The position numbers and the translations under genes are program-made. Shown piece by piece: positions 1 to 37,583 of a DNA stretch of 37,583 nt (within the stretch, counting starts at the first letter, position 1; each line of letters starts with the position of its first letter). The DNA comes from a virus. The DNA is taken from IMG/VR virus record IMGVR_UViG_3300027974_000008; one strand, written 5' to 3'. The notes under the pieces are model-generated. The model did not search any database and had not been told where the DNA came from. It saw only the letters and a program-made list of their open reading frames with translations.

Positions 1-127
1 CCGATTTGTCGAAAAAGGTTGCAGAGTATGAGAAAGAACTTTCTCAACTCAGAAAAGCGACTACTCCAGCGTCTGGACAACCCAAAGGTCCTGCCAAGAC
101 TAAAGCTTTTCACGAACTAACGCTCGA
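1..127. repeat. Terminal direct repeat, left copy (127 bp, exact copy of 37457-37583)
   Basis: Direct comparison: ccgatttgtcgaaaaaggttgcag...cacgaactaacgctcga is identical at both window ends. 127 nt is a common maximum assembler k-mer. Confidence 0.97.
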
Positions 128-179
128 TGAGCAAGAACGTGAATTGATGAAAATGGCAAGCGAAGTTGACAGAGGTTGA
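3..179 (+). CDS. Scaffolding protein, C-terminal end (continues 36664-37583 across the junction)
   Basis: The frame of the 36664 ORF continues through the repeat to TGA at 177-179 (...LTLDEQERELMKMASEVDRG*). The joined ORF is 972 nt, 323 aa. Confidence 0.7.
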   Translation, partial: DLSKKVAEYEKELSQLRKATTPASGQPKGPAKTKAFHELTLDEQERELMKMASEVDRG

Positions 180-210
180 GTAGTCATAACAAACAAGGAT
201 ACTTAATTAT

Positions 211-1239
211 ATGGTAACTACAGGCTCAGTCAGCGCGCAGTTCCAGGCATACTTCTCGAAAGCATTGCTCGAACGCGCAATCCCATTGCTCCAGATGGAG
301 CAATTCGCAATGAAAACCCCCTACCCGACCAAAACTGGCGGGAATAAAACCATAAGGTTTTTTAGATTTGGGGACCCAAGCATCACTGCGATTTCCGCCC
401 TGTCGGAAGGAACAACCCCATCCTCTGGTGACGAGCGTGATCTCACGTTGTCCTCAGTGGAAGCCACGCTTGTACAGTACGGAAGCAAGATCATCCTAAC
501 GGATGTTGTTCTTGCAACCGAATTGTTCTCGCACTTGGCGCAGGCCACCAAACAACTCGGCGAAGATGCCGCCCTCCACGCTGACACTCTCTGTCACCGT
601 GCGTTGGTGCAGGATTCCTCGACCAGCACTGGTACTGGTGTAGCCACCAAATCGTATGCCCGTTATGCTCAGAACACGACTAACGGCACGACTTGGGCTA
701 CCTCGTCCGTTGCTAACAGCGCAATTACTGCCACCGACTTGCTCGATGGTGCTACTTCGTTGTTCATCGCTCGCGCTCCCAAGATCAAGGACGGCTACGC
801 GCTTGTTGCGCATCCTGCCGTTATCCGTGACTTGCAGCAGGACGATGATTGGTTGAAGGTTTCGAGCTACTCGAATCCCGAAGCCATCTTCAAAGGTGAG
901 ATCGGTAAATTGTTTGGCGTGTCGGTCATTTCTTCGACCAACGTACAGACCTTCAATACCTCCGCTTCTGGCATCGCAGAGAACAGCGTAGGAACAACTG
1001 GTGTTAACACTGGTTACGCCAACGTCCTCCTCGGTGGTGGCGCGTTTGGTGTTCCTAGCTTGTCCTCATTGGCCGCCTCTGGCTCGCCCTTCGCTCCGAA
1101 GGTAACGATCCTTGATGCTGCTGATAAGAGCGATCCTTATGGACAGCGCGTTGTTGCGTCCTTCAAGACGTTCTACGCGGCCAAGCAACTCGATCCTCGG
1201 TTCTTCCGAGTCATCGTTGCGAAGTCCAACTATAGCTAA
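211..1239 (+). CDS. Major capsid protein (HK97-fold type)
   Basis: 342 aa, directly after the scaffold gene. The N-terminal FSKALLERAIPLLQMEQFAMKTPYPTKTGGNKTIRFFRF resembles the N-terminal signature of N4-gp56-type HK97-fold capsid proteins as I recall it. A strong hairpin follows. Confidence 0.8.
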   Translation: MVTTGSVSAQFQAYFSKALLERAIPLLQMEQFAMKTPYPTKTGGNKTIRFFRFGDPSITAISALSEGTTPSSGDERDLTLSSVEATLVQYGSKIILTDVVLATELFSHLAQATKQLGEDAALHADTLCHRALVQDSSTSTGTGVATKSYARYAQNTTNGTTWATSSVANSAITATDLLDGATSLFIARAPKIKDGYALVAHPAVIRDLQQDDDWLKVSSYSNPEAIFKGEIGKLFGVSVISSTNVQTFNTSASGIAENSVGTTGVNTGYANVLLGGGAFGVPSLSSLAASGSPFAPKVTILDAADKSDPYGQRVVASFKTFYAAKQLDPRFFRVIVAKSNYS

Positions 1240-1282
1240 TAATTAAATGGGAACTCTAGTAATCGCTATGAGTCCTCGGAAA

Positions 1283-1308
1283 GCTGGGGAGGGTCAAACC
1301 TCCCCAGC
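1283..1308 (+). terminator. GC-rich hairpin after the capsid gene (10-bp perfect stem, 6-nt loop)
   Basis: GCTGGGGAGG-gtcaaa-CCTCCCCAGC read directly. There is no clean T-run after it, so it may be an attenuator or RNA-stability element rather than a full terminator. Confidence 0.55.
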
Positions 1309-1330
1309 CTATTCCTCATCTGAAAAACCT

Positions 1331-1615
1331 ATGAACAAAATGATGAAGTCTGGAATGGTGATGCTTCCCGTTTCCAAGTTCGAAATGAACGATGGTAGCG
1401 AGAATGTTTCGCCAGAAGTAGGTGATTCTGTAGAACTCTCTGGAACAATTGACATGATCGAGAATGGCGTTGCCCACGTTAATGTGGAACACGCTATGAG
1501 CGAGAGTGAGTCCAAGGACAAGTCGGAAGACATGGCCGAAGGCGAAAACTCAATGTCCGAAGAGGAAAAGATGATGAAGATGGCCGAGGAGTCGGATAAG
1601 AATAACTATAGCTAA
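1331..1615 (+). CDS. Highly acidic, Met-rich small protein (94 aa), function unknown
   Basis: Track ORF 1247-1615. The upstream part overlaps the hairpin, so ATG at 1331 (MNKMMKSG...) is more likely. The C-terminal half is ESESKDKSEDMAEGENSMSEEEKMMKMAEESD. Confidence 0.55.
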   Translation: MNKMMKSGMVMLPVSKFEMNDGSENVSPEVGDSVELSGTIDMIENGVAHVNVEHAMSESESKDKSEDMAEGENSMSEEEKMMKMAEESDKNNYS

Positions 1616-1616
1616 T

Positions 1617-1895
1617 ATGCCAATTTACCAGTACGAAGACTCCAGAAATGGGAAAGTTGTCGAACTGGAAAAGGCTGTGGCCGAAAGGGATTCTGTACCT
1701 CGTTACCTTAAACGATTCACCGTCCCGCAAAGATTGAGCCTAGTGGGGGTTGGCGAACCCCTCGACAACCCGCTGGGAGTCAATCAAACAAACTTAATGA
1801 AGGGGTACTACCGCCAAGAACAAAAGCTTGGCAGTAGGTTTAGAAGCCAGTACACGCCAGATAGTATCAAACGTGCGGCTATAAGGAGAAAATAA
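1617..1895 (+). CDS. Hypothetical protein in the structural module
   Basis: 92-aa ORF starting one base after the previous stop. The N-terminus MPIYQYE resembles the start of FmdB-type zinc-ribbon proteins but lacks the cysteines. Confidence 0.55.
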   Translation: MPIYQYEDSRNGKVVELEKAVAERDSVPRYLKRFTVPQRLSLVGVGEPLDNPLGVNQTNLMKGYYRQEQKLGSRFRSQYTPDSIKRAAIRRK

Positions 1896-1896
1896 T

Positions 1897-2091
1897 ATGG
1901 CAAATGAATTTGTACGAAGCCAACGCAAGGCCAAGGGAAAAGCTATCCGATTTGATACCCAAAGCCAAACAAATGTGTTTGAAATTACGGCAGCTTCGAG
2001 TGGTGGCACAGTTAATACTGTTGCAACTTCTCCTGCTTCCTTAAACGTGACTCTTAACGGCACGTCTTACAGAATCGCATTACACAGCTAA
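1897..2091 (+). CDS. Small Ser/Thr/Ala-rich protein (putative virion or decoration protein)
   Basis: 64 aa, AAGGAG-type RBS (ataaggagaaaataatATG), tightly packed in the structural operon. Confidence 0.55.
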   Translation: MANEFVRSQRKAKGKAIRFDTQSQTNVFEITAASSGGTVNTVATSPASLNVTLNGTSYRIALHS

Positions 2092-2095
2092 TTGT

Positions 2096-2332
2096 ATGCG
2101 ACTCTTATCCCGCCTTACGCTTGGTAATGCTGGGACAATTATTGCATCGTCAGCTTCCACTAATACTGGAAGCTACGATGCGGTAACTGCTCTCACTCAA
2201 TCCACAGCTACTCTTATTATTAGTGGTGCTACAACCGCCGCAACCTATGCTGCTGGTGTTACCGTTTACGGTGACATCGACCAAGTTGCTTTAACTGGCG
2301 GCGCGATGGCAATCTACAACCGCAAGGATTAA
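2096..2332 (+). CDS. Small Ser/Thr/Ala/Gly-rich protein (putative virion protein)
   Basis: 78 aa with low-charge beta-type composition (ASSASTNTGSYDAVTALTQSTATLIISGATTAATYAAG). Confidence 0.55.
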   Translation: MRLLSRLTLGNAGTIIASSASTNTGSYDAVTALTQSTATLIISGATTAATYAAGVTVYGDIDQVALTGGAMAIYNRKD

Positions 2333-2338
2333 GCCTCT

Positions 2339-2752
2339 ATGGGCAGGCAATTAAATCAGATCCTTTCTGATCTGAGTACCATCACAAGTGGTACTTCGGT
2401 CATCAATGTTAATTTAACCGACATTGAGGCGTTGGTTACAACGCTACAAGCGGACGTTGCCGATGGCATTCGATTGCCAAACGCCACAACTGGCGGAACT
2501 GGCTCTACTGACTTCACCTCCACCAGTTACGGCACGATTGCAACGGCAAGCACTGGCAGGCTGGGATGCACGATCTTCAATTCTGGCCCAGGCAACCTCC
2601 ACGTTCTATTAGGCACAGGAACAGCAAGTACGTCCAATTTCACAGCCAGACTAAGTGCTGGAGACTACTACGAAGTCCCATTCAACTACACTGGCTTGAT
2701 TGGCGGTATCTTTGCTACCGCTGGAACGGCTGAAGTTACGCAGTTGAGCTAG
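2339..2752 (+). CDS. Thr/Gly/Ser-rich putative virion protein
   Basis: 137-aa ORF in the same operon with the same compositional class. Confidence 0.6.
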   Translation: MGRQLNQILSDLSTITSGTSVINVNLTDIEALVTTLQADVADGIRLPNATTGGTGSTDFTSTSYGTIATASTGRLGCTIFNSGPGNLHVLLGTGTASTSNFTARLSAGDYYEVPFNYTGLIGGIFATAGTAEVTQLS

Positions 2753-2761
2753 GAGTAGGCG

Positions 2762-3244
2762 ATGGCTCTTTTCCGTTCTACTCCGCAAATCTTCACGCTT
2801 TACGACACGACACTTACTCAAGCCGTTTCAACGACCCTTGTTTCTTCTGCCACGCAAATCACGCTTCCAGCTGGAACTTATCAATATGAAGGATGGGTTT
2901 ATGGAAGTACGGCATCAGTAACTTCTGGAATTTCAATGCAACTATCATCCCTAACTGGTTCTGGTTGCTTTTCCAATAAAACAAATCGAGGAACAGATAC
3001 ATTTACGTTAAACATAGATCAAGGATCAACTCGAAGGGCTGATTCAAACGCAAATCTGCTTGTAGCAATGAATATGGATGGTGGCATAGGAGGGAAGGCA
3101 GCTCAAGCATGGCAAAATGGAACTCTTATTATTACTTCATCTCAAACATTTGGATTTCAAATTTCTCAAAGAACCACAACGGACGCAAGCAACCCAGCAA
3201 TTATGTCTACTGGATGCTATTTGAAGTTCACTAAAATAGCCTAA
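2762..3244 (+). CDS. Ser/Thr-rich putative virion protein
   Basis: 160-aa ORF with RBS ctaggagtaggcgATG. Confidence 0.6.
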   Translation: MALFRSTPQIFTLYDTTLTQAVSTTLVSSATQITLPAGTYQYEGWVYGSTASVTSGISMQLSSLTGSGCFSNKTNRGTDTFTLNIDQGSTRRADSNANLLVAMNMDGGIGGKAAQAWQNGTLIITSSQTFGFQISQRTTTDASNPAIMSTGCYLKFTKIA

Positions 3245-3378
3245 TGCCCCTCCTCCTCCTCACCCTATTGCTCTGCTCCTGCTCGCCTAAGAAGACGGAT
3301 AACACAGGGCTACCCCGCTACTCGGACATGGGTGCTGCGTCCGATGCTGGAGCAGTAAGTTCTGGTAATGTCAAATGA
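3244..3378 (+). CDS. Possible small lipoprotein (44 aa)
   Basis: Not in the track (under 60 aa). It has a TAATG overlap with the upstream stop and an ATGA overlap with the downstream start. MPLLLLTLLLCSCSPKK... has a lipobox-like L-C-S-C. The n-region has no basic residue, which weakens the call. Confidence 0.3.
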   Translation: MPLLLLTLLLCSCSPKKTDNTGLPRYSDMGAASDAGAVSSGNVK

Positions 3379-3653
3379 AGCTCATCGCCATGTGGCTGAC
3401 CAATTTGAGTTTGCGTTTCTTAATGACGGGGCAGGAATACGCCTGTTTCAAGGAGGCGTTAAAGTTTGCCGTGGAGAACAACAACATGGTCAAGGAGACG
3501 AAGTACATTGGCAAGGTAAAGCATCTCCTCTCTGTCAACAGAAGCATCAAGCGGATAGTCGAGGAAGGCCGAGATCGGGAAGAGGTGACGGATGCAGTTG
3601 TCCATCTTGCGGTTGCACTCAGATATTTGGAGGGTAGGGGTCGTGAGTCTTGA
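3375..3653 (+). CDS. Hypothetical protein (92 aa)
   Basis: ATGA-coupled start. Its helical-looking sequence is preferred over the overlapping 3368-3637 frame. Confidence 0.5.
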   Translation: MKLIAMWLTNLSLRFLMTGQEYACFKEALKFAVENNNMVKETKYIGKVKHLLSVNRSIKRIVEEGRDREEVTDAVVHLAVALRYLEGRGRES

Positions 3654-3891
3654 TGAAGTTTCGGATCTTAGGGATAGGGTTGCCAACGTATCGGAGCGTT
3701 TGGTCCGTATGGAAGAACGTCAGATGACTCTTTACTCTATGATCGAAAGGTCACTTGCTTTCCACGGGGATGTTGCTAATAGGTTAGGTGCGCTGGAAAC
3801 CTTAAAGACGAAGGTTCTGGCTGTAGCTGGGCTAATAGGGCTTGCTTGCTCAATGGCCTGGGATGTGCTAAAAAACCGACTTTCTAACTAG
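3643..3891 (+). CDS. Coiled-coil protein with a C-terminal transmembrane anchor (82 aa)
   Basis: Track ORF 3592-3891. GTG at 3643 sits 8 nt after GGAGGG. The sequence ...RLVRMEERQMTLYSMIERSL...KVLAVAGLIGLACSMAWDVL has a hydrophobic C-terminal segment. Confidence 0.5.
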   Translation: MSLDEVSDLRDRVANVSERLVRMEERQMTLYSMIERSLAFHGDVANRLGALETLKTKVLAVAGLIGLACSMAWDVLKNRLSN

Positions 3892-3899
3892 GAGACTAA

Positions 3900-4862
3900 A
3901 TGCCCACACTTGGAACACAGAACATTTCGACCAGCTATCGACAGCTACTAAAGACGCTTGGAACTGGCGGATTACCTACGGCTGGTGGAATTGATGTTAT
4001 TACAGATGGAATCAATACATCATCGGCTCTTTCGATTGGAATTAACGGAGTTCAAAGCACTGGAACATTCAATGTTGCAGGAGCTACAACGCTGTCTTCC
4101 AGCCTAGCTGTTACTGGCGCAGTAACATTGTCATCTAGCCTTGGCGTTACAGGAGCAGTTACATTTAGCTCAAGCATCTCTGCTACTACTGGAACGGCTA
4201 CGATTGGGACGCTTTCGGCCAGCACAGCTACAATCAGCACAGCTACAATCAGCACAGCCACAATCAGCACAGCTACAATTCCTATCCAGCTTGGCAATAT
4301 TACTTTTGGGTCAAACATAACAGCCTCAACTGGCACGGCTACGATTGGAACTCTGTCGGCAAGTACGGCCACAATTTCAACGGCTACAATTCCGCTTCAA
4401 CTTGGAAATATCACTTTTGGGTCAAACATTACAGCATCTACTGGAACAGCAACGATTGGCACTGAGTCGGTAAACGTATCAACGATTGCTTCTGCCACAT
4501 TTGGTACAGCTAGAATTACTGGATCTACTGGGGGATTAACTTCACTTAATACTGGTTCTACCTCATTTAGTGGCGCAACACTTCAAGACCTTGACTCAAT
4601 AACAAGTGGATCAAATATAACAACTGGAACATTTACAGTTTCTGGCGCAGCGATTGGTGATATTGTTTTTGGTGGACTTACTTCACTTAGTTCAAGTTCT
4701 GGTACTGCTGGAGTTCCCGCCGCAGGAGCAAGAATGATGAGCCAATTTAGGGTTGAAGGCGCAAATGTTGTTAGATACACAATTCTTAATACAGATACAA
4801 TTTCACATGGAACAATTCCTGCTGGTACAATTTACGCAACAGCAATAAGGGTGGCAGCTTAA
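3900..4862 (+). CDS. Tail fiber or fibril protein with internal tandem repeats
   Basis: 320 aa, extremely Ser/Thr/Gly/Ala-rich. It has tandem ITFGSNITASTGTATIGTLSASTATISTATIPxQLGN units and an N-terminus (TSYRQLLKT...DG) like podovirus fiber anchor domains. Confidence 0.7.
   Translation: MPTLGTQNISTSYRQLLKTLGTGGLPTAGGIDVITDGINTSSALSIGINGVQSTGTFNVAGATTLSSSLAVTGAVTLSSSLGVTGAVTFSSSISATTGTATIGTLSASTATISTATISTATISTATIPIQLGNITFGSNITASTGTATIGTLSASTATISTATIPLQLGNITFGSNITASTGTATIGTESVNVSTIASATFGTARITGSTGGLTSLNTGSTSFSGATLQDLDSITSGSNITTGTFTVSGAAIGDIVFGGLTSLSSSSGTAGVPAAGARMMSQFRVEGANVVRYTILNTDTISHGTIPAGTIYATAIRVAA
4188..4463 (+). repeat. Tandem coding repeat in the fiber gene (units of 141 and 111 nt plus a partial third)
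   Basis: Units begin at 4188, 4329 and 4440 (ACTGG[A/C]ACGGCTACGATTGG...). Most differences between copies are synonymous. Confidence 0.9.
4221..4280 (+). repeat. 15-nt tandem repeat, 4 copies (AGCACAGCTACAATC), encoding S-T-A-T-I
   Basis: Copies at 4221, 4236, 4251 (one T>C change) and 4266 (last base differs). Confidence 0.95.
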
Positions 4863-4863
4863 T

Positions 4864-6093
4864 ATGGCAATTAAATTCAATCGCTCGCAGACCTTTGCAA
4901 CCAATGGAACTGTTACAGCAGCCGCATTGCATAATCTTATTGATGGAACAGACATCTACCAAGCGTTAATTACGGATCAAACCGATCTTGCAGCAGTTGC
5001 AACGGATGATAAATTGTTAATTGCAGATGCAAGCTTAACGGCTGGAGATGCGCCAAGAAGCACAACCGTACAGAATTTGTTTGACGATGCGTTGACTGGC
5101 GGAACATATACGAATGCAAACATTTCTGGCATCATTACTTTTGGTACAGCAACTGGCAGTCGAACCATTAGCACCAGCGCAACAATTACCACTGGAACAA
5201 TTCCTAATCTTACCTCAAGCACAGCAAGCATTACGCTTGGAACGATACCAACGCTGACGGCTGGAACGACCACATCTACTGCCGCCAATATCACCAACGG
5301 GACAGTGCAAACGCTTACGGCAAGCACCGCAACGATTACATCTGGAACGTATAGCGGTCTTATCAATAGCTCTTCTGGTACTTATTCTGGCGCGATCAAT
5401 AGCACGCTTGGAACAATTGCAACGCTGAATAGCACAAATGCAAGCAGCACTACTGGAACAATTGGGAATTTATCTACAACGCTTGTAGGTGATTTTACAA
5501 TAAGCCAGGGGACAGGAACGCTTGGCACTACTGGCGTGACTGCTGGTACTTATGGAACAAGCACTGCAGTTCCAAGAATAGTTGTTGATTCAAAAGGCAG
5601 AATTTCTTCAGTGTCAACAGCAGCAATTTCATCTGGAAAAGTTTTGCAGGTTACAAGATCAACGACTGCATCTGTTGTTACTTGTGGAACTACAATACCA
5701 TGGGATGACACAATACCTCAAATAACAGAAGGAAATGAAGTATTGACAATAACCATTTCACCAATTTCAGCAACTTCTGTAATCTACCTAAAATTTGATG
5801 CGAGTGGAGTTGCAAGTCAAGCTGTTGGAAATTCTGGAACTGTTGCGTTTTTCAAAGACTCAACAGCAGACGCTATTTATGCTACAGCAATTCCATTCTG
5901 GACTGCATCTGCTTATGGAATTAAACTTAATGGATCTTATAGTGAATTATCATCAAGCACAACATCGAGAATATATCGAGTTAGAGTTGGATCTGATGCT
6001 GGAACAATATATGTGAATGGAAGTAATGTTGGAGCCAGAAGATATGGTGGTGTAAGCATATCTCATTTTGAGGCGTGGGAGGTTGAGCCGTGA
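4864..6093 (+). CDS. Tail fiber protein 2 (Thr/Ser/Gly-rich shaft, distinct C-terminal domain)
   Basis: 409 aa, starts 2 nt after fiber 1. The shaft is rich in TGT/TAS triplets and the C-terminal roughly 150 aa have ordinary composition. A chaperone-like gene follows. Confidence 0.7.
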   Translation: MAIKFNRSQTFATNGTVTAAALHNLIDGTDIYQALITDQTDLAAVATDDKLLIADASLTAGDAPRSTTVQNLFDDALTGGTYTNANISGIITFGTATGSRTISTSATITTGTIPNLTSSTASITLGTIPTLTAGTTTSTAANITNGTVQTLTASTATITSGTYSGLINSSSGTYSGAINSTLGTIATLNSTNASSTTGTIGNLSTTLVGDFTISQGTGTLGTTGVTAGTYGTSTAVPRIVVDSKGRISSVSTAAISSGKVLQVTRSTTASVVTCGTTIPWDDTIPQITEGNEVLTITISPISATSVIYLKFDASGVASQAVGNSGTVAFFKDSTADAIYATAIPFWTASAYGIKLNGSYSELSSSTTSRIYRVRVGSDAGTIYVNGSNVGARRYGGVSISHFEAWEVEP

Positions 6094-6296
6094 TTTTTAA
6101 TAATAATATTAGCAACGAGTTAAAGTGGGAGTCTATAAGAGGATTTAGGAATAGATTACTTTCCGAGTCTGATTGGACTCAATTGTCAGATTCTCCACTA
6201 GAAAAAATTTTATGGGCAAACTATCGAACTGAATTAAGAAATATTCCACAAAACTTTGCCACACCAGAAGACGTGATATGGCCGTCAAAGCCATAA
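6090..6296 (+). CDS. Tail fiber assembly chaperone-like protein
   Basis: 68 aa, overlapping the fiber stop. The motif RNRLLSESDWTQLSD...W..YRTELRNIPQ...WP..P matches my memory of the phage tail assembly chaperone family (Phage_tail_APC). Confidence 0.55.
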   Translation: MIFNNNISNELKWESIRGFRNRLLSESDWTQLSDSPLEKILWANYRTELRNIPQNFATPEDVIWPSKP

Positions 6297-6302
6297 TCAA
6301 TA

Positions 6303-7001
6303 ATGACACTTTCTGAAATCGCCCAATTTGCTGGCGAGAAGGTTGGCAAGACCGACTCGGACACGCTTACATTCTTGCAAAAGTCAGCAAGCTTGGCCTA
6401 CAGGCGCGTATGGGACTTTGCTCCTTGGCGTGAAACTGTAACCAACTCAACCTACTCTGTTGGTACAAATAGGCAGATTACGCTTGGAACAAATGTAGAA
6501 ACCCCTCTTTCTGTTTCCTACAACGATGCAGAGGTTGACCCGATTGACTTGGCCACAATCATAAGCCAAGACCCAGGATTGCTTGACGATACGCGTACTG
6601 GAGATCCAGACACTTACCATTTTACAGGTCGCAACAGCAGTGGCATTGCAGAACTAAATCTTTACCCAAGGCTTAAAACTGCTGGAACTACACCATTGCG
6701 CGTTGTTGAAAAACTTAAATGCCTTACTCGAACAAACATTATTGTTGATTTCCCGCCATCTCAAACCGCGCTGGATGATGAGCTTCGCTTGCCACACGTT
6801 CATCATTTGGTTTTAGCATTGACTCACGCAGACGCACTTGAGCGTGAACGGCAGTATGCAAAGGCACAATCAATTACGCAATCTGCAAATGCCGACCTTG
6901 CTTTGATGGCCAATTACGAATTGAGCCAGGTTGGAGGCGTGAAACAGATCACTCCTCAAAGTCTTGGTGAGTTAACAATAGAAGAAATGTTCTCGGCTTA
7001 A
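6303..7001 (+). CDS. Putative tail tubular protein A / adaptor (T7 gp11-like position)
   Basis: 232 aa. The assignment rests only on size and synteny with the T7 gp11-gp16 order. Confidence 0.4.
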   Translation: MTLSEIAQFAGEKVGKTDSDTLTFLQKSASLAYRRVWDFAPWRETVTNSTYSVGTNRQITLGTNVETPLSVSYNDAEVDPIDLATIISQDPGLLDDTRTGDPDTYHFTGRNSSGIAELNLYPRLKTAGTTPLRVVEKLKCLTRTNIIVDFPPSQTALDDELRLPHVHHLVLALTHADALERERQYAKAQSITQSANADLALMANYELSQVGGVKQITPQSLGELTIEEMFSA

Positions 7002-7012
7002 AAGGAGACGTT

Positions 7013-8953
7013 GTGCCGTATTATTCGGACAATTTAGACGATCTCTTGGCGTTTGACGGTATCCGCAGTTTTGCGGGTGGTCAAGCCAGCGGTCTTCAAT
7101 CAGACTTGCTTGCTGAAAATCAAGTTCAGCAGTTGGTAAATATGACCTTATCCCCGAAGGGGAGTCTAGAAACTCGCAAAGGCGTAACAAGTTTTAGCAC
7201 ATCTGCAACTAGCCAAGAAGGATCAATTGGCGGAATGCGATATTACGACACATCTCAAACCGAAAGACTTGTTGCCGTAATTCAAGGAAAACTTTATACA
7301 ATCAATTCAAACGGAACAGCGATTAACTCTGACGGAAATATTGGTCCACATAGAGTTGAAGAAATATGGGACAATTTAACTGGAGCTACAAGAACATGGG
7401 ATAACGAAGCGCAAAAATGGGCTGACGGATTTTCAACCAGCTTTGATGCAAAAGTAAGCATGGCTCAATTTAACGACAAGATGTATATGGCTGATTCGGA
7501 TGGCGCGCTTTACTATTATGATGGAGATATTGCAACAAGACAAGCTGGTAAAATTAGGGCAATAACTGTAACTACAGCAGGAAGTGGATATACCAGCGCA
7601 ACGGCAGTTGTGACAGGACCAGATTGGGGCGGAACATTACCAACCCTAATCACAACTGTAGCTGGAGGTGCTGTTACAGGAGTTACTGTTGTTGATGGAG
7701 GATATGGATATTCTGGAGCACCAACTGTAACAATTATTGGAAATGGATCTGGAGCTACAGCTACTGCAACAGTTAGTCCGCCGCCGCTTGATTTAAGACT
7801 TTTAATAAATACTGGGAATAGGTTGTTTGGAGTTGGATCTGGAGCAAATAGAAATACTCTTTACGCATCAGATATTTTAGATGCGTCAATTTGGGATTTG
7901 ACTAATAGCATTGTTGTTAACGCAGATGACGGAGATGAAATTACAGCCATAGTTCAATACTATCAAAACAGAATAATTGTGTTTAAGAAGAGACGAATTT
8001 TCCAGGTTACAATTCCTCCAGATGCAACAAGTGCGGCTGATTGGACTGTTCAGTTAATATCAAACAATACTGGATGCGTTGCCGAGGCTTCTGCCGTGCA
8101 GGTCAACAGTGACATATTTTTTCTTTCTGATGATGGTATTAGATCCCTTGTACGTTCAGCAGCAGACGATTTTACATCCGTTGGCCTTCCAATTTCAGAA
8201 GTAATTAAAGATGTTATACAGCAAATCAATAGTGCAAAAATTGGAATAGCTGCCGCACATTTTTATGACAATAGATACTTTCTTGCAATACCAACAGAGT
8301 CAAATGATTTTAACGATACAATTATTGTTTACAACACAACTCTTGGAGCATTTGAGGGAATATGGACTCCGAATGTAATGCAATTTGCGTTAACCAATTT
8401 CCAAGACCAAGGTTTGCGGTTAATGATGAAATTAACAACAGGACAAATCACCAGGTATAGCGGATATAAGACTCCAGCACAGGTAACAACCGCAGACTAC
8501 AGGGACTTCGGTGTTTACACAACAACTGTTTCAACTGGTGGAACTTCAACAACAACAACATCAACTGGAACATTTGATTATGAATCATCTGTTCGCACCA
8601 AAGACTTTAACTTTGGAGATCCATTTGCTGTTAAGTACGGATCGCATTTCGAGGTAATTTTTGATGATTCCTATTCGACAGATACAACCATATCCATTCA
8701 GCGTGATACAGATGTTGGGGATATTGATGTTCAGCCAAATCTAAATATATCAAGTGCTGTACTCACACTTGAGTTTACGCTTCCAGCCCAACTTCCAACA
8801 TCAGTAAAAAAGAAGCTTGCAAGCGATCTTCGCAAGTATCAAAAGTGGAGGCTGCTTAATGTCAAAATTTCATCTGTTGCCAATAAAATGGCAATCCGCC
8901 AAATTACGGCAGCAGCCAACCCAGATACAATCGAGACACAGAAGGCGTTATGA
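7013..8953 (+). CDS. Putative tail tubular protein B / nozzle (T7 gp12-like position) with an inserted G-S-G-Y repeat domain
   Basis: 646 aa, GTG start after AAGGAG. It contains TTAGSGYTSATAVVTG...GGYGYSGAPTVTIIGNGSGATATATVS. The functional call rests on synteny. Confidence 0.45.
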   Translation: MPYYSDNLDDLLAFDGIRSFAGGQASGLQSDLLAENQVQQLVNMTLSPKGSLETRKGVTSFSTSATSQEGSIGGMRYYDTSQTERLVAVIQGKLYTINSNGTAINSDGNIGPHRVEEIWDNLTGATRTWDNEAQKWADGFSTSFDAKVSMAQFNDKMYMADSDGALYYYDGDIATRQAGKIRAITVTTAGSGYTSATAVVTGPDWGGTLPTLITTVAGGAVTGVTVVDGGYGYSGAPTVTIIGNGSGATATATVSPPPLDLRLLINTGNRLFGVGSGANRNTLYASDILDASIWDLTNSIVVNADDGDEITAIVQYYQNRIIVFKKRRIFQVTIPPDATSAADWTVQLISNNTGCVAEASAVQVNSDIFFLSDDGIRSLVRSAADDFTSVGLPISEVIKDVIQQINSAKIGIAAAHFYDNRYFLAIPTESNDFNDTIIVYNTTLGAFEGIWTPNVMQFALTNFQDQGLRLMMKLTTGQITRYSGYKTPAQVTTADYRDFGVYTTTVSTGGTSTTTTSTGTFDYESSVRTKDFNFGDPFAVKYGSHFEVIFDDSYSTDTTISIQRDTDVGDIDVQPNLNISSAVLTLEFTLPAQLPTSVKKKLASDLRKYQKWRLLNVKISSVANKMAIRQITAAANPDTIETQKAL

Positions 8954-9318
8954 CCGCTGTTGAGTATATTGAGCAAAGCGGCGTTCCAGAGGCTATGTGG
9001 CCTAACCTGGCCGAGTGGTTTGGTTGGTTTGAAAAGCAAGGGATGGTTGGGATTGTTCGCGATAATGATGGTATTGCAGGCGTGGCTTTGGCTAGGTGTA
9101 TAAAGGATGGGCAAGAGCCTAATCATTATGTGCATAGCGAAGATGGCGAGAATGTGTTTGTGGACTTGACGATCTCCTCAAAGGGTGCTAAATCCTTGGG
9201 AGGCTTGCTGTTGCTCCTAGCGGAGCGTTTTGGTCCTCGCAAGCGGATCACCTTTAATCGTTCTGGCAAACCAAGGAGTTATGACTATATGAGTTTTATG
9301 CGAAAGGCGTTACGCTAA
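8950..9318 (+). CDS. Small virion-module protein (T7 gp13-like position)
   Basis: 122 aa with an ATGA-type overlap to the upstream gene. Confidence 0.45.
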   Translation: MTAVEYIEQSGVPEAMWPNLAEWFGWFEKQGMVGIVRDNDGIAGVALARCIKDGQEPNHYVHSEDGENVFVDLTISSKGAKSLGGLLLLLAERFGPRKRITFNRSGKPRSYDYMSFMRKALR

Positions 9319-9869
9319 TGGGCGGATCACCATCCATCCCGTCACCCCCGCCCCCGCCCGATCCAATGAAATCGGCGCAGGCTAATGCGTTATTCTATCG
9401 TTCTTCGCTTGAGACTTATATCGAAAAGTCTCCAGATATTGCTGCGCTTGAGAATGCTCTTCGCATCAAGTATATGCCCGAACAACGCCAACTGGAGCGT
9501 CAGCTTACGGCTGCCGACCAACTTGCGCAGGTGCAGGCTGGATTACAGATAGAGCGTCAATATGGTGGCCAGCGCACGCTGGAAGGCTTGCGCAGGCAGT
9601 ATGAGTACAGCCCACAGGCTTACTCATTGAACCGCGCACTAGGCAATCAGCTTACAGCCCAATTTGCCAGAACTTACGGGCAAGCACCACAAGCCTCGGT
9701 TGAGCGCGAAGTCGCAATGGGCGGTGGCGTAGCTCCAGTTAATTACACGGCTGGAATATCGCAACCTATCGCTGCTCCAGAGTATACGACAAACATTGAA
9801 GATGTATTGAAGCGTAACGAAGAAGCAAAGAAGATTACGACAAAGAAGTACCAAGCAGGAGAGATTTAA
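9318..9869 (+). CDS. Putative internal virion protein (T7 gp14-like position)
   Basis: 183 aa, Pro-rich N-terminus (PSIPSPPPPPDP), tightly coupled. Confidence 0.45.
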   Translation: MGGSPSIPSPPPPPDPMKSAQANALFYRSSLETYIEKSPDIAALENALRIKYMPEQRQLERQLTAADQLAQVQAGLQIERQYGGQRTLEGLRRQYEYSPQAYSLNRALGNQLTAQFARTYGQAPQASVEREVAMGGGVAPVNYTAGISQPIAAPEYTTNIEDVLKRNEEAKKITTKKYQAGEI

Positions 9870-9870
9870 T

Positions 9871-11469
9871 ATGGCGTTTGGAGGAAAAAATGCTTTTGAT
9901 TATAATAGACCCTACAAGTCATCAAGGGTAACAAAATATTCTGTCGATGCGAATGGTGATATTTCTGAATTGACTGGATGGAATGAAACTGCAGAACCTG
10001 GTGGAAATCAATATCAAAATCGAGTAAGAAATGATTTGATTGAAAGAGAGCAGGCATACGATGCGCAAGCTAATAATTTTGAATTTGATTCAATTTCAAA
10101 AGCAGCCAATGCTGCATCCAAAATAACAAAGCAAAAAGTTTCTGATATTGAGAAAAATTACAAAGATCAATTATCTCAAAATCAGACATACAATACTCTT
10201 GCAGAGCAAATAGCAGGCTTGGCTGGACGAGGAGGCTCAAGGATTGGATCAACAGCACCAATTGATCCCCAAACTGGATTGCCGTCATTTGCTGGACAGC
10301 CTTCCAACCAGCCACCAGCAAACCTTTCGGCTGATGCAAACTTTGGTGCGTCCGACCTTTCTACTCGCCTGAACTTTCAAGTGTCTGACCAAGACATTAT
10401 AAACGACTATAATAACAGTAAGATTGGGAAGTTGAATCAAATCGTTCAAGATGGAAACTCACAGATTGCTGGTATCAATAGCAGGATTGAGGCAGCTCAA
10501 AGCTTATATGATCAGCTTCCATCCGCAGATCCAAGGCGCGCATCAGCAAAGATATCAATAGACCAATTAAAATCAGATTTGACAAGCGTACAAAGCGCGG
10601 TCACAAAAGCTGGCCAGCAGGTTGCAAACTTTAAACCAGTTACATCAACAGATGCAGAAGGATTGAAACAGATCACATCCTTTCGCGAGTTTGTAAAATT
10701 GCCAGAAGAACGTGCTGGAGATCAACTGCGCCAGATTGATCCAGAGGCGTACAGAACGGCTGTTGGACTTGGCCGTCAATATCGCCAGATGGCTACTCAG
10801 CCTCTTGGTGCAACTACAACTGGACAAACAGAGCAATTGCGCAACACGATTGAGCAGGAAGCATTAAATCAACTTAGACTTGGATCTACTCTTGGTGCGG
10901 AAGAGCGGCGCGGTTACGAGCAGGCAGCAAGAGCAGCGCAGACTGCCCGTGGAAATATCTTTGGTATTGGTCCTGCAGTACAGGAAGCAGCACAAATTGG
11001 CGCGGCTGGCGAAGCAAGAAAGCTTGCACGCTATGGTGCTGCACAAAGCTTCCTTGGTTCTGGCGAGACAACTGGTGCTGCTACAGCAAGAGACTTGGCG
11101 TTGCGAGATAGCTTGCAACAGAATCGCCTCGGTGCTGCCGCAGGATTCATCGCTGGTGGTCCTTCGCTTTACAACTTGGCTGGTCAAAGGCTTGCACAGC
11201 AGAATGCGTCATTCCAGAATTACATTAACGCAAATCAAGCTATGCCTAATCAGTTTCAAACTGGACCTGCTGCCAATCAATTTTATCAAACAACAAATCC
11301 TGCAATTCCTGTTCAGTTGGCTGGCAATGCTTCGAACATCTATAATACGATGTCTGATTACCAAGCCAACACATACGGTGCGCAGATTGCTGCGATTTCT
11401 AGGCAACCGAGTGGGGCTGAACAATTCGGTCAGATTGCTACTGGTCTTGGAAACCTAGTTAAGATATAA
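9871..11469 (+). CDS. Putative internal virion / ejection protein (Gln/Ala/Asn-rich)
   Basis: 532 aa with low-complexity Q/A/N-rich composition typical of podovirus core proteins. Synteny only. Confidence 0.45.
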   Translation: MAFGGKNAFDYNRPYKSSRVTKYSVDANGDISELTGWNETAEPGGNQYQNRVRNDLIEREQAYDAQANNFEFDSISKAANAASKITKQKVSDIEKNYKDQLSQNQTYNTLAEQIAGLAGRGGSRIGSTAPIDPQTGLPSFAGQPSNQPPANLSADANFGASDLSTRLNFQVSDQDIINDYNNSKIGKLNQIVQDGNSQIAGINSRIEAAQSLYDQLPSADPRRASAKISIDQLKSDLTSVQSAVTKAGQQVANFKPVTSTDAEGLKQITSFREFVKLPEERAGDQLRQIDPEAYRTAVGLGRQYRQMATQPLGATTTGQTEQLRNTIEQEALNQLRLGSTLGAEERRGYEQAARAAQTARGNIFGIGPAVQEAAQIGAAGEARKLARYGAAQSFLGSGETTGAATARDLALRDSLQQNRLGAAAGFIAGGPSLYNLAGQRLAQQNASFQNYINANQAMPNQFQTGPAANQFYQTTNPAIPVQLAGNASNIYNTMSDYQANTYGAQIAAISRQPSGAEQFGQIATGLGNLVKI

Positions 11470-11477
11470 GGAGATTT

Positions 11478-12209
11478 ATGGCAGTATTAGATGTACCAGA
11501 ATTGATGAATATGTTTCGCCAAGATGAACTTCAGAAGCAAGCCGTAGCTGAAGCACAGAGGAAGCAAGCCCTCGAAGAGCGTGCAATGGCACTCAAAGAA
11601 CAGCCAGATGTTGACTTCAGCTTTGAGAAGGGTGGATTGAAGGTTAAAGGAAAGCTAAAGGATCTGCCAGCATTAAGCCAAGACCCAGCGTTTGCTCCGT
11701 ATCTTTCTGGAATTGGACAAACAATCAGCAACGAGCAGAGCCTTCAAAATGAAGACATTGAAACCCAGCGCGCAGAATTAAACGACAGATTAAAAGACCT
11801 ACAGAAGAAGCGCGTAAAGCAAGAGATTGAAATTGCGAAGGGTGATAGGCGTACATTTGCTATGGAAGCTGGACTTGGATTGATTGGGGCAAAGCCACGC
11901 GCTGATGTACTAAAAGACATAGAGGCTGAAGCTGGTGTCTACAAGAACAAGCTTGCCGAACTTGGCTTTAACAGACAAGCGGGTCAGATGGAAACGAATG
12001 TTCCAGATTATCAATCTGAAGCAATGCCATTACAAGCCGCACCGCAAGCAACACCGCAAGTTGCACCAGAGACTACAGCGCAAGCACCAGCACAGCCAGA
12101 AGCACCAAAAAACTTTAAGAGTCTCCAAGAAGCAAAGGCAGCAGGCGTAAAGCCTGGGCAACTTATTTATATCAACGGAAAACCAGGTAGACTGCAAGCG
12201 AGGCAGTAA
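11478..12209 (+). CDS. Coiled-coil virion-module protein
   Basis: 243 aa, RBS taaggagatttATG, charged heptad-like sequence and a PQA-rich tail. Confidence 0.45.
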   Translation: MAVLDVPELMNMFRQDELQKQAVAEAQRKQALEERAMALKEQPDVDFSFEKGGLKVKGKLKDLPALSQDPAFAPYLSGIGQTISNEQSLQNEDIETQRAELNDRLKDLQKKRVKQEIEIAKGDRRTFAMEAGLGLIGAKPRADVLKDIEAEAGVYKNKLAELGFNRQAGQMETNVPDYQSEAMPLQAAPQATPQVAPETTAQAPAQPEAPKNFKSLQEAKAAGVKPGQLIYINGKPGRLQARQ

Positions 12210-12212
12210 GCA

Positions 12213-15200
12213 ATGGCTATAGAGCCAGAGCTTGAGTTCGTTCCAGAGCAGGAACAAGATTTAGAGTTTGCTCCACTTTCTCAAGAAGAAGCTGGCAATT
12301 TAACTAAGGCTGATTATTTGGCATCTGGTGGTGCGCCAGAGGATGTAATCTCTCCAGAGCGTGAAGCTGTACTACAGCGAGAAACACAGCGTCAGTTACA
12401 AGCTGGCGCAACGCCACAGCAAGCATCCATTGAGGCTGGCAAGGCGGTGGATGCTATGGGTACGATCCGCAGGCCAGATGGTACGATAGCCGAAGGATAT
12501 AAACCAACAGCGCAGGCGTTGGCTGAAGGCATTATCGAGACACCAGCAATCCCAGCCGTAAAGGAAGCGCAGAGACTAGGCATTGAAACAGTATCGTCTG
12601 GAACTGACAAAGCTACTGGCGTTGGGTTTGCGATTGGTAAAAACAAGGACGGCAAGGTGGTGCGCTTCGAGGCTGACAAGGATGGCAATGTTGACTCCTT
12701 TGAACTTGAGCCAGAAGAACCCAGCAGGCTTGGTGCGATTGCACGCACTGTTGCAAGCCAAGTAATCCCCGCAACTACTGGTGCTGTGGCCGCCGAAACC
12801 GCTGCCGCACTTACGCCTGGAGGCATATTGCCAAAGCTGGCTACTGGCGCGATTGCAGGTATCGGTGGATTTATTGCAGGCCAGAAGGGTCAAGAGGCTG
12901 CTGGCAAAGCATTGCTAGGTCCAGAGCGTATGGCTCGCATCAGCGAAGTATTACAGCGCGATGTTGAGAAGTATCCAATAACCACAACGGCTGCATCAAT
13001 TCTTACGCCTACTGGTGGTGGGTTGGCTGGATTGGCAAGAGGGGTTGCTGAAGGATTTACTGGCAAGGTCGCACCAGCAGCAAGGGCTGTTGCGCCTGCT
13101 GTTATGCCATCAATTGAAAGTACATCTGCAGCGGCAAGAGTGTTGCAAGAGTTAAAGCAAGCCCCAAGAGCAGTTGGGGCTGTTGCACCAAAGTCAGAGC
13201 AAGCAGTAGCAAAGGCAGACGTTGCTCCAGTTGAATTGCCAATTGAATTGCCTGCGACACCAAAGGGAATTGGATATAGGCAAGCTGGAGTAAAGATGGT
13301 GAAAGATCCATTCCTTAACAGAGAAGTGCGTGAACAGCTTGCAAAGAGTGAGGATATAAAGTACGCAAAGTTTGGTCAGAAGGCATTGCAAGATGCCTTG
13401 GCAAACGAGTCCGATGATGTTGTAAGAGGAATTTTTGAAAGCGGAACTGCTCCTCAAAAAGTAGTTGCCAATGCCGAGTTAATTAACCGAGCGTCAAAAC
13501 AGAATGATGTCAAGTCATTGATTGATCTTGCAAAGACCAGAATAAAGCTACCCACAGAAGCTGCTCAAACTGTTGCAGCAATGAGGACTCTTCCATCGGC
13601 AACCCAAAATGGATACCTCGCCACACTAAGCGTTTTTCTTGATAAGAATGGAAGAACCCTTACTCAGCCCCTTCTTATAAAAGCCAGAAAGCTTTTTAAG
13701 CTTCAAGCCAGAACTAGGTCAACCTATGAAACTCTTGCGGAAACAGCAAGAAACACGCTGGATGATGTTGACATACAAAGAGCAATTCAAGCAGAAAAGA
13801 GATTCATAGAGAGTGCATTCAGATTCCAGAACTTTGAGTCAAGACTTGTTCCCAAGAAATTTTTTGCCGAGACATTGCCAACCGTAATACAAGGAAATCT
13901 TCTTGCCCCCTTGTCCTTGGTCACGAATCTTTGGAGCAATGCGGTAAGTTCATTGCCTAGAGCAATTGGAAGACAGGGTGCGTTTATAAGCCAAGAGGTG
14001 GCAAGGGCATTCAAGAAATCAGTTGGAATGCCAGTTGCGGAAAGAACTGTATCCTCGCCAATATCTTTGGCTGGAGCAAGAAGGGTTGGGGAAACAGTTA
14101 AGGCATTTGTTCGTGGAGGCGGAGAAGGATTGGCTGGGCTAAAAAGAGGCATCAGTGCCGAAGGGTTATTGTCTGGAGAGAAAATAAGGGGATTTCAGCC
14201 AGCCCAAGCGTTTAGACAATTCTGGACAGGATCTGGATTGGCTCAACCAGTTCTTAACGGATGGAAAGGATTGGGGCAGGCTGGGCTTGATAGGGCTAGA
14301 CTGGCCGCCGAAACAGTGCTTGGCGTACCTCCAGAAACAATGTTGCGCCTACTTCAGCTTGGCGATACTCCATTTAGAAGAATGGCTCAATCAAGGCTTT
14401 TAGCTGAATCTGCACAGCTTGCAGGGCAAACTGGTAAAGCTATTTCTGTTGCTACCAGACTTCCATCAGCGGAAGCTTTGGGAAAAATAGAACAAGAGGC
14501 AGCAGAAGCTGTGTTCCAGCAAGACACGCCGCTATCAAGAGCAGCGTTGAGCGTATCAAATATGTTTGGCCTTGGCAATAGGGTTGGATTGGCGAGGACT
14601 CTTGGAAAGACAATTATCCCATACGCAAAGACACCAGCAAACGTGATTGATGAAATGCTTGATTATTCACTACCTGGCTATGCTCTTGTTACAAAAGGAA
14701 TACCAGCAATGCAGGCCAAGGACGCTAGAGGCGTACACATGGCAATAGGAAAAACATTAACAAGCTTAACCATAGGGGCAGTAGCAAAAACATTGTCGGA
14801 CGCTGGAGTGATTGGCGGGTCGGCAGAAGATTCTGAAAAGACTAGGGACATACAATACAAAACACTTCCTCCACGAACAATAAACCTTAGCGCGCTGGAA
14901 AGATTTGCTGAAGGTGATTCTACAGACCTTCAGCCTGGTGATCGCGTTATGAATCTTGAGAAAATGGGGATTGTTGGCGGAATGCTTGCAACTTGGAACG
15001 AGGCAAGCAAGGCAACAGACAAGGGTGAATTTATAAGTCCAGAATTTTTAACCGCACTTGTTCCAGAAACCTTGTCATTTGCTATGAACCAAAGCTTTCT
15101 GAAAGGAACAAACAGCCTTCTTTCGGCTATGCTAGATGGAAAGAGGGACAGAATGGACAAATGGATTGCTAATTACTTTGGAACAGTATCTTCAATAGCA

Positions 15201-15791
15201 TTCCCAAATACGCTTGGTGCTGTCTCAAGAGCCATGAGCGATTCATTACCAGAGAAAATAAAAATTAAGGATATTGAGGGTGAAGATACAGCAGAAAGAA
15301 CGCTAAATTTATTTGGCGAAGTCCTCAAGAGAAAGATTCCTGGCTATGCAGAGGATTTGCCAAAAAAGATTGATATATGGGGAAGGGAAATACCGCAGAC
15401 ACCAGAGGGTGCTGATCCAGTAATGTACAACTTCTTTGATTTCACCAAGTCAAGGGAAGCGACATACGATAAAACCACCTTGGCAATTTACAAGCTATTC
15501 AAGGAAACTGAAAATGGAGATGTGATACCTCCGAAGCCTTTAGAACAATTTATGATTGGCAACGAAAAGTATAGGCTATCTCCAGAGTTGTATGAAAAAT
15601 ACTCAAAGATAAGAGGCCGAGCCAACCGCGCTGCTGCTGAAGCATTGCTTGGTGATGATGGCTTCAAAAGGCTTGGAAGCGAGGATAAGGTAAGGGCGTT
15701 AAAAAGTGCGTATTCTCAAGTTGGTAGTGACGCAAGAAAAGAGTTTTTGATTCGCAATGAGTTAAGAATTAAGCGAGGCGAGAAGCAATGA
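12213..15791 (+). CDS. Large internal virion / DNA-ejection protein (T7 gp16-like position)
   Basis: At 1192 aa this is the largest ORF. It comes last in the core-protein series and is followed by a muralytic gene. I recognised no catalytic motif. Confidence 0.5.
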   Translation: MAIEPELEFVPEQEQDLEFAPLSQEEAGNLTKADYLASGGAPEDVISPEREAVLQRETQRQLQAGATPQQASIEAGKAVDAMGTIRRPDGTIAEGYKPTAQALAEGIIETPAIPAVKEAQRLGIETVSSGTDKATGVGFAIGKNKDGKVVRFEADKDGNVDSFELEPEEPSRLGAIARTVASQVIPATTGAVAAETAAALTPGGILPKLATGAIAGIGGFIAGQKGQEAAGKALLGPERMARISEVLQRDVEKYPITTTAASILTPTGGGLAGLARGVAEGFTGKVAPAARAVAPAVMPSIESTSAAARVLQELKQAPRAVGAVAPKSEQAVAKADVAPVELPIELPATPKGIGYRQAGVKMVKDPFLNREVREQLAKSEDIKYAKFGQKALQDALANESDDVVRGIFESGTAPQKVVANAELINRASKQNDVKSLIDLAKTRIKLPTEAAQTVAAMRTLPSATQNGYLATLSVFLDKNGRTLTQPLLIKARKLFKLQARTRSTYETLAETARNTLDDVDIQRAIQAEKRFIESAFRFQNFESRLVPKKFFAETLPTVIQGNLLAPLSLVTNLWSNAVSSLPRAIGRQGAFISQEVARAFKKSVGMPVAERTVSSPISLAGARRVGETVKAFVRGGGEGLAGLKRGISAEGLLSGEKIRGFQPAQAFRQFWTGSGLAQPVLNGWKGLGQAGLDRARLAAETVLGVPPETMLRLLQLGDTPFRRMAQSRLLAESAQLAGQTGKAISVATRLPSAEALGKIEQEAAEAVFQQDTPLSRAALSVSNMFGLGNRVGLARTLGKTIIPYAKTPANVIDEMLDYSLPGYALVTKGIPAMQAKDARGVHMAIGKTLTSLTIGAVAKTLSDAGVIGGSAEDSEKTRDIQYKTLPPRTINLSALERFAEGDSTDLQPGDRVMNLEKMGIVGGMLATWNEASKATDKGEFISPEFLTALVPETLSFAMNQSFLKGTNSLLSAMLDGKRDRMDKWIANYFGTVSSIAFPNTLGAVSRAMSDSLPEKIKIKDIEGEDTAERTLNLFGEVLKRKIPGYAEDLPKKIDIWGREIPQTPEGADPVMYNFFDFTKSREATYDKTTLAIYKLFKETENGDVIPPKPLEQFMIGNEKYRLSPELYEKYSKIRGRANRAAAEALLGDDGFKRLGSEDKVRALKSAYSQVGSDARKEFLIRNELRIKRGEKQ

Positions 15792-16555
15792 GATTTTCCA
15801 TAAACCCATCCAAAGATGTTTCATTGAGAAACGATATGGTGGCTAGGGAGCTTACTGGAACTGGATACGAGCCAGTGCCAGAAGAGGTGAGAAGGATCGC
15901 TCCAATTGAGAAGGCCAGAGAATACGCCAAGCAAATGCCCCAAGTAACTCCAGAACAGCCAACACTTGACTTTATAGAGGAACAACAACCTATGCAAACA
16001 AAACCAGAACAAGATGCGCTACAAACAGCAGCGTTAAAGACAATTGATTTCGAGGCAAGGAAGGACAAGCAGGGCAACGTGCAAGTCTATAAATTGCCAG
16101 CAGGAGATATGGGTGGTAATTTTGAGGTTGCTGGTATTAACGACAAATATCATCCAGATGCCTTCAAAAGAATCTCATCGCTCCCAGCACAACAAAGAGC
16201 GCAGGCTGCGGCGCAGTACGTCAAGGAGTACACCAGCCCATTCGTCTCAAAGCTTCCAGAAGCAGTCCAGCCATTCGCGCAGGATCTTGCTTTTAATCGC
16301 GGGATGGGCGGTGCAACGAAGTACATCCAGCAAGGATTGAATACTCTAGGGCAGAAGGTGGCTGTTGACGGAGGATTAGGTCCAAAGACATTGCAGGCAA
16401 TCAACCAAGTTGAGCCAAAGGCGTTAATGCGTGCGGCAAGCCAAGCCCAGCTTGAGGACGAATACCGAATGGCTGAACGCAATCCAGCCAGAAAAAAGTT
16501 TATCGGTGGACTTGAAAGCAGAATACGAAATAGGCTCGCAATATTTGGAGCTTAA
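15788..16555 (+). CDS. GH108-like / PG_binding_3-like peptidoglycan hydrolase (virion-associated lysin or endolysin)
   Basis: 255 aa. DFEARKD...MGGNFEVAGIN...LPEAVQPFAQDLAFNRGMGGATKYIQQGLN...VAVDGGLGPKTLQAINQ follows the GH108 N-domain plus PG_binding_3 pattern. It is ATGA-coupled to the 1192-aa gene. Confidence 0.6.
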   Translation: MRFSINPSKDVSLRNDMVARELTGTGYEPVPEEVRRIAPIEKAREYAKQMPQVTPEQPTLDFIEEQQPMQTKPEQDALQTAALKTIDFEARKDKQGNVQVYKLPAGDMGGNFEVAGINDKYHPDAFKRISSLPAQQRAQAAAQYVKEYTSPFVSKLPEAVQPFAQDLAFNRGMGGATKYIQQGLNTLGQKVAVDGGLGPKTLQAINQVEPKALMRAASQAQLEDEYRMAERNPARKKFIGGLESRIRNRLAIFGA

Positions 16556-16917
16556 TCATTATCCTCTTCTTGAGATCCAACCCAAACAGCGTCTCCATTC
16601 ATATAGGCAGAACCAGCCTTAATCGTTGCGGAAGTTCCATAAAAGAAATTCCTAGACTTCGATATGAATGTTGAATCTTTCCCAACAACACTACTTCCAG
16701 ACTTAAAATAAAAACCCTCAGTAGAAATTATTGACCTACCAGATGACGATGAATAAGCCATTCCACCATTCTCTGATATTACGCATCCACGGCCACATGA
16801 GAATCCGTTGCGTTTTAGAACTGCTCCTACAAAATCAGCAGCGTCAGCATCATCATCTTCAGCCATCACCGATGCCATCAGCATCGCAGTCAGTGTCATA
16901 GTTATTATTGTTTTCAT
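16552..16917 (-). CDS. Secreted small protein (signal peptide), function unknown; the only minus-strand gene in the plus-strand block
   Basis: 121 aa, MKTIITMTLTAMLMASVMA|EDDD. My hand count gives about 40% G+C over 240 nt, against about 59% in 120 nt of the adjacent gene. Its stop overlaps the convergent stop in TTAA. Confidence 0.6.
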   Translation of the reverse strand: MKTIITMTLTAMLMASVMAEDDDADAADFVGAVLKRNGFSCGRGCVISENGGMAYSSSSGRSIISTEGFYFKSGSSVVGKDSTFISKSRNFFYGTSATIKAGSAYMNGDAVWVGSQEEDND

Positions 16918-16955
16918 TAGGAAAAGTCTCTAGTACAAACCGAAAGCCGTCAAGC

Positions 16956-17339
16956 ATGAAATTAACATCACGCCAAGTTGGTGCGGTAGGGGTAGCTCGC
17001 GTCACTGGCGCGTTGCTGCGGTGCGGGTATAACGTGCTTACGCCATACGAGGATTTTGCTGGGTACGATGTGGTGGCCGAGAAGAACAATAAGTTTTATC
17101 GCATCCAAGTTAAGACCGCGCAGACCGTAGAACCTGGGCGAACCAAGTACCGCTTCACTACCAGCAGTGGCAATGGGTTTAATATCCCAAAGCGCGCCAT
17201 CAGTGGCGTGGATTATGTGGCCTGCTGGGGCATGAACGATGATCTGTTCTGGCTGTTACCCATCGCCAAGTGCAAAAGCATAACAACTAAACTTTGCCCA
17301 TCGACAGGCCAGAACTGGCGTGTATTCCAAAGCTTGTGA
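16956..17339 (+). CDS. PD-(D/E)XK endonuclease, I-Ssp6803I-like (PDDEXK_5-type)
   Basis: Track ORF 16908-17339 starts at TTG. ATG at 16956 gives MKLTSRQVGAVGVARVTGALLRCGYNVLTPYEDFAGYDVVAEKNNKFYRIQVKTAQ, matching the G..GE..V...L...G..V..P.....YD.v......RIQVKT pattern. Confidence 0.55.
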   Translation: MKLTSRQVGAVGVARVTGALLRCGYNVLTPYEDFAGYDVVAEKNNKFYRIQVKTAQTVEPGRTKYRFTTSSGNGFNIPKRAISGVDYVACWGMNDDLFWLLPIAKCKSITTKLCPSTGQNWRVFQSL

Positions 17340-17515
17340 ACGAGAAAGAGGCTTGGGCTAAGTTTGAGGAAGGGCTGAAGGATGCAGAATCCTTTGATGA
17401 GGCCGTGGCTTGGGTCAAGAAGAATAAGAAAATTGTCGAGAAGCTAACTATGATGGCAATGATTAGACGATTTAATGATGATATTAGCAGAGCTAATAAG
17501 ACTTGGCGCAACTAA
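17336..17515 (+). CDS. Hypothetical protein
   Basis: Track ORF 17294-17515. GTG at 17336 forms a GTGA overlap with the upstream stop. The start is uncertain. Confidence 0.4.
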   Translation: MNEKEAWAKFEEGLKDAESFDEAVAWVKKNKKIVEKLTMMAMIRRFNDDISRANKTWRN

Positions 17516-17569
17516 AATAGATTAAAATATATCTCGACACTGGTATGGGTTGACAGCTAAACCCAACCA

Positions 17570-18031
17570 ATGGGGAAAATCAATAGTCGAGCCAAGGGCG
17601 CAGCGGGTGAGAGAGAATTAGCGAATTACTTGCGGGAGCAGGGCTGGCAGAAGGCTCGCCGTAGCCAACAGTTCGCAGGCAATCCAGAGGGCGGTAGCGG
17701 TGATGTAGTCTGCGAGAATTTTCCCTTCCATATCGAGGGCAAGCGATGCCAAGCACTCAAGCCCGAAGAGTGGATGGAGCAATCTAAGAGGGATTGTCCG
17801 AAGGGCAAGATCCCATCAGTATTCTTCCGCCGTAACGGACGCAAAGAGTGGCTAGTCATAATGACCGCCGACAGCGTGTGTGAATTAGCTCGACAGATCG
17901 CGCCTGCAAATGTGAAGATTGAATATGTACCCAGCAATCCTATGTCAACCACGGTTGGTGCTGGATTTTGGGTACACAATCAAGAAGAACTTACCCCATA
18001 CATACAACCAAAACTAAACCCAAATAAATAA
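17570..18031 (+). CDS. Hjc-like Holliday junction resolvase / PD-(D/E)XK nuclease
   Basis: 153 aa. KGAAGERELANYLREQGW...SGDVV...HIEGKR fits the archaeal-Hjc-type KG..fEREl..., D, E-x-K arrangement. Confidence 0.55.
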   Translation: MGKINSRAKGAAGERELANYLREQGWQKARRSQQFAGNPEGGSGDVVCENFPFHIEGKRCQALKPEEWMEQSKRDCPKGKIPSVFFRRNGRKEWLVIMTADSVCELARQIAPANVKIEYVPSNPMSTTVGAGFWVHNQEELTPYIQPKLNPNK

Positions 18032-18044
18032 AGGAGATACTACA

Positions 18045-18686
18045 ATGGCATTAACCATAAGTGAGTCGCAGAAGATGGAACGCAAGTTGCCCGAAGCTGG
18101 TGCAACCGTAGGCGTTCTTTACAGCCTAGTTGACCTAGGCCACCAGAAGACCAACTGGGACAACCAAGAGAAGTGGACACCTAAAGTCCGTTTGACCTTT
18201 GAGTTGCCCGATCAAACCGATGAGTTTGAAGTCGAGGAGAATGGCAAACGCACCATAGTCCAAAAGCCGATGGTCGTTAGTATTGAGCAGACCCGCAGCC
18301 TTGGTGAGAAGGCAAGCTTGCGGAAACTGCTTGAGCAGTGGAGAGGCCAGACCTTCACATCCAAGGAACTCCAGGCATTCAGCTTGAAGAACCTACTTGG
18401 CAAGCCAGCCATGCTGACGCTGATCCACAAGACCAGCCAGCAGGGTCGGCAGTATTGCGCCATCGCAGGTGCATCCAAACTCCCAAAGGGTATGAAAGCA
18501 CCAGCTACCACTACCAACGATCAGTTGTACTACGAGATCGAACAGGGTGAGGCTGGTCAGTTCAACGATATGCCCGATTGGTTGCAGGAGAAGATCCGTG
18601 CATCCAAGGAGTTTGCTACCGCTGCTGGCAAGTCCACGGCCACTAAGGTCGAGGTGGACGCAGACGGCAACCAAGTGCCATTCTAG
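18045..18686 (+). CDS. DUF669-like putative ssDNA-binding protein
   Basis: 213 aa, RBS aaaggagatactacaATG. The N-terminal pattern (LPEAGATVGVLYSLVDLG) and its position next to an exonuclease resemble DUF669 proteins. This is from memory only. Confidence 0.35.
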   Translation: MALTISESQKMERKLPEAGATVGVLYSLVDLGHQKTNWDNQEKWTPKVRLTFELPDQTDEFEVEENGKRTIVQKPMVVSIEQTRSLGEKASLRKLLEQWRGQTFTSKELQAFSLKNLLGKPAMLTLIHKTSQQGRQYCAIAGASKLPKGMKAPATTTNDQLYYEIEQGEAGQFNDMPDWLQEKIRASKEFATAAGKSTATKVEVDADGNQVPF

Positions 18687-18691
18687 GTTGT

Positions 18692-19510
18692 ATGGCTCTT
18701 ACAATCACAGCGAAAGAGCCTACCAATTCCCGTCTGGTCGCTACTGACCAGGCGGGACATTGGTACACAGCCGAGGGTGAATCCGCCCACGTTGTGATTG
18801 GCAAGAACGGAAAAGAAAGAAACACAACCGTAGCCGATGCGCGCCAGATGGGATTGTACCCATCCGTAACCAGCGTGCTTGGCATTATGGATAAGCCGCA
18901 ATTGACGGCGTGGAAGATTGAGCAGGCCATTATGTCTTCGCTCACACTTCCGAAGGAGGAAAATGAAACGCTCGAAACCTACGCTCGAAGAGTGGTTAAG
19001 GACTCTAAAGAGTCAACAACGAAGGCCGCTGAACACGGCACGAAAATGCACACGGAAATGGAGAACATCCTACTTGGAAGAGAAGTATCCAACGATGAAA
19101 CACTTGCTCCATACATCAAAACATTCAGCGAGTGGGCAGAAAAGAATGTCGAGAAAACGTACTGGTGCGAAAAGGGTCTTGTCGGCGCAGGCTATGCGGG
19201 AAGGTGTGATGCCTACGTCAAGCTACGCGGTGTTGGTGACGCTATCATCGACCTAAAGAATCGTAAGGTAAATCCTAAGTACGATCCTTTCTACGATACG
19301 GATTGCGCCCAGCTTTGGGCATACAGAGCCGCAAGCGAGAATCCTAGGTGCGCCTGCGTGTCGGTTGTCCTAGCGTCAAATGATGCTACCAAGCTGATGA
19401 CGAAGGTGTGGGACGAAGACGAACTCTATCAAGCTGGTATTGCCTTCTGTGCAATGCAGAAAGTCTGGTCTTGGGTCAAGGGCTACACGCCTCCTGGGAT
19501 GAAATTATGA
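18692..19510 (+). CDS. PD-(D/E)XK (RecB/Cas4-like) exonuclease
   Basis: 272 aa. Motifs are HGTKMHTEMENIL, GRCDAYVKL...AIIDLKNRK (D...D-x-K) and QLWAYRAA (Q..Y). Confidence 0.6.
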   Translation: MALTITAKEPTNSRLVATDQAGHWYTAEGESAHVVIGKNGKERNTTVADARQMGLYPSVTSVLGIMDKPQLTAWKIEQAIMSSLTLPKEENETLETYARRVVKDSKESTTKAAEHGTKMHTEMENILLGREVSNDETLAPYIKTFSEWAEKNVEKTYWCEKGLVGAGYAGRCDAYVKLRGVGDAIIDLKNRKVNPKYDPFYDTDCAQLWAYRAASENPRCACVSVVLASNDATKLMTKVWDEDELYQAGIAFCAMQKVWSWVKGYTPPGMKL

Positions 19511-19578
19511 TCGACCCAGCAGATGTCTTATGGCTAGAAGGATTACTGGACGAATTCTATAGGAGGCTTGCAAAATGA
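19507..19578 (+). CDS. Possible 23-aa coupling micro-ORF
   Basis: MIDPADVLWLEGLLDEFYRRLAK*. It has ATGA overlaps with both the upstream stop (19508-19510) and the downstream start (19575). Confidence 0.25.
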   Translation: MIDPADVLWLEGLLDEFYRRLAK

Positions 19579-19871
19579 CTGCACCAACAATCCAAGAGAT
19601 GGGTAACGCCGCGCAGGAGATAGTCTGGCGCGTGATGGGCAAAGGATCGGACAAGTCTGGTTATGGCGATTGGTTGCTGAAGGATAGGCCGACTCACGAT
19701 TACCATATTGCGCGTGCTGTTCGTCACCTAGCTACAGCGCAGATGCAGTTGCACAAGTCATCGCCTTGTCCCGACAATAACGGCGAAACAAGTATTGACC
19801 ACCTAGAGCGTGCGCTGGTACGATGCCTGTTCACGTTGGCACAAATAAAGAAAGAGGTAACAAGACTATGA
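19575..19871 (+). CDS. DUF5664-like protein (all-alpha, MazG-related NTP pyrophosphohydrolase N-domain-like)
   Basis: 98 aa. SGYGDW...HIARAVRHLATAQ...GETSIDHLERALVRCLFTL resembles the KYG..nW...A..RH.....D.esG..HLahA..nllfl pattern as I recall it. Confidence 0.35.
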   Translation: MTAPTIQEMGNAAQEIVWRVMGKGSDKSGYGDWLLKDRPTHDYHIARAVRHLATAQMQLHKSSPCPDNNGETSIDHLERALVRCLFTLAQIKKEVTRL

Positions 19872-20140
19872 TTATGGAAGATGTAAGTGTTGATTTTGAG
19901 TTTAACGGAGAAAAATACACTGCGTATGGCAACGCAGAGATTGACACGATTACCGAGGATATTGGTCCAGTTGGCTATAGGGAACATTACTTTGCAGAGG
20001 TGGTCAACAATGTGACCATGTCAAAGATTGAAATCTCAACTGCTACTGAGGACATAAAGAATCCAAGCAAGGAATTACTGGAAAAGGCTGATGACCTTTT
20101 GTCCATTCAGGCAACAGAAGATTTTGACGCTGGCAAATGA
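19868..20140 (+). CDS. Acidic hypothetical protein (90 aa)
   Basis: Track ORF 19823-20140. The ATG at 19868 forms an ATGA overlap with the upstream stop. Confidence 0.5.
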   Translation: MIMEDVSVDFEFNGEKYTAYGNAEIDTITEDIGPVGYREHYFAEVVNNVTMSKIEISTATEDIKNPSKELLEKADDLLSIQATEDFDAGK

Positions 20141-20313
20141 AATTGGCTCTGTCATGGCTGCTCTACTTTTTGGGTGACATAATAAGTCGTACGCTTTTGC
20201 GTACGGGTCTTGGATACGGACTATACAAGACGCTGATGCTTTGGTCGGTAGAACTGGATGACAAGTTTAATGTGTGGAAAGAAGTTAAACCTAGCGGAAG
20301 GGGCAAAAAATGA
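20137..20313 (+). CDS. Small membrane protein (58 aa)
   Basis: Not in the track. MKLALSWLLYFLGDIISRTLLRTGLGYGLYKTLMLWSVELDDKF... It has ATGA overlaps at both ends. Confidence 0.45.
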   Translation: MKLALSWLLYFLGDIISRTLLRTGLGYGLYKTLMLWSVELDDKFNVWKEVKPSGRGKK

Positions 20314-20975
20314 AACAAGCAATGGTAACTCAATCGTTTGGTGAGGACTGGCAAAAGATTCTGGATCTGACTAGGCCACGCATGGAGGCGTACTGCAAGC
20401 GTCACAACTGCGACTTCATTCTAATCGACAAACCCCTAACCCATCCAATGCAGTATTCTAAATCTGCCATTGGAAACATCATGGCCACTAAGGGCTATGA
20501 CCAAGTTACATTCGTTGACGCTGATGTTTTGATTACAGCCGATTGCCCCAAGCTTTCCGATGACGCTGGGGTGTTCTGCGCCTTTGATGAAGGGGCTTAT
20601 CTGGATCGCAAGCCAGAGATGGTGAAGCTGGCTGGAGCTTTCGGCGGGATGATCGAGCCTAAGTTCTACGTCAATACTGGCGTGTTCGTAGTTCACACTA
20701 AGGCCGTGGGTATCTTGTCGATGCCCCCAATCGGCCTGCACCCTAATCACTTCGCCGAGCAGACCTGGCTCAACGTCATGGCGCACTTGTGGAACATCCC
20801 GCTGACTGAGCTTGACCCATCCTTTAATTGCATGACGAGCGTGGAGTCGCACTTTGGTTTAGACCGCTACAAGGACGCAATGATTATTCATTACGCAGGG
20901 CAATCAAACGATCTGGTTAAGTTAGCTAACCAGATCAAAGAAGACGAAGCGAAGCTGGTGGGGTTGGGTAGGTGA
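20310..20975 (+). CDS. GT-A fold glycosyltransferase, GT8-like
   Basis: 221 aa. It has the DxD motif in VTFVDADVLI, plus FYVNTGVFVV, AEQTWLNV and IIHYAG, paralleling the GT8 (RfaI/RfaJ-type) motifs YLDaD, NsGv, DQd.LN and H..G. Confidence 0.55.
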   Translation: MKQAMVTQSFGEDWQKILDLTRPRMEAYCKRHNCDFILIDKPLTHPMQYSKSAIGNIMATKGYDQVTFVDADVLITADCPKLSDDAGVFCAFDEGAYLDRKPEMVKLAGAFGGMIEPKFYVNTGVFVVHTKAVGILSMPPIGLHPNHFAEQTWLNVMAHLWNIPLTELDPSFNCMTSVESHFGLDRYKDAMIIHYAGQSNDLVKLANQIKEDEAKLVGLGR

Positions 20976-21298
20976 GGTCCACGCACCTTTGTCGTGGTGA
21001 TTATGACGAGAGGTTGCAGCAGTTGGCTGGAGAGGTTGCGCTGCAAGCCATCCGTGATCTGCGGATGTTACGCAAGCGAGGGATGGTTAGGGGCATGAAG
21101 ATTATTAAGGATCACCAAGGCGTGCCACTCAACGATGCGCTGGAGTACAAGAACTCCCATGAGGTGCAGAAGCTACTGCGAGATTTTAAGAACGGGACGG
21201 TTGGCTGGTGGTGCAGAGCCAGCGGAGTAAGGATCGACAATCGGACGTTACTGCGCAAACTACAGGAGAATGACTATGCTTTGCCTACTGGAGCTTAA
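20972..21298 (+). CDS. Hypothetical protein
   Basis: 108 aa with a GTG start overlapping the upstream stop (GTGA). Confidence 0.5.
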   Translation: MRSTHLCRGDYDERLQQLAGEVALQAIRDLRMLRKRGMVRGMKIIKDHQGVPLNDALEYKNSHEVQKLLRDFKNGTVGWWCRASGVRIDNRTLLRKLQENDYALPTGA

Positions 21299-21422
21299 AG
21301 ACATCGTTTGGGTAATCAGTTGGTTTATTCTTTACAGTTGGCTGATTCTTTCGATAATCTACTGCGCTGGCTTTATCATCTTAAAGCTGATTGATTACAT
21401 AAGAAAGGAACTGGATCTATGA
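21276..21422 (+). CDS. Small transmembrane protein (48 aa)
   Basis: Not in the track. AGGAG lies 7 nt upstream. MLCLLELKDIVWVISWFILYSWLILSIIYCAGFIILKLIDYI... It has an ATGA overlap with the next gene. Confidence 0.45.
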   Translation: MLCLLELKDIVWVISWFILYSWLILSIIYCAGFIILKLIDYIRKELDL

Positions 21423-21619
21423 GGAAAAGAAAAGGTAAGAGTATTAAGCTGGTTAAGACCGAGGAGTACAAAGCAGTAAAAATCTTTGTCAATGTGGACG
21501 ATGATCTTTACGAGGCTTTGGCCGAAGCTGGCAAGCAACACATTCTCAAAGACAAGACGGCTTGCTTTGAGTACGCATTAAACAAGGCATTACTGGAACT
21601 TTGCGAGGAAGTCAAATGA
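21419..21619 (+). CDS. Hypothetical protein
   Basis: 66 aa, coupled at both ends. Confidence 0.5.
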   Translation: MRKRKGKSIKLVKTEEYKAVKIFVNVDDDLYEALAEAGKQHILKDKTACFEYALNKALLELCEEVK

Positions 21620-22182
21620 GCGAGTTTAAGCAGAAGGTATTAACCGCAGCAGTTGACCGCTACGTCTTAACAAAGACACAGTGCGAGATGCTGCGCCAGG
21701 ATGCTGAGATCATTGGCATGAAGCGTGCGCCTGTTCTTGCAAAGGATGGCGTTACACAAAAAGTATCTCGTACAAGAACCTGCTCATCGTGCTGGATTCC
21801 GTATGCAAAGCATCATAACTGGATCTACAACATTATGCGCGAGATTACGGAAGGCATCAATGCCGAGCAATGGCGATTCGACATCCAAGGCATCCAACAG
21901 TTGCAGGTGCTTCGATATAATCCATTCCAGCGTTTCAAGTGGCACTTTGATACTTATACTGGCTCTGATCGCAAGCTGACAGCAGTGGTAAATCTTTCCG
22001 ATCCATCCGAATACCTTGGTGGTGGACTTCAAGTTAAGGCAGACATTGAGAACGTAAAGTTTATCCGCGAGCAAGGAGCAGGCTGTTGGTTTCCATCCTA
22101 CTTAGAGCATAGAGCGCGCGCGCCAATATGGGGTACACGCTGGGTGTTGGTGGCTTGGTTTACTGGACCTGCTTGGAAATGA
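21616..22182 (+). CDS. 2OG-Fe(II) oxygenase (prolyl-4-hydroxylase / PKHD-type)
   Basis: Track ORF 21601-22182. ATG at 21616 is ATGA-coupled. It has the HxD motif in KWHFDT, then RKLTAVVNLSDPSEYLGGGLQV, a distal His in YLEHRARA, and RWVLVAWF. Confidence 0.7.
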   Translation: MSEFKQKVLTAAVDRYVLTKTQCEMLRQDAEIIGMKRAPVLAKDGVTQKVSRTRTCSSCWIPYAKHHNWIYNIMREITEGINAEQWRFDIQGIQQLQVLRYNPFQRFKWHFDTYTGSDRKLTAVVNLSDPSEYLGGGLQVKADIENVKFIREQGAGCWFPSYLEHRARAPIWGTRWVLVAWFTGPAWK

Positions 22183-22769
22183 TCCACGCTGCCAATCTGC
22201 CTCGCCACTTGTACGTCAAGTGCGATATGGAGTTTGTGTCTGACGGCGAGAAGCAGGGCATAGAAGATGTTGTTTGGTTTGGCCTAACAGCAATTCCTGG
22301 CCGAGCTTGGGGATGTACAGTTATGCTCAAGTGCGGTGCGTTGTACCGAGGCTTGCCACTACACGCTCTGGCTCATGGCGAGATTGCAATTATGGATTGG
22401 GACATTAACGATGCGCAACGCTGGGATTGTTTTGGATGGAACTTCACGACAATTGAGTACGACTATCTGATGGGGTTGTCCTGCAAGGTTTGGATTGCCA
22501 ATAGAAAAACATGGGAAGTTGGTCGCTATCTATTCACAGCCGAGCCATACGGAGATGGGTTCTCTATGTCGCCAAGCCAAACCAAGTCACACCATTTTAT
22601 TGCGCTTAACAATGGACGCATCACGGCAGTTCCAGGTAATAATGTGCTTTGGCGCGAATCAAGTTTCACCACTCAATCCGAAAAGCCTAAATGGTTGCGG
22701 ACGCAATCGCAAGTATGGAATGGAGAAGAAGCCACATGGGATGATGTGGTTGGTGAAGAAACAGCATGA
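22179..22769 (+). CDS. Conserved-looking hypothetical protein
   Basis: Track ORF 22128-22769. ATG at 22179 forms an ATGA overlap. 196 aa, Trp-rich, no recognised motif. Confidence 0.5.
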   Translation: MIHAANLPRHLYVKCDMEFVSDGEKQGIEDVVWFGLTAIPGRAWGCTVMLKCGALYRGLPLHALAHGEIAIMDWDINDAQRWDCFGWNFTTIEYDYLMGLSCKVWIANRKTWEVGRYLFTAEPYGDGFSMSPSQTKSHHFIALNNGRITAVPGNNVLWRESSFTTQSEKPKWLRTQSQVWNGEEATWDDVVGEETA

Positions 22770-22984
22770 TCCAACTCAATCCAGAACTATGGATGATGAC
22801 ACCCAAGGGTGAAGGATTGGCCTTCATCGTTACGGACTATGGGATGGATCATAACAAGATATTCACAGTAATGCTAAACACTGGAGAGATACTTGACTTT
22901 GACCTGCGCGATTGTCGCAGATGCGAGAACCCAAGCTTCGGGGTACAAGCACCATCAGTGCCTAATCCCTATTACAACATATAA
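22766..22984 (+). CDS. Hypothetical protein
   Basis: 72 aa, ATGA-coupled. Confidence 0.5.
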   Translation: MIQLNPELWMMTPKGEGLAFIVTDYGMDHNKIFTVMLNTGEILDFDLRDCRRCENPSFGVQAPSVPNPYYNI

Positions 22985-22996
22985 GGAGAATAGAAT

Positions 22997-23179
22997 ATGC
23001 TAGGCAAAGACGTATCAAAGAATATGCACGAGTTGGCGATGGACAATAAGAAGAAGGGCAAAGAGCGTGGAGCAGGCGGTAAGCCTCGCTCACGCCAGCA
23101 GATGATTGCGATAGCACTCTCTGCTGCTGGGAAGAGCAATAAATCGCCTCGTAAGTTTCGGATGCGATCTGGTTCTTGA
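22997..23179 (+). CDS. Small basic protein
   Basis: 60 aa, RBS ataaggagaatagaatATG. It contains RSRQQMIAIALSAAGKS. Confidence 0.5.
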   Translation: MLGKDVSKNMHELAMDNKKKGKERGAGGKPRSRQQMIAIALSAAGKSNKSPRKFRMRSGS

Positions 23180-23358
23180 TGCAAGTCGAGGCTAGAGATC
23201 GCCTCAAGTGGGCGCGCGAGATCCTTTCAATTGCACGCAATAAGCTTGTGATTGAGAGGGATCGCGCGACTCACGGACACGCAATAGATATGATCCAGAT
23301 AATCACGATGGTGGATGCTGCAAGCTTGGTGTGCAAGGAAGTGGCAGGTGAAGAATGA
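23176..23358 (+). CDS. Hypothetical protein
   Basis: 60 aa, coupled. Confidence 0.45.
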   Translation: MMQVEARDRLKWAREILSIARNKLVIERDRATHGHAIDMIQIITMVDAASLVCKEVAGEE

Positions 23359-23630
23359 GCATACGAGAAGACATCCTTGACCAGTTCGGTGATGATGCCG
23401 AGACGATGTTGTTCGCTGACGGATTTGATGACGCGATCATCGGGGTTGGAAACAAGTTTGGTGATCAGCTTTGCGCTATTTATGATGCCGACAAAGTGAT
23501 TGACATTCTTATGAAAGAAGGAATGGATTATGCCGAGGCACTAGAACACTTTGATTTTAATATTGCAGGAGCTTATGTAGGTGAGCAGACTCCGATCTTC
23601 ATGCACAAAATAGAAAGGCAGGCCAAATGA
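23355..23630 (+). CDS. Hypothetical protein
   Basis: 91 aa, coupled, acidic. Confidence 0.5.
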   Translation: MSIREDILDQFGDDAETMLFADGFDDAIIGVGNKFGDQLCAIYDADKVIDILMKEGMDYAEALEHFDFNIAGAYVGEQTPIFMHKIERQAK

Positions 23631-24772
23631 AACTATGGACAAATAACACCAACGCAATTCACAAAGTCGATGACAATATGCTCTACCCGCGCACTACCTA
23701 TGTGCTGCCCGATGAGCTAACTGGACCAATCTGGGACGATTCAATCCCTTGCCCACACAAGATCAAGCCTTACTACAAGGGGCGTGCGGCTGGTGGCGCA
23801 ACAGCCGTCTACCGCGCTGGCGCAATTGGTGACGCGATCATCGCTACTGCCTTCGTCAACTACTTGGTGCAAGAATCGGGTGGGGTTGTGGAGGTTTACG
23901 CACCCGCACGCAACCTGCCTCTCTACGCTGGGCTGGGTGCAAAGCTGTGGCCGTTGCCATCCTCGCTGGAAGCTTGGGATTCTTTTGATGCACACCTACC
24001 TACTGACGATTTGTTCAGCGGGCAGGTAGGCAACACGAAGTTAGGCACTGGTCCTGGCAACTGCTACCAGAGGATCTACGAGTGGATGGGTGTGTGGGAT
24101 GAAAAGACGATGGCTAAGTACTGCAAGCCAGTCCTGCATCTCATAGAGCCAGATCACGAAGAGCTAAAGGCGATGGGCAAGTGGCCGTTGCCTAGCCCGT
24201 TCTTTGCTTACCACGTTAGCAGTTCTGGTCCTACCCGCACCTACCCGCCAACGATGGGGCAGGAGGCGGTGCTGGCGTTGCTTGAGGCTTATCCCAAGCA
24301 TCACGCTGTCATCATTGGGCTGGATAACTCAAACAACTTCAAGGTGGATCATCCACGAGTGATTGACCTATTCAACTGCACCAAGACTGTACGCTCGCTG
24401 TTCCCGATTATCAGCGGGGCTGACTTTGTTGTTGCTCCAGATAGCAGCGTCAATCATATGGCTGCTGGGTTGGATACGCCTTGCATTTCATTATGGGGAA
24501 GCTATCATCCAGATTGGAGAGTTAAGTATTACCCAAGGTCATATCCATTATATGCGCCCGAAGTATGTCCGCACGCTCCATGCGCTCCTCATGCTGGACT
24601 GCCACAATCCAAGTGTAAGGACGCATCAAATAAAACAAATAGAACTCAGTTTTGGTGCAACGCCCTAAGAAACATATCGGCAGATATGATTGTTGGGGCA
24701 GCCAAGAAAGTATTAGAAGATAATGAAAAACAAGAATTGCCCACACTGCAAACAAATAAAGCCAATATCTGA
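23627..24772 (+). CDS. GT9-like glycosyltransferase (heptosyltransferase family) with a C-terminal 4-Cys cluster
   Basis: 381 aa. RAGAIGDAIIATAFVNYL and FVVAPDSSVNHMAAGLDTPCISLWG match the GT9 N-terminal R..alGD and C-terminal DSg..HlAaA.g.P...lfG signatures. It also has CPHAPCAPHAGLPQSKCKDASNKTNRTQFWC, i.e. C-x4-C-x10-C-x13-C. Confidence 0.6.
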   Translation: MKLWTNNTNAIHKVDDNMLYPRTTYVLPDELTGPIWDDSIPCPHKIKPYYKGRAAGGATAVYRAGAIGDAIIATAFVNYLVQESGGVVEVYAPARNLPLYAGLGAKLWPLPSSLEAWDSFDAHLPTDDLFSGQVGNTKLGTGPGNCYQRIYEWMGVWDEKTMAKYCKPVLHLIEPDHEELKAMGKWPLPSPFFAYHVSSSGPTRTYPPTMGQEAVLALLEAYPKHHAVIIGLDNSNNFKVDHPRVIDLFNCTKTVRSLFPIISGADFVVAPDSSVNHMAAGLDTPCISLWGSYHPDWRVKYYPRSYPLYAPEVCPHAPCAPHAGLPQSKCKDASNKTNRTQFWCNALRNISADMIVGAAKKVLEDNEKQELPTLQTNKANI

Positions 24773-25343
24773 CTTCTCTAAAAGAAGCGATTGCAAGCTT
24801 GGTTTGATGTCATGGTGTAGACCATGCAATAGGGGTAAGGTCAGGAAATATAGACTAAATAACAAGCAAAAGTGTTATGCAAATATGCTTAAATGGAGAG
24901 GAAAAAATAAATCAAAGTTATTGGCTATACAGAAAAGATACAGATCAAACAACCCACTAAACTTGCGGTCAACTAAAATGGTTTATGAGGCTAGATCAAA
25001 GTCATTAATAAAAAACTTGCCGTTTAACATTGATTACAAATATGTTCATAGTCTGTGTAGAAATGGCAAATGTGCCATAACTGGAATTGAGTTTAAAACT
25101 ACAGGCGGGAAGAACCCTTACTCTCCCAGCCTTGACAGGATAGTTCCTGAGCTGGGATATGTAAGGGGAAATGTAAGGGTAATACTTTGGTCATTAAATG
25201 CCTTCAAAAATAAATGGTCTGATTCTGAAATTTATCCTATTGCAAAACAATTTTGTAAGTCATATGAAGAAAGTCTTACCAATCCAGCGGATGGTACGCA
25301 GGGAGATCCTGCGTCTGGTGTCCTCAGTGTGTCCACCACTTGA
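24723..25343 (+). CDS. HNH-family (degenerate) homing-type endonuclease
   Basis: 206 aa. It has an N-terminal CPHC...CRPC zinc motif and SLDRIVPELGYVRGNVRVILWSLNAFKNKWSD, like phage HNH-type proteins. My hand count gives about 34% G+C over 240 nt, against about 62% in 120 nt of the GT9 gene. It overlaps the GT9 3' end by 50 nt. Confidence 0.5.
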   Translation: MKNKNCPHCKQIKPISDFSKRSDCKLGLMSWCRPCNRGKVRKYRLNNKQKCYANMLKWRGKNKSKLLAIQKRYRSNNPLNLRSTKMVYEARSKSLIKNLPFNIDYKYVHSLCRNGKCAITGIEFKTTGGKNPYSPSLDRIVPELGYVRGNVRVILWSLNAFKNKWSDSEIYPIAKQFCKSYEESLTNPADGTQGDPASGVLSVSTT

Positions 25344-25362
25344 AACAAAGCTGGTTTGATTT

Positions 25363-27321
25363 ATGACAACAGCACAACGACAAGCTGAAGAGATTGTAGG
25401 CCAAGTGGATTGGCAGTCCGAAAACCACGGGCTGTGCAAGTGTCCTGGTGAAGCTGCACATACCAGCCACACTCGCATCCGCGACACAACGGTGTTCGTA
25501 GACGGCGCGCCGACTATCTTTTGCTGGCATACTTCCTGCACGCCGTATCGTGATGAGGCCAACCGCAAGTTGCGCCGAGCTATATCCAGCGATGTTCTTT
25601 ACAAGCCTGTCAACATTATGTCGGGTGGCACAGCCGTGCCGAAGCTGATCATCAAGAAAGACCCGCACTCCGAGGTGCTGGATAGGATCAAGACTGTTGC
25701 TGAGTCAAACAAGCAACGATACCTAACCCACTACAATTGGGAGACTGCGGATATGTTTGAGGAAAGTCCGACCAAGCTGGACGATCCAGCACAGGACTAT
25801 CAGTTGTTCCTATCCCTGTTCAACGCTGTCGATAACATCTGGATAGGTAACGTCACGGATAGCGGAAAGCATCCGCAAAACTTCCGCACAGCTTACGATT
25901 GGAAGAAGCTGGATGAGCCGATTGGGCAGTACACAACTGGCGCGACCTACAAGCAAGGCACAGTCAGTAGGTCCAACGATACGGTTGAGGATAGGATATT
26001 CTTGGTTGTCGAGTCGGATGTACTTACTAAACCACAGATGGGTGCGGTGTTCCAATTGATGCGTGACTTGTTCAAGCTTCGGTTGCGTGCCGTTGTGGAT
26101 ACTGGTGGCAAGAGTTTGCACGGATGGTTTGATATGCCGTCCAACAAGGAATTGATTGACCAGTTGAAAACATTTCTTATTCCGCTTGGATGTGACCCAG
26201 CAACATTCAAGCCTAGTCAGCCAGTTCGGATACCTGGGGCAAAAAGAAACGACAAAATGCAGAGCCTGTTATGGTTCTACAAGGGAGGAAAGATGAATGA
26301 ACTACCGATGATTGAACCCGCCGTGGCCTTAGGTATCAAACCGAAGACGGACGAGTGGCCGCCGATCAAATCTTATGCACAACTTGTTAAGGAAGACTTA
26401 CCCGCACCAGAGACGCTAATTGATGGAATGTTGCACAGAGGCGGGAAGATGTTGTTGGGTGGAGGAAGCAAGGCGTTTAAGAGTTGGAGTCTAATTGACC
26501 TAGCCCTTTCGTTACATGCTGGCGTACCTTGGTGGGGGCAGCAGTGCAAGATGTCGCGGGTGTTGTTCATCAACTTTGAGATCCAAGAGTGGAGTTTTCG
26601 CAATCGGTTAGCAGATGTTATCAAGGCCAAAGGACTAGAAGACAAGGCTGATGACTTTGATGTGTGGACGCTCCGAGGTCACGCTGCCGATCTAACTCTC
26701 ATCCGTCCTATGATCGAGAAGCAGATTGAAGGTAAGGGCTACCAAGCGATCATCCTTGACCCAAACTATATGCTGATGGGTGAGAGGGATGAGAACAGCG
26801 CGGGTGATATGTCATCACTGATGAATGAGTTTGAGTACCTAGCTACCCGCCACAATCTGTCGATCATCCTCTCACACCACTTCAGTAAGGGTAACAAGTC
26901 GGGTGCAGAGTCGATTGACCGCTTCAGTGGGTCGGGCGTGTTCGCCCGTAATCCAGACACGCTGGTCGTTCTGACTGCCCACGAGGAGGATGAGAAGACC
27001 TACACTTGCGACATCACGCTACGCAACTTCCCGCCAGTAGATAGCTTTGTCGTTCAGTGGCATTATCCGCTGTTCCAAGCCAATTTTGCACTCAATCCAG
27101 ATAAGCTAAAGAAGCCAGGCGCACACAAGGCTGTTGACGATAAAAGGTTCTTAACTGAAATGGGTAGCAAGCAGTGGCAGGCGGGTGATTTATGTCGTCA
27201 TATCATTGAAAAGCTGGAAGTATCGGAAAGTACCTTTTATCGCTATCTAAAACGCCTTCACAAAGCCAACAAGATATTGTCTGACAGCGGCTTGTATATT
27301 GCCAATCAGACTGCTTTCTAA
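25363..27321 (+). CDS. Primase (AEP/prim-pol-like) fused to a RecA-fold replicative helicase (AAA_25/RepA-like)
   Basis: 652 aa. It has an N-terminal Cys/His cluster, then FLVVESD, TGGKSLHGWF and VRIPGAKR (prim-pol-like motifs). Next come MLLGGGSKAFKSWSLIDLALSL (Walker A-like) and AIILDPNYML (Walker B-like). Confidence 0.6.
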   Translation: MTTAQRQAEEIVGQVDWQSENHGLCKCPGEAAHTSHTRIRDTTVFVDGAPTIFCWHTSCTPYRDEANRKLRRAISSDVLYKPVNIMSGGTAVPKLIIKKDPHSEVLDRIKTVAESNKQRYLTHYNWETADMFEESPTKLDDPAQDYQLFLSLFNAVDNIWIGNVTDSGKHPQNFRTAYDWKKLDEPIGQYTTGATYKQGTVSRSNDTVEDRIFLVVESDVLTKPQMGAVFQLMRDLFKLRLRAVVDTGGKSLHGWFDMPSNKELIDQLKTFLIPLGCDPATFKPSQPVRIPGAKRNDKMQSLLWFYKGGKMNELPMIEPAVALGIKPKTDEWPPIKSYAQLVKEDLPAPETLIDGMLHRGGKMLLGGGSKAFKSWSLIDLALSLHAGVPWWGQQCKMSRVLFINFEIQEWSFRNRLADVIKAKGLEDKADDFDVWTLRGHAADLTLIRPMIEKQIEGKGYQAIILDPNYMLMGERDENSAGDMSSLMNEFEYLATRHNLSIILSHHFSKGNKSGAESIDRFSGSGVFARNPDTLVVLTAHEEDEKTYTCDITLRNFPPVDSFVVQWHYPLFQANFALNPDKLKKPGAHKAVDDKRFLTEMGSKQWQAGDLCRHIIEKLEVSESTFYRYLKRLHKANKILSDSGLYIANQTAF

Positions 27322-27360
27322 TCCACTTTCAACCCACTATCATTTATAGAGCAGTCAGAC

Positions 27361-27378
27361 TCCTTATATATATAAGGA
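27361..27378. repeat. Perfect 18-bp AT-rich palindrome TCCTTATATATATAAGGA
   Basis: Read directly. It lies in the intergenic region 40 nt after the primase-helicase stop. Confidence 0.9.
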
Positions 27379-27396
27379 ATAATTCGCGAAGGAAAA

Positions 27397-27432
27397 GTAG
27401 GAACAGGACTCCTTAGTCCGTCCTGTCCCTAC
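27397..27432 (+). terminator. Hairpin (13-position stem with one mismatch, 10-nt loop)
   Basis: GTAGGAACAGGAC-tccttagtcc-GTCCTGTCCCTAC, downstream of the long plus-strand operon. Confidence 0.5.
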
Positions 27433-27434
27433 TA

Positions 27435-27455
27435 CGCTACGCTATTTCCGTAGCG
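27435..27455 (+). terminator. Second hairpin (7-bp stem, 7-nt loop) followed by TTCTCC
   Basis: CGCTACG-ctatttc-CGTAGCG read directly. Confidence 0.45.
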
Positions 27456-27475
27456 TTCTCCTAAATGAACAAACA

Positions 27476-27497
27476 GGGCTGGCTGGGCTGGGCAGGG
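27476..27497 (+). other. G-quadruplex-type motif (G3-N6-G3-N2-G3-N2-G3)
   Basis: GGGctggctGGGctGGGcaGGG on the plus strand, intergenic. Confidence 0.4.
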
Positions 27498-27532
27498 CTG
27501 GTTCGCACACGCTCGCACCTGCCGAGACGGAG

Positions 27533-27562
27533 TTGGTGATAAGGTGGTGGGTGTGGTACAAT
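27533..27562 (+). promoter_or_regulatory. Candidate sigma70-type promoter (TTGGTG, 18-nt spacer, TGg-TACAAT)
   Basis: It has an extended -10-like TG. The -10 ends 7 nt before the ATG at 27569, which would give a leaderless mRNA. Confidence 0.35.
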
Positions 27563-27568
27563 CGTGAA

Positions 27569-27712
27569 ATGAACAACAGCAAGCCAGGTTTATACGCTAA
27601 CATTAACGCTCGCCGCAAGGCTGGCACTAGCCGTCCTAAATCTAAAAGCACCATCAGCCCCAAGGTGTGGCGCATGATGAAAGCCAAGAAGGGTGGGTTT
27701 GAATCACGATAG
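27569..27712 (+). CDS. Small basic protein (47 aa) with a GLYANINARRK motif
   Basis: Not in the track. MNNSKPGLYANINARRKAGTSRPKSKSTISPKVWRMMKAKKGGFESR*. I recall the G-L-[WY]-A-N-I-x-A-[KR]-[KR] motif from small phage and giant-virus proteins. Confidence 0.45.
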   Translation: MNNSKPGLYANINARRKAGTSRPKSKSTISPKVWRMMKAKKGGFESR

Positions 27713-27977
27713 AGAGCAGTTGAAGGTAGCGCACAAGTTCATTGCCCTGCTTCAACGTGAGAATGCACAGTTGCATGGCGTGCTACGCTTGCTAGGCCAA
27801 CTGGTAGATGATATGAATGCAAACTGCTCCTATGAAGTATTCGAGGTGCAATGGAACAGCCTTACAGATCAGGTCAAGAGGCTGTCAGGCTTCTTTGAAA
27901 CACACCAGAAGGCACTACAATCGCTCCACGATGCCTGTCCTGAGGCTTTTGACTCCGATGAGGTAGATGAGTCGTGA
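27693..27977 (+). CDS. Hypothetical protein (start uncertain)
   Basis: 94-aa track ORF with a GTG start. An alternative TTG start lies at 27720. Confidence 0.45.
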   Translation: MGLNHDREQLKVAHKFIALLQRENAQLHGVLRLLGQLVDDMNANCSYEVFEVQWNSLTDQVKRLSGFFETHQKALQSLHDACPEAFDSDEVDES

Positions 27978-28210
27978 ATCCTAGAGACTTACCCTGTAAC
28001 TCACCACGCAGGACTCCAGGTGGACCTAAGAAGTTTGTGGTACGAGCCTGCCAAGGAGGAGAGAGCAAGACTATCCGCTATGGCGACCCCAAGATGACAA
28101 TTAAGAAGAGTAATCCAGACCGCCGCAGGAGCTTTAGGGCTAGGCATCATTGCGACTCTAAGCCTCCCGCCAAAACCTCTGCCAGATACTGGAGTTGCAA
28201 GAATTGGTGA
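27974..28210 (+). CDS. Small basic conserved-looking protein
   Basis: 78 aa. KKFVVRACQGGESKTIRYGDP...RRRSFRARHHC...SARYWSCKNW resembles a small protein family I recall from phages and large DNA viruses. Confidence 0.5.
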   Translation: MNPRDLPCNSPRRTPGGPKKFVVRACQGGESKTIRYGDPKMTIKKSNPDRRRSFRARHHCDSKPPAKTSARYWSCKNW

Positions 28211-28215
28211 CAAGT

Positions 28216-28371
28216 ATGCCTAAAAAGACACGCCACAATGCCTCAAAATCGAGCAAGGATGCCCCTAGAAAGCGTCTTAAACCACGATCTGATGCCCCAG
28301 ACCTTCCAGTGGTCAAATTTAAGGTTGAGGAGCTAGGAAACAAAGCCTGCTGCTGCCGTATCGGACGCTAG
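28216..28371 (+). CDS. Possible small basic protein (51 aa)
   Basis: Not in the track. MPKKTRHNASKSSKDAPRKRLKPR... It has no clear RBS. Confidence 0.25.
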   Translation: MPKKTRHNASKSSKDAPRKRLKPRSDAPDLPVVKFKVEELGNKACCCRIGR

Positions 28372-28446
28372 GCTGCCGTTTATACGCCCCTTATAGGGCT
28401 ATTCTACACACCCCTTATAGGGCTATCGCTCCCGCGAAAGGCTACG

Positions 28447-28635
28447 CTACCGTTTGGATGCCTGCGCTTCCGTTTGACGCTCCCGCCGAAACTTATCCCA
28501 ACGCTTCCGCTGTGCCTGCGCTACAGTTTGGTAATGCTCCCGCGACAACTTGCGAGCCTTGCAAGATCCTTTGACGCTCCCGCCCTTACGCCCAAGGCGC
28601 GAAAGGTAGGCTTTGATAATTTCGTCTTCTGTCAT
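28447..28635 (-). CDS. Small basic protein, putative nucleic-acid binding (62 aa)
   Basis: LGRKGGSVKGSCKARKLSREHYQTVAQAQRKRWDKF resembles the common GRKGG...RW small proteins of mobile elements. DNA repeats run through it. Confidence 0.45.
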   Translation of the reverse strand: MTEDEIIKAYLSRLGRKGGSVKGSCKARKLSREHYQTVAQAQRKRWDKFRRERQTEAQASKR

Positions 28636-28649
28636 ATTTTTATGTTGTC

Positions 28650-28679
28650 CTTATAGGGTGCTATGCTTCCGTTTGTAAA
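28650..28679 (-). promoter_or_regulatory. Candidate promoter for the 28635 gene (TTTACA, 18-nt spacer, TATAAG)
   Basis: Read on the minus strand. The -10 lies inside a CCTTATAGGG repeat copy and ends 14 nt from the ATG. Confidence 0.3.
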
Positions 28680-28750
28680 GACGGAATGCCTGCGCTGCCG
28701 TTTATAGGCAAGCGCGAAAGCCGTTGGGGCTTGAACCCTTGGCGGGTTTG

Positions 28751-28927
28751 TTATCTTGTCTTAATTCCCTCCCCGACAATCTTGTTAATCAGCTTTAGGG
28801 AATACTCCCCCCATTGCTCCATAGCTATCTGCACCGTCCTTTTATAAGATACGCCCTCTTTTTTGGCCAGCTTTCGGAGATAACTTTCGGTTATTCCAGC
28901 CTCATCTAATTGCTTAGGGTGTTTCAT
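28751..28927 (-). CDS. Small putative DNA-binding protein (58 aa)
   Basis: Track ORF 28751-28996. The internal ATG at 28927 follows AGAGGA. MKHPKQLDEAGITESYLRKLAKKEGVSYKRTVQIAMEQW is helix-turn-helix-like by eye. Confidence 0.4.
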   Translation of the reverse strand: MKHPKQLDEAGITESYLRKLAKKEGVSYKRTVQIAMEQWGEYSLKLINKIVGEGIKTR

Positions 28928-29046
28928 GTGTTCCTCTTTCTTTCTTTCATTCGCGCAATCAATAAAGACTGCGCTGCCGTTATTAGGCCATCCCAAGCGG
29001 GTTTGACCTCTCCCACCCTCGGTAAAGAGGATGGACGAGGGAAAAC

Positions 29047-29139
29047 TTATTTCCGTTTATTCCTTGGCCATACCAGCACCACAAACAAGGCGAGGAGGAC
29101 ACCGTGCAGCATCCCAAGGGAATAGAGTTGGGGGTTCAT
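29047..29139 (-). CDS. Possible 30-aa membrane peptide
   Basis: MNPQLYSLGMLHGVLLALFVVLVWPRNKRK*. It has an ATGA overlap with the upstream gene stop. Confidence 0.3.
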   Translation of the reverse strand: MNPQLYSLGMLHGVLLALFVVLVWPRNKRK

Positions 29140-29309
29140 TCTTTCACCTCCTCCGCGCGCAATATCTCCCAATCTCCACTAGGCGAATCCTCAGACCATT
29201 CCGCGCCGTCCATGTTTGCAGCCTTGTCCAATGCTTCATACTCATCCTTTGCGGATACTTCCAGCTCGTATTGTGTAATACTTTGCGCAATTACTATATA
29301 TTTCTTCAT
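29136..29309 (-). CDS. Small acidic protein (57 aa)
   Basis: Not in the track. MKKYIVIAQSITQYELEVSAKDEYEALDKAANMDGAEWSEDSPSGDWEILRAEEVKE*. An AAGGAA RBS lies upstream. Confidence 0.45.
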   Translation of the reverse strand: MKKYIVIAQSITQYELEVSAKDEYEALDKAANMDGAEWSEDSPSGDWEILRAEEVKE

Positions 29310-29324
29310 TTTGTTTTCCTTTCC

Positions 29325-29582
29325 TTAGTCAACGTATGGGAAGGAAAGATTGTCATCCTCCCACGGTTTGATTGTGATTATGTAGTGAACACGATTGCAG
29401 AGATGATACCCCGCTAGTATGGTTAGAATCCCGCTATCACCGTCAACCACCGTCCAGATATGTCTATGCTTTTGATTTACTACAAAGGCAGCGTCCTCTC
29501 CATAAGTCTCAAAGGCAATGCTTCCTTCCTCTCGCATGATTGGAAGATAATCATCTATGCTTTTCTTTTGCTTTTTCTTCAT
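29325..29582 (-). CDS. Hypothetical protein (85 aa)
   Basis: Track ORF, part of the coupled minus-strand chain. Confidence 0.5.
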   Translation of the reverse strand: MKKKQKKSIDDYLPIMREEGSIAFETYGEDAAFVVNQKHRHIWTVVDGDSGILTILAGYHLCNRVHYIITIKPWEDDNLSFPYVD

Positions 29583-29863
29583 TTTGTTTTTGTCTCCTTT
29601 TCTTTTCTTCCCTGCTTAATTCCGTCCTGAAATATCTTTTCAAATTGCTCGCCAAGCATGACGCACAAGTCCGCAATCTCATCAGGAGGATATGACTCAA
29701 AGGGCTGCCAAGGCTCAATCCCATCAGGCATATCGCTCATAGAATCATAAAGGGCTTTAGTTATCTGCTCTCCCTTTGTGTATGCTTCCCCATCCCAATG
29801 AGACAGGTATTGACCGCACGCTTCCAATAGGAAGTCTTGCTTTTCTGCTTTCGTGTTTTTCAT
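29579..29863 (-). CDS. Hypothetical acidic protein (94 aa)
   Basis: Track ORF 29579-29926. ATG at 29863 (MKNTKAEKQDF...) forms an ATGA overlap with the upstream stop. Confidence 0.5.
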   Translation of the reverse strand: MKNTKAEKQDFLLEACGQYLSHWDGEAYTKGEQITKALYDSMSDMPDGIEPWQPFESYPPDEIADLCVMLGEQFEKIFQDGIKQGRKEKETKTK

Positions 29864-30012
29864 TTTGTGCCTTCTCTTTCTTTTCTTATTATCGCACTCC
29901 ATTCCATTCCCTCCCGCTGCGCCCAACGTAGGGCGCGAGCGTAGGAAGTGAACCGCGCGAAAAATTGCCCGACTGAATTATATACGGCGTAGGAGTGTTT
30001 AGTGTTTGCCAT
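29860..30012 (-). CDS. Small protein (50 aa)
   Basis: Track ORF 29860-30081. The internal ATG at 30012 gives MANTKHSYAVYNSVGQFFARF..., just downstream of the preceding stop. Confidence 0.4.
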   Translation of the reverse strand: MANTKHSYAVYNSVGQFFARFTSYARALRWAQREGMEWSAIIRKEREGTK

Positions 30013-30631
30013 ATGCAACAACCTCCTGCTTCCTATCCCAACAAGCGCGGCAGGTAAGGCACTTGTTCCCCTGTTCCGCACTTGGGCAAGTTTTCCCGCT
30101 TGTGACTACAGTTGAAACTTGCACACCCAAACGGCGAGCCAATGGCAACGGCGCAATGCCGTCTATCATATGCGCGGAAAGGCGAATGGTAAGATTCGCA
30201 GGCACTTTCCCGCCGTTATTGATGAACGATTGAAGGATTCCCGCTTCTCTTGTGGGTAACCAATGGCGCACGTTGGGGGTGCGTTCGCATACTTCGACTA
30301 TCTTTTTAAGATGATTCTGATTTTGGATGTCTCCAGAATCGTGCCATCTGAAGAACGAATTACCCTCAGCTTCTATAAGGTAAACTATGCTATCCACCCA
30401 ATCTGAACGGCGCAATGAGCGCAAACGGCGAGCCAAGGCATTGCGCACTGCGGGGTAATTATAATTCCCTTTCATCGCGTAGCACTTGCTACACACCGAA
30501 CCCTCAACCTTTCTCAGCTTCCCGCCTACCTTACAAAGGCTCGCGGGAATTGAGTAGGCGGGACAAGGCATTTTGGAAGGGCGAGAGAATCCACCTCCCG
30601 TTGACGTTGTAGCATGTTCGAATGTCATCAT
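29999..30631 (-). CDS. Cys-rich protein, GP88-family-like (function unknown)
   Basis: Track ORF 29999-30652. ATG at 30631 forms an ATGA overlap. There are two 4-Cys groups (CPAYSIPASLC...CSKCYA and CPSAEQGNKCLTCRAC) and an FRWHDSGD motif. The family name is from memory. Confidence 0.5.
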   Translation of the reverse strand: MMTFEHATTSTGGGFSRPSKMPCPAYSIPASLCKVGGKLRKVEGSVCSKCYAMKGNYNYPAVRNALARRLRSLRRSDWVDSIVYLIEAEGNSFFRWHDSGDIQNQNHLKKIVEVCERTPNVRHWLPTREAGILQSFINNGGKVPANLTIRLSAHMIDGIAPLPLARRLGVQVSTVVTSGKTCPSAEQGNKCLTCRACWDRKQEVVAYGKH

Positions 30632-30864
30632 TTTGTATTCTCCTGTATCCAATTAATAATTTTTGACGCATAGTAAGAAGTAGTTAAGCCGTTTAAAAAC
30701 ATCTCAATATTAAAAAAGTCCAACGGCCAACGGAAAACGCGAATTTCAATAGTCTCTTTTTGCATAGTCGCGTTCCTAATTCTTACTACTGTTTTATCTT
30801 CTGAAACTATCGACTGGATAATTCCACCCGTGCAATACTCGCCAAGTTTAAACGTTTTTTTCAT
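30628..30864 (-). CDS. Hypothetical protein (78 aa)
   Basis: Strong RBS (aaaaggagaacacactATG on the minus strand). Confidence 0.55.
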   Translation of the reverse strand: MKKTFKLGEYCTGGIIQSIVSEDKTVVRIRNATMQKETIEIRVFRWPLDFFNIEMFLNGLTTSYYASKIINWIQENTK

Positions 30865-30888
30865 AGTGTGTTCTCCTTTTTCTTTTGT

Positions 30889-30969
30889 TTAGTTTTTACC
30901 AAAATACCCAATCGCCATAAATAGAACGCATGGCGAGAGGAATAGGATCGCTAGCGTAAGGTCAATCAT
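30889..30969 (-). CDS. Possible 26-aa membrane peptide
   Basis: MIDLTLAILFLSPCVLFMAIGYFGKN*. It has an ATGA overlap with the upstream stop. Confidence 0.3.
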   Translation of the reverse strand: MIDLTLAILFLSPCVLFMAIGYFGKN

Positions 30970-31154
30970 TTTGATAACGCCTTTAACGCGACTGATCGAA
31001 CCGATAAAAGCAGATCAATCGGGTCAACATTGCAATATCCAATTTTCAATTCTGGCTTTGTGATTCTTTCAATCGACTTGAGCGCAGATAGAAGTTTTTT
31101 AATGGTGCAAGCGTCTTGAACCGCGCTCGCTTCGGTGTGTGTTGTGTTATTCAT
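30966..31154 (-). CDS. Hypothetical protein (62 aa), first gene of the minus-strand cluster
   Basis: Track ORF with no obvious Shine-Dalgarno sequence. It is divergent from terS. Confidence 0.45.
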   Translation of the reverse strand: MNNTTHTEASAVQDACTIKKLLSALKSIERITKPELKIGYCNVDPIDLLLSVRSVALKALSK

Positions 31155-31228
31155 AAAAGCAAAGTAATACCATCGGACTGAATAAGCAATACTTTCTTTT
31201 CACTTTAGATAAGGTATAAGGGTGACTT

Positions 31229-31903
31229 ATGGATGAAATTAGCGCATCTCCAGGCGCAATAGAAAAAGCCAAAAACGGGCGCGAGATATTTACCGACAAA
31301 ATCGCGGATGAAATAGTGGCAGCTTGTGGGAGTGGATTCACGCTCGAAAAAGCGGGCGCGCTTGTGGGTGTCAATCCTTCCACAATTAGAACGTGGGCGC
31401 AGCGCAAACCAGAATTCGGCAAGAGAGTCGAGACAGCCCGCAAAAAGCATGAGCTGTCTCTTCTGAAGGACATACAACTTGCGGGCGAGAAGTCATGGCA
31501 GGCCAAGGCGTGGATTCTGGAGCGTGGATACAATTGGGCGCAACCCTCTGCCCGCTTGCAAGTTGCGCAGGATGTCACCCACAATATAGGCGGAAACTTG
31601 GCGCAGCTTCTCGCGGGGATTGCGGGCAGAAAGAAAAATACGGCGAGTGCGGAAAAGCGACAAATTGAAAGCGGTCATAACTACATTGATATTCAACCAG
31701 TTACTACCAAACCAAAAAATGATTTGTCGAATAATAAGTATTGTATCAACAAGAGCAACATTGTTGAGCAACAACAAGATGCACTACCAAAAACTCCTAA
31801 GCTTCGACACAAGCAAATGAGACGAAGAAAGCCTAGAGCAGAATCCCTTGCAAAGTATCCGCCTACCACGACACCACCTGCCACTCCCCCAGCCCCCATT
31901 TAA
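31229..31903 (+). CDS. terS: Terminase small subunit (HTH-type)
   Basis: 224 aa immediately upstream of terL. FTLEKAGALVGVNPSTIRTWAQRKPEFGKRVETARKK is the typical N-terminal HTH of small terminase / DNA-packaging proteins. Confidence 0.65.
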   Translation: MDEISASPGAIEKAKNGREIFTDKIADEIVAACGSGFTLEKAGALVGVNPSTIRTWAQRKPEFGKRVETARKKHELSLLKDIQLAGEKSWQAKAWILERGYNWAQPSARLQVAQDVTHNIGGNLAQLLAGIAGRKKNTASAEKRQIESGHNYIDIQPVTTKPKNDLSNNKYCINKSNIVEQQQDALPKTPKLRHKQMRRRKPRAESLAKYPPTTTPPATPPAPI

Positions 31904-31964
31904 TACACATATACCCCCCCAAATTATTGTGACTCAAAACAAAAAGAGGTCTTAACTTACACCC

Positions 31965-33389
31965 ATGCCAAAGCCTCCCAAACGCACGCAAGAGGAGATA
32001 CTTGAAGACCTCTCTAAACCATCTGCATTCGCATCTAATGTCTTGGGCATCAATCTTTATGATTGGCAAAGGAAGGTATTGCGCGATTTAGAGCCTAGAG
32101 ACTGTCGCGTAGCTCTGCGTGCAGCCAACGGCTCTGGCAAGACCAGCACCGTCATTTCGGCTATTTTGATATGGCACGCGCTCGTTTACCCGCGCTCAAT
32201 AGCTGTAACAACGGCAGGCGTTTTCCGCCAGGTCGAAAGCCAACTCTGGCCTAGCCTGCGCAATCACATTGCCAAGCTTGGTGGGGCTTGGGAGGTAACA
32301 TCTGGCGAGATCCGCTACCTACACCCTAACGGCAACACATCACGCATTATAGGCTACTCAGCGACTGATCCTGGGCGTGCTGAAGGCTGGCATGCAGAGG
32401 ACCACGAATACCATCCATTGCTGATGGTAGTGGACGAAGCCAAGACCGTAGCCGACCCGCTGTTTGAGGCCATCAGCCGATGTCAACCAACCCGCTTGTT
32501 AATCGCATCCAGCCCAGGCGGGACTAGCGGTGCGTTCTATCGAGCGTTTACCAAGGAAGCGAATATGTGGTCAAAGCACGCAGTCACAGCGTTTGACTGC
32601 CCACACATCACGCAGACTCAGATTGATGAGGTAGTCCAGCGATACGGCGAAAAGCACCCGCTGACCCGATCTATGATCTACGGAGAGTTTGTGGACATAG
32701 GGCTAGAAAGCCTAGTTATCAACCTAACCCAGCTACAGAACTGCTACAACACGCCACCAAGATTCAAGCCAGGTGTACGCATAGCAGGCGTGGACTTTGC
32801 AGCGGGTGGCGATCAGAACGTCATCTGTATAAGTGACGGCAACAAGATCCTTCCTATGATCGCATGGCGTGAGAAAGACACGATGGCAGCCGTTGGAAGG
32901 TTTATAGTCGAGCTTAAGAAAGCTGGGCTGGAAGCAAACAACATCTACGCTGACGCAAGCGGAATGGGGATGGTTATGTGCGATGCCTTGGCTGAGTCTG
33001 GCTGGGTAGTCAATCGCGTGAACTTTGGGGCTACTGCCTACGACAACAACGCCTACACCAATCGGTCTGCTGAGATGTGGTATGGGATGGCAAAGAAGAT
33101 TGAGGATGCCGAGATCATACTGCCAGAGGATGAGGACTTGACCGCGCAGTTGACTTGCAGGCGCACAATCACGAACAGCAAGGGCAAGCTTGGCGTGGAG
33201 TCTAAGGATTCAATGCGCGCCAGAGGCATAGCCTCACCCGATAGGGCTGACGCACTGGCCTTGTGCCTCAGTAGCTCAAATGTCGGTCTTGACTTGACAT
33301 TTCAGATAGAGCGTCCAACTTGGAAGTCACTTCAAGAAATGATGGTATCCCACGATCCCGTCATGGCTGGATTTGACCCAGGAGGATAA
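31965..33389 (+). CDS. terL: Terminase large subunit
   Basis: 474 aa. It has Walker A (RAANGSGKTS), Walker B (LLMVVDEAK) and C-terminal nuclease acidic motifs (AGVDFAAGGDQNV, IYADASGMG, SPDRADAL). Confidence 0.9.
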   Translation: MPKPPKRTQEEILEDLSKPSAFASNVLGINLYDWQRKVLRDLEPRDCRVALRAANGSGKTSTVISAILIWHALVYPRSIAVTTAGVFRQVESQLWPSLRNHIAKLGGAWEVTSGEIRYLHPNGNTSRIIGYSATDPGRAEGWHAEDHEYHPLLMVVDEAKTVADPLFEAISRCQPTRLLIASSPGGTSGAFYRAFTKEANMWSKHAVTAFDCPHITQTQIDEVVQRYGEKHPLTRSMIYGEFVDIGLESLVINLTQLQNCYNTPPRFKPGVRIAGVDFAAGGDQNVICISDGNKILPMIAWREKDTMAAVGRFIVELKKAGLEANNIYADASGMGMVMCDALAESGWVVNRVNFGATAYDNNAYTNRSAEMWYGMAKKIEDAEIILPEDEDLTAQLTCRRTITNSKGKLGVESKDSMRARGIASPDRADALALCLSSSNVGLDLTFQIERPTWKSLQEMMVSHDPVMAGFDPGG

Positions 33390-33394
33390 ACACT

Positions 33395-33565
33395 ATGAAT
33401 ATCTGGAATTGGATTACTTCAAATTGGCAAGAGATCGTAGCCGCTGTTGGCGGCATCGTTCTCGCTGCTCGCATCATTGTTAAACTCACACCGACCCCAG
33501 CGGATGATTCGATCTTGGAAAAGATCGTAAACTTCCTAAAGACAGTCGGGTTAAATATTAAATAA
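33395..33565 (+). CDS. Small single-TM membrane protein (56 aa), holin candidate
   Basis: Not in the track. GGAGGA lies 8 nt upstream. MNIWNWITSNWQEIVAAVGGIVLAARIIVKLTPTPADDSILEKIVNFLKTVGLNIK*. Confidence 0.5.
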   Translation: MNIWNWITSNWQEIVAAVGGIVLAARIIVKLTPTPADDSILEKIVNFLKTVGLNIK

Positions 33566-33572
33566 TTTATTT

Positions 33573-33761
33573 GTGCTGCGTGCAATCCTTGAGATCATCG
33601 CAGCCGTGTTTCGCATCATTCCAGGTTGGAAGGAAAAGCGGACACAAAACCTTGAAAACGATTGGCGCAAGAATCGCAAAGCTATTGACAGCGATTTGCC
33701 TGGTGAGTCTTGGTGGTTGCGCAACAACGACACCAGTAACCCAGACAACGGGGGCAGTTGA
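33573..33761 (+). CDS. Small N-terminally anchored membrane protein (62 aa), i-spanin-like candidate
   Basis: GTG start. It has a hydrophobic N-terminus (LRAILEIIAAVFRIIPGW) and then a charged segment. It overlaps the lipoprotein ORF, which lies in the +1 frame. Confidence 0.35.
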   Translation: MLRAILEIIAAVFRIIPGWKEKRTQNLENDWRKNRKAIDSDLPGESWWLRNNDTSNPDNGGS

Positions 33762-33891
33762 GTCTTTAATGCGAGATGAAAACTATTCTTCTATCCGTAC
33801 TGCTGATCCAAAAGTTCGCGCTTGGGCAAAGCGTGCTTTGCATTACGTCAACGATCTGTCATTTGAATTGAGCAGAGAAAGACAAAAATGA
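33652..33891 (+). CDS. Lipoprotein (o-spanin-like or exclusion lipoprotein candidate)
   Basis: Track ORF 33571-33891. TTG at 33652 gives MKTIGARIAKLLTAICLVSLGGC..., a textbook lipoprotein signal with an L-G-G-C lipobox. Its stop overlaps the portal ATG. Confidence 0.45.
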   Translation: MKTIGARIAKLLTAICLVSLGGCATTTPVTQTTGAVESLMRDENYSSIRTADPKVRAWAKRALHYVNDLSFELSRERQK

Positions 33892-35768
33892 ACGCTAAAG
33901 ATACACGCCGTACAGATTATTACACAAGGATCATTGACGCACTTAACCAGCGCGAAACTTGGGAAAACCGCCAGCGGTTGTTCTATCAAGCTCGCTACTT
34001 TGGCGTACGCCGTAAGGTCAAGCCTTGGCCTACAGCAGCTGATTTGCACGTTCAACTAATTGACACGGCGATTGAGAAGCTAAAGCCTTCATTCGTCAAC
34101 AGCGCGATTGGCAACGACATCCTTTCCAGCTTCGTACCGATGCGCCAGCAGTTGACTCCGCTTACTGTATCAGCCGAGCGTTGGTTTGATTACAATATGC
34201 GCGAGCGTACCAACTTCCAGAAAGAGATTGTTTCCGTAATTGACAACTTGCTTCTCTATGGGCGTGGCGTGTCAAAGGTAATTTGGAACGAGGACAAGAA
34301 GCGCATTGAGTTTGAGGCAATTGATCCTTTCCACATCATCGTTCCTTCCTATACCAAGGAGTTCAAAGATGCAGATTTCATCGTTCACATCATCTCAACG
34401 AGTGTCGATTCCTATAAGGCAAATCCCTTGTACAAACAGGATGAGGACTTTATCAAAACAATTTCGGGTAAACCATCCAAATCGGTGGGCTTACGAAGTG
34501 AGATTCAAGACGAGATTTATAGACGTGAGGGAATTACTCAAGAAGCTGAGAATGATCGCATCATTCTTTGGGAGATGTACACACCTTCTGAAGACGGATG
34601 GAAAGTCGAGACGTACAGTCCGCTTGTCGTAACTGAAGATGTCCGCAAACCTTTCACATTACCCTATCGTCATGGTGAACCACCTTTCGTAGATTTCCCC
34701 TATGAGGTCACAGGGGGCGGTTGGTACAGTCCGAGAGGCGTAGCAGAGATCCTGCTCCCTAATGAGAATCTGCTAAATAAGCTCAAGAACTCCCTCTCCG
34801 ATTACGTTGAACTGGCCAACCGACCCGTTTTCGAAGCACAGAATCCTATCTCGCTAAACACATCGAACCTGAAGATGCAACCTGGGCAGATCCTGCCACA
34901 AGGTTTGAAACCAGTTCAGTTTAGCCAACCTCCATTCGACTTCCAGAAATTGATGCTTGAAGAGCGTCTGCTTTCTGAACAGCGGATGGGCAATCCAGAC
35001 TTTGGTTCTGGCTCTCAGTTCCAGGTGTCGGATCGCAAGACTGCTACCGAGATTCAAGCGTTGCAGTCGCAGGCAGCAGCGTCTGGCGATTTACGCAATC
35101 GTATGTTTAGGATGGGTTTAGCCCATCTCTTTAAACAGTGTTGGTCGCTTTACACGCAGTACAACAAGAAAGACTTAATGTATCGCTATGCTGAAGAAAC
35201 TGGCACGATGCCACCCGAAGGTATCCACGATGAGTATTCCATTGAGCCAAAGGGTGGACTTGACTTCATCAACCGCCAGTTTGCGTTGCAGAAGTCTGTG
35301 GCGCGAATGCAGATGTTCCAAAATAATCCTTTTGTCAATCAAGGCGAACTGGTAAAGTCAGTGCTTGAACAAGACGATCCATCGCTGGTCCGCAGACTCT
35401 TCCAAGATCCGAACGCAGCCTCTGGCGATCAAGCTGAAGATCAAGCGACTGAAATTGCGACTATGCTTGCAACTGGATTCCCAGTCGCAATCAAGCCTAG
35501 CGATGACCACAAAGCGCATATATCCGTTCTCTTCGCGTTTAACCAAGCGGCTCAAGCAAGGCAACAGCAGGTCGATCAGAGTGCAATGCAAGTTCTGATG
35601 GCACATTTACAACAGCACTTGGCAGCCTTGGAACAGGTTGACCCCAATACATCCCGCGCTATCCAGAAACAGCTTCGTGATGCAGGTAAGGCTCAAATGC
35701 AACAGCAGGGGCAACAATTGCCTCCAGAAGCAATGCAAGGCCAAGCACCAGCACCGATGGCGGGTTGA
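33888..35768 (+). CDS. Portal protein
   Basis: 626 aa, between terL and scaffold/capsid, with a Gln-rich C-terminal tail. The call rests on size and synteny. Confidence 0.75.
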   Translation: MNAKDTRRTDYYTRIIDALNQRETWENRQRLFYQARYFGVRRKVKPWPTAADLHVQLIDTAIEKLKPSFVNSAIGNDILSSFVPMRQQLTPLTVSAERWFDYNMRERTNFQKEIVSVIDNLLLYGRGVSKVIWNEDKKRIEFEAIDPFHIIVPSYTKEFKDADFIVHIISTSVDSYKANPLYKQDEDFIKTISGKPSKSVGLRSEIQDEIYRREGITQEAENDRIILWEMYTPSEDGWKVETYSPLVVTEDVRKPFTLPYRHGEPPFVDFPYEVTGGGWYSPRGVAEILLPNENLLNKLKNSLSDYVELANRPVFEAQNPISLNTSNLKMQPGQILPQGLKPVQFSQPPFDFQKLMLEERLLSEQRMGNPDFGSGSQFQVSDRKTATEIQALQSQAAASGDLRNRMFRMGLAHLFKQCWSLYTQYNKKDLMYRYAEETGTMPPEGIHDEYSIEPKGGLDFINRQFALQKSVARMQMFQNNPFVNQGELVKSVLEQDDPSLVRRLFQDPNAASGDQAEDQATEIATMLATGFPVAIKPSDDHKAHISVLFAFNQAAQARQQQVDQSAMQVLMAHLQQHLAALEQVDPNTSRAIQKQLRDAGKAQMQQQGQQLPPEAMQGQAPAPMAG

Positions 35769-36295
35769 AAGTACCAGTAATGCGGGATGCCTTCCAAGCG
35801 GAAGGCTTAAAACATCTCTGTCAGTGGGCTAACGAACAAGGTGCAACTGGTAAGGCAATTGAGATTGGCGCGTATAGTGGCGAGGGAACAGTAGTCATAG
35901 CCAATCATTTTAAGGAAGTTTTAGCAGTAGATCCGTGGCTTAATGGTTACGATATTAACGATAGGGCAAGCCAGCAATGCCCGATGAAGTTTGTCTTTGA
36001 GGCATTCGAAGAACGCACAACCCCACTTGGCAATGTTCTATACAGCAGAGGTAAAAGCCTAGACGCGCTCCAATTCTTCAAGGATGGTGAACTAGACCTA
36101 ATTTACATAGACGGAGATCACCGCTACGAAGGCGTGCTGGCAGACTTAAATGGGTGGAGGTCCAAGCTTCGGGCTGGCGGGATAATGGCTGGACATGATT
36201 GGAGTTTTAAGTCTGTGCAACAGGCATTGGTTGAGGTATTTAAGGACAAAGAAGCAGTCCTATTTCAAGGCGATTCCTGGGCAATAAAACTATGA
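35765..36295 (+). CDS. Class I SAM-dependent methyltransferase (Methyltransf_24/CmcI-like)
   Basis: 176 aa. It has the motif I-like AIEIGAYSGEGT, plus DLIYIDGDHRYEGVLADL and GGIMAGHDW, typical of this small methyltransferase class. Confidence 0.65.
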   Translation: MKVPVMRDAFQAEGLKHLCQWANEQGATGKAIEIGAYSGEGTVVIANHFKEVLAVDPWLNGYDINDRASQQCPMKFVFEAFEERTTPLGNVLYSRGKSLDALQFFKDGELDLIYIDGDHRYEGVLADLNGWRSKLRAGGIMAGHDWSFKSVQQALVEVFKDKEAVLFQGDSWAIKL

Positions 36296-36615
36296 GAAAA
36301 CTAAAAGCAGCATTGGCGTTTATCAGAGATCAAGAATGGGTCAACGAACCCAAGTGGGAAGATGAGGACGAGAAGGCGTGGACAGGCTTTTTGTCAACCC
36401 CAACGGGACAGAAGCTAAGTCTTATTTTGCTTAACCTAACCCTGCGTCAAAACGCCTCTGCGGTAATGAAGAAACCAGAGGAACTTGCAGACGCTTGTGG
36501 ACGTGCTAAAGGGTTTAGAGGATGTGTAGCGACCTTAGAATCGCTCGCATCCCAAAAACTTAACTCCGCCATCCCAGGCTATGGGGATGGATCGGATGAA
36601 CCAGTAGCCGACTAA
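36292..36615 (+). CDS. Hypothetical protein
   Basis: 107 aa, ATGA-coupled to the methyltransferase gene. Confidence 0.5.
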   Translation: MRKLKAALAFIRDQEWVNEPKWEDEDEKAWTGFLSTPTGQKLSLILLNLTLRQNASAVMKKPEELADACGRAKGFRGCVATLESLASQKLNSAIPGYGDGSDEPVAD

Positions 36616-36663
36616 CCTTTAGGTAGAATGACTCCCTACCGAAAAGTGTAAGAAAGGGTCAAA

Positions 36664-37583
36664 ATGGCGGATTCAAACAACCTAACTGAAGCGGATGTAT
36701 TGGCGATGGCGCAAGCGGCTGACGAAGGACGGGATTTCACTCCCACTCCTAAGGAAGACGAAAAAGCCAAAGTAGAAACAGAAGCTACAGAAAAGGCCAG
36801 CGGAGATAACGAGCAGACACCCGCGCCTGCTGATAAAGCCGAACAAACAAAACTCGAAGCCTCGGATGAGGTTTCGTCTACCAAGGAGAAATCCAAGGAA
36901 GATACAAGTTCTTTAACAACGCAATCTTCAGAAGACAAGTCGGAGTCGGCTTCCGAAAAGAAGCCTACCCGTTACGAGAAGGCAAAGTCGCGACTTGAGA
37001 AGGAGTGGGAAGATGTCCGAGCCGAGAAAGCCAGAATCAAAGCAGAGCGTGAGCAGATCGAAGCTGAAAGGGCAAGGAAGACTTCAGAAACTCCTCAAGG
37101 CGAGACAAAGTCGGGAAGTCGCAAGTTTAGCGCGGAAGATTACAGGGAAGCAGCAAAGAGCTACCGTGATGAAGGCCGTGACGATCTTGCAAAACTTGCC
37201 GAACAAAAAGCTGGTGACATCGAAGTCGAGGATCGGAAAGAAGTCGAGCAAAAAACTCAAGCGGAACTAAAGTCTGCCTGGGATAAAAATTTGCTTGATG
37301 AAGTTGAAGCAAATCCAGAACTTAAAGATTCAACCAGCACATTGTATAAAGCCGTATCGGAAATGTTGCAAAACCACGCAATCCTGCGTAATTACCCAGC
37401 GGGGATCAAGGATGCGGTTGGAATTGCCAAGGTGAAGCTCCAAGCGGAGTCCGCCTCCGATTTGTCGAAAAAGGTTGCAGAGTATGAGAAAGAACTTTCT
37501 CAACTCAGAAAAGCGACTACTCCAGCGTCTGGACAACCCAAAGGTCCTGCCAAGACTAAAGCTTTTCACGAACTAACGCTCGA
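36664..37583 (+). CDS. Scaffolding protein (open at the window end; continues at 3-179)
   Basis: I translated it by hand with no stop through 37583. It is an acidic, Lys/Glu-rich coiled-coil-type sequence (EKEWEDVRAEKARIKAEREQIEAERARK) between portal and capsid. It is absent from the ORF track because no stop falls in the window. Confidence 0.7.
   Translation, partial: MADSNNLTEADVLAMAQAADEGRDFTPTPKEDEKAKVETEATEKASGDNEQTPAPADKAEQTKLEASDEVSSTKEKSKEDTSSLTTQSSEDKSESASEKKPTRYEKAKSRLEKEWEDVRAEKARIKAEREQIEAERARKTSETPQGETKSGSRKFSAEDYREAAKSYRDEGRDDLAKLAEQKAGDIEVEDRKEVEQKTQAELKSAWDKNLLDEVEANPELKDSTSTLYKAVSEMLQNHAILRNYPAGIKDAVGIAKVKLQAESASDLSKKVAEYEKELSQLRKATTPASGQPKGPAKTKAFHELTL
37457..37583. repeat. 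Terminal direct repeat, right copy (127 bp, exact copy of 1-127)
   Basis: Same as the left copy. It implies a circular, circularly permuted or terminally redundant genome of 37,456 unique bp. Confidence 0.97.

Follow-up and report, generated by a model that had tools for sequence, protein, structure and literature searches.

Which molecules are modified by the two glycosyltransferases and the oxygenase encoded at 20310–24772 of this phage genome? The first-pass annotation had placed these enzymes in an accessory island and hesitated between remodelling of host lipopolysaccharide (LPS) and hydroxylation and glycosylation of the virion's own proteins. The window, i.e., the whole stretch of 37,583 nucleotides that was analysed, is a complete genome (~37.5 kb) from a freshwater tailed phage that is abundant and uncultured, and no integrase or repressor is recognised among its ORFs. 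Its endolysin contains a PG_binding_3 domain, which is uninformative on whether the host has LPS. The answer that we tentatively prefer is that the two glycosyltransferases act on protein, the Ser/Thr-rich fibre proteins of the phage being possible acceptors, and that the oxygenase is a partner that can be separated from them.

The three genes are part of a single + strand chain of translationally coupled genes, as previously proposed. Nine successive gene junctions in the ORF list are 4-base start/stop overlaps (20310/20313, 20972/20975, 21419/21422, 21616/21619, 22179/22182, 22766/22769, 23176/23179, 23355/23358, and 23627/23630), and no + strand terminator-like site is outstanding between 16.9 and 28.7 kb, where site counts equal those of shuffled sequences. 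Flanked by recombination genes and the primase-helicase, and not located among structural genes, the enzyme genes are a conserved section of the early/replication operon in this phage lineage. Because the GC content of 20310–24772 (0.46–0.51) is the same as in the remaining genome and the enzymes are conserved across the lineage, this is not an accessory island.

The small genes of this section, all on the + strand, include two hydrophobic products of the kind predicted earlier: a 58-aa protein (20137–20313; maximal Kyte-Doolittle 19-residue mean of 1.44), whose stop overlaps the start of the first glycosyltransferase by 4 bases, and a 50-aa predicted single-pass membrane protein (21270–21422; maximal mean of 2.31). 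A 108-aa ORF with a GTG start (20972–21298) has no match in Pfam, PHROG, or PADLOC, and ORFs of similar size occupy the same slot in relatives. The 66-aa ORF whose stop overlaps the oxygenase start (21419–21619) has no significant family match. Three further small ORFs (22766–22984, without match in family searches, 22997–23179, and 23176–23358) lie in a variable slot that in relatives is taken by the C5 DNA methylase or Mom gene. At the other end, an HNH/endonuclease VII-like homing endonuclease gene (24723–25343; phrog_3322, 8e-31; phrog_1035, 8e-28) overlaps the 3′ end of the second glycosyltransferase gene by 50 bases; with homologs in only 3 of 51 tabulated loci, it is mobile cargo outside the glycosyltransferase/oxygenase system.

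All three enzyme assignments withstand closer analysis, with ORFs on the + strand, profiles and invariant motifs in agreement and catalytic motifs intact. The first (20310–20975; 221 aa, pI 5.7) is a GT8-like glycosyltransferase of the retaining GT-A type. Its match to PF01501 (E = 2.9e-4, 20.9 bits) is below the Pfam cutoff of 24.3, and the same family is precomputed for many relatives that are 56–72% identical to it. Residues D70-x-D72, N122/G124, and H194-YAGQS are invariant in 24 relatives. Against the PDB, the best match of the family profile is the GT8 enzyme LgtC, a weak one (E = 0.12) that runs across the DxD and YFNxGV motifs. The family (median pI 5.3) has 397 members in IMG/VR and none in 50,697 GenBank phage records. 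The enzyme is probably a hexosyltransferase, with UDP-Glc or UDP-Gal as its presumed donor.

The second enzyme (21616–22182, with an alternative TTG start at 21601; 188 aa, pI 9.4) is a prolyl-4-hydroxylase (P4H)-like 2OG/Fe(II) oxygenase, of a family widespread in aquatic phages. It matches PF13640 above the cutoff (E = 8e-11) and phrog_61 (E = 1.8e-24), and its HxD...H...R residues (H110, D112, H165, R175) are invariant. Its profile matches in the PDB the P4H of PBCV-1 (4.6e-8), the Chlamydomonas P4H, and the PKHD hydroxylase 3dkq. The top 50 Foldseek matches of its AF2 model (pLDDT 87) are solely prolyl/lysyl hydroxylases and one PKHD-type putative oxygenase; the best TMq (0.73) is shared by the Pseudomonas putida PPHD/EF-Tu complex (4iw3) and a PHD2 entry, with others at 0.70–0.72. 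Since all 25 relatives match PF13640 and none matches Tet_JBP or AlkB, we reject a 5mYOX (TET-type) assignment, in line with the earlier description of the enzyme as P4H/PKHD-like. Its predicted activity is most likely the hydroxylation of a Pro or Lys side chain in a protein.

The third enzyme (23627–24772; 381 aa) is a GT-B glycosyltransferase of the GT9 superfamily. Its PF01075 match (29.3 bits, cutoff 22) is limited to residues 258–296. D69, D272-S273...H277, and the four cysteines of an insertion (C314, C319, C330, C344) are invariant, and the protein has an N-terminal extension of 57 aa and an N-lobe (the acceptor lobe) that is short and acidic (pI 4.9). The AF2 model is of moderate confidence (pLDDT 75), with values under 50 for the Cys-rich insertion and much of the extension. 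Its top Foldseek matches are WaaF, TibC, a Veillonella GT9 enzyme, and WaaC. As the protein retains the catalytic Asp (GD) of WaaC type together with the nucleotide-sugar motif D-S-x-x-x-H, an ADP-heptose-type donor would be the default expectation from sequence.

The distribution of these genes separates the oxygenase from the glycosyltransferases. We compared the 53 related loci that span the GT8-like gene to the primase, many of them near-identical, so that co-occurrence counts overstate the independent evidence. The GT9-like gene is present in all 53, whereas the oxygenase is missing from two, L085 (which also lacks the C5 methylase) and L086 (which has only Mom), both retaining the two glycosyltransferases. 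Conversely, L143, roseophage CRP-810, and hundreds of cyanophage records have the oxygenase but not these glycosyltransferases, as is usual for the oxygenase family. Hence, the trio that had been treated as one system is not obligate: the glycosyltransferases are an always-paired module, and the oxygenase is separable and dispensable for them. In a divergent relative (L144) the two glycosyltransferase genes overlap, and they are contiguous, in a different order, with the oxygenase and p196. The latter (22179–22769; 196 aa; phrog_3704, E = 1.8e-28), whose ATG overlaps the oxygenase stop (ATGA), is in 43 of the 53 loci, including both without oxygenase; its family comprises 493 representative clusters, with tblastn matches in 105 phage records. 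In cyanophage and pelagiphage records it is annotated as PurM or ferredoxin, neither of which has Pfam or PDB support. Between the enzymes lies variable cargo: C5 DNA methylase, Mom, HNH, and small ORFs. The C5 methylase is directly upstream of the GT9-like gene in 20 loci, and Mom is present in 6; the earlier statement that there is no DNA methyltransferase thus holds for the window only. A 91-aa protein, p91 (23355–23630; phrog_13182, E = 7e-31), whose stop overlaps the GT9-like start, is also found in 20 loci, of which a single one (L136) has the C5 methylase as well; a homolog follows the oxygenase in L143, an unrelated integrase-bearing phage.

Among the alternatives to protein glycosylation, host envelope remodelling survives best. 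During infection, the host's LPS/LOS core would receive heptose through the GT9-like enzyme and a hexose through the GT8-like one, the oxygenase being unrelated; the receptor would be altered, and infected cells or debris would cease to bind superinfecting phages or released progeny. The sequence-level PDB matches of the GT9-like protein are indeed WaaC and WaaF, the best Foldseek E-value (2e-13) belongs to the LPS enzyme WaaF, and the donor-binding motif is WaaC-type and not TibC-type. The closest solved relative of the GT8-like enzyme, LgtC, is an LOS galactosyltransferase, and pelagiphage glycosyltransferases have been interpreted as LPS-modification genes (PMC9599517). However, the NCBIfam matches to RfaF, RfaC, and RfaQ have 15–23 bits, far below cutoffs of 135–569, and span only the ~40-residue donor motif. 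The acceptor lobes of LPS heptosyltransferases are basic and the LPS inner core is anionic, whereas the acceptor lobe is here short and acidic. Alignment with WaaC reveals an insertion of ~36 residues between residues 296 and 339, and neither this Cys4 insertion nor the N-terminal extension has a counterpart in WaaC. At 221 aa, the GT8-like protein is a minimal domain, without the membrane-association region found at the C-terminus of LgtC (311 aa). As no integrase or repressor is recognised, classical lysogenic conversion is unlikely. The LPS proposal of the first-pass annotation is therefore kept as a rival, weakened by the acidic glycosyltransferases, the TibC-like features of the GT9-like enzyme, and the missing integrase, and we consider it doubtful.

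The oxygenase, perhaps with the glycosyltransferases, could instead modify a host protein, EF-Tu or a ribosomal protein for example, thereby reprogramming translation or metabolism of the host. The EF-Tu complex among its two best structural matches and the position of the genes in the early/replication operon, not the late one, are consistent with this, and the occurrence of the oxygenase family in cyanophages, pelagiphages, and roseophages, whose virions differ greatly, is as expected for a conserved host target. But scores just as good are obtained with the P4Hs of PBCV-1 and algae, whose substrates are Pro-rich and structural, and no observation connects the glycosyltransferases with a host protein. 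We regard this as improbable, and rate slightly lower still the proposal that the three are independent early genes, each useful by itself, neighbours only through conserved gene order. The independent gain and loss of the oxygenase, the interleaved C5 methylase, Mom, HNH, and T5orf172 cargo, and counts drawn mostly from closely related genomes argue for such independence; yet the glycosyltransferases are never apart in 53 loci and their genes overlap in L144, where inherited synteny alone would hardly account for the four-gene contiguity in a new order.

The presence of C5 methylase and Mom in relatives required that DNA modification be weighed seriously. An oxidised methylpyrimidine of phage DNA (5hmC or 5hmU) would be made post-replicatively and then glycosylated by the two glycosyltransferases, as in clusters of C5-MT, 5mYOX (TET), and glycosyltransferases. 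The genes do have recombination genes on one side and the primase-helicase on the other, the oxygenase is basic, and phage DNA-glycan pathways described in the literature employ GT8-like (WaaJ/WaaO-like) enzymes as secondary glycosyltransferases, can attach heptose, and have a methylase nearby in only 20–30% of cases (bioRxiv 10.1101/2023.12.21.572611). This reading, which the first-pass annotation had called less likely, is very unlikely: the oxygenase is not a 5mYOX by family or fold, both glycosyltransferases persist without oxygenase or C5 methylase and are acidic where DNA glycosyltransferases show a positive groove, the window ORFs scanned contain no ThyA- or dCMP-hydroxymethylase-like match, the heptose-adding enzyme of that study is T4-betaGT-like and not GT9-like, and CCGG is wholly absent from the genome (0 observed, 58.6 expected) and purged in close relatives with or without C5 methylase, so that cytosines evidently lack blanket modification.

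According to the preferred explanation, protein glycosylation, the GT9-like enzyme would attach the first sugar to Ser/Thr of a protein, and the GT8-like enzyme would then extend it or add a second glycan. The oxygenase, coupled to p196, would hydroxylate Pro or Lys of a protein that may or may not be the glycosyltransferase substrate. The best candidate acceptors are the fibre-like proteins of the phage (3900–6093), host proteins being the alternative. The fibre-like proteins carry STATI-type repeats and are Ser/Thr-rich, as had been noted (36% Ser+Thr in 3900–4862, 32% in 4864–6093). No structural protein contains G-X-Y repeats, which leaves the suggested analogy with collagen-type hydroxylation without a substrate. 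The SAM methyltransferase reported at 35765 is confirmed as a class I enzyme of the Methyltransf_24 family (35765–36295, + strand; PF13578, E = 1.4e-17) that adjoins the portal gene; it has a weak TylF match, matches to phrog_2675 ("DNA methyltransferase", 4e-16) and weakly to PADLOC mad2 (7e-5), and only generic methyltransferases in the PDB. Against the protein reading stand the location among replication and recombination genes, beside DNA-modification genes in relatives, the documented use of GT8-like enzymes and heptose in phage DNA hypermodification, and the WaaF E-value and WaaC-type donor motif given above.

The comparison with TibC, a protein O-heptosyltransferase, bears on whether the acceptor is protein and not lipid or DNA. 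The beta-hairpin thumb of TibC is missing from the GT9-like protein, and the hhalign comparison of the GT9-like family with TibC is not significant (E = 0.19). Nevertheless, TibC gives the highest TM-scores (TMq of 0.57–0.60, vs 0.50 for WaaF and 0.41–0.46 for WaaC). GD110 of TibC aligns with GD69, and the Cys4 insertion, a putative metal finger immediately ahead of the C-terminal helix, is at the position of the TibC iron finger, where two of the four cysteines align (TibC C358/C370 with C314/C344) along with a flanking motif (NKTNRTQFWC against HKNTDRQFEC). Both proteins have an extra N-terminal beta-rich segment, and the model shows a four-stranded N-lobe, which agrees with the description of TibC. 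Given the low model pLDDT in the insertion and much of the extension, the TibC-like features rest largely on sequence position. Together with the acidic acceptor lobe, the low median pI of the GT8-like family, and an oxygenase fold that matches protein hydroxylases, the TM-scores, the four-stranded N-lobe, and a Cys4 cluster at the iron-finger position point to an enzyme that may act on protein, as TibC does.

The run of plus-strand ORFs between 20137 and 24772 is a genuine translationally coupled unit, because nine 4-base start/stop overlaps join its ORFs. The first-pass annotation had described three modification enzymes in it, and all three assignments hold on family matches and invariant motifs: a GT8-like glycosyltransferase (20310-20975, 221 aa), a P4H-type 2OG-Fe(II) oxygenase (21616-22182, 188 aa), and a GT-B glycosyltransferase of the GT9 superfamily (23627-24772, 381 aa). 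The base composition of the run is the same as that of the rest of the genome, and a scan for promoters and terminators gave counts equal to chance.

Profiles of four conserved proteins were run over every fetched locus, and counts refer to the 53 loci that span the interval from the GT8-like gene to the primase, many of which are near-identical and hence are not independent observations. The GT9-like gene is present in all 53 and the oxygenase in 51, being missing only in L085 and L086, while p196 (196 aa, encoded downstream of the oxygenase at 22179-22769, phrog_3704) is found in 43. In the divergent relative L144, the genes for the GT8-like and GT9-like enzymes, the oxygenase, and p196 adjoin one another in a changed order, with an overlap between the two glycosyltransferase genes. 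The oxygenase also occurs without such glycosyltransferases, in an integrase-bearing phage (L143), in roseophage CRP-810, and in hundreds of cyanophage and pelagiphage records. From these counts, the gene order of L144, and the oxygenases free of glycosyltransferases, we conclude that the two glycosyltransferases are an obligate pair, core to the lineage, and that the oxygenase forms, together with p196, a separable unit drawn from the gene pool common to aquatic phages (PMC3037559, PMC9599517). The observation made in the first-pass annotation is confirmed but its interpretation is supported only in part. The label "accessory" does not suit the enzymes, as the truly accessory content is the DNA-modification and homing-endonuclease cargo interleaved with them.

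This cargo is varied. A C5 cytosine DNA methylase (PF00145, E = 9e-42) and p91 (91 aa, 23355-23630 in the window, phrog_13182) are each found in 20 of the 53 loci, in the slot upstream of the GT9-like gene (L001:13644-14381 and equivalents), and they occur together in a single locus only, L136. When present, the methylase lies between p196 and the GT9-like gene, and in L001 it directly abuts the latter. Mom is present in six loci. A homolog of p91 is located directly 3′ of the oxygenase in the unrelated integrase-bearing phage (L143:10705-10974). At 24723-25343, an HNH/endonuclease VII-like gene shares 50 bases with the 3′ end of the GT9-like gene. Homologs of it turn up in just 3 of 51 tabulated loci, and it probably encodes a homing endonuclease acquired recently. 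In L086, a T5orf172/MUG113 (GIY-YIG-like) gene stands at the position of the oxygenase (L086:11651-12175), which suggests that the oxygenase gene was replaced there by a mobile endonuclease. At the other end of the run, a 98-aa ORF (19575-19871) has a weak, below-cutoff match to PF18909 (E = 2.4e-4; dATP/dGTP diphosphohydrolase N-terminal domain, MazZ-like), and relatives keep a 98-aa gene directly upstream of the GT8-like gene.

Bases 1-127 of the window are identical to bases 37457-37583, so the window represents a full genome, about 37,456 bp long and either circularly assembled or terminally redundant. It encodes the major head protein (211-1239), an endolysin (15788-16555), an exonuclease (18692-19510), and a primase-helicase (25363-27321), together with tail/internal virion proteins, PD-(D/E)XK nucleases, a RusA-like resolvase, terminase subunits, and a portal. 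Between primase and terminase, a block of small leftward genes includes one for a Cys-rich 217-aa protein (29999-30652, minus strand) that matches PF17338 (GP88) with E = 1.5e-30. The Methyltransf_24 protein (35765-36295), whose gene adjoins the portal gene, matches a PHROG "DNA methyltransferase" (4e-16) and has weak matches to TylF (sugar O-methyltransferase) and to PADLOC mad2 (7e-5, methylation-associated defense), the only other PADLOC match in the window being to a generic 2OG model; PDB and NCBIfam searches are uninformative on its substrate. No integrase is recognized in the window, which also lacks tRNAs, and the phage is apparently non-temperate.

The lineage is abundant, with single 90%-identity protein clusters reaching about 1,000 member sequences and a gene order common to several 36-42 kb contigs. 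In IMG/VR, 397 contigs carry a relative of the GT8-like protein, and the best 80 of these relatives are at least 92% identical. Among deposited phages, megablast of 18000-27500 finds no close relative at the DNA level, and tblastn of either glycosyltransferase gives no match in 50,697 GenBank phage records. The hints on the host conflict. The nearest large terminases are those of Akkermansia phages (Verrucomicrobia), at 35-38% identity, and a GT8-like protein (P0051) is binned in a Verrucomicrobia MAG, whereas an 8.9 kb phage-like contig from the genome-contig scan (L087, CAUYTX010000021.1), with a GT9-like protein 82% identical, is binned in a "Gammaproteobacteria bacterium."

The tetranucleotide CCGG is absent from the window, against 58.6 occurrences expected under a Markov model. 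The window is also depleted in CATG (0.41), ACGT (0.55), and GGCC (0.59). The loss of CCGG is common to close relatives (related loci L005-L083), with or without the C5 methylase, whereas the distant relatives L001, L003, and L084-L086 have near-normal counts. A role of the methylase in protecting CCGG is therefore rejected, the loss being a trait of the sub-lineage that is independent of the methylase. It suggests that the host of this sub-lineage has a CCGG-cutting restriction system exerting strong selection. Since CCGG is eliminated whether or not the methylase is there, the cytosines are evidently exposed to restriction and not shielded from it.

The GT8-like enzyme scores just below the cutoff of PF01501 (20.9 versus 24.3 bits), and about half of its relatives listed, which are 56-72% identical, carry a precomputed match to this family. 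D70-x-D72, N122-x-G124, and H194-x-x-G197 are invariant in 24 sequences, and the motifs are kept in the very divergent homolog of L144 (FVDSDVL, YFNTGV, and PHAAG). The DxD, YxNxGV, and HxxG motifs are those of the retaining GT8 enzymes (LgtC, WaaJ/WaaO, and glycogenin), but the phage protein is a minimal domain that lacks the membrane-binding or Glyco_transf_8C region at the C-terminus. LgtC is also the best match of its profile in the PDB, if a weak one (E = 0.12). No close cellular homolog appears in a search of 5.8 billion proteins; the matches listed are 56-95% identical, and those examined sit on phage-type contigs.

For the GT9-like enzyme, the match to PF01075 (29.3 bits, cutoff 22) covers only residues 258-296, a donor motif of about 40 residues with which WaaC 247-285 aligns, and 43 of 47 homologs carry a precomputed match to the same family. 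These 47 are all at least 51% identical, bar one at 30%, and include no close cellular homolog; P0167, a distant homolog, finds nothing in IMG/VR. Residues G68, D69, D272, S273, and H277 are invariant. D69 belongs to the G-D motif in which WaaC and TibC have their catalytic base, and D272-S273...H277 corresponds to the WaaC-type donor motif. The AlphaFold2 model (pLDDT 75) is matched in Foldseek by WaaF (the best E-value, 2e-13), TibC, a Veillonella GT9 protein (3tov), and WaaC, and it predicts a two-lobed GT-B fold with the Asp of the G-D motif in the N-lobe and the D-(S/T)-x-x-x-H donor motif in the C-lobe.

Like WaaC and WaaF (CAZy GT9), the phage enzyme thus keeps PF01075, the G-D catalytic Asp, and the ADP-heptose-binding motif D-(S/T)-x-x-x-H. 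Unlike in these proteins, sequence similarity is confined to the 40 or so residues of the donor motif, and there are three departures from the LPS heptosyltransferases. The first is an N-terminal extension of 57 residues with short strands predicted at low confidence (pLDDT 45-62). The second is a shorter, acidic N-lobe (pI 4.9) that spans about 110 residues and is predicted to have four strands. The third is an insertion of about 36 residues between positions 296 and 339 (relative to WaaC 285-292), which holds the invariant C314, C319, and C330, with a fourth invariant cysteine, C344, just beyond it; H316 is also invariant. The model is unreliable within this insertion (pLDDT below 50). The NCBIfam equivalog models of WaaC, WaaF, and WaaQ score 15-23 bits for cutoffs of 135-569, and at the level of sequence the enzyme does not appear to be an ortholog of any of these three named LPS heptosyltransferases.

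TibC is a protein O-heptosyltransferase of ETEC that has an N-terminal β-barrel, a four-stranded non-Rossmann N-lobe, an iron finger (Cys339, 342, 358, and 370) in the C-lobe, and D110 as catalytic base (PMC4358343). TM-scores to the model of the phage enzyme are highest for TibC chains (0.57-0.60, compared with 0.50 for WaaF and 0.41-0.46 for WaaC). The phage enzyme has the GT9-related GT-B core of the BAHT family (TibC, AAH), and when it is aligned with tibC as taken from the H10407 chromosome, LGD110 falls on the phage IGD69, a feature common to GT9 too. Much as in TibC, an extra β-rich sequence is predicted, at low confidence, ahead of the catalytic domain, the predicted N-lobe is reduced and four-stranded, and a four-Cys insertion lies just before the C-terminal helix, with about equal spans from first to last cysteine (C339-C370 in TibC, C314-C344 in the phage). 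The TibC segment WC358PR aligns with VC314PH, and HKNTDRQFEC370 with NKTNRTQFWC344 (motif K-x-T/N-x-R-x-Q-F-x-C), each Cys-bearing segment ending about 37 residues short of the C-terminus.

Other features set the two enzymes apart. Identity is only about 13-17%, the phage R256 and R204 are near but off the columns of TibC R286 and K230, and the N-terminal extension has 57 residues where the barrel has 97 (TibC residues 1-97). Unlike BAHT enzymes, this one is encoded by a phage, and neither the window nor the related loci examined have an adjacent autotransporter substrate gene. Of the four cysteines, just two align, C339 and C342 of TibC being out of register with the phage C319 and C330, in the part of the model that is unreliable. 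The β-hairpin thumb of the TibC dodecamer is absent, as the phage family has a gap where TibC has AHYGQGFVW, and the donor motif is of WaaC type (D-S-S-V-N-H instead of P-S-G-L-S-W), with D272 and H277 in place of TibC P300 and W305. An hhalign comparison of the GT9-like family with TibC is not significant, so the likeness rests on Foldseek and on the correspondence of positions and motifs. Hence, we call the protein a GT9-superfamily enzyme with TibC-like accessory architecture and not a member of BAHT.

The oxygenase matches PF13640 with 43 bits (cutoff 27), as do 25 of 25 relatives, and H110, D112, H165, and R175 (the HxD...H facial triad and the 2OG-binding Arg) are invariant. Its profile finds PBCV-1 P4H, Chlamydomonas P4H, and a PKHD hydroxylase in the PDB, the viral and algal P4Hs with E of about 5e-8. 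The top 50 Foldseek matches of its AlphaFold2 model (pLDDT 87) comprise P4H, PPHD, PHD2, one viral lysyl hydroxylase, and one PKHD-type putative oxygenase, with the top TMq (0.73) for Pseudomonas putida PPHD bound to EF-Tu and for a PHD2 entry. TET, JBP, and AlkB are absent from these 50, and none of 25 family members matches PF12851 (Tet_JBP) at E ≤ 0.1 or an AlkB family. The enzyme shares the double-stranded β-helix, the HxD...H motif, and the 2OG-binding Arg with prolyl 4-hydroxylases (PBCV-1 vCPH, Chlamydomonas P4H, PPHD, and PHD2; TM 0.65-0.73), and its modeled fold appears nearest to protein prolyl hydroxylases and not to nucleic-acid oxygenases.

Both the oxygenase and p196 are widespread among phages, with tblastn matches in 342 GenBank records for the former, mostly cyanophages (26-35% identity among the matches listed), and in 105 for the latter (27-43% among the matches listed). 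The p196 family, with 493 clusters at 50% identity, is annotated as "PurM / phosphoribosylaminoimidazole synthetase" or "ferredoxin" in records of cyanophages, pelagiphages, and Flavobacterium phages. Neither function finds support from Pfam PurM/AIRS or the PDB with the protein or with a profile of 34 sequences, and the propagated "PurM" annotation looks unfounded. In roseophage CRP-810, the gene 3′ of the oxygenase shows no relationship to p196 (hhalign E = 0.44), and the neighboring methyltransferase is unrelated to the Methyltransf_24 protein of the window.

The best explanation of these data, which we advance tentatively, is a conserved protein-glycosylation pair, GT9-like and GT8-like, accompanied by a separable P4H-like hydroxylase unit. 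The TibC-like features of the GT9-like enzyme favor a protein substrate, as does the protein-hydroxylase fold of the neighboring oxygenase. Candidate acceptors are two fiber-like proteins, encoded at 3900-4862 and 4864-6093, in which Ser+Thr make up 32-36% of the residues and STATI-type repeats occur. In the first, which is 36% Ser+Thr, a 15-bp tandem repeat at 4220-4279 (four copies, 95% match) encodes (STATI)n; the second, of 409 aa, has similar imperfect Ser/Thr-rich repeats, and neither matches Pfam. A collagen-type substrate is rejected, as there is no (G-X-Y)n of at least four repeats in any structural ORF, and the analogy with collagen modification proposed in the first-pass annotation finds no substrate here. 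A fuller reading is distinctly doubtful: the GT9-like protein would be a metal-finger protein O-heptosyltransferase, a distant cousin of TibC and AAH, placing host-derived ADP-heptose onto Ser/Thr of the repeat-rich virion fibers, the GT8-like enzyme would add a hexose, and the P4H-like enzyme would hydroxylate the same or a partner protein.

Remodeling of LPS by the two glycosyltransferases is a doubtful alternative. It is the reading favored by their sequence-level matches, but the equivalog scores of the GT9-like enzyme are far below cutoff, its short, acidic acceptor lobe is an indirect hint against an anionic acceptor, its extra parts are TibC-like, the GT8-like domain is minimal, and the phage is apparently non-temperate. 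A takeover of host proteins is unlikely, EF-Tu and others being possible targets of the oxygenase given the Foldseek match to PPHD bound to EF-Tu, and it is quite unlikely that the three enzymes share no pathway at all. As for DNA hypermodification, phage clusters of C5-MT, 5mYOX (TET), and glycosyltransferases include GT8-like secondary glycosyltransferases and attach heptose to 5hmC (bioRxiv 10.1101/2023.12.21.572611). The phage resembles them in its 2OG oxygenase, its GT8-like GT-A enzyme, its second glycosyltransferase, the C5 methylase frequent in relatives, and the location among DNA-metabolism genes. Such a role is nevertheless very unlikely, as the oxygenase is of P4H type and not 5mYOX, the GT-B enzyme is GT9-like and not T4-βGT-like, both glycosyltransferases are acidic and persist without oxygenase or methylase (L085 has neither), the methylase is present in a minority of loci, no C5 methylase or ThyA-like hydroxymethylase is found among the window ORFs scanned, and CCGG has been purged, not shielded. 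The gene set resembles a DNA-hypermodification cassette yet fails its defining tests.

Few unexplained genes are as common in aquatic viromes as those for phage glycosyltransferases and 2OG oxygenases, and here an abundant lineage has a fixed GT8/GT9 pair that is missing from the GenBank phage records searched. If the GT9-like enzyme is TibC-like in function, protein O-heptosylation would reach from bacterial adhesins to viruses, which would point to glycan coats of virions as an influence on adsorption, stability, or evasion among freshwater phages and their hosts. If the fuller reading holds, this would be the first tailed phage with a Gram-negative-type host known to coat its own virion with a heptose-containing glycan, and part of the 2OG-oxygenase/"PurM" set of aquatic phages would for the first time have a biochemical role assigned to it. 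The failed tests of DNA hypermodification, and the lack of support for the name "PurM" in Pfam and PDB profile searches, are useful negatives.

Among known systems, mycobacteriophages encode glycosyltransferases for which glycosylation of capsid and tail proteins has been proposed or shown. The present phage likewise encodes glycosyltransferases that are candidate modifiers of virion proteins, but its enzymes come from other glycosyltransferase families, its host is of another type, and the genes occupy another position. A P4H and glycosyltransferases act in sequence in the pathways of Skp1 and of giant-virus collagen; in contrast, the phage shows no collagen-like or (Ser-Pro)n substrate, and its oxygenase is dispensable for the glycosyltransferases, as seen in the two loci lacking it. 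The 2OG-Fe(II) oxygenase and "PurM" families of cyanophages and pelagiphages are common auxiliary genes of aquatic phages whose function is unproven (PMC3037559, PMC9599517). The phage oxygenase and p196 belong to these same families, but unlike in the cyanophage and pelagiphage sets they are translationally coupled and stand beside the GT8/GT9 pair.

Follow-up and report, generated by a model that had tools for sequence, protein, structure and literature searches.

The closest described relatives of the enzyme studied here belong to glycosyltransferase family GT9, namely the LPS heptosyltransferases WaaC and WaaF/RfaF, which use ADP-heptose to add heptose to Kdo or heptose residues of the LPS core, and the autotransporter heptosyltransferases (BAHT) TibC and AAH (PDB 4RAP/4RB4), which bind Fe3+, form a dodecameric ring and O-heptosylate Ser residues within beta-helical repeats. 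The families classically associated with LPS-core transfer are GT8 and GT9. GT9-like proteins are also encoded by viruses. Among the BFVD proteins that matched our structure model, some were named 'RfaF ADP-heptose:LPS heptosyltransferase' or 'Glycosyltransferase Aah/TibC' (uncultured Caudovirales), and others came from Synechococcus phages and giant viruses; they shared the GT9-like fold (Foldseek E values of 9e-16 to 1e-10), but the identities were only 11–17%. To our knowledge, all of these viral proteins are uncharacterised. Virion-glycan toolkits are known from mycobacteriophages and PBCV-1, and they likewise combine several viral glycosyltransferases with a methyltransferase, as separate proteins or fused; in PBCV-1 A064R, a methyltransferase domain is joined to a pair of rhamnosyltransferase domains. 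These toolkits use other glycosyltransferase families. A precedent for glycosylation of mycobacteriophage capsid and tail tube is cited in PMC12619734. The glycosyltransferases of DNA-hypermodifying phages (Pyle et al., bioRxiv 10.1101/2023.12.21.572611) are likewise derived from LPS-type enzymes, have heptose among their sugars and are encoded near replication genes, but they are T4 beta-GT-like or GT-A enzymes, accompanied either by a thymidylate-synthase homologue or by a C5-methyltransferase together with an oxygenase of the TET-like kind.

The window, i.e. the whole 37,583-nucleotide stretch of IMG/VR record IMGVR_UViG_3300027974_000008 that was analysed, contains a gene for a 381-aa GT9-family protein (Table 1). 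Its ATG start codon overlaps the stop codon of the upstream ORF as ATGA, and the N-termini of all homologues are MK(L)W. It was found that 370 close loci are present in IMG/VR, and that the gene was kept in every TerL-anchored relative whose upstream sequence extends over 8.4 kb or more. Since it was found in all relatives with coverage, the gene was regarded as core in this phage group. The phage clade is uncultured and abundant in freshwater viromes. The INPHARED cultured phages (50,697 GenBank phage records) contained no tblastn match to the protein and hence no annotated relative. When 185,579 species genomes were scanned by close alignment, only 2 matches were obtained, both on short contigs, one in a Gammaproteobacteria assembly and one in a Verrucomicrobia MAG; these contigs are probably phage DNA, and no firm host is obtained from them. 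The nearest cultured TerL proteins were those of Akkermansia phages, with 35–38% identity. For distant family members, cluster look-ups returned unnamed metagenome proteins only, and a second, word-indexed homologue search added few new members but yielded a chromosomal acidobacterial GT9, P0202. There was no integrase or repressor among the Pfam and PHROG matches, and the phage therefore looks lytic.

Table 1. Positions in the window of the GT9 gene, its predicted functional segments and other genes discussed in the text
Feature	Position	Strand	Basis or remark
GT9-family (GT-B fold) glycosyltransferase gene, 381 aa	23627..24772	+	ORF, PF01075, profile, Foldseek; core gene of phage group
N-terminal extension, residues 1–57, beta-strand-rich	23627..23797	+	AlphaFold strands; hhalign starts; conserved
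G68-D69, predicted catalytic base	23828..23833	+	Invariant in A2; aligned to G-D of TibC, WaaF and WaaC
S199-S200-G-P-T-R204, predicted nucleotide-sugar phosphate-binding loop	24221..24238	+	hhalign columns
P271-D272-S273-S-V-N-H277, canonical GT9 donor-sugar motif	24437..24457	+	phmmer to WaaC; MAFFT
Four-Cys knuckle C314-P-H316-A-P-C319-x10-C330-K-D-A-x-N-x8-C344, predicted tetrahedral metal (Zn or Fe) site	24566..24658	+	Codons, conservation, aligned columns
Two Ser/Thr/Gly-rich fibre-like proteins, 320 and 409 aa, hypothetical candidate acceptors	3900..6093	+	Composition
GT8-like (GT-A) glycosyltransferase, probable partner in same glycan pathway	20310..20975	+	PF01501, weak here
2OG-Fe(II) oxygenase, prolyl-4-hydroxylase type	21601..22182	+	PF13640, E 8e-11; phrog_61
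Methyltransf_24 SAM-dependent methyltransferase, possible glycan-tailoring partner	35765..36295	+	PF13578, E 1e-17

The product of the gene is a GT9-fold enzyme, and the GT9 signatures named in the original prediction proved genuine. The protein matched PF01075 with 29.3 bits (gathering score 22) over residues 258–296 only, showed a two-lobe GT-B fold nearest to GT9 structures, and contained the G-D and D-S-x-x-x-H motifs. Searches of the PDB with the single protein or a close-family profile recovered only a 40-aa WaaC/WaaF motif and never TibC; the family profile matched E. coli WaaF over both lobes (E of 4e-24), 3TOV (6e-14) and WaaC (2e-12). With the AlphaFold model (pLDDT 82.8, pTM 0.84), the top 30 Foldseek matches were all WaaF, TibC, 3TOV or WaaC at a probability of 1.0, with E values of 7.8e-15 for WaaF, ∼1e-11 for TibC and 1e-10 for WaaC. 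Conservation was inspected in two alignments, A1 with 27 relatives (down to 30% identity) and A2 with 63 sequences (mean column identity of 24%). D69 aligned with WaaC D13 and TibC D110, the role of which has been described (PMC4358343). The S199/S200/R204 loop corresponded to T187/T188/K192 of WaaC and T226/K230 of TibC, and R204 was invariant in A1 and conserved to at least 90% in A2. The counterparts of the PDSSVNH motif were D261-T-G-L-S-H266 in WaaC and P-S-G-L-S-W in TibC; H277 was invariant, and P271, D272 and S273 were conserved to at least 90% in A2.

The cluster CPHAPC-x10-C-x13-C was read directly from the codons exactly as had been predicted, inside positions 24555–24660 (C314 at 24566–24568, C319 at 24581–24583, C330 at 24614–24616 and C344 at 24656–24658), and it is far beyond chance. 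It is placed as an insertion ahead of the last helix of the C-lobe. The four Cys and H316 were invariant in A1; in A2, the invariant columns were just seven, i.e. G68, D69, H277 and the four Cys. In the metal-free AlphaFold model the Cys loop had low pLDDT values of 44–62. The supposition that LPS heptosyltransferases are devoid of such a cluster was found to hold only for E. coli WaaC/WaaF, which are without the four Cys. RfaF of N. gonorrhoeae, a bona fide HepII (454 bits on TIGR02195, cut-off 134.6), has Cys in the same four columns, as have two Burkholderiaceae WaaF paralogues and a Fusobacterium GT9 (MAFFT), and also P0202, which is encoded within a Wza/Wzz/Wzy polysaccharide cluster. Because the same columns are Cys in an LPS HepII and in other GT9 proteins, the alignments indicate that the four-Cys cluster is an ancestral GT9 feature lost in E. 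coli WaaC/WaaF, and not a BAHT marker. Since ordinary LPS heptosyltransferases can have it too, it is uninformative on a protein acceptor or fibre glycosylation. Judged from the aligned columns, the phage clade has its first knuckle widened to C-P-H-x-P-C (C-x4-C, compared with C-x2-C in Neisseria-type RfaF), and its loops are longer. In a sequence search, no solved non-BAHT GT9 structure matched P0202 over its Cys segment; the WaaF and 3TOV alignments ended before the segment. A literature search on zinc or cysteine sites of GT9 enzymes returned nothing relevant.

Among the alternatives to the reading we favour, the best surviving one is that the GT9 and GT8-like proteins add sugars to the LPS core or another envelope glycan of the host during infection, and thereby alter the cell surface, e.g. 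to block superinfection or to keep progeny off lysing cells; taken as a whole, this appears somewhat unlikely. It agrees with the database annotation 'ADP-heptose:LPS heptosyltransferase', and relatives of the protein were labelled LPS heptosyltransferase by JGI. By sequence profile the closest characterised protein was WaaF (hhalign 98.9%, E of 3e-17, the best match), followed by WaaC. The phage enzyme and WaaF/RfaF, especially N. gonorrhoeae RfaF with its four Cys in the same columns, share the GT-B fold, the G-D, the phosphate loop with Ser/Thr and Lys/Arg, and the D-S-x-x-x-H donor motif. The presence of both a GT8-like and a GT9 gene in the phage fits an LPS role, as does the occurrence of Cys4-bearing GT9 proteins in LPS or polysaccharide contexts, and the fusions to further glycosyltransferase or methyltransferase domains described below suggest oligosaccharide building. 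Nevertheless, the protein missed all cut-offs of the LPS equivalog models (TIGR02193, TIGR02195, TIGR02201 and the RfaC/RfaF/RfaQ equivalogs), with 12–23 bits against 134–569: the best score was 23 bits on TIGR02195 (134.6), and the other NCBIfam heptosyltransferase models gave 12–20 bits against 170–569. Five diverse members of the phage family were likewise below these cut-offs. Unlike waaF/rfaF, the gene sits in a phage genome and not in an LPS cluster, and with only the two genome matches mentioned above it is strictly phage-borne. A lytic-looking phage would also leave remodelled LPS little time to reach the surface.

Two features of the N-terminal half bear on the acceptor. One is the extension, which is missing from E. 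coli WaaC/WaaF and from P0202. AlphaFold placed strands at residues 2–5, 12–14, 17–19 and 24–27 with pLDDT 86–92, the hhalign alignments to WaaF, WaaC, P0202 and TibC all started at query residues 55–62, and in A2 the segment was conserved (consensus P..RYV) throughout the diverse family. With its 57 aa, the extension is probably not an independent fold. The other is the charge of the N-lobe, the acceptor lobe. A basic N-lobe would suit anionic Kdo/lipid A at the membrane, although the net charge of a lobe indicates the kind of acceptor only roughly. The phage N-lobe is acidic (net charge −5, pI 5.0; family median −6), whereas the N-lobes of five cellular LPS or polysaccharide GT9 proteins are strongly basic (+5 to +12, pI 9.8–10.3), namely those of E. 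coli WaaC and WaaF, Neisseria RfaF, the Fusobacterium GT9 and the acidobacterial GT9; that of TibC is +1. The two Burkholderiaceae 'waaF' paralogues have mildly acidic N-lobes and yet score above the HepII cut-off (137–139 bits against 134.6). In view of its low scores on the equivalog models and its acidic acceptor lobe, the phage protein bears little resemblance to classical inner-core LPS enzymes. Because of the acidic acceptor lobe and the extra N-terminal domain, the acceptor is probably neither anionic inner-core LPS nor DNA.

The original prediction had suggested that the protein is possibly a BAHT-like protein O-heptosyltransferase. Spelled out, this reading has the four Cys as an iron finger for oligomerisation and substrate grip, and host ADP-heptose as the source of heptose for Ser residues of the fibre-like proteins. 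We consider it unlikely. The TibC sequence was taken from the ETEC H10407 genome and compared with the phage protein by hhalign. The iron finger of TibC consists of C339, C342, C358 and C370 (PMC4358343), and these residues aligned one-to-one with C314, C319, C330 and C344 at a shared insertion point (hhalign, MAFFT). To this extent the suspected likeness was borne out, but the spacing is C-x4-C-x10-C-x13-C in the phage and C-x2-C-x15-C-x11-C in TibC, and the cluster is not specific to BAHT. Of the sugar-binding residues of TibC, D110 (D69 in the phage), T226 (S200) and K230 (R204) are kept or conservatively replaced; R286 aligned with S257, one position off the invariant R256. The donor motif is of the WaaC/WaaF type, PDSSVNH, compared with PSGLSW in TibC, so that TibC W305 is replaced by N276. 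On TIGR04414 (cut-off 200 bits), TibC scored 613.5 bits, while the phage protein gave no match up to an E value of 1, nor did five of its relatives up to 0.1. The alignment of the phage family with TibC (87%, E of 4e-6) was the weakest of the four comparisons (WaaF, WaaC, P0202 and TibC), i.e. contrary to the expectation the profile is nearer to WaaF.

The structural comparison pointed in both directions. TibC was among the top Foldseek matches, together with WaaF, 3TOV and WaaC, and had the highest query-normalised TM-score (0.54–0.61; WaaF 0.55), but the RMSD of the model to TibC was 9.6–11.8 Å. Both proteins have a GT9-related GT-B core, a beta-rich N-terminal addition and a non-basic N-lobe, the last in contrast to LPS enzymes. 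However, the N-terminal region of TibC is a flattened eight-stranded beta-barrel (residues 1–97), whereas the phage extension has 57 aa with four to six short strands, and no similarity between the two was detected by hhalign, the alignment beginning at TibC residue 94. The beta-hairpin thumb of TibC, with its hydrophobic tip F265/V266 required for the dodecamer, has no counterpart in the model: residues 231–244 of the phage protein are coil, and the equivalent segment is shorter (hhalign). Thus, the part of the proposal that set the protein apart from LPS enzymes stood, given the missed cut-offs and the acidic lobe, but the part that assigned it to BAHT did not; as far as sequence comparison goes, the phage protein is not a member of the BAHT family.

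The fibre-like proteins contain 35.6% and 31.8% Ser+Thr, and a 15-bp repeat occurs four times to encode (STATI)4. Such a composition would suit a protein acceptor, as would a nearby oxygenase of the prolyl-hydroxylase type, a protein-modifying family, and phage glycosyltransferases do glycosylate mycobacteriophage virions (Freeman 2023, cited in PMC12619734). No Pfam match, including AIDA- and pertactin-type domains, was obtained for the fibre-like proteins, and the GT9 gene is ∼17.5 kb away from them, whereas tibC abuts tibA. In TerL-anchored comparisons, Ser/Thr-rich fibre genes were present in all five sampled relatives that reach the fibre region. Since the GT9 gene and these fibres were each present wherever the sequence of a sampled relative covers them, their co-occurrence cannot separate the hypotheses. 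Fibre glycosylation by the GT9 protein is therefore best described as possible.

The immediate neighbours of the GT9 gene are small ORFs, an HNH/EndoVII-like endonuclease and a primase-helicase. At greater distance lie a GT8-like gene, whose syntenic counterpart in the relative L086 matched PF01501 at E of at most 1e-5, and the oxygenase gene, which is syntenic with the glycosyltransferase genes and conserved in L086; its best PDB match was prolyl 4-hydroxylase 5C5T (E of 0.003). The Methyltransf_24 gene was present in all relatives with coverage. It was observed that the GT9 family includes fusions to GT34, GT2, Methyltransf_24 (as in P0078), Methyltransf_23 or a second GT9 domain, and that a distant phage, L174, has a Methyltransf_24 gene at a distance of 4 kb from its GT9 gene, with a GT1-like gene also nearby. 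In another distant phage, L176, the GT9 family gene adjoins a UDP-HexNAc 4-epimerase of the WbgU/WbpP-like type (E of 7e-72). This epimerase was considered as an ADP-heptose 6-epimerase and rejected, the identity to RfaD being just 28%. As it is not a heptose enzyme, the assumption that ADP-heptose is the donor is weakened.

Taken together, the reading we favour, with slightly better than even confidence, is a soluble inverting GT-B enzyme of GT9 in a phage-borne clade of its own, neither an equivalog of LPS heptosyltransferase I/II/III nor a BAHT, which carries a structural metal knuckle and belongs to a phage glycan toolkit. By alignment, D69 would deprotonate the acceptor hydroxyl, S199, S200 and R204 would grip the diphosphate of the nucleotide-sugar, and D272 and H277 would grip the sugar. 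No heptose pathway gene was found in the window (Pfam, PHROG); because the phage has no sugar-nucleotide pathway, and by analogy with the family, the donor would most likely, though not certainly, be host ADP-heptose. The four Cys may bind Zn2+ or Fe3+ as a structural knuckle fastening the loop that precedes the last helix. The enzyme may act in a conserved toolkit with the GT8-like transferase, the Methyltransf_24 methyltransferase and the prolyl-hydroxylase-like oxygenase, on an acceptor that is probably neutral and probably soluble. In a rough apportionment, a phage or host protein would be the leading acceptor at somewhat less than even chances, a neutral envelope glycan would come next at about one chance in three or a little less, DNA would be highly improbable, and the remainder would fall to other molecules.

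A bolder proposal is that the enzyme is an independent, WaaF-derived, soluble protein O-glycosyltransferase, possibly a heptosyltransferase, which, aided by the products of the GT8-like, Methyltransf_24 and prolyl-hydroxylase-like genes, decorates the Ser/Thr-rich tail fibres of the phage itself with a methylated glycan; we regard it as, if anything, more doubtful still than the BAHT-like enzyme. Transfer of heptose or another sugar to hydroxymethylated pyrimidines of the phage DNA, as an evasion of restriction, is highly improbable: the gene does lie in a replication/nuclease module beside the primase-helicase, a GT-A enzyme and a 2OG oxygenase are encoded nearby, and LPS-enzyme-related phage glycosyltransferases, including heptose-adding GT-B enzymes, do modify 5hmC (bioRxiv 10.1101/2023.12.21.572611), but Pfam and PHROG revealed neither a C5-methyltransferase nor an oxygenase of the TET/JBP type nor a thymidylate-synthase-like hydroxymethylase, the oxygenase and the methyltransferase are of the prolyl-hydroxylase and Methyltransf_24 (sugar/small-molecule O-methyltransferase) types, the net charge of ∼−2 for the whole protein and the acidic N-lobe contrast with the positively charged groove of DNA transferases (same source), and the best structural matches were GT9, with T4 beta-glucosyltransferase absent among the 50 matches listed.

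These results imply that the iron finger of TibC/AAH, which was described as unique, is homologous to a Cys cluster widespread in GT9, including a genuine LPS heptosyltransferase II, and that activity towards proteins cannot be predicted from a four-Cys cluster. Three features of the phage clade fit neither LPS enzymes nor BAHT, namely its acidic acceptor lobe, its N-terminal extension and its fusions with glycosyltransferases and methyltransferases. With a host glycan as acceptor, the gene would be an ordinary auxiliary surface-modifying gene. With a virion protein as acceptor, phage virion glycosylation would extend beyond mycobacteriophages, and the protein would be a compact enzyme for glyco-engineering. 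Should the toolkit indeed build a glycan on the phage's fibres, it would represent the first case of heptose-type glycosylation of a virion among phages of Gram-negative hosts, and the enzyme would be a functional analogue of BAHT from outside the BAHT family.

The cysteine motif of the GT9-like enzyme was read directly from the codons. The Cys codons start at 24566, 24581, 24614 and 24656, giving C314-P-H-A-P-C319-x10-C330-x13-C344 near the C-terminus, exactly the CPHAPC-x10-C-x13-C pattern of the original prediction. The start codon (ATG) of the gene shares bases with the stop of the ORF upstream, the homologues all begin with MK(L)W, and the C-terminal tail is ∼12 aa longer than in most of them. 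By word-indexed search, 47 homologue clusters were found at 51–91% identity, plus one at 30%; the four cysteines and H316 were invariant across an alignment of 27 of the 47. An exhaustive profile search returned 4,810 representatives at E < 1e-3, with 64 at E < 1e-30. In a diverse alignment of 63 family members (mean column identity 24%), only seven columns were invariant: G68, D69, H277 and the four cysteines. The motif is not a chance pattern.

As a single sequence, the protein matched Pfam GT9 above threshold only across a 39-aa motif. Its relationship to known structures was made clear by the family profile, which matched WaaF (E 4e-24), 3TOV (6e-14) and WaaC (2e-12) in the PDB; the autotransporter heptosyltransferase TibC was not found by this profile in the PDB at E up to 10. 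The AlphaFold model exhibited a GT-B fold (pLDDT 82.8, pTM 0.84), with residues 1–57 forming a beta-rich N-terminal extension and the Cys loop poorly modelled. Foldseek ranked WaaF first (E 7.8e-15, TM 0.55) and TibC second (E about 1e-11, TM 0.54–0.61, RMSD 9.6–11.8 Å), followed by 3TOV and WaaC; the same fold was common among viral predicted structures, but at only 11–17% identity. No homologue was found in cultured phages. The protein is placed in a phage-specific GT9 clade. Another PDB match of the family profile was PnsB1 (E 1e-7 to 5e-6), one of the subunits of the chloroplast NDH complex in plants, consistent with a GT9-like fold of that subunit.

It had been proposed from the cysteines that the enzyme resembles the bacterial autotransporter heptosyltransferases (BAHT) such as TibC. 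In TibC, Cys339, 342, 358 and 370 form the iron finger, D110 is catalytic, and T226, K230, R286 and W305 bind the sugar; the protein also has an N-terminal beta-barrel of 97 aa and a thumb in the form of a beta-hairpin (F265/V266) (PMC4358343). Using tibC from ETEC H10407, the family profile was compared by hhalign with four single sequences under identical conditions. The probabilities were 98.9% for E. coli WaaF (E 2.9e-17), 98.7% for P0202, an acidobacterial chromosomal GT9 (E 1.9e-16), 96.8% for E. coli WaaC (E 2.2e-10) and 87.3% for TibC (E 3.8e-6). All four alignments start at query residues 55–62, and hence nothing detectable in these proteins corresponds to the N-terminal extension. 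In the alignment with TibC the four cysteines pair one-to-one, and D69, S200 and R204 pair with D110, T226 and K230. The donor motif differed, however: MAFFT placed PSGLSW of TibC against PDSSVNH of the window protein, which instead matches D261...H266 of WaaC. Furthermore, TibC scored 613 bits on the BAHT model TIGR04414, whereas the window protein and five relatives had no score, and the AlphaFold model had no beta-hairpin at the position of the TibC thumb. The positional homology of the cysteines to the TibC finger was upheld by both aligners, but the enzyme is not a BAHT.

The assumption that LPS heptosyltransferases lack such a cluster did not hold. P0202, whose gene sits on a 1.49-Mb contig within a Wza/Wzz/Wzy/GT2/HAD cluster, has C-x2-C-x8-C-x4-C in columns aligned to the window cysteines. 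A tblastn search with P0202 against a plasmid collection, some entries of which are chromosomes with a wrong label, yielded further GT9 genes with cysteine segments: N. gonorrhoeae RfaF (CSPCFKRECPLGHTDC), Ralstonia waaF (CRYCYRSVCPLGHQAC), Paraburkholderia waaF (CRWCYRSVCPQHHHAC) and a Fusobacterium GT9 (CRPCAIHGGNSCPEKHFRC). The gonococcal RfaF scored 454 bits on the heptosyltransferase II equivalog (cut-off 134.6). In the MAFFT alignment these four proteins share the same four Cys columns with the window protein, its relatives P0047 and P0055, and TibC; the later cysteines of P0090, P0189 and P0202 were shifted by one or two columns. In contrast, E. coli WaaF has Y/V/D/Q at these columns and E. 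coli WaaC a deletion. Because RfaF, other GT9s and TibC have cysteines in aligned columns, the cluster is an ancestral GT9 element lost from the enterobacterial enzymes, and is neither diagnostic nor a hallmark of BAHT. The TibC iron finger and the phage C-P-H-x-P-C form are two elaborations of this element. A sequence search returned no solved GT9 structure matching across the Cys segment of P0202, and a literature search turned up no account of this site for other GT9s.

The acceptor lobe of the window protein was acidic, with a net charge of –5 and a pI of 5.0; the median charge of 63 relatives was –6. The corresponding values were +5 to +12 (pI 9.8–10.3) for E. coli WaaC and WaaF, Neisseria RfaF, the Fusobacterium GT9 and P0202, and +1 for TibC. 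Two plasmid waaF paralogues, with HAD hydrolase and carbamoyltransferase genes on their flanks, had –3. The acidic lobe and the N-terminal extension set the phage clade apart from the LPS enzymes. Although charge is a crude measure, it speaks against inner-core LPS, an anionic acceptor bound to the membrane, and also against DNA. On the NCBIfam equivalog models for LPS heptosyltransferases, the protein scored 12–23 bits (cut-offs 134–569). Both results agreed with the earlier suggestion that this is probably no classical enzyme of the LPS core.

The window is a phage genome with capsid, portal, terminase, endolysin, nuclease and primase-helicase genes. The structural module crosses its ends (33888–37583 joined to 1–6093), with portal and methyltransferase at the 3' end and capsid and fibres at the 5' end, and related IMG/VR contigs are 37.5–39.4 kb long; the genome is apparently circularly permuted, and the window probably holds it complete. 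The GT9 enzyme is encoded within the early/replication block.

Features of the window discussed in the text
Feature	Position	Strand	Remarks
GT8-like glycosyltransferase gene	20310-20975		upstream of GT9
2OG-Fe(II) oxygenase gene	21601-22182		upstream of GT9; best PDB match prolyl 4-hydroxylase
213-aa protein gene	22128-22769	+	between oxygenase and GT9; phrog_3704 ('ferredoxin'), E 2e-28
GT9-family glycosyltransferase gene	23627-24772	+	ORF, 381 aa
HNH/endonuclease VII-like gene	24723-25343	+	206 aa; phrog_3322, E 8e-31; phrog_1035
Primase-helicase (AAA_25) gene	25363-27321		one 652-aa ORF
GP88-family protein gene	29999-30652	-	
Methyltransf_24 gene	35765-36295		after portal gene

The order GT8, oxygenase, GT9, helicase is kept in the syntenic relative L086 (GT9 protein 83% identical), and among terminase-anchored loci the GT9 gene was present, at 66–95% identity, whenever the relative had 8.4 kb or more of sequence upstream. 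GT8-like, prolyl-4-hydroxylase-type oxygenase and Methyltransf_24 genes accompany it in related phages, and together with it resemble a phage toolkit for glycan or protein modification. Elsewhere, family members are fused to GT34, GT2, Methyltransf_24, Methyltransf_23 or further GT9 domains. The family gene adjoins GT1-like and Methyltransf_24 genes in one distant phage (L174) and a WbgU/WbpP-type UDP-HexNAc 4-epimerase gene in another (L176). These fusions and neighbours point to a multi-enzyme glycan pathway. No sugar-nucleotide synthesis genes were found in the window.

Several other observations concern these loci. The HNH gene begins inside the GT9 gene and shares its final 50 nt; L086 has ORFs of 55 and 189 aa in its place and an HNH gene elsewhere. 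Together with the longer C-terminal tail of the window GT9, this looks like a mobile homing-endonuclease insertion. The 213-aa protein had no Pfam or PDB match, and the syntenic region of L086 lacks its gene. In this 42-kb relative the primase-helicase was called as two genes (11961–13900; 308 and 338 aa). The stretch 27321–31229 is sparsely coding, with minus-strand genes and a local reversal of GC and AT skew, and may hold a regulatory region or replication origin. The distant multi-GT9-domain members P0155 (1080 aa) and P0124 (769 aa) contain a long insertion starting C-L-A-G-D-T-K-I, which in P0155 ends ...V-H-N-C immediately past the first knuckle of one Cys cluster; this insertion may be an intein containing a homing-endonuclease domain. 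Host clues, among them L083 (CAUYTX010000021.1) and L084 (RGTE01000400.1), were conflicting: an 82% homologue lies on an 8.9-kb contig within a Gammaproteobacteria assembly and a fragment on a Verrucomicrobia MAG contig, and the nearest cultured terminases are those of Akkermansia (Verrucomicrobia) phages, at 35–38% identity.

That the enzyme glycosylates the two fibre proteins is a conjecture. Their genes, at 3900–6093, encode 32–36% Ser+Thr; a 15-bp repeat in four tandem copies (4220–4279) encodes (STATI)4, the first protein holds a duplicated ∼37-residue segment (GNITFGSNITASTGTATIGT...STATISTATIP), and Pfam matched neither. The acidic lobe, the extra N-terminal domain and the neighbouring prolyl-hydroxylase-type oxygenase are compatible with it, and mycobacteriophage virion glycosylation, as cited in PMC12619734, offers a precedent. 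Ser/Thr-rich fibre genes occurred in all five sampled relatives whose sequence reaches the fibre region, but this co-occurrence is uninformative because the GT9 gene is likewise universal, and the analyses run gave no link between enzyme and fibres. Between relatives, the fibre genes vary more than the GT9 gene. Other LPS-derived phage transferases have been shown to glycosylate DNA (bioRxiv 10.1101/2023.12.21.572611). This is unlikely here, because the window lacks the methyltransferase/TET-like or thymidylate-synthase-like genes that would be needed, and the protein is acidic.

Most likely, the enzyme would use the inverting mechanism of GT9 to pass a sugar from a host nucleotide sugar on to a neutral acceptor, the four cysteines being a predicted metal knuckle that stabilises the fold. 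The donor would probably be ADP-heptose, which is not assured; the UDP-HexNAc 4-epimerase neighbour in L176 calls for caution on this point. The interest of the system is modest now, and would rise sharply if virion heptosylation were demonstrated.
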